A stretch of DNA of 64,000 nt. Origin: Klebsiella phage FKP3. A program made the translations under genes and the position numbers. Under the pieces are notes generated by a model, which was not told where the DNA came from, ran no database searches, and saw only the letters and a list, made by a program, of their open reading frames with translations. Where the stretch lies: the sequence record PP895363.1, one strand, 5' to 3'. This document shows positions 1 to 64,000 of the stretch, in pieces; positions within the stretch are counted from its first letter, which is position 1; each line of letters starts with the position of its first letter.

Positions 1-792
1 CAGCAGGAATGTTACCGTGGATATCTTCGATATAAGTAACACCATCCCACTCGAATACCTGAACGTCCATATTACCGCTTAGACGGTCGCGTAGCAGGTT
101 AGGAGTACCTTGGTAGTACTGATACGCCTGACGAACGAATGGAGAGTTCACCAGAGACGCGAAGAATTTGCGTGAACACAGTGCAACGATACGAGTTGCA
201 GTAGAACCGTCTTGCTTTGTATCAATGATATAAGCACGAGCTTCTGCTTCAACAGTTGCTGCTGGAGAAACAGTAGTTGACGCGAAATCAATCGGTACAA
301 CTTTCTGAGTTGCGCCCCATTCAGTGTACCAGTTGTACGCTGAGTTTACGCTACCATCAGTACCGACATAAGCAGTACCCATTACAGCATTTGCGAAGAT
401 GGTTTCTTTTGTTTTAGCAACGTCACGCAGGATTTGAGCCATGTAACGGTTAACAACTTCCGCTTCAGTACGCAGTTGATCATTAATACCAGCCATAGCG
501 AAGCTACGGAAGGACTGAATGTCTTGTGCTTTGATGTTCTTATCCAGAGGGAAGAACGGAATACGGAATACTTTAACAGTTGGCTGAGCCATAGTAAGGA
601 AGTTACGTTCCCCACCACGTTCACGTGCTGGGATCAGTCCGTCATTCACTTTCTCTTTACCGACTTCAATAGCGGTAGTTTGGTGATAGTAAGTGTCGAA
701 CAGACCTAAACTTGAAATAAGAGTGTCAGGAGAGTCCTGTAGCTCAATCATTGGGCTAAAGTCAACAACCTGATCCAGAATAATAGCTGGCA
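1..792 (-). CDS. major capsid protein, partial; the gene continues past the left edge of the window
   Basis: Minus-strand ORF starting ATG at 790-792 with SD AAAGGAG; translation MPAIILDQVVDFSPMIELQD... is open to position 1; last gene of the head module. Confidence 0.5.
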
Positions 793-817
793 TGTAAAAT
801 CTCCTTTATAATAATAA

Positions 818-1210
818 TTAAGAAGTGAAAACGACTTTTTCAGTCAGTTTCAGATCATGAGTTTCGAGAGCGGCGACACCAGCATCGTCAATCAGAGAAC
901 CGTTGCTGTAATAAACTGCAAAACGGTTAAGAGTTAGATCGCGAACACCAACAACTGCTGTAAATGTTTCACCAACTGCTACATCGTCAATACTGAACAG
1001 TGCATCAGTCCAAAGCAGAACTTTTACAGCATCAGCAGCGCTTGCAGCTTCAGTGTTATCTGCACCAAGTACAGAACCGATACGCATGGTAGCAGTTTTA
1101 ACAAGGTTGATTTCACGAACGCAATGTCCAAGGTCAGAGCTAAATACACCACCCAGAACTAGGAATCCGAATTCCTGGCGGTAGTTTTGTAATGTAATTC
1201 CTGTTGCCAT
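818..1210 (-). CDS. head decoration-like or hypothetical head protein, 130 aa
   Basis: Small ORF between the scaffold/protease and capsid genes; SD AGGAGA upstream. Confidence 0.3.
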   Translation of the reverse strand: MATGITLQNYRQEFGFLVLGGVFSSDLGHCVREINLVKTATMRIGSVLGADNTEAASAADAVKVLLWTDALFSIDDVAVGETFTAVVGVRDLTLNRFAVYYSNGSLIDDAGVAALETHDLKLTEKVVFTS

Positions 1211-1228
1211 TAATTAAATCTCCTAAGA

Positions 1229-2356
1229 TTATTTCTGGGCGTGTTGTTTCAGAAGGTTAGCTTTTTGCTGAATGAGTTCAGAAGCACTTTTAGCAACCAG
1301 TTCAGGATTAGAAGCTTCTACCCCAATCTCTTTGCCAAACTCTTTCTTAACTGCTTCAATTTCTTCACGAGCTTTACTGAAAGCTTTAACTACAGTTTCT
1401 GCAACTTCGTTATTTTCAATAAGGTATTTTACGAGAGTTTCTACTTTATCTTCTTCTACGAATTCGTAAGATTTGATAACTAGAGTGTAGTCATTTTCGA
1501 TACGAGCGGCTTCTGCTTTTAATAGTTCTTCAGCCTGAGCACGTGCTTTTTGAATTTCTTCCTGAGCTTCAGCCTGAGCCTGAGCTTTAGCATCAGCGGC
1601 TGCTTTTTCTACTGCTTCTGCAATCTGGGCTTTAATCAGATCTTGGAATTCAGCAGATTTCAGGAATTCTTCTTTGTTAATATTATCCAAAGGGGTATCT
1701 CCTTTATTTAGTTCATTTGTGTTTGCAGATGATTGTTTATTGTCTTCTGCTGGGTGATCCTCTGCAATCACAGAGTTGTTATTGGTGCGAGCTGAATGAG
1801 CTTTCACCAGATAATCTTTAACATGTGCATGTTTTAAAGCACCTTTAACAAGGCTACCTAAAGCATCATCAATTAAGTTATCAAAGAAGTCTACAGATAC
1901 TAAAACATCACCTTCAACTACTTGGTAATCTGTTGTCTGAACTACTGGATTTGCAACGTCACCTACTTCTACAAGTAGTCCGTTAATAGTAAAATCAGTA
2001 GAGAACATTCCGTAATCACTACAGAAAATAACAATACCATTATCGAAATCAGCATCAACAACATATACCCAATCCCAACCCATTTCGTATTTTTCACGAA
2101 CGGCTTCATTCAGGAGAGTCATTAACTGTCCGAAATAGGATTTACGTAATTCAGTAACGTCTTCGCCCATATCTTCTAGAGCTTTCAGTTTTTCTAAACT
2201 GATATCTGGTTTATCACCAGACTTAAATAATAGAGGGGTATTAAAACCAGAAGCTGCACCACCTTGGAAATCGAAGGTATATGCGATGTGCGCTCCGCAT
2301 GAGTCTTCCGTAGCTTTACCCGAAAAGTCTACGTCAGCTAAATATGTATGTGCCAC
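1229..2356 (-). CDS. prohead protease / scaffolding fusion protein (putative)
   Basis: 375 aa; the C-terminal half is Ala/Glu/Lys-rich coiled coil (AEAVEKAAADAKAQAQAEAQEEIQKARAQAEELLKAEAA), typical of scaffold; it sits between portal and capsid. Confidence 0.4.
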   Translation of the reverse strand: MAHTYLADVDFSGKATEDSCGAHIAYTFDFQGGAASGFNTPLLFKSGDKPDISLEKLKALEDMGEDVTELRKSYFGQLMTLLNEAVREKYEMGWDWVYVVDADFDNGIVIFCSDYGMFSTDFTINGLLVEVGDVANPVVQTTDYQVVEGDVLVSVDFFDNLIDDALGSLVKGALKHAHVKDYLVKAHSARTNNNSVIAEDHPAEDNKQSSANTNELNKGDTPLDNINKEEFLKSAEFQDLIKAQIAEAVEKAAADAKAQAQAEAQEEIQKARAQAEELLKAEAARIENDYTLVIKSYEFVEEDKVETLVKYLIENNEVAETVVKAFSKAREEIEAVKKEFGKEIGVEASNPELVAKSASELIQQKANLLKQHAQK

Positions 2357-2358
2357 GT

Positions 2359-2838
2359 TTAATCCTTCTTAACTATTCTACCCATTGCACCAATACTCAA
2401 ACCTTTAAGAATACCATCTTTTCTTGCTTGATATAGTTCTGGATCGTAGAATTGTATTTTGACGAGTGGTGTACCTTCAACCACAAATTCATCTCCAATA
2501 TAACAGTCCACCTCATTAACCCATGCTTTGACAGGTTTAAATTTATCTGTATTTTTAAGATGGCCTAAATTACCACTAACATTGGAAATATTTTGATTAA
2601 AGTTGTCAACCATTTTTCTAATCTCAAGATCAGACATACGTTCACCATGTAGGTCATCGTATTCAGGTGGACAGTACATTACTTCGATAACCTGCATTTT
2701 TTCTTCATCAAACTTATTCTGTTTAATTACTTGCGCAGGTGTTTCTTCTGGAGTAGAATCTTGTTGAGATGGGGGAGTATCTTTCGTTCCGCTGAACGCT
2801 TTAAATAGTTCCCAAAGAGAGTCTTTATTAAGTTCCAT
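2359..2838 (-). CDS. hypothetical head-module protein, 159 aa
   Basis: ORF in the morphogenesis operon between the portal and the protease/scaffold genes. Confidence 0.3.
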   Translation of the reverse strand: MELNKDSLWELFKAFSGTKDTPPSQQDSTPEETPAQVIKQNKFDEEKMQVIEVMYCPPEYDDLHGERMSDLEIRKMVDNFNQNISNVSGNLGHLKNTDKFKPVKAWVNEVDCYIGDEFVVEGTPLVKIQFYDPELYQARKDGILKGLSIGAMGRIVKKD

Positions 2839-2923
2839 AATGTTCCTTATAAAAACAAATATCCCATAAGTCTTAGTCTACAGGATATTTGTTTATTTGT
2901 CAATACCTAATTTAAAAAATTTT

Positions 2924-4495
2924 TTAATTTGATAAATTGGCAGCAGATGGGTCTAAAGAAGATACACTTGTAGATGTTCCATTTCCAGCACCAGCGGCTA
3001 ATCCATCCCCAGCTCTTGAAGTTTTATCAGGCATATATGTTGCCAAGAACTCTTGGAACTTATCCTCGTCAGCCACAATATCATCAGGAATACGATAAGA
3101 TAGGCCACACATCTCAAAGAATTCGTTTAACACCTGTGGTGTTAATGGTATTGCTCCTGCTGCAACAAGTTGCTGGATAGCTTTAGCATTGACTTCAAGA
3201 TCAGGATCACCAATATCATTACTCTTGAACTTAGGCATATCTTCATCAGATAAAAATATGTTGTTCATGCGTAATAGTTGGGGAATTACTTGAGTATTTA
3301 AAGCTTCTGTGATAATGTCTACATCACGTTCTATAAAATGGGATAGGAGTGTTTGTTTATTATCTGCAAGAGAAAAACTACCACCCTCTCCATCTCCCAT
3401 GATAAGAACACTAGCACCAAACCTATTATAGATATCTAATTTACGTTGTTTTATTAATGCCTGTGTATCAAATTGCTTACCATTACCTTCCACACCCTGG
3501 AAATGCAAGTCATATTGACGCATAGAGGTGTTTTCATAAATGTCTGAAGGGAGAACCATATAAGATTGCTCACCTGCGTGTAGGTTAGCTATATTGGCTT
3601 GTAGCACTCTGAGAGATTGTGCTTCGTCACCTTCAGGGTTTAATGATGCCCTATTTAGAATATCACTAGGAACTAATAGAACGGGCATACCGCCTAAGTC
3701 TTTAGATACACCAACAACCTCAAACTCTTGGATTAAAGATTTTTCACGCCAAGACCTGTAAACTGCCAAGAGAGGACTAACTCCTAATGGAGTATTTTCT
3801 GTAATGTTTGTACCCAGATACAGAACCTTACTCATAGGTATTTCTTTGCGTCCAATGAGATTAGGATTAATATTTCCTACAGAGGTAAGCATTGAATTGG
3901 TGATATTCTGATTTACTGTAAGAATTGTACGACCATCATCAGAATAAGTGAAAGGTTGTACTGGATCAATTGTATCTTGTGGTCTGAATGCAAGTTTAAC
4001 AATACGCCAATAACCAAAATACGGGCTTTTCGGATCTTCATCAAGTTCATAAACTTTCTCTGCAAAAGCAAAACCAAACTGTTTATAGGTTAATAAAGAT
4101 CTAACATATTGTCTTAATGTTCCATTCATATTTCTTAGACAATAATCTACAAATTTTGCAGCTTGTCTTGATTTTTTTGAATTTACATTACTTGTAATAG
4201 TAAAATCAAAGAATGCTCTATCTACAAAGATGTAAGTAGCATCTAACGCGGTAGCTACATCTGGGTCTTCCCCCATTTCTTTGAAGGTACGGATATTTTC
4301 TGGAAAACGAGTCTCATATGGCTGCATGAAATTAGTGAAAGCCTTAATAGAATTAAGACCAATAGTACCAATTTCAGGAGAGAGTACCAGACTTTTTTCT
4401 TTCTCCAAAGATTGTGTTGGAGATAAGGCTGCTTTATTTACCTGCCCTTTATTCCAGTAATCCGACTTTTTCGTATATTTACGTTTTCCTGTCAC
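2924..4495 (-). CDS. portal protein
   Basis: 523 aa ORF immediately downstream of the terminase; size and position are typical of a portal; C-terminus is Gly/Ser-rich. Confidence 0.5.
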   Translation of the reverse strand: MTGKRKYTKKSDYWNKGQVNKAALSPTQSLEKEKSLVLSPEIGTIGLNSIKAFTNFMQPYETRFPENIRTFKEMGEDPDVATALDATYIFVDRAFFDFTITSNVNSKKSRQAAKFVDYCLRNMNGTLRQYVRSLLTYKQFGFAFAEKVYELDEDPKSPYFGYWRIVKLAFRPQDTIDPVQPFTYSDDGRTILTVNQNITNSMLTSVGNINPNLIGRKEIPMSKVLYLGTNITENTPLGVSPLLAVYRSWREKSLIQEFEVVGVSKDLGGMPVLLVPSDILNRASLNPEGDEAQSLRVLQANIANLHAGEQSYMVLPSDIYENTSMRQYDLHFQGVEGNGKQFDTQALIKQRKLDIYNRFGASVLIMGDGEGGSFSLADNKQTLLSHFIERDVDIITEALNTQVIPQLLRMNNIFLSDEDMPKFKSNDIGDPDLEVNAKAIQQLVAAGAIPLTPQVLNEFFEMCGLSYRIPDDIVADEDKFQEFLATYMPDKTSRAGDGLAAGAGNGTSTSVSSLDPSAANLSN

Positions 4496-4592
4496 TTGTT
4501 TCCCCTAAGTCGTTTTACAAAAGATAATCTGCCCTAGAAAAGGGCAGATCTATAAAAGTACTTTACCATACTTTTAATACTTTTGTCAATCT

Positions 4593-5756
4593 TTATCTTG
4601 ATCTTATTTTATAAGGTTGACCAAAAGATGCCCTACTTCCACTAGACATTTTACCATATCCTGTGGTAGCTCCTAGTGGCGTAGGAATGGCTACAGCCTT
4701 GAATACAGCCTCTTTCATCAGTGTATTAAAACAAGATGCCGCAGCATCCGGGATATCGTCTTTGAGTGTTGCAGTAGACCTCTCTCCATTGAAAGATTCT
4801 AATTCTTTATAAAAGTGATCTAAAGTTTCTTTATTTGGGAAAGAGTCTTCAACAATATATACAAAACCATTTTGACAAGCACTACTAAAAGGCATAAAAC
4901 GCTGTAGTTTCTTTTTGTTCCCTGGCATTGCATCAGGTTTTACAATGAAACCTTCAGAAATAAGCTTCTTAGCAGATTCTGTATATTCAATCAAACCTGC
5001 ACCAGATGGGTCTTTAGGAAGAACTACAATAACCTCATCTCCATCAATTTTACATTGATTAAGAATCAAATTATCTCGTTCACCCGGTAATCTTCTAAAT
5101 CTACCAAAGATTTTACTTTTCTCATCTACTGCATCGTAATCATAATCTCCGAAGATATAGACATTACCATCAGTATCTTTACCCATTTTGACAGACGTGG
5201 TATAGTCTGGATAACGATACGATTCTGTCGGAACAGATACAGCTTTATCCCATGCTCGCATATACTTCATATTATTTGGCACATCTGAATATTTAATTAC
5301 ATGCAACCATTCTCTATTGAAGAAACTTTCTTCTTGTGCTCTTGCAAACCAACACCCATCTAAGAGCTGTGCTCTTTTCACTGCGGTTTGTGCTTTCAGA
5401 GAGGCTAGATATTTAGGATTAAGACGTATAAGCTCTGGATTATCAAATATAGTTCCGCCGATAAATACAAAGCTCTGCGGTTCGATAGTAACTATTTCGC
5501 CTGTATTTGGGTTTTCCATGAAGCAGTTTTCAGGATACTTTTCCTTTAGTTCTTCTGGGTCTTCTGCAAATACCGGTTCATCATTTACAATAAGAAAATA
5601 TAGTTGTTTACCACACATGTCGTCGCGTGGAAATCCTGCTTCATCTAGATAAGGTAATACCCAATTAATAACCCAACTATCTGCATCTGGGTTACAGGTG
5701 CATAGCATAAAAGATGTTGCAGACTCAGAACGTAAACGACCAAGAAGGTAAAGCAT
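4593..5756 (-). CDS. terminase large subunit, exon 2 (motif III plus RNase H-like nuclease domain)
   Basis: Translation contains the coupling motif (FMLCTCNP) and a nuclease-domain-like C-terminus; no SD before the annotated ATG; the reading frame stays open about 40 nt upstream into the intron. Confidence 0.6.
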   Translation of the reverse strand: MLYLLGRLRSESATSFMLCTCNPDADSWVINWVLPYLDEAGFPRDDMCGKQLYFLIVNDEPVFAEDPEELKEKYPENCFMENPNTGEIVTIEPQSFVFIGGTIFDNPELIRLNPKYLASLKAQTAVKRAQLLDGCWFARAQEESFFNREWLHVIKYSDVPNNMKYMRAWDKAVSVPTESYRYPDYTTSVKMGKDTDGNVYIFGDYDYDAVDEKSKIFGRFRRLPGERDNLILNQCKIDGDEVIVVLPKDPSGAGLIEYTESAKKLISEGFIVKPDAMPGNKKKLQRFMPFSSACQNGFVYIVEDSFPNKETLDHFYKELESFNGERSTATLKDDIPDAAASCFNTLMKEAVFKAVAIPTPLGATTGYGKMSSGSRASFGQPYKIRSR

Positions 5757-7112
5757 TTCATATTGTGTGAAATGTGTCCTGGTGTTCGAGAAGGCACGTT
5801 ACGACCTTCCCCGAGATTACTCTCTGCTGCATGTTTCCATGCAGAGCAGACTATATCATCATCCATTAGGATGCCTTGCGCTTCGCCTCACTTGAGGCTA
5901 CTCTACTCACTTCCGTATTTCTACGTGCTTTCGATAGTCGTTAAACTTTACACCACACAAACTAAAAATTATAATCCTTGGATACTTCTGTAAAAGTTTT
6001 CCTAGATTTTATTCCGTACACTCTCTGATAGTTTAGGTGTTCACTGCAATGCATCTTAACTATTGCACCACATTTAAAACCTTTCTCTAACATCTCGCAT
6101 ATCCATTTAACTGTCTCTACTGATAAGGTAGCTGGTCGCGTCAGATTGAAAGTATAATCTTTCACTATGTCTGCAAATATAGCCTTCCTTTTAATATTTC
6201 GTACTGTGTGATAAGCTACACCAACTGTTTCAGAAACATCTTTCGGACTCAAGCCCTCTTCTAAAAGCTCACAGATCGTTCTTACTTCATGTTCTGTCAT
6301 ATTAGTATTTGGACTATTTATACCAGCAGCTTTTACATGTAAACCTGTGTCATAAGCATGTTGTACGTTCTGAGAACAACTTACCCATTCCAAATTACTA
6401 GGATGATAATTCATTTTATTTCCATCCTTATGGTTTACTTGTTTGTACTCCTCTGGAGAAGGATTCTCTACAAAGATTTCAGCCACTATGACATGGAGAG
6501 ATTTTGTAGTTCTGCGTCCTGTATCAGTAGTCATTGCAACAGCAGGATAACCTCCTCTATTACAACGAATAGTTAATTTATTATTTAGTTTTGTACTAAA
6601 GATTTCATAATTATCAGTCATATGATACTTAGAAAATCCTTTTATTTCATGCATTTTCACCTCCTGCTAACATTAGGAGTTTGCATGGTGTCTTAGCTTG
6701 GTATTGCCCTCGTCTCTACGTTAGGGGTTTCACCAAATTCACAAGGTTTTCGATACATGTTCCCATGTAAAGGCTCTAAAAATCAAAGCTCGTCGAAACC
6801 GACCATACTGTATTGTGTACCTTGCAGTACGTGTTGATTTACTTAGCATATAGGTAAATCGGAGGATTCCTCCTCACCCTTTATGTTACCATAAAGATCA
6901 GACCATATCATAACCCACGTCCTATGGGTTGTTGGCGCTTGGAGATCGCTTGATCCCTACTCTACTTACAAGCTTTAGCATCTTGCGTCTTGCTTTCGAT
7001 GGTCGTTGCACCTTACTCCGAAGAGTCTTGGCTCAGGATTGTCCTCACAATGAGGAGTTTCCCTGAATTCACCAACTTATTCAACATACATTACTGTATG
7101 AGGCCACCAAGT
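5757..7112 (-). mobile_element. probable group I intron with an embedded HNH homing endonuclease, splitting the terminase large subunit gene
   Basis: About 450 nt and about 200 nt of non-coding RNA-like sequence flank a free-standing HNH ORF. The 3' segment has P7-like GACUA...UAGUC strands and a GNRA-capped hairpin (CUGCAUG-GAAA-CAUGCAG) resembling P9. Confidence 0.5.
5962..6660 (-). CDS. HNH homing endonuclease (HNH_3 / NUMOD type)
   Basis: Motif HVIVAEIFVENP...VNHKDGNKMNYHPSNLEWVSCSQNVQHA; strong SD AGGAGGTGAAA before the ATG; lies inside the terminase interruption. Confidence 0.7.
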   Translation of the reverse strand: MKMHEIKGFSKYHMTDNYEIFSTKLNNKLTIRCNRGGYPAVAMTTDTGRRTTKSLHVIVAEIFVENPSPEEYKQVNHKDGNKMNYHPSNLEWVSCSQNVQHAYDTGLHVKAAGINSPNTNMTEHEVRTICELLEEGLSPKDVSETVGVAYHTVRNIKRKAIFADIVKDYTFNLTRPATLSVETVKWICEMLEKGFKCGAIVKMHCSEHLNYQRVYGIKSRKTFTEVSKDYNF

Positions 7113-7976
7113 TTAATGGTTAGTTTCCGCTGTTACGTTATCATTTTCTAAGTGGTCGAATTTTAATGTTCCACCTCCGGTAGCTCTGAACTCCATTTCC
7201 ATAGCTTGTTCACGAACATGTGGCTGAAGTTTCAGATATAGCTTTTTAGCTTCTGTAAATAACCCACCAGGCTTACGTAGAGCTGTTGTATTTTTACGGA
7301 ATAGGATTCCGCCAAACAGTGGGTCTTTGCAAGCATATTTTAAAGCTTTCAGCAGGAGTAGACGAGACTTGCCGCTATTCCCAGTAACGAAGATATGATC
7401 GCCACGTCTAAAGACAACATAACTGCTTGGAGTTTCAAAACAATATTTTTTATCATCACTTGTCATTACCTCGTGTATTTTTAGATAAGTGTTAGTTTTA
7501 CCTGAGATATTAAATGGTACTCTTTTACCGAAAGGATTTTCTACATACCCTCTAAGTGGTTCTCCTGCTTGCTGCAATGCAATAAGATCTCCAACTAAAA
7601 TCTCAAAATGTTTTTTAGATTTTTTCTTTTTATAGAATACAAACCTGTGTTCCATACTAAGTTCTTGGAATAAACCCACACCATTTGTTATTCTATATAA
7701 GTTATCTTTTGTATCATACTCTACAAAGTATGGACTAACTAACTCCAGTTTCCTGTTTCTTGGATTGTATTGATAAATATCTTCTCCCGAGTATTGATCA
7801 ATTCTCTTCCATCCTGCTGGTGTTAAATACTCTGTCTCTGCTGTAACGCATCCCGCAGCACCCCCATAAATCATTACCTCTGGCATTAAATCCATTGCTA
7901 ATGTTTGTTTACCCGGTTGAGCTTTTACTTCAATCTCAATATTTGCTAAGTTTGTCTTAACTGGTTTACGTGCCAA
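7113..7976 (-). CDS. terminase large subunit, exon 1 (ATPase N-terminus; contains a mini-intein in the Walker A motif)
   Basis: ...MIYGGAAG|C(intein)...N|SGKSRLLLL reconstitutes the Walker A motif GAAGSGKS; the ORF ends at a stop inside the intron. Confidence 0.6.
   Translation of the reverse strand: MARKPVKTNLANIEIEVKAQPGKQTLAMDLMPEVMIYGGAAGCVTAETEYLTPAGWKRIDQYSGEDIYQYNPRNRKLELVSPYFVEYDTKDNLYRITNGVGLFQELSMEHRFVFYKKKKSKKHFEILVGDLIALQQAGEPLRGYVENPFGKRVPFNISGKTNTYLKIHEVMTSDDKKYCFETPSSYVVFRRGDHIFVTGNSGKSRLLLLKALKYACKDPLFGGILFRKNTTALRKPGGLFTEAKKLYLKLQPHVREQAMEMEFRATGGGTLKFDHLENDNVTAETNH
7377..7850 (-). other. mini-intein (158 aa) inserted in the terminase P-loop
   Basis: Starts at Cys43 (CVTAETEYLTPAGWKRIDQ, resembling intein block A ClxxDTxIxTPxGW); ends ...DHIFVTGN followed by Ser+1; removing it restores GGAAG-SGKS. 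Confidence 0.5.
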
Positions 7977-7984
7977 AGTTCCTC

Positions 7985-8314
7985 CTATTTAGAAATGATT
8001 CCGGCATCTTGCAACGTTTTTATGTATGCTTGCAATGCCATCAGCTTTTGTCTATCCTTTTCCCATAAGGCATTGTTCTTTGTTTGATTATCTACAACCT
8101 CAGATCTAGAGACGCCTTTTGTAATTTGAGTTTGTGTATACACTACAGGTGTTTCTGGAGATTCCAGGTTGCTCTGCTCAGGACTGGCTATTGCCTCTTT
8201 TGCAACAGCTTTGCACTCATCAATGAGAACTGGTTGGGAATGATTTGTTGATGATGTGCAGCCCGTTATCATTAGGGGCAAAGCAAGACATGCTGCCAGT
8301 AGTAGTTTTTGCAT
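7985..8314 (-). CDS. outer-membrane spanin-like lipoprotein (o-spanin)
   Basis: N-terminus MQKLLLAACLALPLMITGC is a lipobox signal; overlaps the 3' end of the upstream transmembrane/coiled-coil ORF (the Rz/Rz1 architecture). Confidence 0.4.
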   Translation of the reverse strand: MQKLLLAACLALPLMITGCTSSTNHSQPVLIDECKAVAKEAIASPEQSNLESPETPVVYTQTQITKGVSRSEVVDNQTKNNALWEKDRQKLMALQAYIKTLQDAGIISK

Positions 8315-8660
8315 ATTCTTTAGCCTCTTGTTGGAGTTCAGTTTCTTTTTTCGATAACTTCTCTTTTAGAATTTCAGTATCATTTGAAAGCTTGGCTATT
8401 GTATTATTCAACTGAGATCTATCTGCATCCGCTTTAGCTTGTAATGTATCAAAGTCTTGTTTAGCTTTCGCTTGTTGAATTTGTTGTGTTTGTTGCTCTT
8501 TAGCAACCCCTGCATTATAACCGTCTTCATAAATACTGTTTTTAATATGTATTGCACCAAATACGATAACTAACAGGAGAATAACTCCTATTACAAGATA
8601 CCTAATCGTCTTGTTGTTCTTTATCGTATTCAGTAAAGATATTAGTAAGCTCATCTTCAT
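8220..8660 (-). CDS. inner-membrane spanin-like protein (i-spanin): N-terminal transmembrane segment plus periplasmic coiled coil
   Basis: Transmembrane IRYLVIGVILLLVIVFGAI followed by a Gln/Lys/Glu-rich coiled coil; overlaps the lipoprotein ORF. Confidence 0.4.
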   Translation of the reverse strand: MKMSLLISLLNTIKNNKTIRYLVIGVILLLVIVFGAIHIKNSIYEDGYNAGVAKEQQTQQIQQAKAKQDFDTLQAKADADRSQLNNTIAKLSNDTEILKEKLSKKETELQQEAKEYAKTTTGSMSCFAPNDNGLHIINKSFPTSSH

Positions 8661-8686
8661 TTACTCTAAATTTAGGTATTGTGGAA

Positions 8687-8890
8687 TTATTGATAATTTT
8701 CTTCACTTCCATTGGTTTCGCTTTCGTCAAGATCTGTTCCCATTGTTCTGTTGTAATCATTCAATTCTTCCTCAATATTCCAGTTACGGGTATAATCGTT
8801 TTTCTTATCTCTGTGTGCTGAAGCACGATTATAGTCATGTTTTGCTACATAGTTTCTCATATAGTATCCTCCTACATTTGATCTTATCAT
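8687..8890 (-). CDS. hypothetical protein, 67 aa
   Basis: ORF with SD GGAGGATACT upstream. Confidence 0.25.
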   Translation of the reverse strand: MIRSNVGGYYMRNYVAKHDYNRASAHRDKKNDYTRNWNIEEELNDYNRTMGTDLDESETNGSEENYQ

Positions 8891-9023
8891 AGAATCAGTA
8901 TAAAAAGCAAGCTTTTTAAAAATAAAAAATCCCCTAACCTTTCGGAGAGGGGCGTTAAATAACGAGGAGGAGGGAGCAAAGCTCCCAAGAGAGGAGAAGT
9001 GTATCTTTAATGATTGTTAAAGA

Positions 9024-9311
9024 TTAAATAGATATTTTATGAGGTGGGGCATCCTGCGGATCGTCAATTTCTTCACTTTCTGCGTAGTGTTCTTCCATCC
9101 AACCTTCAACCTGTTCTTTAATGGTTTTAGCTGCTTGGAATTTTAGATTCTTAGGAGCATCTTTATCATCAATCAGATCGACAATATACTGTGCTGCCTC
9201 AACATACTTGTCTGCAAATAATTCCTTTACTTTTGCTTCCGCTGCAATCATTGCATAAATTTGTTGCATTTCTGCTGTGGGTCTTCCACGACCACGTTTA
9301 ATTTTTGCCAT
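9024..9311 (-). CDS. hypothetical basic/acidic protein, 95 aa (possibly DNA-binding)
   Basis: N-terminus MAKIKRGRGRPTAEMQQ; SD AGGAGGCTAAT upstream. Confidence 0.3.
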   Translation of the reverse strand: MAKIKRGRGRPTAEMQQIYAMIAAEAKVKELFADKYVEAAQYIVDLIDDKDAPKNLKFQAAKTIKEQVEGWMEEHYAESEEIDDPQDAPPHKISI

Positions 9312-9377
9312 ATTAGCCTCCTAATATTCATTCTATCATGAAACTATTAGTTTGTAAAGTATTAAATGTAAGATAAC

Positions 9378-9403
9378 AAAAAACCCGCCGAAGCGGGTTG
9401 ATT
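9378..9403 (-). terminator. rho-independent terminator for minus-strand transcripts (the hairpin can form in both orientations)
   Basis: aaaaCCCGCcgaaGCGGGttgatt; on the minus strand the stem is followed by TTTTTTGTT. Confidence 0.5.
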
Positions 9404-9480
9404 ATTTGCGTTAAGAGACGCAACCCTCTATTCTTAGAAGGAACTAGGCATGTTCTTCGAAGATACCCGCTGGGCGAGTT

Positions 9481-9556
9481 TGGTACTCCGAACTGGACTC
9501 GAACCAGTGTTTGACGATTATCAGTCGCCTGTTCTTGCCATCTGAACTATCAGAGT
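9481..9556 (-). tRNA. tRNA-Ile (anticodon GAU)
   Basis: Acceptor ACTCTGA/TCGGAGT-A-CCA, T-arm ACTGG-TTCGAGT-CCAGT, anticodon loop CTGATAA; CCA encoded. Confidence 0.6.
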
Positions 9557-9677
9557 ATGAATGTGTGGGCTAGTCTCTTAGCCCTATGCTATACTTGTCT
9601 CTTACAGACTGACGTAGCACACGTGCAGCGACCCTTCATATTTATTTTACATCTACAGAAGGTCATTAGATAGATTT

Positions 9678-9765
9678 GGCAGCAAAGCGAGGAGTCGAAC
9701 CCCTTAGTCTGTGGTTTGGAGCCACATAGAGCGCCATGCTCATTTAAACTTGCTCGGCTATTGTT
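9678..9765 (-). tRNA. tRNA-like gene; the anticodon stem-loop TGTGG-CTCCAAA-CCACA suggests Trp (CCA), but the D-arm and acceptor stem are irregular
   Basis: T-arm AGGGG-TTCGACT-CCTCG, 3' end CTTTGCT-G-CCA; the 5' acceptor has mismatches. Confidence 0.3.
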
Positions 9766-9844
9766 TGGAGTCAGGGGCGGGAGTCGAACCCGCAATCTTG
9801 AGCATATGAAACTCACATGGTAAATCCATTCCACCACCCTGCGC
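9766..9844 (-). tRNA. tRNA with CAU anticodon (Met, fMet or Ile2-like); the acceptor end has two mismatches
   Basis: T-arm GCGGG-TTCGACT-CCCGC, anticodon stem-loop TGAGT-TTCATAT-GCTCA, 3' CCCTGAC-T-CCA. Confidence 0.4.
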
Positions 9845-10282
9845 ATTATTTGGTAGTAACTAAGAGAATCAAACTCTTCTCACAACGCCGTATGAAAGCG
9901 TTCGAAACATCAGCTTCACAGTTACTTTTAATTAAACACGATGAATAATTTTAACTGTCTCGCCTTTATCATTCATCAAATAAGCACTTTCATCTTTGTG
10001 TATGAAGGTGGTAGAACTTCCGCTGATAACGCTGGCAATAACACTATCTGGCTTTTGATAGCCTTCAAAATGGTATTGGACTTTTATGTTACCATCGAGT
10101 TCTATATAATGTTCTTCTTCATCTACATCAAAAGGTACTGAATCATAAATTTTTGTCCCTTGTGGGAACTTACGAATAATTTTTAATGTGTACATAATGC
10201 TTCCTTAGTAGTATTTAGTATTAAATAAATGTGCCGTCCCAAGCCGAACGGCGATTAGTGTTATTGCTTGGCATTGATAATA

Positions 10283-10357
10283 TGGTACTTCCTACAGGAA
10301 TCGAACCTATGACGCTCACCGTGTAAAGATGACGTTCTGCCATTGAACTAAGGAAGT
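10283..10357 (-). tRNA. tRNA-Val (UAC)
   Basis: Acceptor ACTTCCT/AGGAAGT-A-CCA, anticodon loop TTTACAC, T-loop TTCGATT. Confidence 0.6.
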
Positions 10358-10430
10358 ATGGCGGGGATTTCCCGCACTGTCTATCGCGATATGGACTCCG
10401 ACAGTGTTCTCGGTTAAATACCCCATTATT

Positions 10431-10517
10431 TGGTGCTTCAGGTGAGACTCGAACTCACAATCCTCTAGGGCGCTGGCTTCTAAGACCAGAGTGTATATCC
10501 ATTTCCACCACTGAAGC
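10431..10517 (-). tRNA. tRNA-Leu (UAG), class II
   Basis: Acceptor GCTTCAG/CTGAAGC-A-CCA, anticodon loop CTTAGAA, 13-nt variable arm, T-arm GTGAG-TTCGAGT-CTCAC. Confidence 0.6.
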
Positions 10518-10648
10518 ATTATTTAGTATAGGTTAAGAGTTGTATCGGCCCTCTTCTTAAACGGTGAAAGGAAAGTTTGGTTTTTCTCCAAACGTGCTAA
10601 CACCTTTTACATCCACTCTAAGTCATCGGACGCAACCTATATTTTTTT

Positions 10649-10727
10649 TGGTGGAGCCGGAGAGAATCGAACTCTCAACAGGAAAGGTGCAAACCTCCCT
10701 CGCTACCTTAGTACATGCAACCCCAAA
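10649..10727 (-). pseudogene. degenerate tRNA-like element (good T-arm and 3' CCA but no matching 5' acceptor strand)
   Basis: GAGAG-TTCGATT-CTCTC then CGGCTCC-A-CCA; no complementary GGAGCCG upstream. Confidence 0.25.
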
Positions 10728-10856
10728 TTTTTGCGCCCCTTTGTAGTGAATGTCTTTAAGCGGAGTCTTTAATGCAAGCAATAAATTTACTCACACACTT
10801 AATCTTAGACCTACTCAGATGGACGGCTTTAGCATGGCGTCCCATACCTTCTTAAT

Positions 10857-10932
10857 TGGCACGGATGGAAGGAGTCGAACCTCCGGCGCAGGGCTTCGTA
10901 AACCCTCGTTCTGTCCACTGAACTACACCCGT
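10857..10932 (-). tRNA. tRNA-Arg (ACG)
   Basis: Acceptor ACGGGTG/CATCCGT-G-CCA, anticodon loop TTACGAA, T-loop TTCGACT. Confidence 0.6.
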
Positions 10933-11061
10933 ATAATACTTTGCCTAAAACGCCACAACTTGTTTGGTCTTGCACCGTGTCAGTTGCTATTTATCGGTAG
11001 AATTTGAGCCATTAACCTGAGCGAATATTTGTCATGGTTGTCACACCATCAAGGCAAAACT

Positions 11062-11136
11062 TGGTGCAACCTACAGGTATCGAGCCTGTCTATCTGCCTT
11101 TTCAGGGCAGCACTCATCCATCTAAGTCAAAGTTGC
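11062..11136 (-). tRNA. tRNA-Phe (GAA)
   Basis: Acceptor GCAACTT/AGGTTGC-A-CCA, anticodon stem-loop CTGCC-CTGAAAA-GGCAG, T-loop CTCGATA. Confidence 0.6.
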
Positions 11137-11276
11137 ATATTATTAATTGTCATCATGGAAACCGAAAATCCACGCCATATCAACTCGAAGTTAAAAATCC
11201 TTGACTTCGGCACCATCTGGTGCTGGCTAGGCACTACCTAGCAGGACAGTCACAAAATCGTGACGATGACAAAATT

Positions 11277-11354
11277 TGGTCTCCGTAGAAAGATTTGAAC
11301 TTTCGACCCCACCGCCCCAAACGGCATACTCTGACCAGGCTGAGCTACACGGAG
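11277..11354 (-). tRNA. tRNA-Pro (UGG)
   Basis: Acceptor CTCCGTG/TACGGAG-A-CCA, anticodon loop TTTGGGG, T-arm GAAAG-TTCAAAT-CTTTC. Confidence 0.6.
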
Positions 11355-11439
11355 ATAATACTTTCGAGGAGATCTCACCCTATACAGCAAAACCGTATAC
11401 TATCTGTCAGGGTTACTGTATACTGTGCTCCTCTGAATT

Positions 11440-11515
11440 TGGCTGGGGATCTTGGAATCGAACCAAGTCGATGACGAGTTCAAAGCCCGTCGCCTTCCCA
11501 TTTGGCTAATCCCCA
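11440..11515 (-). tRNA. tRNA-Gln (UUG)
   Basis: Acceptor TGGGGAT/ATCCCCA-G-CCA, anticodon loop CTTTGAA, T-arm CTTGG-TTCGATT-CCAAG. Confidence 0.6.
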
Positions 11516-11522
11516 ATTAAAC

Positions 11523-11611
11523 TGGTATAGTGGACGGGATTCGAACCCGCAAGGTAGTTTCCTACTCTAGATTGAAAGTCTAGCTACTTCGACCGATTTG
11601 TATACCACTAT
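11523..11611 (-). tRNA. class II (long variable arm, 3-bp D-stem) tRNA with an apparent UUC anticodon; non-canonical identity
   Basis: Acceptor ATAGTGG/CCACTAT-A-CCA perfect, anticodon stem-loop CTAGA-CTTTCAA-TCTAG, variable arm GTAG-GAAA-CTAC, T-arm GCGGG-TTCGAAT-CCCGT. Confidence 0.4.
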
Positions 11612-11730
11612 ATAAAATTATTTAAAAAGGAATGCTAGAACTTGAAGGAGAAAACCATGAGCGAAAAGAGAAAGTTTTCTAACATTCCTGTCTAAATAAT
11701 CTTGAAATAATCACTTTGTTCAAGAGTTGT

Positions 11731-11807
11731 TGGTGCGGGTGACAGGATTCGAACCTGCGACGAACTGGGTGGAAGCCAGACACTCTACCAGACTGAGTTA
11801 CACACGC
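11731..11807 (-). tRNA. tRNA-Gly (UCC)
   Basis: Acceptor GCGTGTG/CACCCGC-A-CCA (one mismatch), anticodon loop CTTCCAC, T-arm GCAGG-TTCGAAT-CCTGT. Confidence 0.5.
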
Positions 11808-11831
11808 ACTGATTAAGAACTCTACAATATT

Positions 11832-11861
11832 ACTCTACTACATTTTAATACTTATTGTCAA
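11832..11861 (-). promoter_or_regulatory. sigma70-like promoter on the minus strand (TTGACA-N18-TAGAGT) reading into the tRNA genes
   Basis: Minus-strand sequence TTGACAataagtattaaaatgtagTAGAGT. Confidence 0.35.
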
Positions 11862-12056
11862 GTGTTAATTTAAAATTGTGAGACAGTGACGGATATCTCA
11901 TAGATGACTAATCCTACGTCCGGCTTAAGCAAGGCGACGATATCGTACACCTTCTCGTCGATTGGCAGGAGCCGTTCCTCCTGAATTACTATCTAGCATC
12001 TGAGATGAAGACAGCCTCACCAATCAACCTACTCCCAGTCACGGTTTCAGAACTTC

Positions 12057-12132
12057 TGGTGCTCCAAGTAGGTTTCGAACCCACGACCCCATGCTTACAA
12101 GGCAAGTGCTCTACCAACTGAGCTATTGAAGC
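12057..12132 (-). tRNA. tRNA-Thr (UGU)
   Basis: Acceptor GCTTCAA/TTGGAGC-A-CCA, anticodon loop CTTGTAA (one U-U pair in the stem), T-arm GTGGG-TTCGAAA-CCTAC. Confidence 0.5.
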
Positions 12133-12349
12133 AAATAGTATTTTATTATTGAAAGGTATTCCACCATAATATCAAGGTTTGCCGATGCAGTAGTTCGGGA
12201 ACTAGACAATGCCGCTTACGCGCTGGTTATCTCAATTCAAACCCACTGCAAACCGTGGTAGTTGAGGCCAGTTTCTTTTCCACTTGTTTCCACTTATAAG
12301 TCTTAACCAGACCGGGATACGGGCTTATAAGATCATCAATAATAAAATT

Positions 12350-12434
12350 TGGCGATGGATCAAGGATTTGAACCTTGCTGGAGATTTCTCTCACGGATTA
12401 ACAGTCCGCCGCCCAACCACTAGGCCAATCCATC
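12350..12434 (-). tRNA. Ser-like class II tRNA (G73, 3-bp D-stem, long variable arm) with an apparent GUU (Asn-decoding) anticodon
   Basis: Acceptor GATGGAT/ATCCATC-G-CCA, anticodon stem-loop GCGGA-CTGTTAA-TCCGT, variable arm GAGA-GAAA-TCTC, T-arm CAAGG-TTCAAAT-CCTTG. Confidence 0.4.
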
Positions 12435-12511
12435 ATTATTCTTTGTTAAGAGTAGGCGCGTATTCCGTCGCCTCGTGTTATTTTCTCCTGTTTCCAGGCT
12501 CCCTTTAGAGC

Positions 12512-12587
12512 AGCGGGCAGGGAGAATCGAACTCCCTTAGCATCTTTCAGCAAACCCGAAGGTCATTGTCTAGCCACGACCACCCGC
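12512..12587 (-). tRNA. tRNA-like gene, fold unresolved (good T-arm; acceptor pairs via G-U; no clean anticodon arm found by eye)
   Basis: GGGAG-TTCGATT-CTCCC, 3' TGCCCGC-T without an encoded CCA, 5' GCGGGTG. Confidence 0.3.
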
Positions 12588-12624
12588 ACAGTTATGTGTA
12601 CCTCTAAAGCTCTCTTAACTAATC

Positions 12625-12708
12625 TGGTGTGGGTAGATGGATTCGAACCACCGCGCCTTTCGGATCTGATTTACAGTCAGGTGCATTCAGCCACTCTGCC
12701 ATACCCAC
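12625..12708 (-). tRNA. tRNA-Tyr (GUA), class II
   Basis: Acceptor GTGGGTA/TACCCAC-A-CCA, anticodon loop CTGTAAA, long variable arm, T-arm GGTGG-TTCGAAT-CCATC. Confidence 0.55.
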
Positions 12709-12782
12709 ATTATCTGGTGTGGTACTTGTTACTGATTCTTCTGACGATACAGATACCTCTCATATAACTTTCCCACATTATC

Positions 12783-12859
12783 TGGTACGCCGGAAAGGAT
12801 TCGAACCTTTATTCCTCTCGTTAAAAGCGAGATGCCTTATCCAGTTTAGCTACCGACGC
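12783..12859 (-). tRNA. tRNA-Lys (UUU)
   Basis: Acceptor GCGTCGG/CCGGCGT-A-CCA (G-U pairs), anticodon stem-loop TCTCG-CTTTTAA-CGAGA, T-arm AAAGG-TTCGAAT-CCTTT. Confidence 0.6.
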
Positions 12860-12967
12860 ATAAATATTTTTTAAGATAGCAACCGCTTAACGATTGCTAT
12901 AAGTTAAGGTTACTTTTAAACAATAAATCAATCACCAATAACATCCTTGCTATCTTAAAAAACACTT

Positions 12968-13053
12968 TGGCGGAAGAGGGGAGGGTTGAACTCCCACGCC
13001 CTTTCGGACGGCAGTTTAGCAAACTGCTATGGCTACCATTTCATCACTCTTCC
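12968..13053 (-). tRNA. tRNA-Ser (GCU), class II
   Basis: Acceptor GGAAGAG/CTCTTCC-G-CCA, anticodon stem-loop GCAGT-TTGCTAA-ACTGC, long variable arm, T-arm GGGAG-TTCAACC-CTCCC. Confidence 0.6.
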
Positions 13054-13057
13054 TAAA

Positions 13058-13507
13058 TTAATTTCCTTTCGTTCTGTATTTGATGGCTCTTTTTTCAGGA
13101 TCGTAGTTTTGTTTTCTTCTTTCCTGTTCGAGCAATCTTGCTTGTCTATATGCAACAGAACATTCTTCACAACGGCAACCTCTTTTTTGATACGCATAAC
13201 TTGTACCGTGAACGATAGGTTTTTCAACCCTGTTTATTACCGTCCCAGTTTCACTTACACGTCTTGCTGCCGCAGAGTTACAGCTATGATGGCTATAACT
13301 AATATTCTCTAACCCAAAGAACATCTTATCTGGTTCCTCTGAATATCTCCAAGGAACAATGTGTTCAATGCTATAATTGTCTTCGTTCATCTCTTTACCA
13401 CAATGGTAACAAGAAGTTCTTCCTGTCTCGACAATCATTTGCCACATGAGTTTTCTTATCAGAATGTTTCGCGCTTTTCCCATCGACATACCTAACTCGT
13501 CGCTCAC
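13058..13507 (-). CDS. HNH endonuclease embedded in the tRNA cluster
   Basis: Motifs CYHCGK...EHIVPW...HHSCN; likely GTG start at 13507 with SD AAGGAG (the ORF track extends to 13555, which overlaps the pseudo-tRNA). Confidence 0.55.
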   Translation of the reverse strand: MSDELGMSMGKARNILIRKLMWQMIVETGRTSCYHCGKEMNEDNYSIEHIVPWRYSEEPDKMFFGLENISYSHHSCNSAAARRVSETGTVINRVEKPIVHGTSYAYQKRGCRCEECSVAYRQARLLEQERRKQNYDPEKRAIKYRTKGN

Positions 13508-13526
13508 GATACACTCCTTATAAATT

Positions 13527-13605
13527 GGCGCGACTGACGATACTCGAACTCGCATTCTCTCCTGTGACAGGGGAGTACCATTACCTAGCCAGCCCCGCGA
13601 CTATA
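13527..13605 (-). pseudogene. degenerate tRNA-like element
   Basis: TTCGAGT T-loop motif and a 3' ...GTCGCG-CCA, but no complementary acceptor and the anticodon region forms a triloop hairpin. Confidence 0.2.
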
Positions 13606-13607
13606 AT

Positions 13608-13733
13608 TTATAAATCTGGTCGTTCATCTCTGTTAACTAAACGGATACCACCGTCAGATAAAACTTCAAGTTTTGAATATTGATAAACTACGACCTTGTT
13701 ATCACTCATTGTTACTCCGGTTAATACAAGCAT
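13608..13733 (-). CDS. small hypothetical protein, 41 aa
   Basis: SD AGGAGATTATAATG; MLVLTGVTMSDNKVVVYQYSKLEVLSDGGIRLVNRDERPDL. Confidence 0.3.
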   Translation of the reverse strand: MLVLTGVTMSDNKVVVYQYSKLEVLSDGGIRLVNRDERPDL

Positions 13734-13751
13734 TATAATCTCCTAAGTTTG

Positions 13752-13841
13752 TGGCGGAAGATAACGGAGTCGAACCATCACCATATCGCTACAGCGGGCT
13801 GGTTTTCAAGACCAGTTGCGTACCGCTACGCCCTATCTTCC
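13752..13841 (-). tRNA. tRNA-Ser (UGA), class II
   Basis: Acceptor GGAAGAT/ATCTTCC-G-CCA, anticodon stem-loop CTGGT-CTTGAAA-ACCAG, long variable arm. Confidence 0.55.
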
Positions 13842-13856
13842 ACATCTATACTTACT

Positions 13857-13886
13857 ACTCTATCATACTTTTCAATCAGTTGTCAA
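13857..13886 (-). promoter_or_regulatory. sigma70-like promoter on the minus strand (TTGACA-N18-TAGAGT)
   Basis: Minus-strand sequence TTGACAactgattgaaaagtatgaTAGAGT; the -35 hexamer also lies in an inverted repeat TTGTCAA...TTGACAA. Confidence 0.35.
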
Positions 13887-13917
13887 GAAAAACTTTCCAC
13901 CTTTTTTGACAATTATT

Positions 13918-13992
13918 TGGTAGAGCCACTAGGAATCGAACCTAGACTGTAGAGTTAGAAGCTCCATTTGCTATCCATTACAACATAGCTCC
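13918..13992 (-). tRNA. tRNA-Arg (UCU)
   Basis: Acceptor GGAGCTA/TGGCTCT-A-CCA (G-U pairs), anticodon stem-loop TGGAG-CTTCTAA-CTCTA, T-arm CTAGG-TTCGATT-CCTAG. Confidence 0.5.
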
Positions 13993-14006
13993 ATTTATTT
14001 AGGCCA

Positions 14007-14036
14007 ACTATAACACACACTATTCGTTATTGTCAA
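14007..14036 (-). promoter_or_regulatory. sigma70-like promoter on the minus strand (TTGACA-N18-TATAGT)
   Basis: Minus-strand sequence TTGACAataacgaatagtgtgtgtTATAGT. Confidence 0.4.
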
Positions 14037-14189
14037 GCTCTTTTTTAATTTCTTTTTTAGCTTTCTGACGTTCAGTAGCTTTACACACTTCTTGCCAAGA
14101 GTCGTACTCATCTCCTTTACGATAGCCACGGCTACGACAAAGAGAACATAGACAACCTTCTTGACTATATTTCAAACCATGAGGTTTCA
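14020..14189 (-). CDS. small Cys-rich protein, 56 aa
   Basis: SD AAGGAAACTC-ATG; MKPHGLKYSQEGCLCSLCRSRGY... Confidence 0.3.
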
Positions 14190-14198
14190 TGAGTTTCC

Positions 14199-14450
14199 TT
14201 AGATTATCAGAGTTTTAAACTTAATGCAAATGATTTTCTTCTTACCGCCTACATACTGCCAATGATGTATCTCCGCAGCTACTTCTAGGGAAGTTCCTAC
14301 TTCACGGTAGGCGTGAGTGATTACATCAATCCAGTATTCACAATCAGGCTGATAAATCATACTGTAGTGCTTATCAATCAACGTATTGATACCGCCGCAA
14401 TCTCCAATTGTCTTACGCCACGGTGTACTCTTCATAACAAACTTTTCCAA
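14199..14450 (-). CDS. hypothetical protein, 83 aa (may start at the internal ATG at 14436)
   Basis: ORF overlapping the upstream small ORF through an ATGA junction. Confidence 0.3.
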   Translation of the reverse strand: MEKFVMKSTPWRKTIGDCGGINTLIDKHYSMIYQPDCEYWIDVITHAYREVGTSLEVAAEIHHWQYVGGKKKIICIKFKTLII

Positions 14451-14572
14451 GTTTTATCAGGAATTTCTGATGGAGGAATCTTACCTTCTGTCTTGGCTTT
14501 ATCGTCTACTGCTTTTTTAATAGCTTGAACCTGTGCCTCGGTTAAAGGGCCATCATCTTTTTCGTATGCCAT
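14433..14572 (-). CDS. small hypothetical protein, 46 aa
   Basis: Strong SD TAGGAGAAATATA-ATG; MAYEKDDGPLTEAQVQAIKKAVDDKAK... Confidence 0.3.
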
Positions 14573-14787
14573 TATATTTCTCCTATTTATTATCAAAACA
14601 CATAAAGGAGGACAATGATCAGGTGACGTTTGCCAACGCCCTGCCGAAGTTTAGAGATGGTTGCAAATCATCCCCAACCGCATCACTGGTTTAAACTCAC
14701 ATGATCAGTGCTTGTTTCTGGATACTCACACGCCCATACGTGCAGACAGTTTTAACGCCAATCAATGCCTTTCTTTATATGTTCTGT

Positions 14788-14912
14788 ATGGTTGACTGCT
14801 ACAGGACTTGAACCTGTTTCTCTTCGCGCGGATTTACGTTGTACCAACATGTGAGGAATCGAACCTCTCCACTACCCTACCGAAGCGCATATACCTATCA
14901 TGCTCATACAGT
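14788..14912 (-). pseudogene. two adjacent degenerate tRNA-like remnants (T-arm-like motifs without full cloverleafs)
   Basis: ACAGG-TTCAAGT-CCTGT...CAACCA and GAGG-TTCGATT-CCTC; no complementary acceptors at the correct distance. Confidence 0.2.
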
Positions 14913-14914
14913 CA

Positions 14915-14990
14915 TTGGAGGATGATATGGGATTTTAACCCATCTAATACTGTTTTGCAGACAGTCTCCTAGACACTCGGACAATCATCC
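14915..14990 (-). tRNA. tRNA-Cys (GCA)
   Basis: Acceptor GGATGAT/ATCATCC-T-CCA, anticodon stem-loop ACTGT-CTGCAAA-ACAGT, T-arm ATGGG-TTAAAAT-CCCAT. Confidence 0.55.
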
Positions 14991-14999
14991 CATTGAAAA

Positions 15000-15077
15000 T
15001 GGTGTGACTGGTGGGGCATGATCCCACATCATCTCCTTCACAGGGAGAAACGTTAACCAGCTTACGCTCACAGTCAC
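15000..15077 (-). tRNA. tRNA-His (GUG) with an atypical T-loop (ATCATGC) and a G at position -1
   Basis: Acceptor GTGACTG/CAGTCAC-A-CCA, anticodon stem-loop TCTCC-CTGTGAA-GGAGA, T-stem GTGGG/CCCAC. Confidence 0.45.
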
Positions 15078-15285
15078 CATTGATTTTGCAGTTGCTATTC
15101 TCCTTAAACACCGCACATACGGTATTAAGCAGAATAACTTTCGTGCTGCTTCACGATGTGGAGTTCCCCACATTGAAGTTTGTTCACACTTGTCACAGTG
15201 CTTCTCTTCCGAGTAAACCACTCTCGTAGTTGCTGACAAACAACTCGTAAAATATATTCTCGTAAGAACATATATTGCGAGAGTT

Positions 15286-15426
15286 TGGCACCAGGAGGAG
15301 GAATCGAACACTCCTAATCAGGTCATGACTCCTGACTATCTCAAACCAAACACTGTTGTGTCGGCTATTGCATAATAGCGAGCGCTCACTCCTATGCAGA
15401 CCTTCACCAGTGTCGAGATCCTGGTA
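15286..15426 (-). other. about 140-nt tRNA-like element: complementary acceptor strands (ACCAGGA ... TCCTGGT-G-CCA) separated by about 125 nt, with a T-loop-like TGTTCGATTC and internal hairpins; possibly an interrupted or insert-containing tRNA
   Basis: Sequence inspection only; no canonical cloverleaf fits. Confidence 0.2.
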
Positions 15427-15431
15427 TTGTT

Positions 15432-15520
15432 TGGTGCGGGTAGTGGGAGTCGAACCCACAGGAGGAAACCCTCCGAGGGATTTTAAATCCCTTGCGTACT
15501 GCCAATACCGCCATACCCGC
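15432..15520 (-). tRNA. tRNA-Leu (UAA), class II
   Basis: Acceptor GCGGGTA/TACCCGC-A-CCA, anticodon stem-loop AGGGA-TTTAAAA-TCCCT, long variable arm, T-arm GTGGG-TTCGACT-CCCAC. Confidence 0.6.
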
Positions 15521-15531
15521 ATTAAATTTAG

Positions 15532-15606
15532 TGACCCCCGGAGGATTCGAACCTACCTACCTCTCGATTATGAGTCGATTGCTCATACCTAATGAGCTTG
15601 AGGGCC
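15532..15606 (-). tRNA. tRNA with CAU anticodon (Met, fMet or Ile2), no encoded CCA
   Basis: Acceptor GGCCCTC/GGGGGTC-A (G-U pairs), D-stem GCTC/GAGC, anticodon loop CTCATAA, T-loop TTCGAAT. Confidence 0.45.
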
Positions 15607-15652
15607 AAAGAAGTATTACTTTAACATAAAATAATACTTCGTGTCAACACTT

Positions 15653-15928
15653 TTAAGCGAAATTTTTAAATTCTTCATCATCCTTGCGGCTAAGAAGAGC
15701 ATAAATAAGTGCCAACACAGTTTCTTGACTACGAGGTAAACCCATCTCATCGAGAAGTAAATCTATGTTTAAAATCTCTTTATCTTTAGCTGCGTCTTCA
15801 CGCAGAAGCAATGAACCGTCTGCTTGCTCTACAAACATGCTTTCAGGATTAAAAATAAAAAATGTATTTTCATCTTGATCCGTAATCAAATGCTTAAGTA
15901 GTCCACTAACATCAATCTGCTCTTCCAT
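15653..15928 (-). CDS. hypothetical acidic protein, 91 aa
   Basis: ORF with SD GGAGGAGAAAATT upstream. Confidence 0.3.
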   Translation of the reverse strand: MEEQIDVSGLLKHLITDQDENTFFIFNPESMFVEQADGSLLLREDAAKDKEILNIDLLLDEMGLPRSQETVLALIYALLSRKDDEEFKNFA

Positions 15929-15980
15929 AATTTTCTCCTCTGTTTAGAATCTTATCAAAAGATTACAATGCTTGTCAATA

Positions 15981-16247
15981 CTAATTTGTATCTATTTCAT
16001 CATCACCATTTGACATAGTTAAAAATAAATCTGTAATACCTTGATGTTGATATGCCCTTTCGGGGCTATCATCAAATGCCAAGCCTGTACAAATTGAACA
16101 AAGATCTGATTCCTGGATAAGACCATTCTTATCTCGTTTGGAGTGATTCTTTAATAATCTATTACAGGCTCGACACCTAAAATAAAAGTTGTGTTGTTTC
16201 ATAAAACCTTCGTGAACCCGATAGGGTGATAATCGGCTTCTCCTCAC
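15981..16247 (-). CDS. hypothetical Zn-ribbon protein, 88 aa
   Basis: CRACN...CSIC cysteine pairs. Confidence 0.3.
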   Translation of the reverse strand: MRRSRLSPYRVHEGFMKQHNFYFRCRACNRLLKNHSKRDKNGLIQESDLCSICTGLAFDDSPERAYQHQGITDLFLTMSNGDDEIDTN

Positions 16248-16280
16248 TTTTATCTTAACACGAAGGTTTCATTTCGTCAA

Positions 16281-17999
16281 CTATTTCACTTCAATCAAAT
16301 GATTCATAACCTCTTTATCCAGACGAGCACGGATATCGTTGAAATCTTCATCACGACCGTTCACCTGGGGAATTAATACATTCCCGTTACGGAAGATGGG
16401 TTGAAGCAGGTTATCTTCATCATTAATCTCTTCAAACGAGATGTTATCCACTTGATGCAGGATACCATCTTTACGAACAACCTTGATGAATCCTTTCGCA
16501 GAGCGTTTACTTGGGTCTGTTTTCGGTTCTTTGCTCACCATGATTTCGTAATCGTCAATGAAGCAGCCAGTCGCTTTCACAGCCATACCAAAGGTATCAC
16601 GAGTGTTAAACTGATAGGTGAAGCTACCAACGCCGAATACGATGTTTGAAGAAGCAAAACCCTTTTCTTTGAGACGTTTAAGAATTTCGATCTCACGCTC
16701 AACAGTGATAGAATCCCCGTAAATCATGCCGATGTGAGTATCCAGCACTTTATAGCCTTTGCTGTTCACTTCACCACCAAAGATTTCCCACAATACTTGG
16801 ATGGAACCTACAGCCTCATGGCGTGGAATCTGTTGACATTCTGCGTCAATAACCCAAGTCTGAGTCGTTAATGAATAACGGGGTTCAAAATAACCATTTT
16901 TTGTACTAACCAAAAGGTCTTCAACTTCATATGGTTTAATGTTTTCCAGTTCTTCTTCACTAACAATGTTGTATCCCGCAACTACTTTAACCGGATCACC
17001 AGAATCAGGACGAACAACCAAACGACCATTACGCATCATGATTTCTTCTTTCAGTTCCGGCAGAATACGAGTGAGCACAGCCCAGTAATCGTAAGAGTCT
17101 GCAACATAAGAGCAGAAACCTTCCGGCACAATGTCTCGGATGAAAGTCAGAAGGAATTCCTTCTCAGCCAGATAACGGAGGCCATCTACATCACCTGCTA
17201 AGTGAGGGAAATGCTCTTCCAGATCTTTTACGATACGACTGATATTGGTAGTTGCAACAGAGTGTTCAGAAGCAGGGATACTACCAGCTACAAACTGATC
17301 ATCATCAATACCATAGTATTCGTGGACAGCTTCAATACCCAAGATGTTATCTGTACCAGTGAACGACGCTAGGTGAGCGATGCCACTCTTATACCCGTCT
17401 TCTACGGTGGACAAACCACGCAGACTGAAATCATGACACTGGAAGTTAACGTGATCCACGTTGTCACAGGTTGCCAGGGCGTAGGACATTGCCACACGCT
17501 TATACTGGAACGCAGCGGTTGCGTTGGTGATCGTTTTCCAGCTTTCGGTTGACATAAGTGTTTCGATGTAGTTAGTCACCCAGAAGAATTTCTCTACGGT
17601 GTTATGGATGGTATACACCGGAATACCAATCGGTGACAGAATACCTTCCGGCAGAGCGCGGATTTCAACTGGCAGATAACCCAGATCGTGAAGTTCACCC
17701 CAACATTCTGCTGATGGTGCAGCAGCGCCAAGTGCGTTTTTGGACATACGAGCAAATTTCTTCACAGCAGCTCCACGCTTCATCTTGAAGAATTTCTTCC
17801 ACATTCCAACCATTGAGTCCATTACCATGCGGCGCAGACCCAAGACAATAACGCCACGAGCATTCTTATCAGCGTAATGAGCAAAGTTTTTGTCATTACG
17901 TGGTGTCAGGTTAGAGAAGATTAGCTTTGTGTTCTGGTTGTACATCGGCTTGTGACCAGGTTTATACCAATCAGCAGCGAACGGTGCAAAAATTTCCAT
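16281..17999 (-). CDS. nicotinamide phosphoribosyltransferase-family protein (Nampt/NadV-like; candidate Namat of the NARP1 pathway)
   Basis: 572 aa; N-terminal DWYKPGHKPMY resembles the Nampt TDSYKxxH motif; paired with a Prs-like gene. Confidence 0.6.
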   Translation of the reverse strand: MEIFAPFAADWYKPGHKPMYNQNTKLIFSNLTPRNDKNFAHYADKNARGVIVLGLRRMVMDSMVGMWKKFFKMKRGAAVKKFARMSKNALGAAAPSAECWGELHDLGYLPVEIRALPEGILSPIGIPVYTIHNTVEKFFWVTNYIETLMSTESWKTITNATAAFQYKRVAMSYALATCDNVDHVNFQCHDFSLRGLSTVEDGYKSGIAHLASFTGTDNILGIEAVHEYYGIDDDQFVAGSIPASEHSVATTNISRIVKDLEEHFPHLAGDVDGLRYLAEKEFLLTFIRDIVPEGFCSYVADSYDYWAVLTRILPELKEEIMMRNGRLVVRPDSGDPVKVVAGYNIVSEEELENIKPYEVEDLLVSTKNGYFEPRYSLTTQTWVIDAECQQIPRHEAVGSIQVLWEIFGGEVNSKGYKVLDTHIGMIYGDSITVEREIEILKRLKEKGFASSNIVFGVGSFTYQFNTRDTFGMAVKATGCFIDDYEIMVSKEPKTDPSKRSAKGFIKVVRKDGILHQVDNISFEEINDEDNLLQPIFRNGNVLIPQVNGRDEDFNDIRARLDKEVMNHLIEVK

Positions 18000-18067
18000 T
18001 TGTTTCTCCTTTCTCTTGTTTGTTTCGATGGGAGAAGATTAATTCATCCTCTCCATAAAGTCAACAA

Positions 18068-18643
18068 TTATTCGACAGAATCTTCAACTTTTATACGCAA
18101 GAATGTACAACCTCTATGTGATCTACGTTTACCCAAGCAAACATCACTAACCAATCTAAAATCGAAACCAGCTTCTTCCAGCTCTTTGTTACCATTGCAG
18201 ATATGAATTATTTCATTCTCTGCACTTATTACAAAAGTCGTGTATAAAAGTCTTGCAGCCTTTCTACCAGTATGGATTGTTTTTAAACCAGTATCTATGG
18301 CATGTTTCTGATTTTCTTGGTTCGTTGACCATTCTAAGTTGTCCTTATGATTGTTCTCCTTATTACCATCCTTATGATTAACCTGTCTTTTGTTCATGGG
18401 GTTTGGTACAAAAGCCTCGGCAACTAATCTGTGAACTCTAAAGCGCTTTGACTTTCTGTTTACTGACAAATAAACATTCAAATACCCATACTTATCTCTT
18501 GAAGGTTGTAAAACACAACCTGTGTAGAGCAGAGGTTTGCCAGTATCACTACGGTATACTATACGATCAAGAGAACGGATAGTACCGTCATCACCTACTT
18601 CGTAGAACCCCTCATAGCCGGGAATAGCAACAAATTCTGTCAT
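18068..18643 (-). CDS. HNH homing endonuclease (HNH_3/NUMOD) inserted between the Nampt-like and Prs-like genes
   Basis: HRLVAEAFVPNP...VNHKDGNKENNHKDNLEW; paralogous to the intron-borne HNH at 5962-6660. Confidence 0.65.
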   Translation of the reverse strand: MTEFVAIPGYEGFYEVGDDGTIRSLDRIVYRSDTGKPLLYTGCVLQPSRDKYGYLNVYLSVNRKSKRFRVHRLVAEAFVPNPMNKRQVNHKDGNKENNHKDNLEWSTNQENQKHAIDTGLKTIHTGRKAARLLYTTFVISAENEIIHICNGNKELEEAGFDFRLVSDVCLGKRRSHRGCTFLRIKVEDSVE

Positions 18644-19566
18644 TTAACTATTAACTTCTGTAGCATTTCTTGGTTCTCCACTAAAATACCTTTGGTATTA
18701 CGACCATGTATGTTATTTCCCCAAGCATTAAAACAATGAATGGAGTCTATGATGCCATCAAAAATATCTATTCCTTTACCAAAGATGCCGTGTGTCACAT
18801 ACAGTTCTACACGCCCTGCATTTCTCTCCTTAAGAAGTTTACCTAATGCAAGGAATGTTCCACCGTTATCACAAATATCGTCCACAATCATAAGGTTTGC
18901 ACCGTGGAAGTCTTGCACACTGATATCTGTGCGAATGATGTCTCCAGTCGCCGTATCACGAATCTTATCTGCACAATGTACAGGAAGCTCCATACGTTTA
19001 GCCAGTTTGAAGATTTTCTTCAACGCTCCACCATCTGGGCTAACCAACTCAAAATTCTCCATACGTAGTTTCCATTTTAAAACATGGAAAGCAATCTCAT
19101 CTTGAGAAATGGCATCCAGATTGGTAATCACTGCTGGTGTCACTTCACTGTGTGGGTCAGCCACCAATACACGAGAGAACTCCAAGATGTTTAGAAGACG
19201 AGCAAACGACTTAACACCAAACGCCTCACCTTTCTCGCAGTAACGATCTTGTCGTGCATACGGAACGTATAGGGAAAACAGTTCAATTGGTTTTGGATTG
19301 AATCGTAAGATTTCGTCCAAAGCATCCTTCACCATTACCACAGCCATAAAATCATCTGAGGAACGGATATCTTGGTGAACTTCTACTTTTTGAATAGTAG
19401 TTAAGTCAATGAAAGAATATTTGAAAGCCTCCATATCAATCTTCACATGCACTTCACCACCGGAGAAGGTGAACACCTTTACTGAAATATCATTATCGTG
19501 ACCCCACTGGTCAATAACATTAATCTTCATCTTCTTCCTCCGATTCTTCCATTGCTTCAATTTCAC
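18640..19566 (-). CDS. ribose-phosphate pyrophosphokinase-family protein (Prs-like; candidate Adps of NARP1)
   Basis: PYARQDR, VADPHSE and MIVDDICDNGGT motifs of PRPP synthetase. Confidence 0.6.
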   Translation of the reverse strand: MKLKQWKNRRKKMKINVIDQWGHDNDISVKVFTFSGGEVHVKIDMEAFKYSFIDLTTIQKVEVHQDIRSSDDFMAVVMVKDALDEILRFNPKPIELFSLYVPYARQDRYCEKGEAFGVKSFARLLNILEFSRVLVADPHSEVTPAVITNLDAISQDEIAFHVLKWKLRMENFELVSPDGGALKKIFKLAKRMELPVHCADKIRDTATGDIIRTDISVQDFHGANLMIVDDICDNGGTFLALGKLLKERNAGRVELYVTHGIFGKGIDIFDGIIDSIHCFNAWGNNIHGRNTKGILVENQEMLQKLIVK

Positions 19567-19771
19567 TCAGACGATCAAGGATTGCCTCAGCCTGTTCCCA
19601 GAAAGCATCATAGGCTCTACGCTCACGTGGGGATAGCTGTGAAGGTGTGAAATCATCTTCATACATCTTGTTGATGATATCTTGCATATCATTCGATGTG
19701 TTCTCGAACATACAATAACTCATGTTTGGCATATCTTTCTCCTTCTTTAGTTGATAGACGCTAGTGTACAT
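19520..19771 (-). CDS. hypothetical acidic protein, 83 aa
   Basis: First gene of the minus-strand operon, next to the divergent AT-rich region. Confidence 0.3.
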   Translation of the reverse strand: MYTSVYQLKKEKDMPNMSYCMFENTSNDMQDIINKMYEDDFTPSQLSPRERRAYDAFWEQAEAILDRLSEIEAMEESEEEDED

Positions 19772-19779
19772 AGCTAGAC

Positions 19780-20020
19780 ACCATAGGTCAATAGTTATTT
19801 ATAAATTAATAATTAATTAATAGTAAATTAATTATTGATTATATAATCTACTTATACTATAGTACTGTCATTGAGTAACATAACAGATCTATGATACTCT
19901 GTACAATACATATAGTATATACACATAACAAACACTAGAATCTCCCCTCGCTTCGCTCGGCGAACTTCGTGTTTAGGGTAGCATATATAAAAACAAAAGT
20001 CAATACTGCAAAGGAGAAAA
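19780..20020. promoter_or_regulatory. AT-rich divergent intergenic region with TAATTAA-type repeats (likely divergent promoters)
   Basis: taaattaataattaattaatagtaaattaattattgattatataatc; separates the minus-strand and plus-strand gene blocks. Confidence 0.35.
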
Positions 20021-20161
20021 ATGAAAATTAATTTAGACCAAGTAAAAGACCTCACACCTAAGTATAAGAGAGGTGGTGCATCACGCCGTAGAACGCTCCG
20101 TGAGGGCATTGACAAGCCACGGCTAGTGGTTTATCATCCAGAGAAAGAAAACGGCTCATAA
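20021..20161 (+). CDS. small basic protein, 46 aa
   Basis: SD AAAGGAGAAAA-ATG; MKINLDQVKDLTPKYKRGGASRRRTLREG... Confidence 0.35.
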   Translation: MKINLDQVKDLTPKYKRGGASRRRTLREGIDKPRLVVYHPEKENGS

Positions 20162-20179
20162 CGCGATACAGGAGGTCTG

Positions 20180-20482
20180 ATGGACTTTACACATACAACT
20201 TTGATAGGAGAGCTTCGCGGATTCTATAACGGTGAAGCTTTCTGTGCTGCTTTCCATGACGATGATATGTCGGTGGAATGGAAGCAATTGGAGTTTATCT
20301 TAGAAAAAGCAAATACAATGCTTGACTTCGACCACGTAGAGTGGTACGTTGGTAACTCTGTTAAGGTAGTTGGTTTGGATCGTAATCAGATCATCGACCT
20401 TGATTGCAAATTAATCAACTTCCAATTTGGGAACAAAATTCCCTTGGAACGACAACTACAACTTGTTTGTGAGGAGAAATGA
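20180..20482 (+). CDS. hypothetical protein, 100 aa
   Basis: ORF with SD CAGGAGG. Confidence 0.35.
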   Translation: MDFTHTTLIGELRGFYNGEAFCAAFHDDDMSVEWKQLEFILEKANTMLDFDHVEWYVGNSVKVVGLDRNQIIDLDCKLINFQFGNKIPLERQLQLVCEEK

Positions 20483-20700
20483 TGAGCGAATATGAAAAAG
20501 GTGTATGGTATAGTTGGGGTATCGATGGTGATAAAGAACCTTATTTCCCAGTACCAGAAGGTACGTTAGTATCCGTGATCCATCGAGACGGACAATTATT
20601 TACCAATGTGCGTACAGGCAGGGATGAGGCAGAAGAATGGTGGATTGATGAAAATAATCCTTGGCCTGGTGATATCATGTCTTTCCTAGTGGAGGAATAA
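20479..20700 (+). CDS. hypothetical protein, 73 aa
   Basis: ATGA-overlapped with the upstream ORF. Confidence 0.35.
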   Translation: MMSEYEKGVWYSWGIDGDKEPYFPVPEGTLVSVIHRDGQLFTNVRTGRDEAEEWWIDENNPWPGDIMSFLVEE

Positions 20701-20701
20701 T

Positions 20702-20887
20702 ATGGCTCCTATTTATCGTGTGACATTAGGGGGTATTCATGATGTTAAACAAACACACAACTATGCAGAGGCCAAAGAACATTTTCTTATTTGGGTTGCT
20801 GAGTTGATTGAGTGGGGTGAAGTGACATATAATAGTGTTACTCTCACAGCAGATCATGTTCCTGTTTTGGAGTATATGCGAAAATGA
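20702..20887 (+). CDS. hypothetical protein, 61 aa
   Basis: Tightly packed ORF. Confidence 0.3.
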   Translation: MAPIYRVTLGGIHDVKQTHNYAEAKEHFLIWVAELIEWGEVTYNSVTLTADHVPVLEYMRK

Positions 20888-21123
20888 GTAAATTTCCGCT
20901 TACAGGTGTTATCTACTCTTGTGTGGGTAAAGGTGGATTGTATTCAGTGGTTAGTTTCCCTTCCCCTGCTGGCGTATCCAAGGTGTTTGATCCTATTGTA
21001 ATCTACGAAGACCTTCATAGTGGTACACAATACTGGCGTTTCCAGGGAGACTTCTTAGATCGTATGGAGGTGGTGAGTGGCGAAAACACCGAAGAAGCAA
21101 TCCGCTCGAAAACCCGCTACTAA
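20884..21123 (+). CDS. hypothetical protein, 79 aa
   Basis: ATGA overlap. Confidence 0.3.
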   Translation: MSKFPLTGVIYSCVGKGGLYSVVSFPSPAGVSKVFDPIVIYEDLHSGTQYWRFQGDFLDRMEVVSGENTEEAIRSKTRY

Positions 21124-21400
21124 GCGAGCATCACCATCTGCACCGAAACCTAAGTTTGACACGGAGGCATTTGTCTTTGACACACCGATTGAGAAGATTG
21201 AAGAGGCGCTCCAACGCTTTGAAGAGCAGGAGGCAGATCCTATGGCTGAACCTCTCACGCAGGATCAACTCTACTGGTGGGGATGGTGGGAATTGCACAT
21301 GCCAGAGGCAAAAAGACGTGGCATGACTACAGTTCCAATCTGTGCGAAAGAATCTGCGGTATTGGGACTTTATGAGAAACCGAGAGGCAGGAAGAAATGA
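21077..21400 (+). CDS. hypothetical basic protein, 107 aa (GTG start)
   Basis: GTG start preceded by GGAGGTG; N-terminus Lys/Ala/Pro-rich. Confidence 0.3.
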   Translation: MAKTPKKQSARKPATKRASPSAPKPKFDTEAFVFDTPIEKIEEALQRFEEQEADPMAEPLTQDQLYWWGWWELHMPEAKRRGMTTVPICAKESAVLGLYEKPRGRKK

Positions 21401-22068
21401 GGCTAGTTCATGGCATAGGTATAAATGATGCAGATCATAGAATAACCGTAAATGAGATGATAGGTGGCAAATTAAAACAAACTTGGATTTGTCCTTACTA
21501 CTCAACTTGGAAAGGTATTTTAATGCGCACAAAAGAATCATTTTGGTTAAAGAATCCTACCTATCATGGGTGTAAAATAAATAAAGACTGGTTAAGATTT
21601 TCTAACTTCGAAACCTGGCTAAAGGAACAACCTAGCCATGCCGAGTGGTTAGCCAATCCTAAAGATTGGGCGGTGGATAAAGATTTTGTATTCCCTGGAA
21701 ATAAGACTTATTCCGCAGAAACTTGTTGCCTTTTGCCGCGCTATGTGAATAATGCACTCTTAGATAGTTCCTCTATTCGTGGAGAGTATCCGCTTGGTGT
21801 TTCTTATCACAAGCAACATAAAAAATTATACAGCTCTATAAAGATAGAGGGTAAACAACATTTCCTTGGCTTACATTCTGATACTAAAGAAGCTCATAAG
21901 GCTTGGCAAGTAGCTAAGATAGACGCGCTGAAAGGTATCCTTACAAGATACAGAAAGGAGAATCATTATGATACTCGTATTTGTCTAAGATTGTTGGATG
22001 AAATTTACTTAATTGAAGAGGATGTTAAGAATGCAAGAGAAACAAAAAGGTTTGGTCGTATGGCTTGA
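21397..22068 (+). CDS. AP2-domain DNA-binding protein (homing-endonuclease-associated type), paralogue of 54778-55428
   Basis: PLGVSYHKQHKKLYSSIKIEGKQHFLGLHSDTKEAHKAWQVAK is an AP2-like fold; CxYxxW...NPTYxxC...WLRFSNF is shared with the paralogue. Confidence 0.45.
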   Translation: MRLVHGIGINDADHRITVNEMIGGKLKQTWICPYYSTWKGILMRTKESFWLKNPTYHGCKINKDWLRFSNFETWLKEQPSHAEWLANPKDWAVDKDFVFPGNKTYSAETCCLLPRYVNNALLDSSSIRGEYPLGVSYHKQHKKLYSSIKIEGKQHFLGLHSDTKEAHKAWQVAKIDALKGILTRYRKENHYDTRICLRLLDEIYLIEEDVKNARETKRFGRMA

Positions 22069-22393
22069 TGATTTACGTGATCCTAAAGACTACGGCTACC
22101 CAGAGGCTATCTGGGTTAAATCCGCACAAGAGATCTGGAGCTTGTATCTCACTCTTCAGGTGAGGAGCATGACGAACGAAGTGACAGAAATGCACTTTGA
22201 TAATGACCTCGGTACTGGAGCAGATGGGTATTACGTATTCACCAGACTGGAGAGCATGATTGCTGCGGGAGGTTTTAAAGGTTTGCAGACCATCTATGTG
22301 CATACATCCAATCCGGCGGCTGCACAGAAGTTCATGCTGGCAAAGGAGCATCTTGCTAGTTACGGTATCGAACTGATTCGTAAACACTATTGA
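22031..22393 (+). CDS. hypothetical protein (about 120 aa)
   Basis: ORF 22013..22393 in the track; the internal ATG at 22031 avoids the overlap. Confidence 0.3.
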   Translation: MQEKQKGLVVWLDDLRDPKDYGYPEAIWVKSAQEIWSLYLTLQVRSMTNEVTEMHFDNDLGTGADGYYVFTRLESMIAAGGFKGLQTIYVHTSNPAAAQKFMLAKEHLASYGIELIRKHY

Positions 22394-22403
22394 GGAACCA
22401 AAC

Positions 22404-22535
22404 ATGTACGTTATCTGGGTAGATGAAGGTGATGGGTGGTATATCTATAAAGAAACAAATCATTGGCCTGATGTGCAGAAAGCCCTTGACTGTTTCGATT
22501 ATTGTTACTATGATTCACACTTTGAAGACGAATAG
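22404..22535 (+). CDS. small hypothetical protein, 43 aa
   Basis: SD AGGAACCAAAC-ATG. Confidence 0.25.
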   Translation: MYVIWVDEGDGWYIYKETNHWPDVQKALDCFDYCYYDSHFEDE

Positions 22536-22549
22536 ACAGGAGAAATAAC

Positions 22550-22717
22550 ATGTGGAATAAACCAGCACAAGGTCAACTTCCTTACCCACATCAGGTGGTG
22601 ATTGCCATTACACCAGAAGGAAAAGAAGCGGAGATGTATCGTATTGGTAATCTTTGGTTCCCTGTCGGTGACACATGTTATGTCTACTGGACACCTGAAA
22701 TGTGGAGGGCTAAGTGA
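22550..22717 (+). CDS. small hypothetical protein, 55 aa
   Basis: SD AGGAGAAATAAC-ATG. Confidence 0.3.
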   Translation: MWNKPAQGQLPYPHQVVIAITPEGKEAEMYRIGNLWFPVGDTCYVYWTPEMWRAK

Positions 22718-23064
22718 AGGATAATATTTGCTACCAACATCTCTATTGGATACATGATGAAGAGACTTACACACAACGTGTCATTGTATGTGCGGCTAAC
22801 AAATACACCCTGACAACTGGGGAAGAACTGGTCGTACCATGTGTCAGACACGCAAATCCGGTATTATCACAACAGATAAAGGTGTTGATGGATACTGGAT
22901 TGTTGGCTAAGTCCTATTGTCATCCAGATGATCAAGGGTTTATTGACCAATACTATAATTGGTGGAATCGTGCAGATGCATTTATTATTGCAGATCATGC
23001 TAATCAAATTGATTATGACAGAAATGGTCATTATCGTGAGTTATTTAGTGAGGGGCTATATTAA
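22714..23064 (+). CDS. hypothetical protein, 116 aa
   Basis: ATGA overlap. Confidence 0.3.
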   Translation: MKDNICYQHLYWIHDEETYTQRVIVCAANKYTLTTGEELVVPCVRHANPVLSQQIKVLMDTGLLAKSYCHPDDQGFIDQYYNWWNRADAFIIADHANQIDYDRNGHYRELFSEGLY

Positions 23065-23555
23065 TGAGAGATATTCTTACAGAACTTGGAGTAAACCACT
23101 GTAGTCATAAGCTTGAAGATGACTGGTTAGATTTTTATGCTCTTAATTACGCTCAAGCACGTAAGAGCTTTAGTGAAGCTTTATCTCATGTTCAAGAATT
23201 ATTTGATGTAAAAGAAGATGAGGTATTGGCTAAAACATACACAATCAGTTCTTATGATTACACTAACCCTGAGTTTATGTTAAAATTTTGGAGAGATGTT
23301 AATCAGTTCATTAAAGAAAATACATCAAAGGATTGGAGTTTTTCCTGTATTACTGTTGAAGATACTGAAAAATTCCTAGACCAATATGATGACTTTGGTG
23401 AAGATTGTAAAGAAATTAGTGTTTATGCTTATGTTAAAAGCTTTGACCAGTTTACATCACAAGAGCAAAAAGATGCAATCAATACAATGAGGTATTATGA
23501 GATGAAGCTGAAAGAAGCAAAAGAAAATTTAGATCGCTATAAAAAAGGTGTTTAA
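23064..23555 (+). CDS. hypothetical protein, 163 aa
   Basis: ORF. Confidence 0.3.
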   Translation: MRDILTELGVNHCSHKLEDDWLDFYALNYAQARKSFSEALSHVQELFDVKEDEVLAKTYTISSYDYTNPEFMLKFWRDVNQFIKENTSKDWSFSCITVEDTEKFLDQYDDFGEDCKEISVYAYVKSFDQFTSQEQKDAINTMRYYEMKLKEAKENLDRYKKGV

Positions 23556-24105
23556 CATGTATTTAACTTCAGACCTGCATTTCATGCATAAACGTATTAG
23601 GGAGTTTGCTCCTAGTTTTAGACCGTGGGAAACTCTGGAAGAAATGACAGAGGCTCTTATTACAGCTTGGAACGAAAAAGCAAAAACACCGGGCACAAAA
23701 ATGTATCATCTTGGGGATTTCTGTTTTAGTACGCCAGAAGAAACAGATTTCATTGCTTCCCGTTTAAACGGCGACATTACCTTCATCGTTGGGAACCATG
23801 ACTACTCAAAACACCGCGAAGTTCTTGAAAAGTATGGTGAAGTGAAGTATTATGAAGAGGTGAAGTATAAAAAGAAATTTTTTGTTCTTTTTCACTATCC
23901 TGTTGCATCATGGAATAAACAAGGCCGTGGTTCATTTCATTTACATGGCCACTCACATGGTAGTTTCCCGGATGAAGCTTACGGTAGGATGTTAGATGTT
24001 GGTTGGGATGCTCACGGAAAGATCTTGCATTTTGACGAAGTGATTGAAATTCTAGAGGGTAGGGAAGTTAAGGTCATTGACCATCATAAGATTATTAAGG
24101 GATAA
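23548..24105 (+). CDS. calcineurin-like metallophosphoesterase (possible 2',3'/3'-phosphatase of an RNA-repair set)
   Basis: GDFCF...GNHDY...GHSHG phosphoesterase motifs; immediately upstream of the RNA ligase and kinase genes. Confidence 0.45.
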   Translation: MFNMYLTSDLHFMHKRIREFAPSFRPWETLEEMTEALITAWNEKAKTPGTKMYHLGDFCFSTPEETDFIASRLNGDITFIVGNHDYSKHREVLEKYGEVKYYEEVKYKKKFFVLFHYPVASWNKQGRGSFHLHGHSHGSFPDEAYGRMLDVGWDAHGKILHFDEVIEILEGREVKVIDHHKIIKG

Positions 24106-24322
24106 TATGAAGTATATTACAGCGTTGCTCCTACTCATATCTTTCCAAGTTTTAGCAGATGAAAACTCTAAAGATGTATTTTTGTTTATACCTAAAACTG
24201 ATGAAATCTTTGAGGTTAAAACTTACGATGGAAAACAGTTATGGTGTTATGTCTCTGATAAGTTAATCACGAGATTGACTATAAAATGTTTTGATAAAAA
24301 CTTTGATAAGGAAAGGAAATGA
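24077..24322 (+). CDS. small secreted/membrane protein
   Basis: MKYITALLLLISFQVLADE signal-like N-terminus. Confidence 0.3.
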   Translation: MTIIRLLRDNMKYITALLLLISFQVLADENSKDVFLFIPKTDEIFEVKTYDGKQLWCYVSDKLITRLTIKCFDKNFDKERK

Positions 24323-25242
24323 AATTTAATGTCGATGACTTGGTAGCTAAAAAGTTAGTCACGAAAAAGACTTATACCGAAGGCCCGTTCGCGGGTCTGT
24401 CTGTGCTGAAGTATAAGAACAATGTGTTCTGGGATAACCTCTGGCATACAGATCCTCGTCTACTGGAATGCCGTGGGATGGTTGTTGATGCAGAAGATAA
24501 CGTTGTGATCTGGCCTTTCACAAAGATTTTCAACCGTTTTGAGAATGGAACAAACTTACCACTTGATCAGCAGGTTGTGTGCGTTCGTAAAGTTAATGGC
24601 TTTATGGCAACTGCTGCGGTACGTGGTGAAAAACTTCTTGTGTCAACAACAGGAACCTTGGATTCCGAGTTCTCCACTCTTGCACGGAAACATCTTGACG
24701 AACTTAAGTTTGACCGTGTGGCGTTTCCAGAGAATTTCACATTTATCTTTGAAATCTGTGATAGGAGTGATCCGCACATCGTAGCTGAGGAAGAAGGGGC
24801 ATATCTTATTGGTGTCCGTGACCTTGCTTTGAACGGTGTTATGGTGGAAGAACATAAGCTTGATCGTATTGCTGAGGTTATTGGCGCAAAGCGACCTACA
24901 TGGGGTGTTGTTCCTTTTGGTGATGTGGTCTATAATGTCCAGCATGTCCAGCATGAGGGTTATGTCATCCGTAATATCGGAACAGATGAAGAAAACAGCG
25001 AACTTCTTATGAAAATCAAATCTCCACATTACTTGGCGAAAAAATTCCTGATGCGCGGAGGGGATAATAAATGGGATATGATTTGGGATAATCCACAAGA
25101 AGCAAGGAAACGTATTGACGAGGAATACTATTCACTGTTAGAGTGGCTACGTTTCGCTTTTGAAAAAGAAGAATGGAAATCTTTAGATTCCCAAGCCCGA
25201 AGAGAGAAAATCGAAACTTACTTTGAGAGAGGAGAAGGATGA
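24319..25242 (+). CDS. RNA ligase-like nucleotidyltransferase (putative)
   Basis: 307 aa; KVNGF nucleotidyltransferase motif I-like; followed by a P-loop kinase, as in T4 rnlA/pseT. Confidence 0.4.
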   Translation: MKFNVDDLVAKKLVTKKTYTEGPFAGLSVLKYKNNVFWDNLWHTDPRLLECRGMVVDAEDNVVIWPFTKIFNRFENGTNLPLDQQVVCVRKVNGFMATAAVRGEKLLVSTTGTLDSEFSTLARKHLDELKFDRVAFPENFTFIFEICDRSDPHIVAEEEGAYLIGVRDLALNGVMVEEHKLDRIAEVIGAKRPTWGVVPFGDVVYNVQHVQHEGYVIRNIGTDEENSELLMKIKSPHYLAKKFLMRGGDNKWDMIWDNPQEARKRIDEEYYSLLEWLRFAFEKEEWKSLDSQARREKIETYFERGEG

Positions 25243-25643
25243 AAACACTTATTATTTTACGTGGTGTGTCTGGTGCTGGTAAGTCCACAGTGGCAGATAT
25301 GTTGGCAGAAGATTTGTGGCCTATCTGTGAAGCAGACAAATTTCATTACACTCAGGATGGTGTTTACGATTGGAAACCTGAGAATGTTCATGCAGCACAT
25401 AAATGGTGCCAAGATAAGGTAAAGGAGGCGATGGAACAGGGTTTACTTAAGATTATCGTATCGAATACATCCACCACGCAGAAAGAACTTGCTCCTTATC
25501 AGGATTTAGCAGAAGAGTACGAATATCAGGTGGTAAGCTTAGTTGTAGAAAACCGTCATGGGAATAACTCTATCCATAATGTTCCACAGAATATTCGTGA
25601 TGCTCAAGAAAAACGTTTACGTGATTCCTTAAAATTACAGTAG
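25239..25643 (+). CDS. P-loop polynucleotide kinase-like protein
   Basis: LRGVSGAGKST Walker A; 134 aa. Confidence 0.45.
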   Translation: MKTLIILRGVSGAGKSTVADMLAEDLWPICEADKFHYTQDGVYDWKPENVHAAHKWCQDKVKEAMEQGLLKIIVSNTSTTQKELAPYQDLAEEYEYQVVSLVVENRHGNNSIHNVPQNIRDAQEKRLRDSLKLQ

Positions 25644-25654
25644 GAGGAATAATA

Positions 25655-25816
25655 ATGGTAACAACGTATGTATTGTTTGCAATTTTCTATTCTGGTAATG
25701 GTAATTCAACTTATCAGGCAGATTTTAACTCGCAAGGGGCTTGCATTATGGCGTTAGAGGAAGGCAAGCGTGAAAGGGTTTTTGATAATGGTATGTGTGT
25801 GCCGAAGGGGTGAGAA
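25655..25816 (+). CDS. small membrane protein, 53 aa
   Basis: SD GGAGGAATAATA-ATG; hydrophobic N-terminus. Confidence 0.25.
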
Positions 25817-26058
25817 TGAATATTCCAGATGATTTTTATACCCACGAGAACTCGTGGAGAAAGGCTCTTGAACGTCTTATCGAACTGGAGCCTGTAACTG
25901 GTGAACCTGATGAAGATAACCGTGGGTTTTGGGAACATGAATTACGTGCATTCAATCACGCTTATGAGCAACTTCATAAGGGTTGTCCCCATGATGGTGC
26001 TACCTACTATGATATGAGTGGGCGTGAACGCTGTGGAATGTGTGGAGGTGATATTTGA
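25795..26058 (+). CDS. hypothetical protein, 87 aa
   Basis: ORF; C-terminal CGMCGG. Confidence 0.3.
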   Translation: MCAEGVRMNIPDDFYTHENSWRKALERLIELEPVTGEPDEDNRGFWEHELRAFNHAYEQLHKGCPHDGATYYDMSGRERCGMCGGDI

Positions 26059-26240
26059 GAAAACTTATTGTACCGTGGCTCTATTGCCCTTGTGGGAGCA
26101 GTAAGATTGAAGTAGAGACTGAAAAAGGTGATGAGTTATACCTCTATTATGGCGACAAAGTGAAATGCCTTGTTTGCGGAAATGAAGGTGAAATTGAAAC
26201 AGATGATTGCTGCGCGTATGCAGTGTGGGAGGATGAATGA
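26055..26240 (+). CDS. Zn-ribbon protein, 61 aa
   Basis: CPCG...CLVCG cysteine pairs. Confidence 0.3.
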   Translation: MRKLIVPWLYCPCGSSKIEVETEKGDELYLYYGDKVKCLVCGNEGEIETDDCCAYAVWEDE

Positions 26241-26461
26241 GTACAGCTATTTATGTAAGAGGCGTGAGTGAGCACGAGCAATGCCTTTTCTCTTTTGGGG
26301 AAGGTGTAGAGATTGAAGATATGTATCAAGAGATTTGCGAAGTCTTGGATAATGAAGGATTCACAATTGTAAACTCATTCCTCGTTACCTCATCAGAATA
26401 TTTAGAGGTTGATTTAACACAGATGATGTTTAGTGTCCAAGAAACAGTTTTTGATTGGTAA
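26237..26461 (+). CDS. hypothetical protein, 74 aa
   Basis: ORF. Confidence 0.3.
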   Translation: MSTAIYVRGVSEHEQCLFSFGEGVEIEDMYQEICEVLDNEGFTIVNSFLVTSSEYLEVDLTQMMFSVQETVFDW

Positions 26462-26470
26462 GGAGAAATA

Positions 26471-27589
26471 ATGCTGCAATTAAATCCTACATTGTATGGT
26501 AAAGACACCAAAGGTAATATTAAAGAATGGTCTGTCTATACGGATGGTGCAACTGTTACAGTTGGTCATGGTCGTCTTGGTGGAAAGATTACTACGAAAT
26601 CCTATGAAGCAGAAGCTAAAAATGTTGGTCGATCCAATGAAACTACACCAGAAGAGCAAGCGGAATTAGAAGCTTTGGCAAAATGGACGAAGCAGCTTAA
26701 ACGCGGATATTACCACACCATTGAGGAAGCACAAGATCACGAACCCTTTACACCGATGAAGTGCCAGGATTATAAGGACTTCTCTCATAAAGTGCGTTTC
26801 CCAGGATATGCGCAATACAAGTTGAATGGTTTACGTTCTATGATTAACGATGATGGTGAATGCCTATCAAAAGCTGGTGAAGTGTATACACTTCCTGAAC
26901 ACTGGACTAAAATTCCTGAGTTCATTCAGGAAGATTTTGGGTATCCTTTAGATGGTGAAGTGTTTGCTGGCTTGGGTGTTCTGAGTCTGCAAGTCATCAA
27001 TGGAGCATGGAAGAAGTATAAGGCTGGTATCACTGAGCAATTAGGCTACTATGTATATGATATTCCTGTACCAGATCTACCATTCAAGAAGCGTGTAGAG
27101 TTCTTGAAAGACTTAGCAGAAATGGTTGTACAGGCTGGCTTAGAAGACCTTATTCATGTTGTGCATTCTGAGTACATTGAAAACCAAGAGCAGTTAGACG
27201 ATTTTTATGCAAAAGCTTTGGAAGATAAAGCCGAAGGTATCGTGTATCGCAACGAAGACGGTATCTATGAGTTCGGTAAACGTTCCTATGATGTTATCAA
27301 ACGTAAACCTCGTGGTAATATGGAAGTAAAAGTAACGGGTATGACTGTTGATAAAAATGGTGATGGGGTATTGACAGGGATCACAAAAGATGATAAGATT
27401 GTCGAGTTCCTAATGAGGAAAGATTCACATCCTACCATTAACTATCGCAAAGCCGATAACGCTTCGCAACTTATCGATCAATTTGTAGAAATTGAATATG
27501 AAGAATTATCTGACGCCGGGATTCCTACAAAACCAGTTGGTGTTCGTCTAAGAGAGATGATTGACGGGACATGGGAACCTGCCGAATAA
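26471..27589 (+). CDS. ATP-dependent DNA ligase-like protein (motif I is KLNGLR rather than KxDGxR)
   Basis: 372 aa; YKLNGLRSM nucleotidyltransferase motif; size similar to T7-type ligases. Confidence 0.4.
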   Translation: MLQLNPTLYGKDTKGNIKEWSVYTDGATVTVGHGRLGGKITTKSYEAEAKNVGRSNETTPEEQAELEALAKWTKQLKRGYYHTIEEAQDHEPFTPMKCQDYKDFSHKVRFPGYAQYKLNGLRSMINDDGECLSKAGEVYTLPEHWTKIPEFIQEDFGYPLDGEVFAGLGVLSLQVINGAWKKYKAGITEQLGYYVYDIPVPDLPFKKRVEFLKDLAEMVVQAGLEDLIHVVHSEYIENQEQLDDFYAKALEDKAEGIVYRNEDGIYEFGKRSYDVIKRKPRGNMEVKVTGMTVDKNGDGVLTGITKDDKIVEFLMRKDSHPTINYRKADNASQLIDQFVEIEYEELSDAGIPTKPVGVRLREMIDGTWEPAE

Positions 27590-27599
27590 GGAGGTAGAA

Positions 27600-27779
27600 T
27601 GTTTTACATTATTATGTTTGTGTTGTTTATTATCGCTATCGGTATTATAACCCTTGCGGAACAAGAAAGAAAAACTATTCCAGTACTAATCGCTCGTGTT
27701 ATAGTTGCAGCTATGTCTGGGATTGGTTTTGGCATAGTTGCATATGCCCTAGCACAATATATTTCTGATTTAATTTAAG
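27600..27779 (+). CDS. small membrane protein, 59 aa
   Basis: SD GGAGGTAGA-ATG; two predicted transmembrane segments. Confidence 0.3.
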
Positions 27780-27787
27780 GAGAAAGA

Positions 27788-28510
27788 GTGATTACAGATT
27801 TTTATAAACCTATTAAAGCCGATAATCAATTTTTCATTGACGCTGCTAAACATGTTATTGCATGGAATGCTAAAGCACGAGGAGGAGAAACTCCTGAGTT
27901 TACCAATGAAATGTTTATTGCACAGTTAGGATATGTCAGAGAAGAGTTAAAAGAATTTCAAGACGCTGCGAAGATTAACGATCATGTTGAACTTTTGGAT
28001 GCTGCCGCAGATGTTTTTGTAGTAGCTAGTTACCTAGTTTTTATGTTTACTAGTGAAGAAAATCTTGAAAAGATTTTAAGCACAGGTGTTGGTGATGTTT
28101 TCCCTGAAACAGTGTATGATGAATTTCTTTTATATGAGAAAGAAATGTCCACTGAGGTACAAATTATCCCTCTTACTATAGCTATGCTACGCATGGCAAG
28201 AGACACTCTAGTCCGTTCTAAGTACAACTACAAAAAAGTTGTTAAAGAAGTATTACGGAGTAATGACTCCAAATACCCAACTCGCAAACAACTTCTGGCA
28301 GTGTGGGAGACTAAGGACATTGATTTTGCGCTGGAGCAAGAATGTGCTGCAATCGAGGAGCGTAATAAGGATCGTCAAGAAGGTGCGTATACTGGTGTAC
28401 ATGCCACCTACAATGAGAAACAGAAAGTTTATGTGTTTTTTGATGATAAAGGGAAGATCATGAAACCTTCTACCTTTTCTAAACCTGATATTAAAAGTAT
28501 TGTAGGCTAA
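27788..28510 (+). CDS. MazG-like nucleoside triphosphate pyrophosphohydrolase (putative)
   Basis: EELKEFQDA...DHVELLDAAADVFVV E/D-rich helix motifs. Confidence 0.4.
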   Translation: MITDFYKPIKADNQFFIDAAKHVIAWNAKARGGETPEFTNEMFIAQLGYVREELKEFQDAAKINDHVELLDAAADVFVVASYLVFMFTSEENLEKILSTGVGDVFPETVYDEFLLYEKEMSTEVQIIPLTIAMLRMARDTLVRSKYNYKKVVKEVLRSNDSKYPTRKQLLAVWETKDIDFALEQECAAIEERNKDRQEGAYTGVHATYNEKQKVYVFFDDKGKIMKPSTFSKPDIKSIVG

Positions 28511-28547
28511 CTTTATGCCCCTTCGGGGGTAATGTTTGGAGGAAACC

Positions 28548-28832
28548 GTGTTTGAACAAAATCAAATTTTCGAGAACGGATTAGTACAGGTTATTCAAAA
28601 CCTCAAACGTGCAGGTATCGAAGACATTACAACAGAAGTTGTTGGATTGCATAGTGGCAACAAACACATGAAGTTCCGTTTCCATACTGAAGCACAGTGG
28701 TTAGCTGATCCTGCTAATAAAGTAAATGAAGCTGTGTGCCTATTTGGTAAGACTTACAAGGGTGAGTACAAGATGCCTGACTATATCGTGACCTATGAGA
28801 AGGTACAGTATTTCGTTGTTGAAGTGAAATAA
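28548..28832 (+). CDS. hypothetical protein
   Basis: GTG start with SD GGAGGAAACC (the track starts at TTG 28536). Confidence 0.3.
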   Translation: MFEQNQIFENGLVQVIQNLKRAGIEDITTEVVGLHSGNKHMKFRFHTEAQWLADPANKVNEAVCLFGKTYKGEYKMPDYIVTYEKVQYFVVEVK

Positions 28833-28841
28833 GGAGAAACT

Positions 28842-29726
28842 ATGTTTGCTAAAAAATTCAAATCTGCCCTTCCGCTGGCTGCTGCCGAAGGTCTGTCTAT
28901 TGCCGAACTAAATAACATCACTGATCGTCCTCTGGACTTCGTGATTGCAGAAGGTCAGCAAGCTCATACAATTGGCCTCGTTAAGTTTGAGGATGACCAA
29001 TCTTATGTGAAAGAGTTTAACGGTTTGCAACTGATCAACGTTGGTCAATCTATCAAGAAAGTGAACAAGAAAAAAGTGAAACGCCTGGTTGCTGCTAAGA
29101 TTAAACAGATGGAAGAAGACCATGCTATCGATAATCCAGGCATTGAGTTCTTCCTCGACAAAGAAAGCAAGAAAGCTATTGAAGCTGATGTTATTTTCTC
29201 TCTCCTCCCGGAGACAGAGGCAGATGATTTCTACAACTACGTAGTGCTTGATACTGAGATGGACATTCTGTACGTTATTAATGGTAGTAAGAAAGTCAGC
29301 GAGGAAATTACTGCATTCCTGCGTGATGTTCTGGGTAGTTTTGCAGTTATGGGTTTTGGTGTCCATGAAGACCTTATTGTAAAAGGTTTTGGTGAGATTT
29401 TAGAGACTCATGAATTTGAGCGTCTAACTCTTGGCAACTACATCAAACTGGAAGATGATGAAGGTATCGTTGTCTGGAGCAAAGAATCCCTGTATGACTC
29501 TAAAGCTCTAGAGCTGAAAGAAGATGGCAAATCTGTTCAGGCTATTGGTCTGGAGTACGATGGTGTTGTCAACTTCATTGTGGATAAAGATTTCCGTCTG
29601 AGCGGAATCAAGTTCCCGAAATACTTCAACGACGAGGAAGGTAGTATCGAAGCAGCAGTCCTACTGTGCTTCAAAGAGGTACGTGGTATGCTCGAAGATC
29701 TGGCTGGGGCTACTTTTAAAAAATAA
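28842..29726 (+). CDS. RdgC-like recombination-associated protein
   Basis: 294 aa; FSLLPETEADDFYNYVVLDTEMDILYVINGSKKVSEEITAFLRDVLGSFAVMGF resembles the RdgC core. Confidence 0.45.
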   Translation: MFAKKFKSALPLAAAEGLSIAELNNITDRPLDFVIAEGQQAHTIGLVKFEDDQSYVKEFNGLQLINVGQSIKKVNKKKVKRLVAAKIKQMEEDHAIDNPGIEFFLDKESKKAIEADVIFSLLPETEADDFYNYVVLDTEMDILYVINGSKKVSEEITAFLRDVLGSFAVMGFGVHEDLIVKGFGEILETHEFERLTLGNYIKLEDDEGIVVWSKESLYDSKALELKEDGKSVQAIGLEYDGVVNFIVDKDFRLSGIKFPKYFNDEEGSIEAAVLLCFKEVRGMLEDLAGATFKK

Positions 29727-29734
29727 CGCTTGAC

Positions 29735-29800
29735 TTACTGACTTCGTTTGTGTTAACATGCCCTCCTACTTAGTTAGGTGGGCATTATGAGGATAATATT
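29735..29800 (+). promoter_or_regulatory. putative promoter (TTGACT...TTAACAT) plus 5'-UTR hairpin ATGCCC...GGGCAT
   Basis: cgcTTGACTtactgacttcgtttgtgTTAACATgccctcctacttagttaggtgggcat. Confidence 0.3.
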
Positions 29801-30010
29801 ATGAAGAACATTCTACTTGTTTTATTATTAATCACAAGTGCTTCTGCAAAAGCAGGGCAAATAACCATTCCAAATTCAGGAGAAACTGTGAGTGGTGATA
29901 CAAAAGTTTGTTTCTATTCTAACTCAAATTATGACTTCACCTACGAAGTATCTGTAAATCGTCAATGTCCATATACAAAGACATTTTCAACCGACGAGGA
30001 TGATGAATAG
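29801..30010 (+). CDS. small secreted protein, 69 aa
   Basis: Signal peptide MKNILLVLLLITSASAKAG. Confidence 0.35.
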   Translation: MKNILLVLLLITSASAKAGQITIPNSGETVSGDTKVCFYSNSNYDFTYEVSVNRQCPYTKTFSTDEDDE

Positions 30011-30022
30011 GAGGGTAATATC

Positions 30023-31135
30023 GGCTACATATTAATAGAGCCGGAAGATTTACATAAGTATATTGATGAAAATACAACACTTGTAATTGACTATGATCAG
30101 ATTGCTTTCCAAGCAGCATCTGCTTTAGAGAAACGTTCAATCAGAGTTATACACAAATCTTCTGGGAACACAAAAGAGTTTGATAAACGTACCGATTTTT
30201 GGGGAAGTAGTAAAACAACCATTGGGGGTTGGTTAGGAGCTTTAAATAGCTCAAGAGAGAAGGCAGGCAAAAAAACTTTCTCAAAAGAAGATTTTGACAT
30301 TGAAGATGTTCAAGTTGCTCCTGACAATATTGCATTCACTTTTCAAGCAGCAAAAACAAAAATCGGTGGTATTTTAGACCATCTAAAAGTAACAAAATAC
30401 CGTGGCATTATCGGTGTAGGTAAAACATTCCGGCATTTATTCCAAATGCCAACAGAATACAAATCTGAAAGATCTGAAATAAAACCCTTACAATTATCTG
30501 AGACTAAAAATTACCTTGTTGAGCAGCATAACGGGGATGTGGTTACAGGTATTGAAGCAGATGATGAACTTGAAAAATTCGGTTTTACTGGATACTTAGA
30601 TTATCGTAAAACAGGAAAATTCTCATATATCGTTTGTTCTATTGATAAGGACAGCTTATCCACTCCTAGCTTACTATTCAACTTCTATAAAGAAGATGGC
30701 GTGTTTAAAACACCTCAGATAATTCTGATAGATGACTCTATCGGAGATATTTGGGTAGTAGAAAAAAGTAAAAAGAAAGAGGTTAAGGGTTGGGGTAGTT
30801 ATTGGTTAGCATATCAGATGCTTATGGGAGATAAAACAGATAGTATCCGTCCATACCAAGATTTTGATATTAAATTTGGCGATATGACATGTTATAAATT
30901 AATATCCCAGTGTAAAACCCAAGCAGAATTATTCCAAACCGTAAAAGATCAATACTATGAATGGTTCCCTACAGGAGTTACTTTTACATCTTTCGATGGA
31001 GTAGATGTATATCTGACTACTGATGAATGGCTAGAAATAATATTTCAATTGGTTTATATGAAACGTTGGGATAAAGATGAAACGACATTTGAGAGTATGC
31101 TACAAAGCTATATCTCAAAAGAGGAGGAAGTTTGA
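30023..31135 (+). CDS. rnh: RNase H / 5'-3' flap exonuclease (T4 rnh-like FEN); no canonical start codon, possible AUC/AUA initiation
   Basis: TLVIDYDQIAFQAASAL (T4: ICLIDFSQIALSTAL), GIEADDELE (T4: KYEADDHIA) and SIDKDSL (T4: SSDGDF); the frame is open from the upstream TAG with no ATG/GTG/TTG before M at 30446; SD AGGAGGG at 30009-30015. Confidence 0.5.
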   Translation, partial: GYILIEPEDLHKYIDENTTLVIDYDQIAFQAASALEKRSIRVIHKSSGNTKEFDKRTDFWGSSKTTIGGWLGALNSSREKAGKKTFSKEDFDIEDVQVAPDNIAFTFQAAKTKIGGILDHLKVTKYRGIIGVGKTFRHLFQMPTEYKSERSEIKPLQLSETKNYLVEQHNGDVVTGIEADDELEKFGFTGYLDYRKTGKFSYIVCSIDKDSLSTPSLLFNFYKEDGVFKTPQIILIDDSIGDIWVVEKSKKKEVKGWGSYWLAYQMLMGDKTDSIRPYQDFDIKFGDMTCYKLISQCKTQAELFQTVKDQYYEWFPTGVTFTSFDGVDVYLTTDEWLEIIFQLVYMKRWDKDETTFESMLQSYISKEEEV

Positions 31136-32100
31136 GTAAGTTAACAAATGAACAGAAAATCGAAATTGCATCGATGAAAGCTGCGGGTTATTCTTCCCGA
31201 CATATCGCAGCCAAGGTGCTAGGAAGCTCTAGTAGAAAAAGTACAGTAAACGACTTTCTTGCGAGACAAGAAAGCGTTAGTGAGATTAAAGATATTCCTG
31301 ATGGAATTAAGCAACCTGTGATAAAAATTATTGATGTGGAAACAGCACCAGAAATTGTATATAGTTTCCGCCGTTTCAAAGCTTTTATTTCGCCAGATCA
31401 AGTTATTAAACGCGGCTACCTGTTGTCTTATTCTATCTCTGATCTCTACACCGGAGAAGTTGAAGGTAAAAATTTAACTTCATACCCGTTGTTCGATATC
31501 GATCATACAGATGATTGGGAATTATGTCAAGACTTATGGCAGATTCTAGATGATGCTGATGTGGTTGTCGCACATAATGGGTATAAGTTTGATAGAGCCT
31601 ACATTAATCAAAGATTTGCTTATCATGGTATGAAACCACCATCTACGTATGTTGTTGTAGACACATTGAAAGCAGCCAAGAAACAGTTTGCGCTACCATC
31701 CAACTCATTAAAAGAAATGGGTGCATACTTTGAAACAGAGAGCGAAAAGCTAGATAATGAAGGATTCCCACTGTGGAAAGCTTGTTGCGAAGGGGATAGA
31801 AGTGCTTTCGAACGTATGCAAACATATAATGACGGGGATGTAGTTTCATTACGTGATTTGTATATTAAAATCTTGGCGTGGATTCCTCAACATCCTAATC
31901 TGTCAGCTTATTACGAAGACGAGAATGTTCGTTGTCCTCGTTGTGGGAAGGATCATTTAGAAATTGTACCTGGTAAGTTTTATCATACCACGGTAAGTAC
32001 ATTCCAAGTGTTGCGCTGCTCCTCTTGCAACAGCTTGTCTCGTGGGCGTATTAACCTACGTAATAAAGAAAAACGTGCCAATACAACTATTGGTATCTAA
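31132..32100 (+). CDS. DnaQ/DEDDh-family 3'-5' exonuclease with C-terminal zinc ribbon
   Basis: IDVETAP (exo I), VVAHNGYKFD (exo II) and YNDGDVV (exo III) motifs; CPRCG...CSSCN. Confidence 0.5.
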   Translation: MSKLTNEQKIEIASMKAAGYSSRHIAAKVLGSSSRKSTVNDFLARQESVSEIKDIPDGIKQPVIKIIDVETAPEIVYSFRRFKAFISPDQVIKRGYLLSYSISDLYTGEVEGKNLTSYPLFDIDHTDDWELCQDLWQILDDADVVVAHNGYKFDRAYINQRFAYHGMKPPSTYVVVDTLKAAKKQFALPSNSLKEMGAYFETESEKLDNEGFPLWKACCEGDRSAFERMQTYNDGDVVSLRDLYIKILAWIPQHPNLSAYYEDENVRCPRCGKDHLEIVPGKFYHTTVSTFQVLRCSSCNSLSRGRINLRNKEKRANTTIGI

Positions 32101-32106
32101 CACACA

Positions 32107-32130
32107 GGGGCTTCGGCCCCTTTCTTATTT
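32107..32130 (+). terminator. rho-independent terminator
   Basis: GGGGCttcgGCCCC followed by tttcttattt. Confidence 0.45.
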
Positions 32131-32140
32131 AGGAGATTAT

Positions 32141-32539
32141 ATGTCTGATGCATTAAACATTCAAATAGATGGCACGCATTACAAACGTCTTAAAATGCAG
32201 CCTCTGGAACTAGCCTACTTGGTGGGTGGGACGCCTTGTTTTACTAAGCTTGCAAAATATCTTGTTCGTGATAAAGGGGATCGTAGGATTAACCTTGACA
32301 AAGCTATCCATTGCATTAAAATTGAAGAGCAAATCAATGAAACTGCTACTTACCATGTTCTAGACTGCTATCCAACCCTTTCTAACTATGCTAAAAAAGA
32401 CCAAGCCCAGATGGTAATCAACATGTACTCTGATGACCCTTTTATACAAGCGGCTTTAAAAGCAATGCTTAATCAAGATTACAGAGCTGCTGTCCTAGAG
32501 GTGGAAGCTCTTAAGAGGTCACTAGATGGCGGAGAGTAA
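32141..32539 (+). CDS. hypothetical protein (132 aa)
   Basis: SD TTAGGAGATTAT-ATG. Confidence 0.3.
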   Translation: MSDALNIQIDGTHYKRLKMQPLELAYLVGGTPCFTKLAKYLVRDKGDRRINLDKAIHCIKIEEQINETATYHVLDCYPTLSNYAKKDQAQMVINMYSDDPFIQAALKAMLNQDYRAAVLEVEALKRSLDGGE

Positions 32540-32714
32540 ACAATACAAGGAAGGAGATGTTTATCATATTTATAATAAAAGAAAAAGCAAACTTCTTCAT
32601 ACTATTGTTATCCCCGAACATATGTGTAAATCAGGTTTAGATAGAATGCTATTTTTCAAATATAACATTCCACCGGGTGATTATTCAGCAGAGAAGGTAG
32701 GTAGTAGTGAATAA
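32526..32714 (+). CDS. hypothetical protein, 62 aa
   Basis: ORF. Confidence 0.25.
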   Translation: MAESKQYKEGDVYHIYNKRKSKLLHTIVIPEHMCKSGLDRMLFFKYNIPPGDYSAEKVGSSE

Positions 32715-33279
32715 AGAACCAAAAATAATGTGGGGAGAAGGAACTCCCTGGAAAACACAAGCAGAATTTTATACATATATAAGAGGGTGTTTACGAAAAG
32801 CATGGATGAGACACCCCAATAAAATAAGAAAAATCAATGCAGTTAGATTCAAAGTAGATAGACTTGACAAAGATGGTAATGTCATGTTAGATAAGAAAAC
32901 AGGTAAGCCAAAGCAAATATGGAATTGCACTTGTGATATCTGTGGTCATACAGGTAAAATGGCAGACTTCCAAGTAGATCATATCCATCCAGCTAAAGCC
33001 TTAACATGCTATGAGGATTTACCAGGATTTGTTCTACGTCTTCTATATGTCAAAGAAGAAGATTTGCGTATCCTGTGTAAACAGTGTAATGCAATACATG
33101 CTTATGCAGATAAGCATGGGATTTCTTTTGAAGAAGCTAGGATAGAGAAAGAAGCAATTGCTTTGTGTTCGGCTAAAAAAGATAAAGCTTGGCTTACAAA
33201 GCGTGGGGTTATTCCCGCCAGTACAATAATTAAGCGAAGAAAACAGATAGTTGAAATTTTGCTTGCATCTAAGTCTTAA
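32707..33279 (+). CDS. HNH nuclease
   Basis: CTCDICGHTG...QVDHIHPAK...CKQCNAIH. Confidence 0.5.
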   Translation: MNKEPKIMWGEGTPWKTQAEFYTYIRGCLRKAWMRHPNKIRKINAVRFKVDRLDKDGNVMLDKKTGKPKQIWNCTCDICGHTGKMADFQVDHIHPAKALTCYEDLPGFVLRLLYVKEEDLRILCKQCNAIHAYADKHGISFEEARIEKEAIALCSAKKDKAWLTKRGVIPASTIIKRRKQIVEILLASKS

Positions 33280-33309
33280 GAGAGTAATATAAGCCCCACA
33301 GACGGGGCT

Positions 33310-33921
33310 TTGAGGAGAAACATGAGAATCGTTTGTGATTGTGATTTAGTAATAGCTCCGGCTGATGTTGCCTGGCTTGCCTGGTTGAATGCTGTAAGTG
33401 GTGATAATGTGGTATTGCCAACATCTGGCAAAGATGCACTTTATAACCTAGCCGATTACTTCCCAGACTTCGAAAAAAGGTTTGGTATTGATCCGCACTC
33501 ATTCTGGGATAATCAGCATCTCTACGACACAATGGGTACAGTGCCAGGTAGCGTGAACACTCTTAACTATCTGGGTAAGGCTGGAGATACTCTTCTTATC
33601 GCAAGCCATACAAAGGGTGGACATTTTAGTTCCAAATATCGTTATATAAAGCGTAACCTTCCTGAATTTGATTTTGGGAGAGGCACAGGTAATGGCTTCT
33701 TCGCAACCAAGGAGAAATACTTACTACCTTGTGATATAACAATTGATGATCGGGCAGAAAATCTTGTGCTATTCCCGGATCATGTTGTAAAGATATACTT
33801 TAATACTATTTACGAAGACCCATTTTTAGAAGAATTAAAAGCACTACCAAATGTATTGATAACTTCAATTGAAGATCCTTGGAAGGATATCTTTAATGTT
33901 GTGGACATTTATCATAAATAA
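33310..33921 (+). CDS. HAD-family 5'(3')-deoxyribonucleotidase (putative)
   Basis: N-terminal VCDCDLVIA (the DxD motif of HAD phosphatases); 203 aa. Confidence 0.35.
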   Translation: MRRNMRIVCDCDLVIAPADVAWLAWLNAVSGDNVVLPTSGKDALYNLADYFPDFEKRFGIDPHSFWDNQHLYDTMGTVPGSVNTLNYLGKAGDTLLIASHTKGGHFSSKYRYIKRNLPEFDFGRGTGNGFFATKEKYLLPCDITIDDRAENLVLFPDHVVKIYFNTIYEDPFLEELKALPNVLITSIEDPWKDIFNVVDIYHK

Positions 33922-33930
33922 GGAGAAACA

Positions 33931-34878
33931 ATGCCAGATATTAGCGCAAAAGTAATTGCTCATTCACATAATGGGCGTGGAAATGAAATCATCACCTTCG
34001 AGTTGGAATATCCTCGAATCATCCATAGCGAGTTAATGACACATCGCTTATTCAGTAGAAATGCTGCTTCTAGCCGCGCAATTCCAGTAAAAACACTAAT
34101 TGAAATGGTTAGAAATGAACCTGCAATGCCTTATCGGTTTGGGGCTAATCAACCAGGTATGCAAGATAAGGGCGTAGAACACGATGGTATTGTGGGTGCA
34201 GGATACACTGGTCGTGAATGGTGGAAATTGGCTGCTCTTAGTGCAGCACGTTTTGCAGAGGAACTAGCAGAAGCTGGTTATCATAAGCAGATTGCTAATC
34301 GTCTCCTAGAGCCGTTCCAGAGAATGAAAACAGTACTCACTGCAACAGAGTATGAAAACTTTTGGTGGCTGCGTGTAGACGCTGATGCTGATCCGACTAT
34401 CGAAGCTCTTGCTATTGCGATGCACAAAGAGTATGAAGCATCTGAACCAGAACTGTTGCAACCCGGACAATGGCATACGCCTTATGTCTATCATTCAACA
34501 GATATTAAAGGTAATTTTGCTGGATATTACATCTTAGATGAAAATGGTGAATGGCCTGTAGATTTGACACTGGAAGAAGCGAAGTCTATTTCAGCTTCCT
34601 GTTGTGCTCAGGTGAGTTATCGTCGTCTAAACTCTACTAAAGATAAGGCTTTGGATATCTATGGACGTTTACTGACTGGTCGTAAGGTACATGCTTCTCC
34701 ATTTGAGCATCAGGGAACACCTATGGAAGAAATAGATGGGTATAAAAATATGCAGGAATACAAGTGTGGTTGGGAAGACGGGGTAACACATATGGATCGA
34801 GATGGTGATTTATGGTCTGCAAACTTTAAAGGATGGATTCAACATCGTCAGCTTTTGGATAACCACACCAAGTGGTAA
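33931..34878 (+). CDS. thyX: flavin-dependent thymidylate synthase ThyX
   Basis: ELMTHRLFSRNAASSRAIP carries the ThyX RHRxxxxxxxSxR signature. Confidence 0.65.
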   Translation: MPDISAKVIAHSHNGRGNEIITFELEYPRIIHSELMTHRLFSRNAASSRAIPVKTLIEMVRNEPAMPYRFGANQPGMQDKGVEHDGIVGAGYTGREWWKLAALSAARFAEELAEAGYHKQIANRLLEPFQRMKTVLTATEYENFWWLRVDADADPTIEALAIAMHKEYEASEPELLQPGQWHTPYVYHSTDIKGNFAGYYILDENGEWPVDLTLEEAKSISASCCAQVSYRRLNSTKDKALDIYGRLLTGRKVHASPFEHQGTPMEEIDGYKNMQEYKCGWEDGVTHMDRDGDLWSANFKGWIQHRQLLDNHTKW

Positions 34879-34884
34879 TTTAAG

Positions 34885-34966
34885 TATTGACTTTTACTTG
34901 AGATTAATGTAAGATAGCATAACGTTGGGAGAGCTATAGCTCTCCTTTGGAGAATAAGGAGAATTT
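34885..34966 (+). promoter_or_regulatory. putative promoter (TTGACT-N17-TAAGAT) plus palindromic 5'-UTR hairpin GGAGAGCTATAGCTCTCC
   Basis: taTTGACTtttacttgagattaatgTAAGATagc...gggagagctatagctctcc. Confidence 0.35.
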
Positions 34967-35380
34967 ATGTCACTAATTAATACAACCACTTGGGCGACCG
35001 TAAGCATGTCTACCATCAAAGCTACACCTATCTGGCAGAAAAAAGAACAGGAAAATAATGGCACAATCCCAAATTCAGAATATTCTAATGTGTTACGAGC
35101 TGCTCTCGTTATGTTAGGTATGCCTGAAAATGGACATTACACTGTTGAGCGCGATATGAATATTCGTAGTAATAATAATCGTCGTGTTGTTTATGCTAAA
35201 ACCACTTTATTTACTTTCCCTGTAGATGCAAATTGTCTATTTAAACGTGTATATCAAAACAATGACATTTTACATTTTGGAGAAGAAGAATTCGAAGGTT
35301 GGGGTGTTTCTCATATTAAAATGGAAGACTTTGGAAATGAACATGATCCGTCACGTAATGATGATGGCTCTGATTTCTAA
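34967..35380 (+). CDS. hypothetical protein, 137 aa
   Basis: SD AAGGAGAATTT-ATG. Confidence 0.3.
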   Translation: MSLINTTTWATVSMSTIKATPIWQKKEQENNGTIPNSEYSNVLRAALVMLGMPENGHYTVERDMNIRSNNNRRVVYAKTTLFTFPVDANCLFKRVYQNNDILHFGEEEFEGWGVSHIKMEDFGNEHDPSRNDDGSDF

Positions 35381-35641
35381 TTGAGAGGCCAAATGACCGA
35401 AAGTAATAAATATGAAGGTTGTGATATTGAAGTTTACTTTGATGAAAGTATTGGCTGTAATGTCACAGTAATTAAAGACACATCTAAACGATTATCCCCT
35501 AAAAGACAAGAAGCAGATCGTAAAGCTAAAGAAAAAGGTTTTCAAGATATTACTCATTTTGAAGGATTCTTATATGCAAATGGCTTATATAACGAAATGA
35601 AAACAGGGTATGATGTAGATGTTTTAAATATGCATAATTAA
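35381..35641 (+). CDS. hypothetical protein, 86 aa
   Basis: ORF. Confidence 0.3.
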   Translation: MRGQMTESNKYEGCDIEVYFDESIGCNVTVIKDTSKRLSPKRQEADRKAKEKGFQDITHFEGFLYANGLYNEMKTGYDVDVLNMHN

Positions 35642-35651
35642 TGGAGTAGAA

Positions 35652-37901
35652 GTGATTCGATACGTAACCAAATCTAATGGAAAGAAAGAAGAGTTTAATC
35701 CCGAGAAACTTCGTAAATGGTCTGAATTCGCTGCTGGAAAACTAAACTGGTCTGAAATTGAATTAGAAGCTGTAAAACGTTGTTATGATGGGGTGTCAAC
35801 ACGCGATCTGCATAAGGCAATGATCTCTGCGTGTATTGACAAGAAAACTCAAGCATATAGTGATATGGCTGGTCGATTACTTCTTGGTATGATTTATAAG
35901 CAGGCACATGGGGGATACCACAGTATCCCTTCCCTGAATGATTTCTATAGAGATATGGTGAGCCAAGGCCACTGGATCAAAATGGATTATACCGAAGAAG
36001 AAATTAAAGAAATCGGCAAGATTGTTAAACACGATAAGAACTTGGGCTATGGTTACTCTGTTCTTCGCCAAATGTCAGATAAATACTTAGTTAAAGATGC
36101 CGTGAACGATATTGTTCATGAATCTCCACAGTTCTTATTTATCGGTGTGGCAATGAAGGTAATGGAAATCCAGCCAAAGGAACGACGCATCGAAGATATT
36201 AAGCGCCTGTACACCTATGTCAGCGATCTTAAAATCAATCTGCCGTCACCTTATCTGACGACACTGCGTACTCCTATTCCGGGCAGTGCTTCTTGTTGTT
36301 TGTTCCGTGCAGACGATACAGCAGAATCGTTGGCTATTGCAAACTATCTTGCGCACGAGTATACTCTGAATAACGCTGGTATTGGTGTTAACCTTCAGAC
36401 TCGTGCTACGGGACAAGGAGTTAAGAAAAACCGTATTATTCACGGTGGATTACTTCCCTATTTGAAGTGGATGGAAGATAGTGTTGGTGCTTCAAAACAG
36501 GCAAGTCGTGGTGGTAGTGCTACCGTCACATACACTATCTTGGAACCAGATTTTGATGACTTAATCCGTATCAAGAATCCAACAACTCCAGTTGACAAGC
36601 GTGTAGATAAGTTAGATTATTCTGTTGTGGTTAACCGTTCCTTCCTGCGTCGTGCAGCGAAAGGTGAAGAATGGATGTTGGTAAGTTGTGATGATGCTCC
36701 AGAACTCTACGAGGCTCTTTATAAGAGCGAAGAAGAGTTTGATGAGGTTTATGACCGTGTTAGTCGTAAACGTATTAAAAAGAAATTCGTTAAAGCTCGT
36801 GACCTATTGACGGAGATTATTATTCAACGTGCAGAAACAGGACGTATTTATATGTTCTTTGCTGACAACGTAAATAATCACACACCGTTTATTGATACCG
36901 TGTATCAGTCAAACCTGTGTCAGGAAATTTTCCTGCCGACGAAAGCATTCCATAAGATGACGGATCTTTTCACTGGTGATAATACTGAGGATCAGGAATT
37001 AGCTTTGTGCTTCCTATCTTCTATCGTTGCTGGTAGAGTTAAACCGGAAGAGTATGAAGATGTCGCTTACTATACCGTATTGACAATCGACAACGTTATT
37101 GAGACAATGGTTTACCCATTCAAGCACAATGAGATCACAGCGAAAGCTCGTCGTTCCATCGGTGTTGGGATTACAAACCTCGCTCATTATCTCGCAAGTA
37201 ACTTCGCGACATATTCTGACCCTTATGGTAAGAAACTGATTCACGAGTTAGCTGAACGCCACTATTTCTGGTTGGCAAGTGCATCTCTTCGCTTGGCGAA
37301 AGAGAAAGGTAATGCAGAATGGATTGACAAAACCAAATGGCCTCAAGGTTGGCTCCCAATTGACACCTACTCAAAAGCGGTAGACGATATTGGCAACTTT
37401 GAGTTGAAACACGATTGGGAAGGATTACGCCAGGAGATTATTGCCCAGGGTGGTATCCGCAATAGCGTATTAACCGCTATTGCACCAAACGAATCAAGTA
37501 GCCTAGTGAGTAACACTACTAACTCTGTATATCCAGTACGTGACACAATCATGTATAAACAGAGTCAGAAAGGTAATGTATTGTTCATTGTACCTGACTA
37601 CGAAAAGCTGAAGACTGTTTATCAGAGTGCATGGGATACTCCTGCAAAAGATATTGCGGAAATGTACGGATTGTTAACTAAATTCATGGATCAGGGTATT
37701 TCCTGTGACGAATGGGTTGACTATTCGAAAATGGATGGTGGTCGTCTATCTATTAAAGCTCAGATGCAATTTATCTTTACATTTGCTAAGTTAGGTGGTA
37801 AGTCTCTTTACTATCTGAATAGTAAAACTAAGTCAGCCGAATCTTTGGCTCAAGAGGATTCTGGTTTTGATGAAGATGGTTGTTCCGCTTGCAAGATGTA
37901 G
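35652..37901 (+). CDS. nrdA: ribonucleoside-diphosphate reductase alpha subunit (class Ia)
   Basis: 749 aa; N-terminal ATP-cone, catalytic core motifs, C-terminal redox-active CSACKM. Confidence 0.75.
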   Translation: MIRYVTKSNGKKEEFNPEKLRKWSEFAAGKLNWSEIELEAVKRCYDGVSTRDLHKAMISACIDKKTQAYSDMAGRLLLGMIYKQAHGGYHSIPSLNDFYRDMVSQGHWIKMDYTEEEIKEIGKIVKHDKNLGYGYSVLRQMSDKYLVKDAVNDIVHESPQFLFIGVAMKVMEIQPKERRIEDIKRLYTYVSDLKINLPSPYLTTLRTPIPGSASCCLFRADDTAESLAIANYLAHEYTLNNAGIGVNLQTRATGQGVKKNRIIHGGLLPYLKWMEDSVGASKQASRGGSATVTYTILEPDFDDLIRIKNPTTPVDKRVDKLDYSVVVNRSFLRRAAKGEEWMLVSCDDAPELYEALYKSEEEFDEVYDRVSRKRIKKKFVKARDLLTEIIIQRAETGRIYMFFADNVNNHTPFIDTVYQSNLCQEIFLPTKAFHKMTDLFTGDNTEDQELALCFLSSIVAGRVKPEEYEDVAYYTVLTIDNVIETMVYPFKHNEITAKARRSIGVGITNLAHYLASNFATYSDPYGKKLIHELAERHYFWLASASLRLAKEKGNAEWIDKTKWPQGWLPIDTYSKAVDDIGNFELKHDWEGLRQEIIAQGGIRNSVLTAIAPNESSSLVSNTTNSVYPVRDTIMYKQSQKGNVLFIVPDYEKLKTVYQSAWDTPAKDIAEMYGLLTKFMDQGISCDEWVDYSKMDGGRLSIKAQMQFIFTFAKLGGKSLYYLNSKTKSAESLAQEDSGFDEDGCSACKM

Positions 37902-37907
37902 TATCAA

Positions 37908-37930
37908 GGGGCGAAAGCCCCTTTATTTTT
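37908..37930 (+). terminator. rho-independent terminator (hairpin also compatible with readthrough attenuation)
   Basis: GGGGCgaaaGCCCC followed by tttattttt. Confidence 0.45.
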
Positions 37931-37942
37931 CTAAGGAGGATT

Positions 37943-38272
37943 ATGAATTCTATAATCGTATTGTCTGGAGTAACCAAGTTACTACCGCTCAAGAATTATG
38001 TCTTGGTTGACCCAAAAGATTTCACATTGGATTGGTGTTGTCAGTTTATCGGAGGAACGGATTTTACTAGTGCGGAGATCTGGGAATCTTTTGACTCTAA
38101 GGCAACTGCATATACGCTCTCCAGAGTAAGAACCTATGGTTCAGAATTTAGTGTGCTACTAACACAAAGTGTGTGGGATGGTTTGGAAGAATACTATCGA
38201 GAATATGGTGTCAAAGAGAGTGAGATAGAAGTGTTAAAATCATGGTGTGATATAGTGGAGGATTTAAAATAA
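37943..38272 (+). CDS. hypothetical protein between nrdA and nrdB (109 aa)
   Basis: SD TAAGGAGGATT-ATG. Confidence 0.3.
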   Translation: MNSIIVLSGVTKLLPLKNYVLVDPKDFTLDWCCQFIGGTDFTSAEIWESFDSKATAYTLSRVRTYGSEFSVLLTQSVWDGLEEYYREYGVKESEIEVLKSWCDIVEDLK

Positions 38273-39357
38273 TGGCAGCAATTAACCTACATAACGAAAC
38301 TTATAAAGAGGGTAAATACCCTGTCTTCTTAGGTGAACAACTGGGAATTTTCGATTCTATCAACGTCACCTATCCTGAAATGCATCGTTTGTACAAACTA
38401 CAAAAGGCCCAAGATTGGGATGAAAATGAAGTCAACTTAGATCAAACAAGAAAAGACTTCGTAGCGTGTTCTGCAAATAACTACGATGTGATGATAAAGA
38501 ACCTGTCGTTCCAGTGGGAGAATGATTCCCTGGCGAAATCTATTATCACGTTGTTCGCTCCGTTCCTGAGTAATAACGAAGCTTGTGCGATGATGATGAA
38601 GCAGTCTGAAATTGAAGTGCTTCACGCTCTCACTTACTCTGAAATTATCCGTCAGTGTATTCCAAATCCAAACGAAGTGATTGAACAAATCATGGAGAAT
38701 GACCGTATTTTCCAGCGTATGGGTGTTGTGGAAGAAGTTATGTCCGAACTGTATGAAGCTGGTCACAAATACGCCCTTGGTGAATTGGAAGCAAATGACG
38801 ACCTGCGTCTGCTGATCCTCAAAGGTATGATTGCTCTAATTGGTCTGGAAGGTATTCAGTTTATTTCTTCTTTCTCTGCAACATTTGCTTTAGCAGAGCA
38901 ACAATTGTTCGTTGGTGCATGTAAGCTGATTCAGAAAATTATGTTGGATGAGGTATTGCATGTTAAGATGGATTATGCTATTATTGACGCGCTGATGAAA
39001 GAACCTGAATGGAAGAAAGTTTATGAAGATAACATTGAAGAGCTGACTGGTATTCTGGATACTATTATTGCCCAAGAAGAAGATTGGTGCGATTACCTGT
39101 TCAGTGAAGGACGTGTTATTGTTGGCCTGAATGCTGAGCTGTCAAAACAATGGGTTTACTTCAATGCTGCACCTATTTATCGTCGTTTAAAGATGAAACA
39201 CAAATTCCGTGCTCCAAAACAAACCCCTTTAGCCTGGATGGATGTGTGGCTAAACCCGGATCAAATTCAAGCAGCAGCCCAAGAGATTCAGCGTACTGAT
39301 TATAAACTTAATTCAGCAAATAAAGATATTTCTGATGATGAAGAGTTTGATTTTTGA
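38272..39357 (+). CDS. nrdB: ribonucleoside-diphosphate reductase beta subunit
   Basis: 361 aa ferritin-like protein; acidic C-terminal tail DDEEFDF for alpha-subunit binding. Confidence 0.7.
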   Translation: MAAINLHNETYKEGKYPVFLGEQLGIFDSINVTYPEMHRLYKLQKAQDWDENEVNLDQTRKDFVACSANNYDVMIKNLSFQWENDSLAKSIITLFAPFLSNNEACAMMMKQSEIEVLHALTYSEIIRQCIPNPNEVIEQIMENDRIFQRMGVVEEVMSELYEAGHKYALGELEANDDLRLLILKGMIALIGLEGIQFISSFSATFALAEQQLFVGACKLIQKIMLDEVLHVKMDYAIIDALMKEPEWKKVYEDNIEELTGILDTIIAQEEDWCDYLFSEGRVIVGLNAELSKQWVYFNAAPIYRRLKMKHKFRAPKQTPLAWMDVWLNPDQIQAAAQEIQRTDYKLNSANKDISDDEEFDF

Positions 39358-39366
39358 GGAGAAAAC

Positions 39367-39570
39367 ATGATTGAATTTGAAGACGCTAGTATAATTTCAG
39401 AATTAGTTGTTGAGGAAGGTGGTGCTGTTGACTTTGTGTCTAATGATGGAAGTCTTAAGAAAGGTTACTCCATATTCGTCAAATCAGAAGAATCAGGAGA
39501 TATTTTTGAGTTGGTGTTATCAGAACTAGAGTTGAAAACTATGCTTAAACAGATTAAAGAGGAGTTATAA
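39367..39570 (+). CDS. hypothetical acidic protein, 67 aa
   Basis: ORF. Confidence 0.3.
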   Translation: MIEFEDASIISELVVEEGGAVDFVSNDGSLKKGYSIFVKSEESGDIFELVLSELELKTMLKQIKEEL

Positions 39571-39896
39571 TGGGAATTGATATTGGCTGGAAAATGATTC
39601 AAGGTGCTCCTTTCTCAGTTTGGGAGCAAGCATTAGGAGATAATGAAGAAGTTGTTGAAGGATATGATGGGGATTTCACTTGGTTCCTATATGATTGTCT
39701 TAAAGTAGTTTCTGCTTCTCCTTATTATGATGCTGCTCAAGAAGATTGTATGTTTGGTGTTGAACTAGCTGGCGGGGATTATGCAAAAGATATAGATTTG
39801 AAATTCCTTACTGTAAAGGCTGAAGAAATTGCTAAAGAACTTAAAGAGAAATATGGAATTGAGACAACAACCATTTGCAGTCAAAATGTTTGGTAA
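39570..39896 (+). CDS. hypothetical protein, 108 aa
   Basis: ORF. Confidence 0.3.
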   Translation: MGIDIGWKMIQGAPFSVWEQALGDNEEVVEGYDGDFTWFLYDCLKVVSASPYYDAAQEDCMFGVELAGGDYAKDIDLKFLTVKAEEIAKELKEKYGIETTTICSQNVW

Positions 39897-39907
39897 GAGG
39901 GGTAAGA

Positions 39908-40477
39908 GTGGAGAATACTCATAACGTAAGAGAGACAGGTATTGAAGGTCTCCTAATAATCACACCTAGAGTATTTGCTGATGACCGAGGATTTTTTCTA
40001 GAATCTTTTAATCAAGCTCGTTATGATACTCTTATTGGAAAATATACATTTGTTCAAGACAATCATTCTCGTTCTTCAAAAGGAGTCCTGCGTGGACTCC
40101 ACTATCAAGAAACAAATCCTCAAGGTAAGTTGGTGCGATGCACAAGTGGCATGGTCTTTGACGTAGCTGTTGATTTGCGTGAAGGTAGTCCGACCTTTGG
40201 AGAGTGGGAGGGTGTGGTACTTAGCGAACAAAACAAGGTGCAGTTCTGGATTCCACCAGGCTTCGCCCACGGTTTCGTTGTGGTTTCTGATACTGCCGAC
40301 TTCGAGTACAAATGCACTGAATATTACGATCCTACGTCAGAGCGTAGCCTCGCTTGGAATGATCCAGATGTGGCTGTTGATTGGGGATTTGACCTCATCT
40401 TTAATGATGACTACTTTAAGCCTATCTTGTCCCAAAAAGACCGAGAGGCTAAAACGTTAAGGGAGATCTTTGGATGA
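39908..40477 (+). CDS. rmlC: dTDP-4-dehydrorhamnose 3,5-epimerase homologue (RmlC-like cupin)
   Basis: High similarity to E. coli RmlC by eye: FADDRGFFLESF, VQDNHSRSSKGVLRGLHYQ, QGKLVRC, VFDVAVDLREGSPTFG, WIPPGFAHGF; GTG start with SD GAGGGG. Confidence 0.6.
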   Translation: MENTHNVRETGIEGLLIITPRVFADDRGFFLESFNQARYDTLIGKYTFVQDNHSRSSKGVLRGLHYQETNPQGKLVRCTSGMVFDVAVDLREGSPTFGEWEGVVLSEQNKVQFWIPPGFAHGFVVVSDTADFEYKCTEYYDPTSERSLAWNDPDVAVDWGFDLIFNDDYFKPILSQKDREAKTLREIFG

Positions 40478-41316
40478 AACGTTACTTAGTATTGGGAGCG
40501 CAAGGACAATTAGGCCAAGCACTCAAGAAAGTGAAACCCGATGACGTGGAACTCATCAGACCTGATCGTAAACGCAGCGACATTACCAATTTTGAGCAAA
40601 TCCGTAACTTGATTATTGATGAGATGCCAGATGCAGTTATTAACTGTGCAGCTTACACGGATGTTGACAAAGCAGAAGATAACATTCAAGCGGCTTTAGA
40701 AGTAAATGCTTATGGTGCGGCTAATATTGCTAAAATTTGTAGTGAATTGCACATTGATTTAATCCACATTTCGACTGATTATGTTTTTGATGGTTCATTC
40801 CCTGGTATTGAAGGTGCTCAGACCAATCCTTTGAACGTATACGGTTATTCCAAACGTTTTGGTGAGGAATTAGTTCATGCCGTTCATCCTGGGGCATTAA
40901 TTATTCGTACTGCTTCGGTATACAGTGAGTTTGGCAATAACTTCCTCAAAACACTGTTAAGTCGTTATAACGCAGGTCAGAGGGAGTTTGATGTGATCTG
41001 TGATCATTATTCCTGCCCAACATATGCTCCTGATCTTGCTGAGACGATTTTTACTATGCTGGAGTACGGGGTTGGTGCTAGGATATATCATTATGCAGGC
41101 AAGGACTATTTAAGTTGGTATGACTTCGCTACAAATATTTTCTGCGAAATAGATACGACAGTTAAAGTGAATCCAATATCTGCTTCGCAATATAATTCCA
41201 AGGCACCACGTCCTGCTAAATCTTATCTTGAAACCAAAGGCTTTCTGAATCCAAAACCAGTAGTCTGCGGTATTAATGAATCACTGAAAGTTCTATTAAA
41301 TAAGGAGAGAGAATGA
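40474..41316 (+). CDS. rmlD: dTDP-4-dehydrorhamnose reductase homologue (RmlD-like)
   Basis: VINCAAYTDVDKAE, HISTDYVFDG, NPLNVYGYSKRFGE motifs as in RmlD. Confidence 0.6.
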   Translation: MKRYLVLGAQGQLGQALKKVKPDDVELIRPDRKRSDITNFEQIRNLIIDEMPDAVINCAAYTDVDKAEDNIQAALEVNAYGAANIAKICSELHIDLIHISTDYVFDGSFPGIEGAQTNPLNVYGYSKRFGEELVHAVHPGALIIRTASVYSEFGNNFLKTLLSRYNAGQREFDVICDHYSCPTYAPDLAETIFTMLEYGVGARIYHYAGKDYLSWYDFATNIFCEIDTTVKVNPISASQYNSKAPRPAKSYLETKGFLNPKPVVCGINESLKVLLNKERE

Positions 41317-41579
41317 ATTTTGTAATCTACGGTAAACCTGACTGCCAATTCTGCAACATGGCTAAACAACTGTTGGAGATGAGAGGTCAGGATTTTAAAT
41401 ATCTTACCTTGGATGAAGATTATTCTCTAGACCACATGCAAGCAGTGGTCATAGAGAAAACAGGAGTTCCACCACGCACTTTTCCTCAGATTCTAGTACA
41501 GGAAGATGCTGACGTGGACTATAAACACGTAGGAGGTTTTACAGAACTACGTGAATTCATGGCTCAGATTGCGGAGTAA
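41313..41579 (+). CDS. glutaredoxin/NrdC-like redoxin
   Basis: 88 aa; active site CQFC near the N-terminus. Confidence 0.55.
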   Translation: MNFVIYGKPDCQFCNMAKQLLEMRGQDFKYLTLDEDYSLDHMQAVVIEKTGVPPRTFPQILVQEDADVDYKHVGGFTELREFMAQIAE

Positions 41580-41583
41580 CAAT

Positions 41584-41729
41584 ATGAAAGGTAAACAAAA
41601 ACGTAAGATCTTTTCTCGTGCTTTAGCAGCAGAGCTTAAGTCCCACACTAAGAAAACAAAACCGAAACGTGAACCAACTCAAGAACACATGCTTTTTGAT
41701 GTTCTGGATCATGGTGAGGTTGACGCATA
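41584..41729 (+). CDS. small basic protein, 48 aa
   Basis: MKGKQKRKIFSRALAAELKSHTKKTKPKREPTQ... Confidence 0.25.
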
Positions 41730-41737
41730 AGGAAAAC

Positions 41738-42238
41738 ATGGCTAGAGTAGTAGATGAGTTTGATATGCTTCGCTTAGATGAAGGCTTAAAGCTAACTGTC
41801 TATAAAGATACCCTTGGGTATTGGACAATTGGTATTGGGCATCTTTTAACAAAAGTCAAAGATAAAGCAGTGGCTATTGCTGAACTGGATAAGCTAGTAG
41901 GTCGTAAGACCAATGGAGTTATCACTGAAGCAGAAGCACGTGCTATATTCCGAGATGATGTTGATAAGGCAACTAAGCAAATCAAACAGAGTAAGATCCT
42001 GTCTCCTATCTACGATAAGGTAACTCCTATTCGTAAAATGGCAATCATCAATATGGTATTCCAAATGGGGATTGCTGGAGCAGAATCTTTCCAAAATAGC
42101 TTGACATTAGTTAGTAATTCGTACTATACTCAGGCTGGTACTAACTTACGGAAGAGTAAGTGGTACAAACAAACGCCTAATCGTGCAGAGCGAGTAATCA
42201 AGGTTCTAACCTCTGGAACACTTGATGCTTACAACTAA
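41738..42238 (+). CDS. T4 e-type lysozyme (endolysin)
   Basis: MARVVDEFDMLRLDEGLKLTVYKDTLGYWTIGIGHLLTK and NMVFQMGIAG closely match T4 lysozyme; start at the internal ATG at 41738. Confidence 0.7.
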   Translation: MARVVDEFDMLRLDEGLKLTVYKDTLGYWTIGIGHLLTKVKDKAVAIAELDKLVGRKTNGVITEAEARAIFRDDVDKATKQIKQSKILSPIYDKVTPIRKMAIINMVFQMGIAGAESFQNSLTLVSNSYYTQAGTNLRKSKWYKQTPNRAERVIKVLTSGTLDAYN

Positions 42239-42274
42239 CAAAGGGGCGTAAGCCCCTTATTAAGGAGCGGTACT

Positions 42275-43030
42275 ATGGGAAATAAACCAGCAAAAACTCG
42301 TCGTCAAGAGTTAGCAAACAATGATAAACGCGAAAGTCGCTACGCACAAAAGGCTGTAGGAAATGACGACTATCGTTTAGACGAATTTTATCCTACCGAA
42401 GCGCAACAAGACATTGTACATAGTATGGTGTGGAATGATTTGACTATCGTTACTGCCCCAGCAGGTACTGGTAAAACATCCACAGCCCTATGGAAAGCAC
42501 TACAAATGCTCCGTGCAGGAGACTATCGTAAACTTATCTTCCTTAAAAATCCAACGGAAGTCGGTGATGACCAGATTGGTTTTTTATCAGGGGATAAAAC
42601 AGACAAACTGGCAGCCCACTATGATTCAACGAAACGCATCTTCCAGCAGTTCATGACCGCGAATAAGCTAGAAAATGATATTTCTTCTGGTAAGATTGAG
42701 CTTAATATTCCGAACTACATGCTTGGTGCCACCCTGGATAACTCCATTGTTTTAATTGATGAAGCACAGCTCATGTCCCCGGATACTTTAAAGCTTCTCG
42801 TTGAGCGAGCAGGTATTAATACTCATGTTGTTGTTCTTGGAGATATTAGGCAAACATATGCTATTAAGAAACGTCCTAATGGTCTAAAAGATCTTCTAGA
42901 CCATCTCGTACCAGAAGATGAGTATGGTGATAGACAACCTATCGTAGACTTTATCGGTTATGTAGAAATGTCCTCGGATGAAAACAAACGTTCTCGTCTT
43001 TCTAAGTTGATGACAGACGTTTATAAGTGA
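42275..43030 (+). CDS. phoH: PhoH-like ATPase
   Basis: Walker A TAPAGTGKTS; 251 aa. Confidence 0.6.
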   Translation: MGNKPAKTRRQELANNDKRESRYAQKAVGNDDYRLDEFYPTEAQQDIVHSMVWNDLTIVTAPAGTGKTSTALWKALQMLRAGDYRKLIFLKNPTEVGDDQIGFLSGDKTDKLAAHYDSTKRIFQQFMTANKLENDISSGKIELNIPNYMLGATLDNSIVLIDEAQLMSPDTLKLLVERAGINTHVVVLGDIRQTYAIKKRPNGLKDLLDHLVPEDEYGDRQPIVDFIGYVEMSSDENKRSRLSKLMTDVYK

Positions 43031-43068
43031 TAATAATAAGGCAAGGACGCCACTTTTAAGGAGAGATA

Positions 43069-43560
43069 ATGGTTTTTGTTGAGATTGATAAGAATGGAAT
43101 AGACGAGTGTTATCAAGCAGGGTTAGTAAAACCCAATGAGTTTAGACAAATTTGTAGTAATCTTATCGAGCAGGAAATATCTTTAAGATTAGAAAATCTG
43201 ACTTTAAGACAAAAATTTAAAATGTTTTTATCGTGGATTACAAATAAAAATTATATTTTAAGCTACTATCAAGAACTTTCTGATAGTAATGGGAGCTTAC
43301 TTGAGTGTATAATAGATATAGCAGGCTCAACTCCTGAGCTTCTTCTTTTAGATGAAGAAGAGAGTAAACTATTGTTCTTAAGTAATATATTCCATAAAAA
43401 ATCTTTGCTAGTGAGAGAATGCAGTGATTTACTGAATCATCCTCTGGCAGTATCCAGTAAAATAACAGTAGATAAAGAAACATTGCGAGCCATTGATTAT
43501 TTAAGAAAATACACTAATGGTGGCAAAGCTGTTCTTAAAACACTTCAGGAGGAGAAATAA
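43069..43560 (+). CDS. hypothetical protein, 163 aa
   Basis: ORF. Confidence 0.3.
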   Translation: MVFVEIDKNGIDECYQAGLVKPNEFRQICSNLIEQEISLRLENLTLRQKFKMFLSWITNKNYILSYYQELSDSNGSLLECIIDIAGSTPELLLLDEEESKLLFLSNIFHKKSLLVRECSDLLNHPLAVSSKITVDKETLRAIDYLRKYTNGGKAVLKTLQEEK

Positions 43561-43561
43561 T

Positions 43562-44188
43562 ATGACAACAATTATTGCAACAAGAAATAAAATCCTTAGT
43601 GATGGTAAAGTGACTGTAGGCTCCAGAGTAGATCAATACAATTTTAAAAAAGTAAGAAAAATTGGTGATTATCTTGTAGGTGGTGCAGGTCGTTTATCTT
43701 CTATTTTAACTTTTTTCTCTTGGTTTGAACAAAACCTACAATGCCAAGCCGCACAGGAAGCTATTCCAGGTTTAATGATTCAATCTGATCCAGACAAAGA
43801 AGATGAAGAATTTGTAGCACTTGTTGTTCATCCCGATGGTAAAATTTTTATTCATGAAGGAAACAATCCAGCACGTGCAATGCCGATAGAAGCTGAATAC
43901 TACGCTGTAGGAAGTGGAGCAGATTACGCTTTAGCAGCATTAGATAGTGGCGCTACACCAGAAGTTGCAATGGATGTCGCTAAACTGAGGGATGCTTTTT
44001 CTGGAGGAGATACCTTCACAGAAGAGCAAAAAGTTCCCGTGGATATTACTGACGAGGATCTCCGTGGATTCACCCGAGCACAACTTTTAAATCTCCTCCT
44101 TACAGGTAGCCCTGATGGCGAAGAAGGGGATAGAATTCTGGCTGAAGGCTCAGATGAGACAGACGCATCAAGTAGTGTAGACAACTAA
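43562..44188 (+). CDS. HslV-like N-terminal nucleophile (proteasome beta-type) peptidase with acidic C-terminal extension
   Basis: MTTIIATRNKILSDGKVTVG...KVRKIGDYLVGGAG parallels E. coli HslV ([21 protein letters not shown]...VKKVRRL...AGFAG); Thr right after Met. Confidence 0.45.
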   Translation: MTTIIATRNKILSDGKVTVGSRVDQYNFKKVRKIGDYLVGGAGRLSSILTFFSWFEQNLQCQAAQEAIPGLMIQSDPDKEDEEFVALVVHPDGKIFIHEGNNPARAMPIEAEYYAVGSGADYALAALDSGATPEVAMDVAKLRDAFSGGDTFTEEQKVPVDITDEDLRGFTRAQLLNLLLTGSPDGEEGDRILAEGSDETDASSSVDN

Positions 44189-44192
44189 TAAA

Positions 44193-44212
44193 AATGCCCT
44201 TCGGGGCATTTT
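44193..44212 (+). terminator. rho-independent terminator
   Basis: ATGCCCttcgGGGCAT followed by tttaagg. Confidence 0.4.
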
Positions 44213-44223
44213 AAGGAGGAGAT

Positions 44224-44658
44224 ATGTTACCTATCCCAGTAGAGTTTTTTGATAAACAAGTATATGCTTATCAGCAAACATGTAAGCGTGCTGAAAATTA
44301 TTTAAGTTATCTTTCTAACAAGCGTTACGTTTTAACTGAGAAGTTAAGTTGGTGGAGAACACGCCAATGGGAGGTTAATGCTTTTGGAGAAATGATGCAC
44401 GTTGTTGGTTCTCTCGATAATGCCATAGAATGGCTACTTCAAGAAGATAAGATATCTCCTTTAGATTATCAACTACTCAAGTTCTATGAATACTCTGATA
44501 TGGTAGATGCTTTATTAGAAGTATTAAAAGCGCGTGAGGAAAATCAGGTAATTCCTGTATCTCTGGAGGAGTTTCAGGTTCTTATGGATATTAGCTCCTT
44601 TGAGGAAGATCCTGATTTAACTAAAGAGGATATTTTAGAAATTGGCAAACAACTATGA
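44224..44658 (+). CDS. hypothetical protein, 144 aa
   Basis: ORF. Confidence 0.3.
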   Translation: MLPIPVEFFDKQVYAYQQTCKRAENYLSYLSNKRYVLTEKLSWWRTRQWEVNAFGEMMHVVGSLDNAIEWLLQEDKISPLDYQLLKFYEYSDMVDALLEVLKAREENQVIPVSLEEFQVLMDISSFEEDPDLTKEDILEIGKQL

Positions 44659-45151
44659 AAGGCCGGATAATGATTTTTATCCTACCCCACAAAAGTGTAT
44701 AGATAGTTTATTCGGTATTATAGATTTTAAAAATCTTGTGGAAGAGGGATGGACTTTTGCTGAACCTTGTAGAGGTTTAGCAAATGCTATCTATCAGCAT
44801 TTTCCAGAAGGATCTGAATATTGTGAGTTAGATGAGGGGATAGATTATTTTAATAGTAGTTGGAAGAGAAAGCCAGATGCTATTATCACAAATCCTCCAT
44901 TTAAACTGGCATTACAATTCTTAGAGAAGAGTCTACAAGAATGTGATGTATGTATATACCTCCTTCGTTTAGGATTCTTAGAATCCAAGAAACGTAGGGA
45001 GTTTCATAAAAATAATCCCCCTAATCATTTGATCGTTTTGTCAGAAAGACCCTCTTTTGTTGGTGGCGGGACAGATAAAACAGCATATGCGTGGTATGTT
45101 TATGACCCTAAGAATCGTCTAGGGCTTACACAACCTTTCTATTTTGTATGA
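44642..45151 (+). CDS. DNA N6-adenine methyltransferase (putative)
   Basis: DFYPTP, EPCRGLANA (motif I-like) and NPPF (motif IV). Confidence 0.5.
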   Translation: MANNYERPDNDFYPTPQKCIDSLFGIIDFKNLVEEGWTFAEPCRGLANAIYQHFPEGSEYCELDEGIDYFNSSWKRKPDAIITNPPFKLALQFLEKSLQECDVCIYLLRLGFLESKKRREFHKNNPPNHLIVLSERPSFVGGGTDKTAYAWYVYDPKNRLGLTQPFYFV

Positions 45152-45386
45152 GGAGAAACTAATGGAATCAACTTTTAATTTTAACATCTCGCTTATCTTT
45201 ACAGAAGATGATGACTTGAGCCTTAATATCACTACAGATTCAGACGGTATTGAAACTATTCAACAAGCAGCAATTTCTATGTTCTTCAAAGAAGCTATGA
45301 CGGCACAAACAGAAAGCATGGCTGGACTGGCTATAGAGTACGGGAAGATTGCTAAAAGTCTTCAGGATGAACGAGATAACTACTAG
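45144..45386 (+). CDS. hypothetical protein, 80 aa
   Basis: ORF. Confidence 0.3.
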   Translation: MYEEKLMESTFNFNISLIFTEDDDLSLNITTDSDGIETIQQAAISMFFKEAMTAQTESMAGLAIEYGKIAKSLQDERDNY

Positions 45387-45394
45387 GAATAAAA

Positions 45395-45598
45395 ATGCCA
45401 TACAGTTATTACTTAGTGTACACTAATGAAAGTACTAAGAAGGACACGGGAACTAATGTCTACGCTGCTAATGAACAGCAAGCAAAAGATATTGGTGCTG
45501 TTCTTCTGTCACGTATAACAGGAAAGAATATCACTCCTGATAAAGTTTTTGTTGATGAAGAATCAACTATTCAGGAAGATGATATCACAACCACTTGA
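45395..45598 (+). CDS. hypothetical protein, 67 aa
   Basis: ORF. Confidence 0.3.
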   Translation: MPYSYYLVYTNESTKKDTGTNVYAANEQQAKDIGAVLLSRITGKNITPDKVFVDEESTIQEDDITTT

Positions 45599-45647
45599 CA
45601 TACGATGAAGAGTAGTGCATACTCTTCATAAATAGCAGGAGGGCATT

Positions 45648-46310
45648 ATGAAATACGTACTTTATCATCGTCTATCTAAAAGAAAACAACAAGGTAATCA
45701 ATACGGTATTGAAGCTCAAGAGATTGACATTCAAAGATTTCTTGATACTCAAGAAGATTGCACTGTTATTGGTAGTTTTGCTGAGTACTATACGGGTAAA
45801 GGCGACTGGCGTCAGCGTAGGGAACTTGTTAAAGCTGTTAACCTATGTAAGCAAACAGGAGCCACCTTAGTTGTTGCTAAGGTTGACCGTTTAGGACGTA
45901 ACACAGCATCCGTTGCAGCTTTGCTGGAAATGATACAAGTGCGTGTAGCTACAATGCCTTCCGCAGAAAACATGATCATTAATATTCTTGCAGTTCTTGC
46001 AGAAGAGGAAGCAAAAGGAATCTCTGATCGTGTTAAGAAAAGTTTAAAAGTAGCTAAAGAGAAAGGCACTCTCTTAGGTGCTGCTAATGAAAAATACCAT
46101 AGAACAGATTACTCGAAGAAGGAACATACTAAGTACTCTTTGGAGTGGGCAGAAGAATTTAAACCATTGTTAACTGCATACAGATCTCAAAACATGCCAT
46201 TTTTAACTATTTCAAAAAGGTTAAATGAGGCAGGCAAAAAAACAATAAGAGGTGCAGCTTTCGATGCAAAAGCAGTACAACGTTTATGTCACAAATTAGA
46301 AATAAGTTGA
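45648..46310 (+). CDS. small serine recombinase (resolvase/invertase family)
   Basis: YHRLSKRKQQ (catalytic Ser motif YxRxSxxxQ) and LVVAKVDRLGRN (resolvase signature); 220 aa with a C-terminal HTH-like region. Confidence 0.55.
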   Translation: MKYVLYHRLSKRKQQGNQYGIEAQEIDIQRFLDTQEDCTVIGSFAEYYTGKGDWRQRRELVKAVNLCKQTGATLVVAKVDRLGRNTASVAALLEMIQVRVATMPSAENMIINILAVLAEEEAKGISDRVKKSLKVAKEKGTLLGAANEKYHRTDYSKKEHTKYSLEWAEEFKPLLTAYRSQNMPFLTISKRLNEAGKKTIRGAAFDAKAVQRLCHKLEIS

Positions 46311-46516
46311 GGAGACCTATGGAATCATTACACGAAGAACAAATTACAAAAACGTTCTTATCTATGCGAGAAGCACTTGATTATATCCAGTTTATCGCAA
46401 AAGATAGGGTTTTAATAGAAACTTCTCCAAATGGTTGGAATGTTTCTTATATGGCAACCAGATGTACTGTAACATCTCCTACGGAAGGAAGTACTGAGGT
46501 AGATGTTACTAGTTAA
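46286..46516 (+). CDS. hypothetical protein, 76 aa
   Basis: ORF. Confidence 0.3.
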   Translation: MSQIRNKLRRPMESLHEEQITKTFLSMREALDYIQFIAKDRVLIETSPNGWNVSYMATRCTVTSPTEGSTEVDVTS

Positions 46517-46525
46517 GGAGCACAT

Positions 46526-47098
46526 ATGCCTTTGGCTTTTAATGGTAAAATAAACACAGACAGCATCTTAAAAGCTGTCGCAATCCTACAAAATAATTTT
46601 AAAACTTATAATCTACCTATTTGTGTAGACTTTGATCATGTCTTTGATCAGAATTCTCCTACTAAGTGTATAGCTCGTAGTAATATTGATAATCCAAAAG
46701 AGAATTTGTTTTATGTAACAAATCCTTCTCAAGCTGTTATTAATCAAGTAAGATCTGGGTTATTGACGAGTGGTAAGTACTTTTCATTACTTCCTTGTCG
46801 ATCATTATCTTTAGAAGATACAACACACTATTCAAATAGTTTAATAGTAACTGCATATGTTGTAGCAGAAACAGATCCTATCGCAGAACTTGCAAGAGAA
46901 GTAAAATCATTGTATAATGCTATGGGGATAGCATATACTATATTTACATGCGAGGATATGACTCATTGTATGGAGTTCATTGTAAATGGTATTGTTGTAT
47001 GTCGTGTGGAATGCTATGCAGTAAATGAGAAATATATAGCTGTTGCAACTGTTATTGTCGAGCCTACCTTCAGCTACGCTGTTGGAATGACTTATTGA
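46526..47098 (+). CDS. hypothetical protein, 190 aa
   Basis: ORF. Confidence 0.3.
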   Translation: MPLAFNGKINTDSILKAVAILQNNFKTYNLPICVDFDHVFDQNSPTKCIARSNIDNPKENLFYVTNPSQAVINQVRSGLLTSGKYFSLLPCRSLSLEDTTHYSNSLIVTAYVVAETDPIAELAREVKSLYNAMGIAYTIFTCEDMTHCMEFIVNGIVVCRVECYAVNEKYIAVATVIVEPTFSYAVGMTY

Positions 47099-47107
47099 GG
47101 AGAAAAA

Positions 47108-47844
47108 GTGAAACTTTATGAATTTATTAAATTGGAGGATGATAAAGACTTATTTATCATAGGGGATTTACACGGATGTTACGATCTCTATAAAAAGGAG
47201 AAAGAGTTTTAGGAATTAGAGATACAGATTATGTTATTTCTCTCGGAGATCTTACTGACAGGGGTAAACAAAATCTGCGATGTGTAATTGAATTCACACG
47301 TAAGTCTAACCGTTTTGCTATCCGTGGTAATCATGAAGATATGCTAATTAAAGGCATGTTAGAAGGTAGTAGAGATTACTATGAATGTTGGTATCAGAAT
47401 GGTGGTCATACTGTTTGGAGTGAGCTTGGGGAAGATGGTGTTAGTCTACTAGCGACAATGGTAGAAAATCTCCCCGTTGTTTTAGTAGTAGAACATAGAG
47501 GTAAAAAGTTAGCATTTATACATGGAGGTTATCCTTCTGCTTATGAATATTTACCAGTAATAGAGATACCTAATCTAGGATTATCTAAGGAAAAGGAAAA
47601 TATTTTTGCAGAGTCTTTAATGTGGGATAGGGATATGATTTCCTGTGCTCAGGAGGGGATTTCTTTGCCTGAAGTATTAGGCGTAGACTATGTGTTTCAT
47701 GGTCACTCTTATGTACCTGAACCATTAATAAATGCTAATCGTATATACATGGACACAGGAAGTGTATTCAATAACAACCTCACCTTCACATATTTTAATA
47801 TGGAAGGAGAATTACAATTTTATTCAACTCTTGAGGAGGATTAG
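47108..47844 (+). pseudogene. lambda-type Ser/Thr protein phosphatase interrupted by a frameshift in a short A-run (or a sequencing error or programmed shift)
   Basis: GTG start with SD GAGGAG: VKLYEFIKLEDDKDLFIIGDLHGCYDLYKKEKEF* then, in the -1 frame, ...GIRDTDYVISLGDLTDRG...RGNHE...; the frame change lies in tataAAAAggagaaag around 47190-47205. Confidence 0.5.
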
Positions 47845-47863
47845 TGGTTACAATCAATAATAG

Positions 47864-48013
47864 CCAACTCAAAGATGAACACAACTATTGTCCACATTGT
47901 GGCGGGTTAGTTAACTTCAAAGAATGTCGTGTTCTTTTGGTTAGCCCTCCGATCAGACAATACTATTGCTCAAGCTGCCACAAAGTGGCAATATCTATTA
48001 GAGGAGATTAAAT
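47864..48013 (+). CDS. Zn-ribbon protein, 50 aa
   Basis: GTG start after GAGGAGGA; CPHCG...CSSCH. Confidence 0.3.
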
Positions 48014-48266
48014 GTACAAAATAACAATCAAAGAAACTGTCGGTGAAGTGACTAAAGAAACCACTATCGAGACAGACAACCTTGAATTAGCCAAAGAGAT
48101 TTTGGTATCCGAGGAAATTATCAAAGTGGAGACAGATGTCCCTAATGAAAGCATTGATCCAGATGTAACGAAGCTAAGAGACATTTGGAAACAGCAAATC
48201 GAAGATATTTGGAAAAATCCACAAATACCTTATACTCTAGGTAATCCTTTTACTGTTACCTGTTAA
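48012..48266 (+). CDS. hypothetical acidic protein, 84 aa
   Basis: ORF. Confidence 0.3.
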   Translation: MYKITIKETVGEVTKETTIETDNLELAKEILVSEEIIKVETDVPNESIDPDVTKLRDIWKQQIEDIWKNPQIPYTLGNPFTVTC

Positions 48267-48275
48267 GGTGACATT

Positions 48276-48848
48276 ATGCAAGGATTATTTTATACTGGTG
48301 TAGGAAGTAGAGATATTTCCGATGAAGAATGGGATATAATGGTTGCTGTTGCTAAATGGTTAGCACAGTGGCTTAAGTTAAGATCAGGTAAGGCAGGAGG
48401 CTCCGATTCTGCATTCGAGTATGGTGTGTCCTTGTCCAACTTTCCTGATAATAAAGAAATTTACATTCCGTGGCCTAAATTTGAAGGTAATGAAATAGCA
48501 GGGGAGAAAATTTGTCTTGACAGCCCTGATACAATGAACTACGCTATAAGCGTTAAATATGCAAAAGAAATACACCCAGCTTGGGATAGATTATCTCAAG
48601 GGGCTAAGAAATTGCATCAACGTAATGTTCATCAGGTGCTAGGGAGAGATTTAGAAAATCCTGTTCCCTCTTTATTTTTATTGGCTTGTTCAGATGTAGA
48701 TAAAAATGGGGATGCAAAAGGAGGGACTAGAACTGCATGGATGTTAGCAAAACAGTTTAATATCCCTTGCTTTAACATACGAGGTAAAAGTAAACGGGAA
48801 ATCTTTGAATTCATTAAACCTATTCTAGAGGAGACAATTAATGCTTGA
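48276..48848 (+). CDS. Rossmann-fold DprA/Smf-like (SLOG-type) protein (putative)
   Basis: YTGVGSRDISDEEW glycine-rich motif; 190 aa. Confidence 0.25.
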   Translation: MQGLFYTGVGSRDISDEEWDIMVAVAKWLAQWLKLRSGKAGGSDSAFEYGVSLSNFPDNKEIYIPWPKFEGNEIAGEKICLDSPDTMNYAISVKYAKEIHPAWDRLSQGAKKLHQRNVHQVLGRDLENPVPSLFLLACSDVDKNGDAKGGTRTAWMLAKQFNIPCFNIRGKSKREIFEFIKPILEETINA

Positions 48849-49362
48849 AGCATGTCTGAGAGGAGGAGAACGTACTAATGTGAGTCATATGCATCACGAT
48901 CTCGTAGATTTAACTAAGACTATCCAAGGGCGTGTACGAGATACCCTTCACCAAGGTACTCGTTTTGTTATGGACAAAGTAGACTTTCTTTATCATAATT
49001 GCGATGTCTTCTTGACACGAGATAATGTTGCATATACTATTCCATTTTATCCGCTAGATAAAGATTTAAGTCAACAAGAGATTGAAGATATTAATCTTCA
49101 TTTCTTAGGGTATGTTCCATTTGAAAACACTGTACTACAAACATTCACTACCGTGATGGTGAATGAGATTTTACGTGCAATTGTTCGTGAGTTAGATAAC
49201 GGAGCACAAAAAGTAGCTGTGCATTTTGCTCCTGCTGATACTATCCAGTATGCAGGGACTACAGCGTATCCTTTATATGGGTTCATTTCAAATAATACCC
49301 TGCAAATGGAAACTTCTTTCTTCATTGAAATTATTAAAGAATCAGAAGGAGTGAACAAATGA
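48841..49362 (+). CDS. hypothetical protein, 173 aa
   Basis: ORF. Confidence 0.3.
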   Translation: MLEACLRGGERTNVSHMHHDLVDLTKTIQGRVRDTLHQGTRFVMDKVDFLYHNCDVFLTRDNVAYTIPFYPLDKDLSQQEIEDINLHFLGYVPFENTVLQTFTTVMVNEILRAIVRELDNGAQKVAVHFAPADTIQYAGTTAYPLYGFISNNTLQMETSFFIEIIKESEGVNK

Positions 49363-49517
49363 AAACTATCGAGCAACTGATTGCAGAAAAGTTAGAAGAA
49401 GCTATTGTTATGGCTCGTGCTGAGGGTTTAGGGCATGATTATTTCAACATTGCTTTAGAAGATGGGGAAAATGTTGAAGTAAATGTTTCTTGGCGTAGTT
49501 CTTCTTATGATTGTTAA
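49359..49517 (+). CDS. small acidic protein, member 1 of the W-x-SSS-x-C C-terminal-tail family (52 aa)
   Basis: SD GAAGGAGTGAACAA-ATG; ends ...VNVSWRSSSYDC*. Confidence 0.4.
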   Translation: MKTIEQLIAEKLEEAIVMARAEGLGHDYFNIALEDGENVEVNVSWRSSSYDC

Positions 49518-49532
49518 CTAGGGGAGGGTTGT

Positions 49533-49817
49533 ATGGCAGGCTTAGAACATTCTTTTGTGGAGTCTTGGGAAGGCTGGGATGAGGTAGGTAGTGCTGGTGA
49601 TCTTTGTTTTTATGATTGTAAACTTCTACCGCATATCCAAGATATTGCTCCCGAAGGTACAAAGCATACAGTCATGATTTTTCTAATGAGTGAATCAACT
49701 GTACAATTTGATTTTTATTCACACTATGGGGATGAAGACCGTTGCGACGGTTACTTAGGAAGTAAAGCATTTAAAATTAAAGCAGTATTGGAAGAGGAGA
49801 TACCTTGTGAAGAATAA
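49533..49817 (+). CDS. hypothetical acidic protein, 94 aa
   Basis: ORF. Confidence 0.3.
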   Translation: MAGLEHSFVESWEGWDEVGSAGDLCFYDCKLLPHIQDIAPEGTKHTVMIFLMSESTVQFDFYSHYGDEDRCDGYLGSKAFKIKAVLEEEIPCEE

Positions 49818-50229
49818 ATATGTGGCTGGGCAAGTATTCGAAGATAATTGGGGTGATGAAGTAGCTCGCATTGTGTTTGCTGATGGTGTTTGGTCTAGTG
49901 ATGAAGATCAAGCAGCATATCTGGAGGAAGTTGGAGAACTTCCTAACGATCTTGTATCTCCAATTCTTTATGAATTTATGTATCACGACGAGTATGTAGA
50001 CGGTACTCGATCTATTAAAGAGTTTGTAAGGGAAAATGGTTTAATCGATGTAGCAGAACGGGAACAGAAAGATCGTGAACGTCAGCATATTATTGATACC
50101 TTAGTTGCAATGGGTGTTGATACTTCAGACTTCATCGTCTCAGAAGGCCGTGCATATATTGGAGCACAAGAATGTGAAGATTATATTCAAGGGACTCATG
50201 CCTGGTGCTCTAGTAGCATGACTTGTTAA
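49807..50229 (+). CDS. acidic protein, family member 2 (140 aa)
   Basis: Ends ...GTHAWCSSSMTC*. Confidence 0.4.
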   Translation: MKNKYVAGQVFEDNWGDEVARIVFADGVWSSDEDQAAYLEEVGELPNDLVSPILYEFMYHDEYVDGTRSIKEFVRENGLIDVAEREQKDRERQHIIDTLVAMGVDTSDFIVSEGRAYIGAQECEDYIQGTHAWCSSSMTC

Positions 50230-50238
50230 GGGGATAAA

Positions 50239-50676
50239 ATGTATAATAACATTGACAACCTTCGTGTAGGTGAAGATTACTACGATCTGAGTAGCGGCGA
50301 ATATAAATTTACCGTTTTGTTCTTGGGTGATGAAGATGAGCGGCTTCATGTGGAAGGTATTCCTCTCGAAGTTAAACCTTATTGGACAGATGATTACATG
50401 CTGACCACATGGGCTTATAACAAAGAGACTATGGAACCTATTCAGGAAGATGCAATCTATGATTATTGCTACAACAATGTTATGGTGAGTAAAGAACGCC
50501 TGGATGAAATCAACACTGCTAAACAGGTGCTGATGAATCTCTGGGAAGAATCTGGTATCCAAGAACCTTTCGTCTACGAAGACGGAAAGTTTAGTGTAGG
50601 TAAAGAGCAAGTTCTTTCAGCGCACATTAACGCTGGATATGAGCATGGTTGGATTTCAAGTAGTATTTGCTGGTAA
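50239..50676 (+). CDS. acidic protein, family member 3 (145 aa)
   Basis: Ends ...EHGWISSSICW*. Confidence 0.4.
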   Translation: MYNNIDNLRVGEDYYDLSSGEYKFTVLFLGDEDERLHVEGIPLEVKPYWTDDYMLTTWAYNKETMEPIQEDAIYDYCYNNVMVSKERLDEINTAKQVLMNLWEESGIQEPFVYEDGKFSVGKEQVLSAHINAGYEHGWISSSICW

Positions 50677-50691
50677 TAATAGGAGATAAAA

Positions 50692-50886
50692 ATGAGTGAA
50701 TTTAAAACAGTAAGTGAAGCAGTAGCTGCCGCATATGCAGCACTAGAAGAAGCGCAGCGCCTGTCTCTGGAAACTGGAGAGGGTTTCAGTTTTAACCCAG
50801 CTTACGGTATGGGTGGTTGCTTTGACCCAGAAGAAGAAAATGAGTATACTGGTGATAACTGGTTCCCGTCTTCTCTTGGTTGTTAA
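50692..50886 (+). CDS. acidic protein, family member 4 (64 aa)
   Basis: Ends ...GDNWFPSSLGC*. Confidence 0.4.
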   Translation: MSEFKTVSEAVAAAYAALEEAQRLSLETGEGFSFNPAYGMGGCFDPEEENEYTGDNWFPSSLGC

Positions 50887-50895
50887 GGAGATAAA

Positions 50896-51120
50896 ATGAG
50901 TCGAGATATTGACGCTGTAATGGCAAAAGCTTTAGAAGCGCAGAAGACCATCCGTGAACTTGAAGAACTAGCTCATCAGAACGATTTCGGTTTTGAGATC
51001 ACTTGTAGCGGAGAAATGACCTTCGAAGATTGGCAGTCTTCTGATTGTTTTGGCGAAGGAAATTCCGAAACGTTTGGAGTGTACGCAGATGGATCAGTCT
51101 GGGTCACGTCCAGTTGCTAA
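50896..51120 (+). CDS. acidic protein, family member 5 (74 aa)
   Basis: Ends ...DGSVWVTSSC*. Confidence 0.4.
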   Translation: MSRDIDAVMAKALEAQKTIRELEELAHQNDFGFEITCSGEMTFEDWQSSDCFGEGNSETFGVYADGSVWVTSSC

Positions 51121-51184
51121 TGAATTGCTCTGGTCATTCCTGATGCCAGAGCTAAACTTAATCGCAGAAGCAGAGGAGAAGAAA

Positions 51185-51454
51185 ATGGAAAAACGTGATT
51201 ACGATAAAGAAATTCAAGAGCTGACTAAAGCCGCAGAAGAATATGTGGAGACGGTGAAAGATCAGATCGCCGCTTTGGCTGACGAGGGTGGTGTACAAGC
51301 CTACTGGGGTGAATATGGGGAAAATGGACAAACATATTATCCTAAAGGTACAGATATTGAAGAATATTACCTGGGCTGGCGAGCAAGTGAATATGCCGAT
51401 GAGGAAGGTAAACTAACTCAAGGTATCTGGGTGTCTTCTTCAGAAATGTGTTAA
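51185..51454 (+). CDS. acidic protein, family member 6 (89 aa from the internal ATG with SD GAGGAGAAGAAA)
   Basis: Ends ...TQGIWVSSSEMC*; the track ORF 51050..51454 is in the same frame. Confidence 0.4.
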   Translation: MEKRDYDKEIQELTKAAEEYVETVKDQIAALADEGGVQAYWGEYGENGQTYYPKGTDIEEYYLGWRASEYADEEGKLTQGIWVSSSEMC

Positions 51455-51465
51455 ATGACAAGAAC

Positions 51466-51492
51466 CCGCTTCGGCGGGTTTTTTATTGTCTA
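51466..51492 (+). terminator. strong rho-independent terminator
   Basis: ACCCGCttcgGCGGGT followed by tttttatt. Confidence 0.6.
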
Positions 51493-51555
51493 AGTATTGA
51501 CATTGGTTATAATACTAAGTAAACTCTATCTATCATTTAAGAGAGGAGAAACATT
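51493..51555 (+). promoter_or_regulatory. putative promoter (TTGACA ... TAAACT) upstream of 51556
   Basis: tatTGACAttggttataatactaagTAAACTctatc. Confidence 0.3.
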
Positions 51556-52485
51556 ATGATTATGGTTGGTAGCCGTGGTTTAGAGATTCAATTAGAACGG
51601 GAGGCTAAGAAATTTTATCGCCCTTGTCTTGATCTTGACTTTCTTTGCACAGAGAAGGAGTGGAGTATAGCATTCATCCGTTACACCCACGAAGAAGGGG
51701 TTGAGCTTGTGGAACGTACTGGCAACAAAGGTCATGTCAAACTAACAGATGGGACACATATCGAGTTTGATATTGCTCAACCGGGCGATAGCACAGATAT
51801 TCTGATCCAATATTGCAAGGCAAGCCCACAGAGTATGTTCCTTAACAACGGTGATTTCGTGGCTCCGGTAGATGTTCTGTATCTTCTGAAAATGAGTCAT
51901 CGTTATAAGAAGAACAGTCCACACTTTTTCAAGACCATGAACGACATTCATTTCATGCGCTCTCTTGGGGCTAAAATTCCGCCGGAGTTAGAAGAAGTAT
52001 TCAAACTGCGTGAGAAAGAAACCTATAACTATTCTCACCCAAACCTGGATGTGAAGAGCAAAGACTTCTTCAAAGGCGACGAAGTACCATATGTGTACGA
52101 TCACGACACCATTCACGAAGCGGTGGCAGTGCTCGGTGTTCCTGCATACAAATCGTATATGAAAGATGATAGCGAAGTGATGACCTCCAAAGAGAAGTTC
52201 TTTGAGCAGGAGAATCATATCCGTCTTCTCGGTGTGTACGAAGAAAGCTGTGTCTTAGCACTGGAACGTTCGCAGATCCCTTTTAATTTTGAAGTTCCTG
52301 CTCGTCAGAGTTTTGTTATGGCTTTGAGCAAGGTTTGCACCTCTATAACGTCAGGCTGGTTTAGGGAATATGCCTACGAAAATTTCCACGTAGTTATGAA
52401 GTTCTACGAATCTATGGGTGAGGATGATTATATTGAGCGTTTCAAGGCTAACAGTCACATGGTTAAACCATTTCAAGGAGATTGA
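51556..52485 (+). CDS. hypothetical protein, 309 aa
   Basis: SD GAGAGGAGAAACATT-ATG. Confidence 0.35.
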   Translation: MIMVGSRGLEIQLEREAKKFYRPCLDLDFLCTEKEWSIAFIRYTHEEGVELVERTGNKGHVKLTDGTHIEFDIAQPGDSTDILIQYCKASPQSMFLNNGDFVAPVDVLYLLKMSHRYKKNSPHFFKTMNDIHFMRSLGAKIPPELEEVFKLREKETYNYSHPNLDVKSKDFFKGDEVPYVYDHDTIHEAVAVLGVPAYKSYMKDDSEVMTSKEKFFEQENHIRLLGVYEESCVLALERSQIPFNFEVPARQSFVMALSKVCTSITSGWFREYAYENFHVVMKFYESMGEDDYIERFKANSHMVKPFQGD

Positions 52486-53175
52486 ATGAGTAGAGTAGTA
52501 TGGTCGTTGTTTGACGGTAGTGGTATCATGGTACTGCCTTGGGCAGAAGCAGGGTATCGCTGTTTCTGCTTTAACGCTGAGAATGGAGATCATGGTTCCT
52601 ATGAGAGCAGGGTTCGCCACCCTTTAATCACTTATGTTGACTGTTGGATTGATAAAGATTTCAACCCCGAAGGTTTTTATCTAGACCTCTGTCATCCAAT
52701 CAATAAACCAAATATTATTTTCGGATTTCCTCCTTGCACGATGTTAGCTGGTAGTGGAGAACAACACGAGCGTACTGTGGAGGAAATCCAAGAAGCCTTA
52801 GAGAACGTCCGTATTGTCGAAACTCTGGGAGATAAATACAGCGTGCCGTGGATGATTGAGAACCCAGTGGGTAAACTATCCACATTATGGCGTAAACCGG
52901 ATTATTACTTCGATCCATATGAGTTTGGTGGTTATCTCCGTAAAGAGGAAGGTAGTTATCATCCTAAGATGCCAGCACAGGATGCTTATACGAAGAAAAC
53001 TTGTCTTTGGGTGGGAAATGGTTTTATCTTCCCGGAGAAACGTGCTGTAGAACATATTGGCTTCTTTTGGGCCTGGAAATATTTAGGTGGGAAGAGCCAG
53101 AAAACTAAACAGTTGCGATCTCTCACCCCTCGTGGTTTTGCTCGCGCAGTATTCGAAGCTAATAGAGGTGTATAA
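52486..53175 (+). CDS. short DNA cytosine-5 methyltransferase-like protein (229 aa)
   Basis: LFDGSGIMVLPWAEAGY (motif I-like FxGxG), GFPPCTMLAGSG (motif IV PC) and ENPVGKL (motif VI ENV-like); too short for a canonical target-recognition domain. Confidence 0.4.
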   Translation: MSRVVWSLFDGSGIMVLPWAEAGYRCFCFNAENGDHGSYESRVRHPLITYVDCWIDKDFNPEGFYLDLCHPINKPNIIFGFPPCTMLAGSGEQHERTVEEIQEALENVRIVETLGDKYSVPWMIENPVGKLSTLWRKPDYYFDPYEFGGYLRKEEGSYHPKMPAQDAYTKKTCLWVGNGFIFPEKRAVEHIGFFWAWKYLGGKSQKTKQLRSLTPRGFARAVFEANRGV

Positions 53176-53330
53176 TGGAGGCCGTAGTAGCACTGTTAGA
53201 GCTATTGTCAAAGTTTACCAGTGACCCGACTATATTTAAATATCGATGGATAAAATATACTACATGGTTGCTGGTATCTTTGCTATGCTTAGCAGGAATA
53301 TTAAGTTTATATTACTAAGATAATTTCTAC
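53175..53330 (+). CDS. small membrane protein, 51 aa
   Basis: SD AGGTGTATA-ATG; hydrophobic C-terminal half. Confidence 0.25.
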
Positions 53331-53339
53331 GGAGGTAGT

Positions 53340-53522
53340 ATGGCAGAACCAGTGACACTAGAAGATGGGAAGATTGAAACATTTATTTTAACAGTAGGCG
53401 GAAAAGAATTTAGTTGTAAGTGCGGTTGTAATTGTTTCCATAAACCGGACAATACTAAATTAAACATATATGAGTGTAACAGTTGCAAAACTCGTTACAA
53501 AAGTTTGGAGAGCAAACAATGA
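53340..53522 (+). CDS. Zn-ribbon protein, 60 aa
   Basis: CKCGCNC...CNSC cysteine pairs. Confidence 0.3.
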   Translation: MAEPVTLEDGKIETFILTVGGKEFSCKCGCNCFHKPDNTKLNIYECNSCKTRYKSLESKQ

Positions 53523-54178
53523 CAAAGAAACTGGTGGCGTATCAAGTTGATCGCGATGATTACGAAGGTAGCGTAGTTGTATTTGACTCTAACGGTTTGG
53601 CAGCTCGCCGTCGTGGAGCTTGTATGCTCGATATTGGCGGCGATGACGAATATTGCCGCGTCCATCGTGTGAAAGAATTTGACCAATATGCAGAAAAGGG
53701 TTATGTTCCTTATAAAGCTTTTTTGGAGCATGGTTGGTGGATGTACTCTGCACATGATAACAAAGAACTGCGCGAAGCTTGGGAAGGATATAATGGCGAA
53801 GAGGAAAACGATGATTACTACACGTATATCTATGATCCTCTGAAACTCGTGTTTTTCCAGAACGAACAGGGTGTTTGGTTGGATTGGGATGAGATGGAAC
53901 GTCATGCCTATTACATCAACGAGGCGAAAGATCGTCTTGATTGGTGGATTGAAACAGTCATGCGTTGCTATCCACAGCTCACCTTTACCAAGTTTGAGGG
54001 TGGCCCTGGACGTATCACTCACACTGCGGAATACACTTTCCCTGGTGCGAAGTATGGTGGTCATGTTCGTTGGGATTGGAAAGAAGGTGTAACCCCAGAC
54101 CCGAAGGAAGACTTCTCCTGTTGGATTGCTAATGGAGACAAAGAAACATTTGACAACTACATGAAAACTGTGGTATAG
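53483..54178 (+). CDS. hypothetical protein, 231 aa
   Basis: ORF. Confidence 0.3.
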   Translation: MQNSLQKFGEQTMTKKLVAYQVDRDDYEGSVVVFDSNGLAARRRGACMLDIGGDDEYCRVHRVKEFDQYAEKGYVPYKAFLEHGWWMYSAHDNKELREAWEGYNGEEENDDYYTYIYDPLKLVFFQNEQGVWLDWDEMERHAYYINEAKDRLDWWIETVMRCYPQLTFTKFEGGPGRITHTAEYTFPGAKYGGHVRWDWKEGVTPDPKEDFSCWIANGDKETFDNYMKTVV

Positions 54179-54193
54179 TGTTCAAAATTAATA

Positions 54194-54222
54194 AAAGCCC
54201 CTTTTTTGGGGCTTTATTTGTA
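54194..54222 (+). terminator. rho-independent terminator
   Basis: AAGCCCCtttttttGGGGCTT followed by tatttgt. Confidence 0.5.
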
Positions 54223-54811
54223 TGGAGGATTTATGGAATTTGATGATATGTTGGCTTATGAGGAGGCTTGTGTGAAAGAGGCACTATCTTTACCAGATTT
54301 AGAGATTACAATTACTGTCTATGACACTTTCTCAGATTGTGAAACCTGTGGTTCATATGGTAGCACTGTTCTAGAAGTAGATGGTGATCTAGGTATAACA
54401 GTCAGTGGTGATCACGCAGGTTGTTTTGGTAGTAACGACGATGGTAGCTATTACGATATTGCTCAGTGGATTAACACTAAGCTCGAAGAACATGGTCGTC
54501 CAGTTCCTACGCTACTGACACCGGAAGCCAAGGATCAAGCTGACGAGGAATACTACGCACAAGCTGCTTTGGTGAAGTATGATTACAACCACCCTTCTTT
54601 AGAGGCATTAGGTCATAAAGCGGGTTGCCTTTCAGATGCTTTTGACGCATACTACACGTTAGATAACCTAAGACGTTTGTACGCAGCTTTTGGTCTGATT
54701 ATCCATGACGACTACAAAGCTGATGAAATTTACAGTGCCAGTGATTGGGGTGATTATAATGACGATGAGGAGGAAGAATGCCAAGAGATTCCTTACGACC
54801 AAGGAAGTTAA
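54206..54811 (+). CDS. hypothetical acidic protein, 201 aa
   Basis: ORF. Confidence 0.3.
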   Translation: MGLYLYGGFMEFDDMLAYEEACVKEALSLPDLEITITVYDTFSDCETCGSYGSTVLEVDGDLGITVSGDHAGCFGSNDDGSYYDIAQWINTKLEEHGRPVPTLLTPEAKDQADEEYYAQAALVKYDYNHPSLEALGHKAGCLSDAFDAYYTLDNLRRLYAAFGLIIHDDYKADEIYSASDWGDYNDDEEEECQEIPYDQGS

Positions 54812-55428
54812 GGTATGGGGTAGCCATTAACGATGCACCCTACAAAGTAAGAGAGAATGGAACCCTCTGCCCTATTTATACTTGTTGGGATAACATGCTT
54901 AAACGGTGCTATGATCCTATAGTGCAGAATAAACACCCCACGTATACTGATTGCACAGTCTGTGAAGAATGGTTGCAATTTTCCAATTTCCATGCTTGGA
55001 TGGTTAGCCAAGATTGGGAAGGTAAGGAGTTAGATAAAGATTTACTTAGCGGGGAAAGTAAGGTGTACTCTCCTACTCACTGCTGCTTCTTACCAAAACA
55101 CATTAACTCTACCATAAAAGATGTTAAAACTGGCTCCCTCCCGTTAGGTGTGAGTTACAAACAAAGATCTTCGGACATGACACAAGAATTAAAACGCCCC
55201 TACCAAGCCCGAATCTCCGTTGGTGGTAAGAGAAAACAATTAGGGGTGTTCGAAACTGCGCTTGAAGCACACCGCGCATGGCAACTTGCTAAAGTTGAAG
55301 TATTAAGAACTTTAGCTTTGGATTTAGAGCCTATCTTGTCCCAAGCTATGTTACAACTTGGACAGCAAATAATGGGAGACTACATGACAGGAATAGAAAC
55401 AACAAAATTAACAAGGAGGCCAAAATGA
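54778..55428 (+). CDS. AP2-domain DNA-binding protein, paralogue of 21397-22068
   Basis: LPLGVSYKQRSSDMTQELKRPYQARISVGGKRKQLGVFETALEAHRAWQLAK (AP2-like) plus a shared N-terminal CxYxxW...NPTYxxC...EWLQFSNF block. Confidence 0.45.
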   Translation: MPRDSLRPRKLRYGVAINDAPYKVRENGTLCPIYTCWDNMLKRCYDPIVQNKHPTYTDCTVCEEWLQFSNFHAWMVSQDWEGKELDKDLLSGESKVYSPTHCCFLPKHINSTIKDVKTGSLPLGVSYKQRSSDMTQELKRPYQARISVGGKRKQLGVFETALEAHRAWQLAKVEVLRTLALDLEPILSQAMLQLGQQIMGDYMTGIETTKLTRRPK

Positions 55429-56237
55429 GAAGACTTTTGATCGTGAGCGGTGCTGGACTTAGCGCCGATAGCGGTGTGCGTACATTTCGTACCGATACCG
55501 ATAGTGGGAAAGCACTATGGGACGAGTATGATCTTGCTGAAGTGTGTGATATTGGTGCATTCCAAGCTGGCTATCGCCGCCGTACATCCCCTGATGTGCC
55601 TGTTGTAGGTGGTATTGATGATGACGGGATGGATTTGTACGAGAAGACCAACAATTTCTACAACAAGCGTCGTGTAGAACTAGCAACTGTAGAGCCTAAC
55701 GCAGCTCACTTGCAAATTGCTAAATGGTTTGCAATGGCTCCTGAGCGTGTCTACAACATCACGACTAACGTTGATGATCTGTTGGAACGTGCTGGTGTGG
55801 CTCGTGAATCTGTACTCCATGTTCACGGCTATTTACCTGAGATCCGTTATCGTTTAGAGCCTAGTTCTCAAGAAACACTGGTGGACGTTGGCTACGCTCA
55901 TGTGGATATCGACGCATTCCACTGGGTTAAACCTAATGTTGTGTTCTTCGGTGAGGCTGCACCTCTTTACACCGACATGTATGCACTATTCGATACTTTA
56001 ACTGCTCAGGATATGGTGATTGTAGTTGGCTGCTCTAACCAAGTAATCAACTTTAACTGGGAACTGTTTCCTGCGCTAAACATGGGAACCAAGATGATCG
56101 TTGTTAACCCCGGCTTGAATTATCTTGAACAAAACCTCTATGAAGAAAGGGGAGTCGTTGTTTACTATGCAGGAGCTGCTGAGACCTTCAGCAATGCACA
56201 TTTCATTAAGATGGTGGAAGATCATCTGAATGGATAA
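55425..56237 (+). CDS. Sir2-family (sirtuin/CobB-like) NAD-dependent protein
   Basis: LLIVSGAGLSADSGVRTFR matches the Sir2 signature GAGISxxSGIPxFR; later VVGCSNQV as in sirtuins. Confidence 0.55.
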   Translation: MRRLLIVSGAGLSADSGVRTFRTDTDSGKALWDEYDLAEVCDIGAFQAGYRRRTSPDVPVVGGIDDDGMDLYEKTNNFYNKRRVELATVEPNAAHLQIAKWFAMAPERVYNITTNVDDLLERAGVARESVLHVHGYLPEIRYRLEPSSQETLVDVGYAHVDIDAFHWVKPNVVFFGEAAPLYTDMYALFDTLTAQDMVIVVGCSNQVINFNWELFPALNMGTKMIVVNPGLNYLEQNLYEERGVVVYYAGAAETFSNAHFIKMVEDHLNG

Positions 56238-56242
56238 TGAAA

Positions 56243-56266
56243 GGGGCGAAAGCCCCTTTTCTTTTA
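56243..56266 (+). terminator. rho-independent terminator ending the plus-strand block
   Basis: GGGGCgaaaGCCCC followed by ttttctttt. Confidence 0.55.
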
Positions 56267-56342
56267 ATAGCGTCTGTAACGCTCTAAAACGCACTCTAAG
56301 CGCTTTTAGTGTAAAGTAGTACATCGAGTCATGTTACATATA

Positions 56343-56380
56343 GAAAAGCCCTCAGAAACGCGCTGAGGGCTTTATTTTAT
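56343..56380. terminator. bidirectional terminator hairpin
   Basis: GCCCTCAGaaacgcgCTGAGGGC followed by tttatttta; A-run upstream. Confidence 0.45.
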
Positions 56381-56450
56381 TCATCACTAAAGTAACCTGC
56401 AATGAGTACAACGATTACCAGTATTACTAACACTCCTTCCCAAAATCCTA

Positions 56451-56675
56451 TCAATGTACCCCCTTAGTATATAGTTCAATAACTAAATCATCATAATCGG
56501 ATATCCTAGCAATCTGATCTGTATGAAGGTAAACCTCTTGGTAATGATGAATCTTACTAATCAATACACAATGCCATAACCCATCTTGCATCTTTTCTCC
56601 AACATGAACCCCTACACTAAATGGGAAAGGATTATCTACTAAGAAAGCCATACACCCTTCATTAATCTCTAACAT
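56451..56675 (-). CDS. hypothetical protein, 74 aa
   Basis: ORF. Confidence 0.3.
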   Translation of the reverse strand: MLEINEGCMAFLVDNPFPFSVGVHVGEKMQDGLWHCVLISKIHHYQEVYLHTDQIARISDYDDLVIELYTKGVH

Positions 56676-56886
56676 AATTCCTCCTTAGTTCATCTAAGAC
56701 ATCTTCAAACTCGTCTGGGGTGAAATGAAATAGTCGTGAAGATAGCTCCTGGATGAGTTCTTCCATTGCAATATCTTCTAGTAGAGGTTGTTCGTCTTTC
56801 AGATAACGATTAGTCCACCCACAACCACAATTTCCCCCTGCAACATAGTTATTACACACTTGACAGTATAAGTAAAGACCATCCAT
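56662..56886 (-). CDS. hypothetical Zn-binding protein, 74 aa
   Basis: CQVCNNYVAGGNCGCG. Confidence 0.3.
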   Translation of the reverse strand: MDGLYLYCQVCNNYVAGGNCGCGWTNRYLKDEQPLLEDIAMEELIQELSSRLFHFTPDEFEDVLDELRRNYVRD

Positions 56887-56930
56887 AAAATTCCCCTATA
56901 AGAAAACCCGCACTGGGCGGGTTTATTTTA

Positions 56931-57683
56931 TTAGTGACTACGTGTTTTGAACTTATTGTCTTTTCCAAACCATTGACAAGAAGCTTTTACTTGACCCTGT
57001 TCATCGAAGAAGTAACTGTGATGAGCCTCTTTACCGGTGATATCAATCCAATCAATGCTAGTAGAAGGGATAGTAACATTCTCACGAATAACCAAGCCGT
57101 CTACATTACGTTCGGATGTTACAGCAACAACTTTATCTTCCGCACGTACAACAATATTAACTACACGTTTAGTCAAATGACTAGAACCATCCCGGTAAGA
57201 AATATAAACTTTAGTTTGTGTCTGTTTCTTAGGCTTTTGTTTTACTTTAGTCTTTGATTCTTTTTGTTCAATTAAAAGAAGATCAGCATCGCGGTAACTA
57301 TTAATTAAACCATTTCCCCATTTAACAGTGATCCCTAAATGGCCACGGTCAAGATCACGTTGGTCATAACGAGTAACTGTACCTACTACATCAAGAGGAT
57401 TAGAGCTTTCTTTTTTGCCGGAGCGAGAGTCAACCCATTCGCTTTTAGGATTCAGAAAAACTTTACTACCTACCTTTAAGGATTTAATTCGATTGTCTTT
57501 TTCAGAAACTGTATCTTCAATCAGTTCTACATTGCCCTTAGAAAAATACCAAAATCCATCGTTAAACGTGTTTTTAATATCAAGGGCTACACCAACGTCG
57601 TAATCCTGAACAACATCAAAAACTTTACCAACTACCTGAGCATCAAAACTATAACCTGCTGGACTAATAACTTTTGCTTTCAT
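56931..57683 (-). CDS. hypothetical protein, 250 aa
   Basis: ORF; terminator-like hairpin ACCCGCactgGGCGGG downstream at 56893-56925. Confidence 0.35.
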   Translation of the reverse strand: MKAKVISPAGYSFDAQVVGKVFDVVQDYDVGVALDIKNTFNDGFWYFSKGNVELIEDTVSEKDNRIKSLKVGSKVFLNPKSEWVDSRSGKKESSNPLDVVGTVTRYDQRDLDRGHLGITVKWGNGLINSYRDADLLLIEQKESKTKVKQKPKKQTQTKVYISYRDGSSHLTKRVVNIVVRAEDKVVAVTSERNVDGLVIRENVTIPSTSIDWIDITGKEAHHSYFFDEQGQVKASCQWFGKDNKFKTRSH

Positions 57684-57691
57684 ATTTTCTC

Positions 57692-57982
57692 CTATTTATT
57701 CTCTTTAGTAAAATAAAACTGTTCAAACTCATAACGAGTAACAATCTCCATAGCATTCTTAGTACCATATCCTAAGTACGGTTCAGGTAGCACTCTGTTA
57801 TTAAACAGACAGTCTTGGCCTCGCATATAAATATTATTCTCTGGGCTTACTGAGATATAATCTTTACTCAGGGATGAGAACTTTATCTCCCCGTCATCAT
57901 CCCTTACCACGACAAGAGCATACATAGGCCAATCTAAGCCTTTATCTTTCAGTTTATCATAAACTTCTTGTACGAGTTCCAT
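57692..57982 (-). CDS. hypothetical protein, 96 aa
   Basis: ORF. Confidence 0.3.
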   Translation of the reverse strand: MELVQEVYDKLKDKGLDWPMYALVVVRDDDGEIKFSSLSKDYISVSPENNIYMRGQDCLFNNRVLPEPYLGYGTKNAMEIVTRYEFEQFYFTKENK

Positions 57983-57983
57983 A

Positions 57984-58367
57984 CTATCTCCTCAATTTGT
58001 GTTTTTCCAGTCTTGTTACTTTTATTCTTTTTGCTTTATCTTGTTCAAAGCACACTTGAGTTCGACCAAACTTCACATACCGTGAATCCACTTCCCACAC
58101 CTCCAGCATAGCGCCTTGCTTGCAACTAGCAGAAAACATCTCTGGATCAAACCAATTGTACAGTTGGCTCATTGAAGAGAAAGCAAAGCGGTGGTGGTCT
58201 TCAACATCTCGGATACCATCGTCAGTAGGACGAGGATGCTGTTCATCCATCATCCCAATGTCTCGGTTGATTGCGTTGCTTACAGCTTGGCTCATGGTAA
58301 CACCAGGTTTTACTTCTGTGTAGTAGAAACCTTTACCGTCCTTCCCTGCCACACGCCACAACTTCAT
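57984..58367 (-). CDS. hypothetical protein, 127 aa
   Basis: ORF. Confidence 0.3.
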   Translation of the reverse strand: MKLWRVAGKDGKGFYYTEVKPGVTMSQAVSNAINRDIGMMDEQHPRPTDDGIRDVEDHHRFAFSSMSQLYNWFDPEMFSASCKQGAMLEVWEVDSRYVKFGRTQVCFEQDKAKRIKVTRLEKHKLRR

Positions 58368-58486
58368 TTCATGAGTCTCGGTAAAATAAGACCAAGAACC
58401 ATCCCTGCAATTAAAGCAGCAATCAAACTATATTTAGCAGCTCCGAAGATAACCAAGACTGCAATTATGATCACAATTATTGACAT
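58364..58486 (-). CDS. small hydrophobic membrane peptide, 40 aa
   Basis: SD GAGGAGATAAT-ATG; MSIIVIIIAVLVIFGAAKYSLIAALIAGMVLGLILPRLMK. Confidence 0.3.
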   Translation of the reverse strand: MSIIVIIIAVLVIFGAAKYSLIAALIAGMVLGLILPRLMK

Positions 58487-58513
58487 ATTATCTCCTCAAA
58501 TAGTGAACTATTC

Positions 58514-58669
58514 TTCTTCCGGTTTATCTCGGTTTGGGGAATATACATGGGATGGATTGAAACCTTTAAAACTGCCTCGGCCTTTGCGAGGACAATTGAA
58601 AGTCTTAGCTTGATGATCTCCAAATGACTTACCACAATGCGTACACTTAAAATTAGTTTCAGTAAACAT
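58514..58669 (-). CDS. Zn-ribbon protein, 52 aa
   Basis: SD AGGAGAATTAC-ATG; CTHCG...CPRKG. Confidence 0.3.
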
Positions 58670-58726
58670 GTAATTCTCCTTGTTTAGATAGGCTACACCT
58701 ATTAAAGAGTAGCCTTTGATAGTTTA

Positions 58727-58846
58727 AGCCTTATTAAAAGCTTCTTTAATTTTGCTGACTACTGTTTTAGCTGTACTAATTAAGTTATCTTGATATTTAT
58801 GTGCAAAATAACCTAACACAAACATAATAATGCCACTAATCATTTC
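58727..58846 (-). CDS. small membrane peptide, 39 aa
   Basis: SD AGGAGTAGAA-ATG. Confidence 0.25.
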
Positions 58847-58852
58847 TACTCC

Positions 58853-59485
58853 TTACTTATATGGATAAAATAACACACCTGAAGAGATCTCTTCAGCATA
58901 CACTTTATGATTACTTTCAATATACTTTAATTTCTCTGGCGTCTCAATATTAGGGACAGGGTTTTCCCCAAAAACATCTTCAGAATGTATGTAAGACAAC
59001 CCTCGCACAGGAAAGCCCCAAGCATTGTTATGTCCTGTTAAACCTGCCTGTAATGCTCTCCGAGATCGCCCTGCATCTTCATAACCATACCTGTTATACG
59101 CAATATTATAACCACCAATAACATCCATTGCAACCTTATCTTGATACACGAAACAACCTAATGCGCTAAACCAATATTGCATTTCTTTGTCACTAGATAC
59201 AAACTGACCACCAAATACTTCTGGAATAGCCATATAATGGATGTTATGCTCAGAAGCTTGAGTGATGAAATAATTTTCCCAACCAGGTTTTGTAGGGAAA
59301 CAATCATCATCCAATATAAAAATATGATCATAACCGTCAAAGTGCTCTAACACTTTATTACGAGCATGGCTTGGGCCTAAACGTTCCTTATCTGTGTAGA
59401 TAAAAACCCCATGTTCACTGTTTTCAAATAGTTTTCTATTAATCGTGCGAACACCCATAGTAATCACACCGATACCAATTTTCAT
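58853..59485 (-). CDS. GT-A fold glycosyltransferase (putative)
   Basis: MKIGIGVITMG...HARNKVL...DHIFILDDDCFP (DxD motif); the track ORF extends to 59545. Confidence 0.4.
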   Translation of the reverse strand: MKIGIGVITMGVRTINRKLFENSEHGVFIYTDKERLGPSHARNKVLEHFDGYDHIFILDDDCFPTKPGWENYFITQASEHNIHYMAIPEVFGGQFVSSDKEMQYWFSALGCFVYQDKVAMDVIGGYNIAYNRYGYEDAGRSRRALQAGLTGHNNAWGFPVRGLSYIHSEDVFGENPVPNIETPEKLKYIESNHKVYAEEISSGVLFYPYK

Positions 59486-59501
59486 TTTGCAATATCCTTC
59501 A

Positions 59502-59662
59502 TTAATTATTGGCTGCAATAATTGAGGTAATAGATCCAATAGCAAGACTCCCTAAAAAGACAGCAACACCATCGAGTCCATAATTAAATAGAACACTACC
59601 TCCACAAAGCATAAAGAATGATACCACAAATCCTACCAAAAACACAAGTGCTATTTTCATGT
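59502..59662 (-). CDS. small membrane protein, 51 aa
   Basis: ATGA overlap with the upstream gene; hydrophobic. Confidence 0.25.
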
Positions 59663-60028
59663 TTCAACTTCCTCCAGTTCACCAGCGTTGTTTAGCTGGT
59701 ACACAGCAATCACACGATCACCTCTCTCGGCGCACCAGCGATTAAACTTTATAGTATTTTCAATAAAAGCTTTAGCATCTTCTATGGTATTAAATATACA
59801 ATCTTCATTACCAGTGAATGTGTAACCTTGATAAGTGGCCCAATAAGGAAACAACCAAAGGAATTTTCGAGTCCGTTGAACAATATACACACTCTCTTCT
59901 TCAAACCGTTGTCGTTCTAAAATTCTATATTGTTTTGTCATACCACCATTCCTCCGCTTAGGATTTATCCGAGCGCCGAAGGCGCGATCTTTAGTATATA
60001 GCGATTTACTTCTGTGCGGTATCCGCAC
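59657..60028 (-). CDS. hypothetical protein, 123 aa
   Basis: ORF. Confidence 0.3.
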   Translation of the reverse strand: MRIPHRSKSLYTKDRAFGARINPKRRNGGMTKQYRILERQRFEEESVYIVQRTRKFLWLFPYWATYQGYTFTGNEDCIFNTIEDAKAFIENTIKFNRWCAERGDRVIAVYQLNNAGELEEVET

Positions 60029-60044
60029 ATTGTAAACGCTTAAA

Positions 60045-60376
60045 TCACCACCACCAGTGAATGATTACACGTTCACCGGGTTGAACGCCTTTGTGTTCAA
60101 GCCAGAAGTAGACTGCCGGGTAATTTTCAAAAAGATCCTCACCCAAGTTAGATTTGAGCATGTAAAAGTCATTACCAAGTTCGTAATCCTCCCACATCTG
60201 GATTACTTGTTTTTCAACTTCCACAGGGCAATCAGACCATTGTACATCAAAATACCATACTTTGGTTACAGAATCGTGACCATCAGAAGGTTTATTCCAT
60301 TTATTTCCGTAAGACGTATCTTTTCCAGACAGAGATGCAAGGTATTCCTTGCCTTGTGTGATAGTGAAACTCATAC
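60045..60376 (-). CDS. hypothetical protein (about 110 aa from the internal ATG)
   Basis: ATGA overlap with the upstream Zn-finger ORF. Confidence 0.3.
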
Positions 60377-60595
60377 GCGCACCACCAGCCCTGTGCCACC
60401 ACAAGGCACACAACTTTCTAATTGTCCTACAGCAACAGCTACCCAGCCTGTACCGCCGCAGTAAGGGCAAAATGTTTTTTCTTTTTTGTGAGTCATAAGC
60501 TCTTTCAGCGCTTCTGTAGGTGCTGCGGGTTCATTACACAGATCTTCAATCTGTGCAAAGGTTTCTTCACTCACTTCTTTAGACTTCTTAGCCAT
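60371..60595 (-). CDS. DnaJ-type CxxCxGxG zinc-finger protein, 74 aa
   Basis: CPYCGGTG...CVPCGGTG. Confidence 0.35.
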   Translation of the reverse strand: MAKKSKEVSEETFAQIEDLCNEPAAPTEALKELMTHKKEKTFCPYCGGTGWVAVAVGQLESCVPCGGTGLVVRV

Positions 60596-60604
60596 ATTAT
60601 CTCC

Positions 60605-60934
60605 TTAACTAAATATGTATATGCCAATCAGCAACAGGTAAGATACGATAGAAATGCCTATCAGAGTGCATCCACCTAAGCTCCGTAGGATCACCTTGAG
60701 CATAGGCGTCTCTAAATACATTTTCTCACAGTTTTTAAGGATTTGCACCCCAAAGTATAACACTATAGAGGCCAACACAAAGACACAAAAAGAGAATACA
60801 TCTAACATATGACCTCCAGCTATCAATCTTATCCTATTAATAGGAATTATCTGTTTTACTTTTGAGAAAAAACATGCTACCCTAGTATTATATACCGAGC
60901 GATAGCGAGGTAGTAGATTTGTTATGAGAAACAT
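60605..60934 (-). CDS. membrane protein, 109 aa
   Basis: Multiple hydrophobic segments. Confidence 0.3.
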   Translation of the reverse strand: MFLITNLLPRYRSVYNTRVACFFSKVKQIIPINRIRLIAGGHMLDVFSFCVFVLASIVLYFGVQILKNCEKMYLETPMLKVILRSLGGCTLIGISIVSYLLLIGIYIFS

Positions 60935-60939
60935 GTTAT

Positions 60940-61016
60940 GTTAATCTATCTACTACCTATTAACCAATTAACTAATAAACTAATTAATTATTACTAATTA
61001 ACTATCTATTTATTAA
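60940..61016. repeat. AT-rich region with TAATTAA / AACTAATTAA repeats
   Basis: ccaattaactaataaactaattaattattactaattaactatctatttattaattat. Confidence 0.35.
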
Positions 61017-61445
61017 TTATAGTTCTCCTCTCTGTACAGCTAGAGCCATACGTTTAATATCATGAGCTAAAGCTAAGGCTTCATCAACAGTGAAATGGAT
61101 TCCTTCTCCTGCATGTAGAAATCCATCCTTATAAATATCTCCTATACCAATGTATACATCTTCATAGACACTACGATCTAAGAGAAGTTTTACATCATGC
61201 TTACCAATATGCAGAGTAGCTTCTACAGGAGGTAGTTTTTCTTCCTCAACAATGCAATCTTCAGGATTAAGATAAAAATATTCAAGAATCTCTCCCCACT
61301 GGGTAGTCATATTTGCAATAACGTCTTCTTCTGTAAGATAAGTAATAATTCCAGTATCACCCGCCTGTACTCCGCTAAGAAGATAATCTTCAATGTTATT
61401 ACCTTGCGGTTGAAAAACAATCTTATCCCCTACTTTAAAATTCAT
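61017..61445 (-). CDS. hypothetical protein, 142 aa
   Basis: ORF. Confidence 0.3.
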   Translation of the reverse strand: MNFKVGDKIVFQPQGNNIEDYLLSGVQAGDTGIITYLTEEDVIANMTTQWGEILEYFYLNPEDCIVEEEKLPPVEATLHIGKHDVKLLLDRSVYEDVYIGIGDIYKDGFLHAGEGIHFTVDEALALAHDIKRMALAVQRGEL

Positions 61446-61455
61446 ATCTATTCTC

Positions 61456-61758
61456 CTATCTTGGGTTACGTGCTAACCATTCTATACGTGCGGCTTGGTA
61501 GTGTCTTCTTAATAAATCTGCTGGAAGATGATCTTCATCCTTTTTGTAGTAATCTCTATAGGCAGAGTATGCTCCTGCAAAACTTGCATGTCTGCATAAT
61601 AGTCTTAAATGTCTCATTGTCTCTTCATATGCTTTCTCTTCCTTTCTTAATTCTCTCATCAAGAAATGTGAAGCTATGGTGAGAATAAGCCATCCAAACA
61701 AACTTAACACTGAAATCACCAGAGCAAACTTAACTATATCATTCATTATGGAAGACAC
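61456..61758 (-). CDS. membrane-anchored protein, 100 aa
   Basis: N-terminal transmembrane segment ALVISVLSLFGWLILTIA. Confidence 0.3.
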   Translation of the reverse strand: MSSIMNDIVKFALVISVLSLFGWLILTIASHFLMRELRKEEKAYEETMRHLRLLCRHASFAGAYSAYRDYYKKDEDHLPADLLRRHYQAARIEWLARNPR

Positions 61759-61771
61759 CTTGTATGTAGCG

Positions 61772-62014
61772 TTAATGTTCTGTCACTATACCTGTTTCGA
61801 GAGTACGACGCAACATGTTTATGTCATGCTCAAGACACAATAGCACTAGATCTCTATCCCAACTTCCCATCAAATCTGTGCAAGCGGCTACCTCCTTGCC
61901 AATCCATGCTTCATCATGATACAGGGCTTCCAGATTGTTAAGCTCTGTAGAAATAGCGAATCTTTCATCTTCTGTAATTGGTGTACCCATACGTTGCTCA
62001 GTGAATATATTCAT
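61772..62014 (-). CDS. hypothetical protein, 80 aa
   Basis: ORF. Confidence 0.3.
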   Translation of the reverse strand: MNIFTEQRMGTPITEDERFAISTELNNLEALYHDEAWIGKEVAACTDLMGSWDRDLVLLCLEHDINMLRRTLETGIVTEH

Positions 62015-62022
62015 ATACTTCC

Positions 62023-62286
62023 TTATCTCATTAAAGAAAGGCTAATACCAGTTTTATTTTCAGTGGTATACGTAGTAGTTGCATACCATCTGCTATTCGT
62101 GCCTCTATTGTTGAATCTTTGATTAGTTAAATGGTTACGATGATAGTAGTGTACAACCCCTGTTTCTAGTAGATCAGGATCTTTCACCATTTTCTTCAAA
62201 TCATAGTAATAGGATTCGAAAGCTTTAGCTCTACACACTATGGCTTTACTCTTAACGTTTTGTAGCACTTTGTCTGCCAGAGTCAT
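62023..62286 (-). CDS. hypothetical protein, 87 aa
   Basis: ORF. Confidence 0.3.
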   Translation of the reverse strand: MTLADKVLQNVKSKAIVCRAKAFESYYYDLKKMVKDPDLLETGVVHYYHRNHLTNQRFNNRGTNSRWYATTTYTTENKTGISLSLMR

Positions 62287-62314
62287 ACTCTACCTCTCTA
62301 AGTTAATTACCTAG

Positions 62315-62566
62315 TCAGTTGTCTTGCTTATATCTTACATACCTCTGACAGTCCTTGTCAAGGAACTTTTCAGCATCTTTTTTGTATTTTAGATAGATAC
62401 ACTCTTCTGTTTGTACCTTCTGCTTATGTGCAGCACCACTTGCGAGTTCTGCCAGCTTATCACACACTACTAAAAAGAAAGCCCCTAAAACCCCAGCTAA
62501 AAACCAACACAGTATACGTCGCATAGCGCCTCCTAAGTAAGTGTCAACCCCATTAACAGGAAGCAT
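62315..62566 (-). CDS. membrane protein, 83 aa
   Basis: Transmembrane segment ILCWFLAGVLGAFFLVV. Confidence 0.3.
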   Translation of the reverse strand: MLPVNGVDTYLGGAMRRILCWFLAGVLGAFFLVVCDKLAELASGAAHKQKVQTEECIYLKYKKDAEKFLDKDCQRYVRYKQDN

Positions 62567-62696
62567 ACTGGAATTGGAATTAGTTGTAAAGCTCTTTCCT
62601 TCGGGGTAGAGTATTTATCTGCGTTGCTTATACAGCACCAAGCGATGTATGCGAACATACACATGATGACAAAAGATTGACTAACCATATATCCTC

Positions 62697-63197
62697 CTAA
62701 ACTGTGTAGTTACGGCGGCGCTGCTTTGCAGGCCGAGGCTTTAACTCAGCACATAAGTCCTCTGGTTGCATCCATTCGTGTGCATGGCGACAGTAGCTGT
62801 GCCACTTACCGTCTAAGTAGAGACAATCTTCGTCCACTGGAGCACAAGGTTTAATACGAATGTCTGTAAAACCTTTACTCACCCAATAGTTACGAATAGC
62901 CGGGTACATGTTTAAAACATTATCATAGTCCCATACACTCTCATCATTTAAACGGTACGCAGCAGGTAAAGTCTCCTCCTGTGGAATAACATTCATCAAG
63001 AATGTTATGGTTCCTAAACGAACATCTGAAATAGAATAATGTAACCTAACATGTGCGTTAATGAAGTCTTCTGCAAGTTCCGTTGTTGGGAGAGATATAT
63101 ACACATCATCGAAGGATGAAGTGCCACTTAACCAACAAGACTGGACTCGCCAATGGTAAACGGGATATTTATTCTCCATAAGGCCACCCAGAAACAT
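62697..63197 (-). CDS. hypothetical protein, 166 aa
   Basis: ORF. Confidence 0.3.
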   Translation of the reverse strand: MFLGGLMENKYPVYHWRVQSCWLSGTSSFDDVYISLPTTELAEDFINAHVRLHYSISDVRLGTITFLMNVIPQEETLPAAYRLNDESVWDYDNVLNMYPAIRNYWVSKGFTDIRIKPCAPVDEDCLYLDGKWHSYCRHAHEWMQPEDLCAELKPRPAKQRRRNYTV

Positions 63198-63366
63198 TCT
63201 CCAGTGGCTTATAGAAGTCGGCTATACGGCGTTTCGCTGTTTCAAGCTCTTCCATTGTGTCCAGCGCCTGAGTAATGAGAGTTTCAATATCTTTATCTGT
63301 TGCATCACAATCACCATCCATATTTAGCTGAAAAGCCCACTTCTCTAACTCTTCTTTACTGATCAT
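63169..63366 (-). CDS. hypothetical protein, 65 aa
   Basis: ORF. Confidence 0.3.
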   Translation of the reverse strand: MISKEELEKWAFQLNMDGDCDATDKDIETLITQALDTMEELETAKRRIADFYKPLENVSGWPYGE

Positions 63367-63517
63367 ATCTTCTCCTCAGAATATTTACGTACACCATGAT
63401 CAAAACCTGCTTCCCACTCATTAAATGGTCTACTCCCCACCCTGTACGGGTTACGACGATAGAATCGCCCATATGAAAGAGCATGGACAAATCCCTCAGC
63501 ATACCAAACACTACGCT
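63353..63517 (-). CDS. small protein, 54 aa
   Basis: ATGA overlap with the downstream ORF. Confidence 0.25.
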
Positions 63518-63532
63518 CTTTTTGCATGTTAA

Positions 63533-63724
63533 TCACCACTTAGTTTTGATGTAAACCCATAAAGCATCAAACATTTGCATCATTGCAAACATAGCCAAGC
63601 TATACGTTACAGCATCCCAACCATCATAATAATACACCCCGAACCCTGTGGCAATTGCACCATTAATCACCAGATTAATCGGAGGCGCCCCCATTTTCAA
63701 ATTTCCGCGAGTCCCAAATATCAA
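63533..63724 (-). CDS. small membrane protein, 63 aa
   Basis: Hydrophobic Gly-rich segments. Confidence 0.3.
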   Translation of the reverse strand: MIFGTRGNLKMGAPPINLVINGAIATGFGVYYYDGWDAVTYSLAMFAMMQMFDALWVYIKTKW

Positions 63725-64000
63725 TGAGAATCATTCTCATTATTATTATCATTCAATAACTTACGACACTTTTGGTCAAAGATTGACCGTATTCCATGCC
63801 CATCACGATAAACTGACAATAAATCCTTATAAATCAATGGTTTGGCAGTAATAAACATGTGTTTACAAGGTGCCAAATTGCCACAAAAGGCGACTGATAA
63901 CGATTCTCATGACAAATCCACTGTATAAGTGAACAGTATCATGCTGCGCATAGCATCAAACGGCTCGAAAATCAAGATAATTCCTAAAAATTTCTCTTTT

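Follow-up and report, generated by a model that had tools for sequence, protein, structure and literature searches.

The described systems closest to the locus analyzed here are built around nucleotidyltransferases with a Pol-beta fold. The MenT/AbiEii family (DUF1814) shares with the phage enzyme described below this fold and the G[ST] and DxD motifs; its nearest representative is the MenT1-MenA1 pair of M. tuberculosis, in which MenA1, a 68-aa protein encoded immediately upstream of MenT1, blocks the active site (PMC10435456). In the HEPN/MNT (HepT-MntA) type VII toxin-antitoxin system, which is the nearest precedent for the mechanism proposed below, the Pol-beta-type enzyme MntA polyadenylylates an adjacently encoded protein (PMC7641770). 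RlaP (PF10127) is an RNA-ligase-associated Pol-beta enzyme of phages and bacteria that extends RNA 3'-OH ends by 1-2 NMPs (PMC12776372; PMC7824862). The antibiotic nucleotidyltransferases ANT(2'')-Ia and LnuA are proteins of ∼160-180 aa with small-molecule substrates. A likeness of another kind is found in lanthipeptide-type RiPP precursors, in which Ser or Thr stands at a fixed spacing from Cys in a conserved core, and whose synthetases follow an established leaving-group logic. Finally, PHROG families 899, 4882 and 23943 already hold proteins of the type described here, as separate families without function.

The present locus lies in a 64,000-nucleotide stretch (the window) of Klebsiella phage FKP3 (PP895363.1), a member of the Stephanstirmvirinae, and encodes small proteins with a common C-terminal tail upstream of a nucleotidyltransferase. 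This enzyme is not a sequence member of DUF1814/AbiEii, a family with C-terminal motifs III and IV (Pfam, E ≤ 1; PDB profile search). The module is phage-encoded, and its one to six upstream partners carry a W-x-x-S…C tail that is unrelated to any MenA; small upstream genes are present, as in the MenT systems, but none matches AbiEi/COG5340 or a MenA1-like antitoxin. MntA, a minimal enzyme, acts on a Tyr in a HEPN RNase, whereas the enzyme here is 309 aa long and has a large conserved domain at its C-terminal end, and its partners are multi-copy, end in a Ser/Cys tail and have no HEPN signature. RlaP has no tail-protein partners, the present enzyme has no PF10127 match (E ≤ 1), and the tail-linked enzymes have no conserved RNA ligase neighbor, although distant tail-less relatives do lie beside an RNA ligase. 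ANT(2'')-Ia and LnuA have no DUF7275 domain and no linkage to tail proteins, and no LanB/C/M/KC/L-type dehydratase, lyase or cyclase is linked to the locus. The PHROG entries record neither the common tail nor the link to the enzyme family, phrog_2141.

Organization of the array

An earlier note on this DNA had described six consecutive plus-strand ORFs encoding acidic proteins with near-identical C-terminal tails. All six genes (g1-g6) are present, each preceded by a strong GGAG-type ribosome-binding site (RBS), and the six products are indeed acidic, with net charges of -7 to -19. They are not strictly consecutive, as a 94-aa acidic, tail-less gene of phrog_4991 (49533-49817, + strand), which does not belong to the family, lies inside the array between g1 and g2.

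The first member, g1 (49359-49517, +), encodes 52 aa ending in WRSSSYDC; g2 (49807-50229, +) encodes 140 aa from a GTG start, has an N-terminal extension and ends in WCSSSMTC; and g3 (50239-50676, +) encodes 145 aa ending in WISSSICW, with the Cys second to last. The tails of these three are kept in their orthologs. The other three are members of phrog_899: g4 (50692-50886, +; 64 aa, ending in WFPSSLGC), g5 (50896-51120, +; 74 aa, ending in WVTSSC, of the short 6-residue tail class) and g6 (51185-51454, +; 89 aa, ending in WVSSSEMC). The most plausible start of g6 is the ATG at 51185, which follows GAGGAG, rather than an overlapping TTG at 51050; an ATG at 51143 is a second candidate.

A terminator-like hairpin of the intrinsic type, with a 10-bp stem and a T-run (51460-51483, +), closes the transcription unit of the array. 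It is followed by two overlapping promoter-like sequences, TTGTCT-16-TATAAT (51486-51513, +) and TTGACA-17-TAAACT (51497-51525, +), both ahead of the enzyme gene and identified by consensus match only. In this window, array and enzyme gene are separated by these terminator-like and promoter-like elements.

The C-terminal tail is conserved at the protein level

In the six-frame translation of the window, the tail pattern of the earlier note was matched seven times, against a mean of 0.55 after shuffling. Six of the seven matches are the ends of RBS-preceded genes on one strand within 2.1 kb; the seventh ends a 7-residue stop-to-stop stretch (58605-58622, - strand). This excess and clustering exclude a chance origin of the tails. 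None of the window's other sizeable ORFs carries the tail.

Among orthologs of the array proteins (79 database proteins) the tails are strictly kept, and genomes hold up to six paralogs, each with its own conserved orthologs. The conserved tail Ser is encoded by all six Ser codons, from both codon families. This diversity rules out a DNA-level cause of the conservation and places the selection on the protein. When the pattern did not require Ser, the residue at W+3 was Ser in 201 of 202 cases and Thr once; when it did not require Cys, Cys was last or second to last in 216 of 227 cases (95%, against a background of 3%). The distance from Ser(W+3) to Cys took just two values, i+4 (149 cases) and i+2 (52 cases). 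The invariant core of the tail is W-x-x-S-x(1,3)-C, that is, Trp, Ser at W+3 and the terminal Cys. The shared tail reported in the earlier note therefore stands, while its exact form, W-x-[ST]SS-x(0-2)-C, gives way to this core. The near absence of Thr in place of Ser would fit a reactive hydroxyl at this position.

Outside the tail, no sequence is conserved across the family, and the bodies are acidic but otherwise divergent, which agrees with the earlier view that selection preserves the C-terminal motif only. Prediction indicates that the tail proteins fold into domains of 52-190 aa; the last beta-strand of the AF2 model is formed by the Trp and the residues after it, so that the tail may be partly buried instead of being a free tag.

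One tail on unconnected bodies

With their tails removed, the bodies of g4-g6 converge on a single superfamily of ∼148 members, and these proteins match the phrog_899 profile (g4, 8e-8; g5, 1e-5; g6, 4e-11). In profile searches, the tail-less bodies of g1, g2 and g3 showed no connection to this superfamily or to each other, and g1-g3 had no match to the phrog_899 profile; the g2 body matched its own orthologs only, and g1 gave a weak match to phrog_4882 (E 0.052). The idea of a locally duplicated family is thus supported for g4-g6 only. Tail proteins of other phages match phrog 899, 4882 or 23943, all of 'unknown function'. The same tail is found on bodies from at least three PHROG families unconnected by profile search.

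Searches of the small proteins against Pfam, NCBIfam and PADLOC gave zero matches, and those against PHROGs gave 'unknown function' entries only. A Pfam search with 15 tail proteins returned no HEPN and no other domain. Comparison with known folds gave no match, no solved fold covering these proteins, and neither fold nor sequence likeness to Ocr/ArdA-type acidic nucleic-acid mimics was found. Together with the literature searches, which found no account of it, this places the motif outside described families, in line with the earlier note, which recognized it from none.

With the six-protein alignment as query, a word-indexed protein search recovered only close relatives, on phage contigs of about 150 kb. 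Run exhaustively over 1.8 billion proteins, a HMMER profile search returned only 11 matches, the family being too short and too divergent. A rule that combines motif and synteny finds members that sequence search misses.

The partner enzyme

The next gene after the array (51556-52485, +) encodes the 309-aa Pol-beta-type nucleotidyltransferase, with an N-terminal DUF7277 and a C-terminal DUF7275 domain; a Pfam scan at E ≤ 1 returned these two domains and nothing else. The Pol-beta nucleotidyltransferase fold and the G[ST] and DxD metal-binding motifs are present. GS, DxD and the third acidic residue are invariant, the catalytic residues being intact, and a further invariant His/Asp/Glu cluster comprises H115, H183, D184, H187, E229 and E230. 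Foldseek matched the enzyme to MenT1, CCA-adding enzymes and ANT; the closest folds are the MenT tRNA-modifying toxins, MenT1 being the nearest, and the antibiotic nucleotidyltransferases ANT(2'') and LnuA. The enzymes with these closest folds transfer an NMP to a hydroxyl, that of the tRNA 3' end (3'-OH) for MenT and antibiotic hydroxyls for ANT(2'') and LnuA. Single-sequence and profile searches against PDB sequences gave no match, MenT included, and the C-terminal domain had no structural match in Foldseek. An HD-phosphohydrolase reading of the H183-D184 doublet was rejected, no HD-domain structure being among the fold matches, as was an identity with RlaP for want of a PF10127 match.

At least 733 deposited phage genomes encode a member of the enzyme family, which also spans more than 2,300 database protein clusters; among the carriers are model-adjacent T4-like phages, Bas46 for example, that have E. 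coli K-12 as a host. Cellular genomes essentially lack this phage-encoded module. Distant relatives of the enzyme (∼250-260 aa) occur without tail proteins, beside RNA ligase or tRNA genes, RNA ligase being adjacent in two of them only; this neighborhood points to RNA as the probable ancestral substrate. The core residues are identical in tail-linked and tail-less enzymes. A search for residues specific to the tail-linked enzymes found none that discriminates, and the differences follow phylogenetic distance.

Genomic linkage of tail proteins and enzyme

Linkage was measured in 80 diverse viral loci chosen solely for the presence of an enzyme relative (38-95% identity), in which ∼7,100 ORFs in total (≥ 40 aa) were scanned with the pattern W..S.{1,3}C$. 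Within 4 kb upstream of the enzyme, the same strand carried 202 tail-bearing ORFs, spread over 70 of the 80 loci with 1-5 copies in each; the opposite strand had none upstream, and the remaining ORFs contributed 11. Variant tails are present in several of the 'negative' loci. In the reverse direction, the enzyme lies 40 bp to 2.6 kb downstream in all six records that were retrieved solely through a tail protein, and tails lie upstream of the enzyme in 5/5 MAG loci from a species-genome collection.

Tail proteins and enzyme are the only conserved families of the neighborhood, with no third. Their adjacency persists across Straboviridae, Stephanstirmvirinae, Otagovirus, contigs > 350 kb and uncultured viruses, while all other neighboring genes change between these distant groups. 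In different T4-like genera the pair occupies different genome positions, and it therefore moves as a unit. In genus-level record counts the tail protein never exceeds the enzyme, and tail proteins are missing from many phages that encode the enzyme. The corresponding position of phage T4 holds e.2 and nudE, neither with a tail. In one lineage, the tail gene that accompanies the enzyme lies at a distance of 6 kb and on the opposite strand.

Judged from sequence and synteny, tail proteins and enzyme are a two-part phage module linked across distant phages. Literature searches on DUF7275/DUF7277, on phage nucleotidyltransferases paired with small proteins or C-terminal cysteines and on AMPylation found no description of it; the module is widespread and undescribed, and neither the enzyme nor its partners have been named. 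The phenomenon is larger than the array first noted, and the linkage to the enzyme is the key new result. The near-obligatory neighbor, a nucleotidyltransferase gene that the earlier note had not taken into account, lends support to its idea of the tail as a modification or interaction tag. Nothing in the analysis supports a packaging or degradation signal, which the same interpretation had also entertained, so that it is partly supported overall.

Proposed mechanism and competing explanations

In the reading we prefer, the array would be the multi-copy half of a two-component module and the DUF7277+DUF7275 enzyme the other half. The W-x-x-S-x(1,3)-C-COOH tail would serve as a common recognition handle for the enzyme on diversified small acidic proteins; it would enter the active-site cleft, where a nucleoside monophosphate would be moved from an NTP onto the invariant Ser hydroxyl. 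One enzyme would serve many clients, an arrangement suggested by the up to six paralogs with conserved orthologs and by one tail on unconnected bodies, and the modified clients would act on the host via their divergent acidic bodies. That the clients are host-directed effectors is a guess. We consider it somewhat probable that the tail mediates a physical interaction between enzyme and small proteins. Its role as a recognition handle, probably with nucleotidylation of the Ser, is proposed tentatively, and a covalent nucleotidylation as the nature of the interaction is likewise a possibility short of an even chance.

Several observations count against this model. The known protein modifiers among the Pol-beta enzymes (GlnE, GlnD, DrrA, MntA) act on Tyr rather than on Ser, a preference that by analogy speaks against Ser nucleotidylation, and the simple form of the model leaves the invariant Cys without a role. 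The possible burial of the tail would disfavor a free tag, and the RNA context of the tail-less relatives, with their same core residues, would disfavor a protein substrate. The terminator and promoter between array and enzyme also count against the proposed mechanism.

Some of the same evidence would suit a module in which the small acidic proteins are inhibitors or regulators: bound to the enzyme, they would block its active site or gate access to it, the tail being a pseudo-substrate plug; in a variant, the acidic body could mimic tRNA and the tail its 3' end, with the Cys thiolate ligating an active-site metal. MenT1, the closest structural relative of the enzyme, is controlled in this way by MenA1 from the same gene order, the bodies are strongly acidic, the H115/H183/D184/H187/E229/E230 cluster could bind a metal within reach of the terminal Cys, and the RNA ligase and tRNA neighbors of the tail-less relatives suggest an RNA substrate open to competition by a mimic. 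We nevertheless regard this explanation as unlikely. One inhibitor would suffice, yet there are up to six diverged paralogs with different bodies and conserved orthologs; the many enzyme-bearing phages without a tail protein imply that the enzyme is not obligatorily toxic alone; the small proteins have no sequence or fold likeness to MenA1 or AbiEi-type antitoxins; and terminator and promoter stand between array and enzyme here.

Alternatively, the small proteins might be adaptors or specificity subunits, with the tail as a docking peptide and the bodies steering the enzyme to tRNAs, RNAs or host proteins. This would explain a conserved tail on divergent bodies, the multiple paralogs and an enzyme always near the tail proteins, and the genus-level counts agree with it. 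It is rather improbable all the same, as an invariant Ser and a terminal Cys are unusual demands for a purely non-covalent docking peptide, and uniformly acidic bodies are poorly suited to RNA targets.

The small proteins could also function independently of the enzyme, the tail providing a host-protein contact, a metal- or redox-sensitive thiol or a stability signal, and the adjacency reflecting a co-inherited cassette of accessory genes. The terminator and promoter that split array from enzyme in this window are in keeping with this, as is the lineage whose tail gene lies 6 kb from the enzyme on the other strand. We think this, too, rather improbable: the adjacency survives between distant families while other neighbors change, and the pair relocates together, a pattern not easily accounted for unless the two are functionally coupled.

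Very improbable is a RiPP-like route, in which the enzyme would activate the Ser hydroxyl by nucleotidylation or phosphorylation and elimination followed by attack of the Cys thiol would close a C-terminal thioether ring between Ser at i and Cys at i+4 or i+2 (or the Cys would become part of a small molecule assembled on a protein scaffold): the invariant Ser(W+3)…Cys pair with only two spacings, the rarity of Thr and the resemblance to precursor-peptide arrays beside one enzyme favor it, but linked families of dehydratases, lyases or cyclases were absent (neighbor-gene Pfam; no third conserved family), the proteins are predicted as folded domains of 52-190 aa and not leader-core peptides, and we know of no nucleotidyltransferase of this fold that performs such chemistry.

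Implications for phage biology

When three invariant tail residues recur on up to six otherwise unrelated-looking proteins per genome and are linked to a single enzyme, this is what marks a system for recognition or modification. The preferred reading extends to a broader one, in which a single nucleotidyltransferase acts through the tail on a repertoire of small acidic proteins and so generates enzyme-activated host-takeover or anti-defense effectors; we regard it as doubtful. Its chemistry could be Ser nucleotidylation, or else a Ser/Cys thioether ring or a protein-nucleotide conjugate mimicking the tRNA 3' end. If the enzyme modifies or docks the tail proteins, the tail would be a new viral protein tag, and a role would be assigned at once to several large phage families of 'unknown function'. 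The module could reveal new host-takeover or anti-defense effectors, or a new control of a tRNA-directed enzyme. Should the repertoire reading be true, both the protein tag and the post-translational modification would be of a kind new to viruses.

Six tail-bearing genes and their relatives

The window carries six small plus-strand genes between 49359 and 51454, each preceded by a GGAG-type ribosome-binding site and each encoding an acidic protein (net charge -7 to -19). Both the ORFs and their C-terminal tails are present as the earlier note had described them: g1 (49359-49517, 52 aa, tail WRSSSYDC), g2 (49807-50229, 140 aa, GTG start, WCSSSMTC), g3 (50239-50676, 145 aa, WISSSICW), g4 (50692-50886, 64 aa, WFPSSLGC), g5 (50896-51120, 74 aa, WVTSSC) and g6 (51185-51454, 89 aa, WVSSSEMC), for which the best start is the ATG at 51185, directly 3' of GAGGAG. 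Contrary to that note, they are not strictly consecutive, because a 94-aa gene (49533-49817, +) separates g1 from g2. Its acidic, tail-less product (phrog_4991) contains four cysteines, and its end overlaps the g2 start by 11 nt; the gene is kept in Klebsiella phages KP13-26 and KP2025, and in other phages it shows no linkage to the module. Six-frame translation of the window gave seven matches to the tail pattern of the earlier note, against a shuffle mean of 0.55; six are g1-g6, the seventh ends a 7-residue stop-to-stop stretch, and no further sizeable ORF in the window bears the tail. Downstream of g6, a clear hairpin with a T-run (51460-51483) and then promoter-like hexamers precede a 309-aa gene (51556-52485, +).

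The region is 90-93% identical to KP13-26, phi1_175008 and KP2025, Stephanstirmvirinae phages of about 145-150 kb whose annotation labels all genes of the block 'hypothetical protein'. An extra 147-aa gene lies between a 173-aa gene and g1 in the fetched loci of KP13-26 (L001 4360-4803) and KP2025 (L002 3381-3824); it is absent from the window at the corresponding point (about 49360), indicating an indel that borders the array on its upstream side. Relatives of g6 were detected by tblastn in 447 deposited phage genomes, many of them T4-like phages of Escherichia, Aeromonas, Klebsiella, Enterobacter, Serratia and Yersinia. Mosigvirus Bas46 encodes a tandem trio (tails WVSSSALC, WVASSHTC and WVSSSYSC) and, one gene beyond it, a 318-aa homologue of the 309-aa protein (50% identity). 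In T4 itself the corresponding position holds e.2 and nudE, neither of which bears the tail.

Conservation of the tail

The invariant Trp/Ser/Cys C-terminal tail is under protein-level selection. Each paralogue's own version is almost unchanged in its orthologues (79 database proteins). With a pattern requiring only Trp and the terminal Cys, position W+3 was Ser in 201 of 202 cases and Thr in one; with a pattern requiring only W-x-x-S near the end, Cys was last or second-to-last in 216 of 227, against a terminal Cys in only 3% of other ORFs. The tail occurs in two lengths, W-x-[SPA]-S-S-x-x-C (149 cases) and W-x-x-S-x-C (52 cases), and all six Ser codons are used for the conserved Ser. No position N-terminal to the Trp is conserved, and the bodies share only an acidic composition rich in Gly and Tyr; net charge is negative in 97% of members (median -8), and in half of the members the terminal Cys is the sole cysteine. 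In an iterative profile search with tails removed, the bodies of g4, g5 and g6 converged on one superfamily (about 148 of 196 bodies), to which g1, g2 and g3 showed no connection, and PHROGs divides tail-bearing proteins among phrog_899, phrog_4882 and phrog_23943. The same tail is thus carried by bodies that either are unrelated or have diverged too far for a relationship to be recognized. In Acinetobacter phage ZZ1 (L086 2372-2826), two small proteins encoded upstream of the enzyme have the terminal sequences WSASSENS and WYASND; these keep Trp and Ser and lose Cys, a natural variant that could reveal the purpose of the Cys.

Linkage to a nucleotidyltransferase

Genomic neighborhood analysis identifies the tail proteins and the 309-aa enzyme as a widespread two-component phage module. 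Eighty viral loci, on contigs from T4-like sizes up to >350 kb, were selected solely for encoding a relative of the 309-aa protein (38-95% identity), and about 7,100 ORFs were scanned in total for W..S.{1,3}C at the extreme C-terminus. ORFs on the enzyme's strand and within 4 kb upstream of it accounted for 202 matches; upstream ORFs of the opposite strand gave none, and all other ORFs of 40 aa or longer together gave 11. One to five copies were found at 70 of the 80 loci; several of the other ten have variant tails (WESSESSEC, WESSEKCW, WLPSSWESC), and in one lineage a tail member lies 6 kb from the enzyme on the other strand. All-against-all clustering recovered the enzyme and the tail proteins as the only two families conserved across loci, every other neighbor being lineage-specific (at most 17 loci each). 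The reverse test agreed: six records from additional genera (Marfavirus, Winklervirus, Tegunavirus, Tulanevirus, a Citrobacter phage and a Serratia phage) were retrieved by their tail protein only, and every one has the enzyme downstream of it on the same strand, at 40 bp to 2.6 kb. The pair adjoins nrdD and gene 49 in Aeromonas phage 25, outside the e-tRNA region, so tail genes and enzyme relocate as a unit. The module occurs almost exclusively in phages; a scan of 185,579 bacterial and archaeal species, one genome apiece, yielded only five enzyme loci, all on MAG contigs and all with tail ORFs directly upstream.

The enzyme comprises Pfam domains DUF7277 and DUF7275; its database relatives number more than 2,300 and all lack an assigned function, and its family is carried by 733 phage records. 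Its invariant residues G5-S6, D26-x-D28 and E70 form the Pol-beta nucleotidyltransferase signature and, at the sequence level, identify it as catalytically intact. The predicted structure is of high confidence (pLDDT 91.6), and its fold relatives, MenT-type toxins and antibiotic nucleotidyltransferases, all use a hydroxyl, on a tRNA 3' end or on an antibiotic, as the nucleotide acceptor. A second invariant cluster (K112, S114, H115, K126, H183, D184, H187, E229, E230, E237, R238) falls in the C-terminal domain, for which no structural match was found. The enzyme is a sequence member of neither DUF1814/AbiEii nor RlaP (PF10127).

Directly 3' of the enzyme lies a 229-aa gene (52486-53175, +) that matched no Pfam or NCBIfam family and is labeled 'DNA cytosine methyltransferase' in KP2025; about 10 loci have a homologue after the enzyme, among them the lineage without upstream tail genes. 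The module lies inside a long plus-strand block between about 20 kb and about 56 kb, two points at which GC skew changes sign together with the coding strand. With its DprA-like/YspA gene (48276-48848, +, phrog_768), SIR2-family gene (55425-56237, +, PF02146) and 55-aa zinc-ribbon ORF (47844-48011, +), this block fits an auxiliary or host-takeover region.

Possible functions of the module

Because the tail is the sole feature common to the small proteins, and the enzyme the sole feature common to their genes, the two probably interact through the tail. Among concrete mechanisms we tentatively favor one in which a single enzyme would serve many clients by nucleotidylating the invariant Ser, since up to six diverged paralogues are maintained per genome, Thr almost never replaces Ser, and enzymes of related fold add nucleotides to hydroxyl groups. 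A precedent for an enzyme that modifies the protein encoded beside it is MntA (PMC7641770). This model has weaknesses: the Trp seems to be built into the fold and not to form a free tag, the simplest version gives the Cys no role, and tail-less relatives of the enzyme point to an RNA substrate.

The enzyme family is indeed broader than the tail family. Shorter, distant relatives (about 250-260 aa) in a Vibrio phage, DSS3_VP1, Streptomyces phage Faust and Gordonia phage Cucurbita lack tail proteins, and three of these four adjoin RNA ligase genes or a tRNA cluster (L087 1830-2810 in DSS3_VP1; L089 2836-3483 in Faust; L090 5850-8290 in Cucurbita), hinting at an ancestral role in RNA-end repair or modification. 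This distribution suggests that RNA ends were the enzyme's original substrate, as they are for RlaP (PMC12776372, PMC7824862) and MenT (PMC10435456), and that one large branch of the family acquired the tail proteins later. The window also has 23 tRNA genes covering most amino acids (9481-15606, - strand), 35 kb from the module, which may matter because tRNA 3' ends are the target of the enzyme's closest structural relatives.

Of the alternatives to Ser nucleotidylation, the small proteins could be a plug or regulator of the enzyme, as the small antitoxin MenA1 is for MenT1; this is unlikely, but less so than the others. Somewhat less likely are a role as adaptor subunits and, to the same degree, independent functions for the two families. 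Thioether or scaffold chemistry on the Ser/Cys pair is improbable.

The earlier note had not recognized the motif from any described family, and the family libraries and literature searched describe neither the tail, the function of the small proteins or of the enzyme, nor their association. The module resembles a known kind of system, in which a nucleotidyltransferase has a small partner encoded upstream. The chance that it represents a truly new tag-and-enzyme system is nevertheless substantial, if well short of even.
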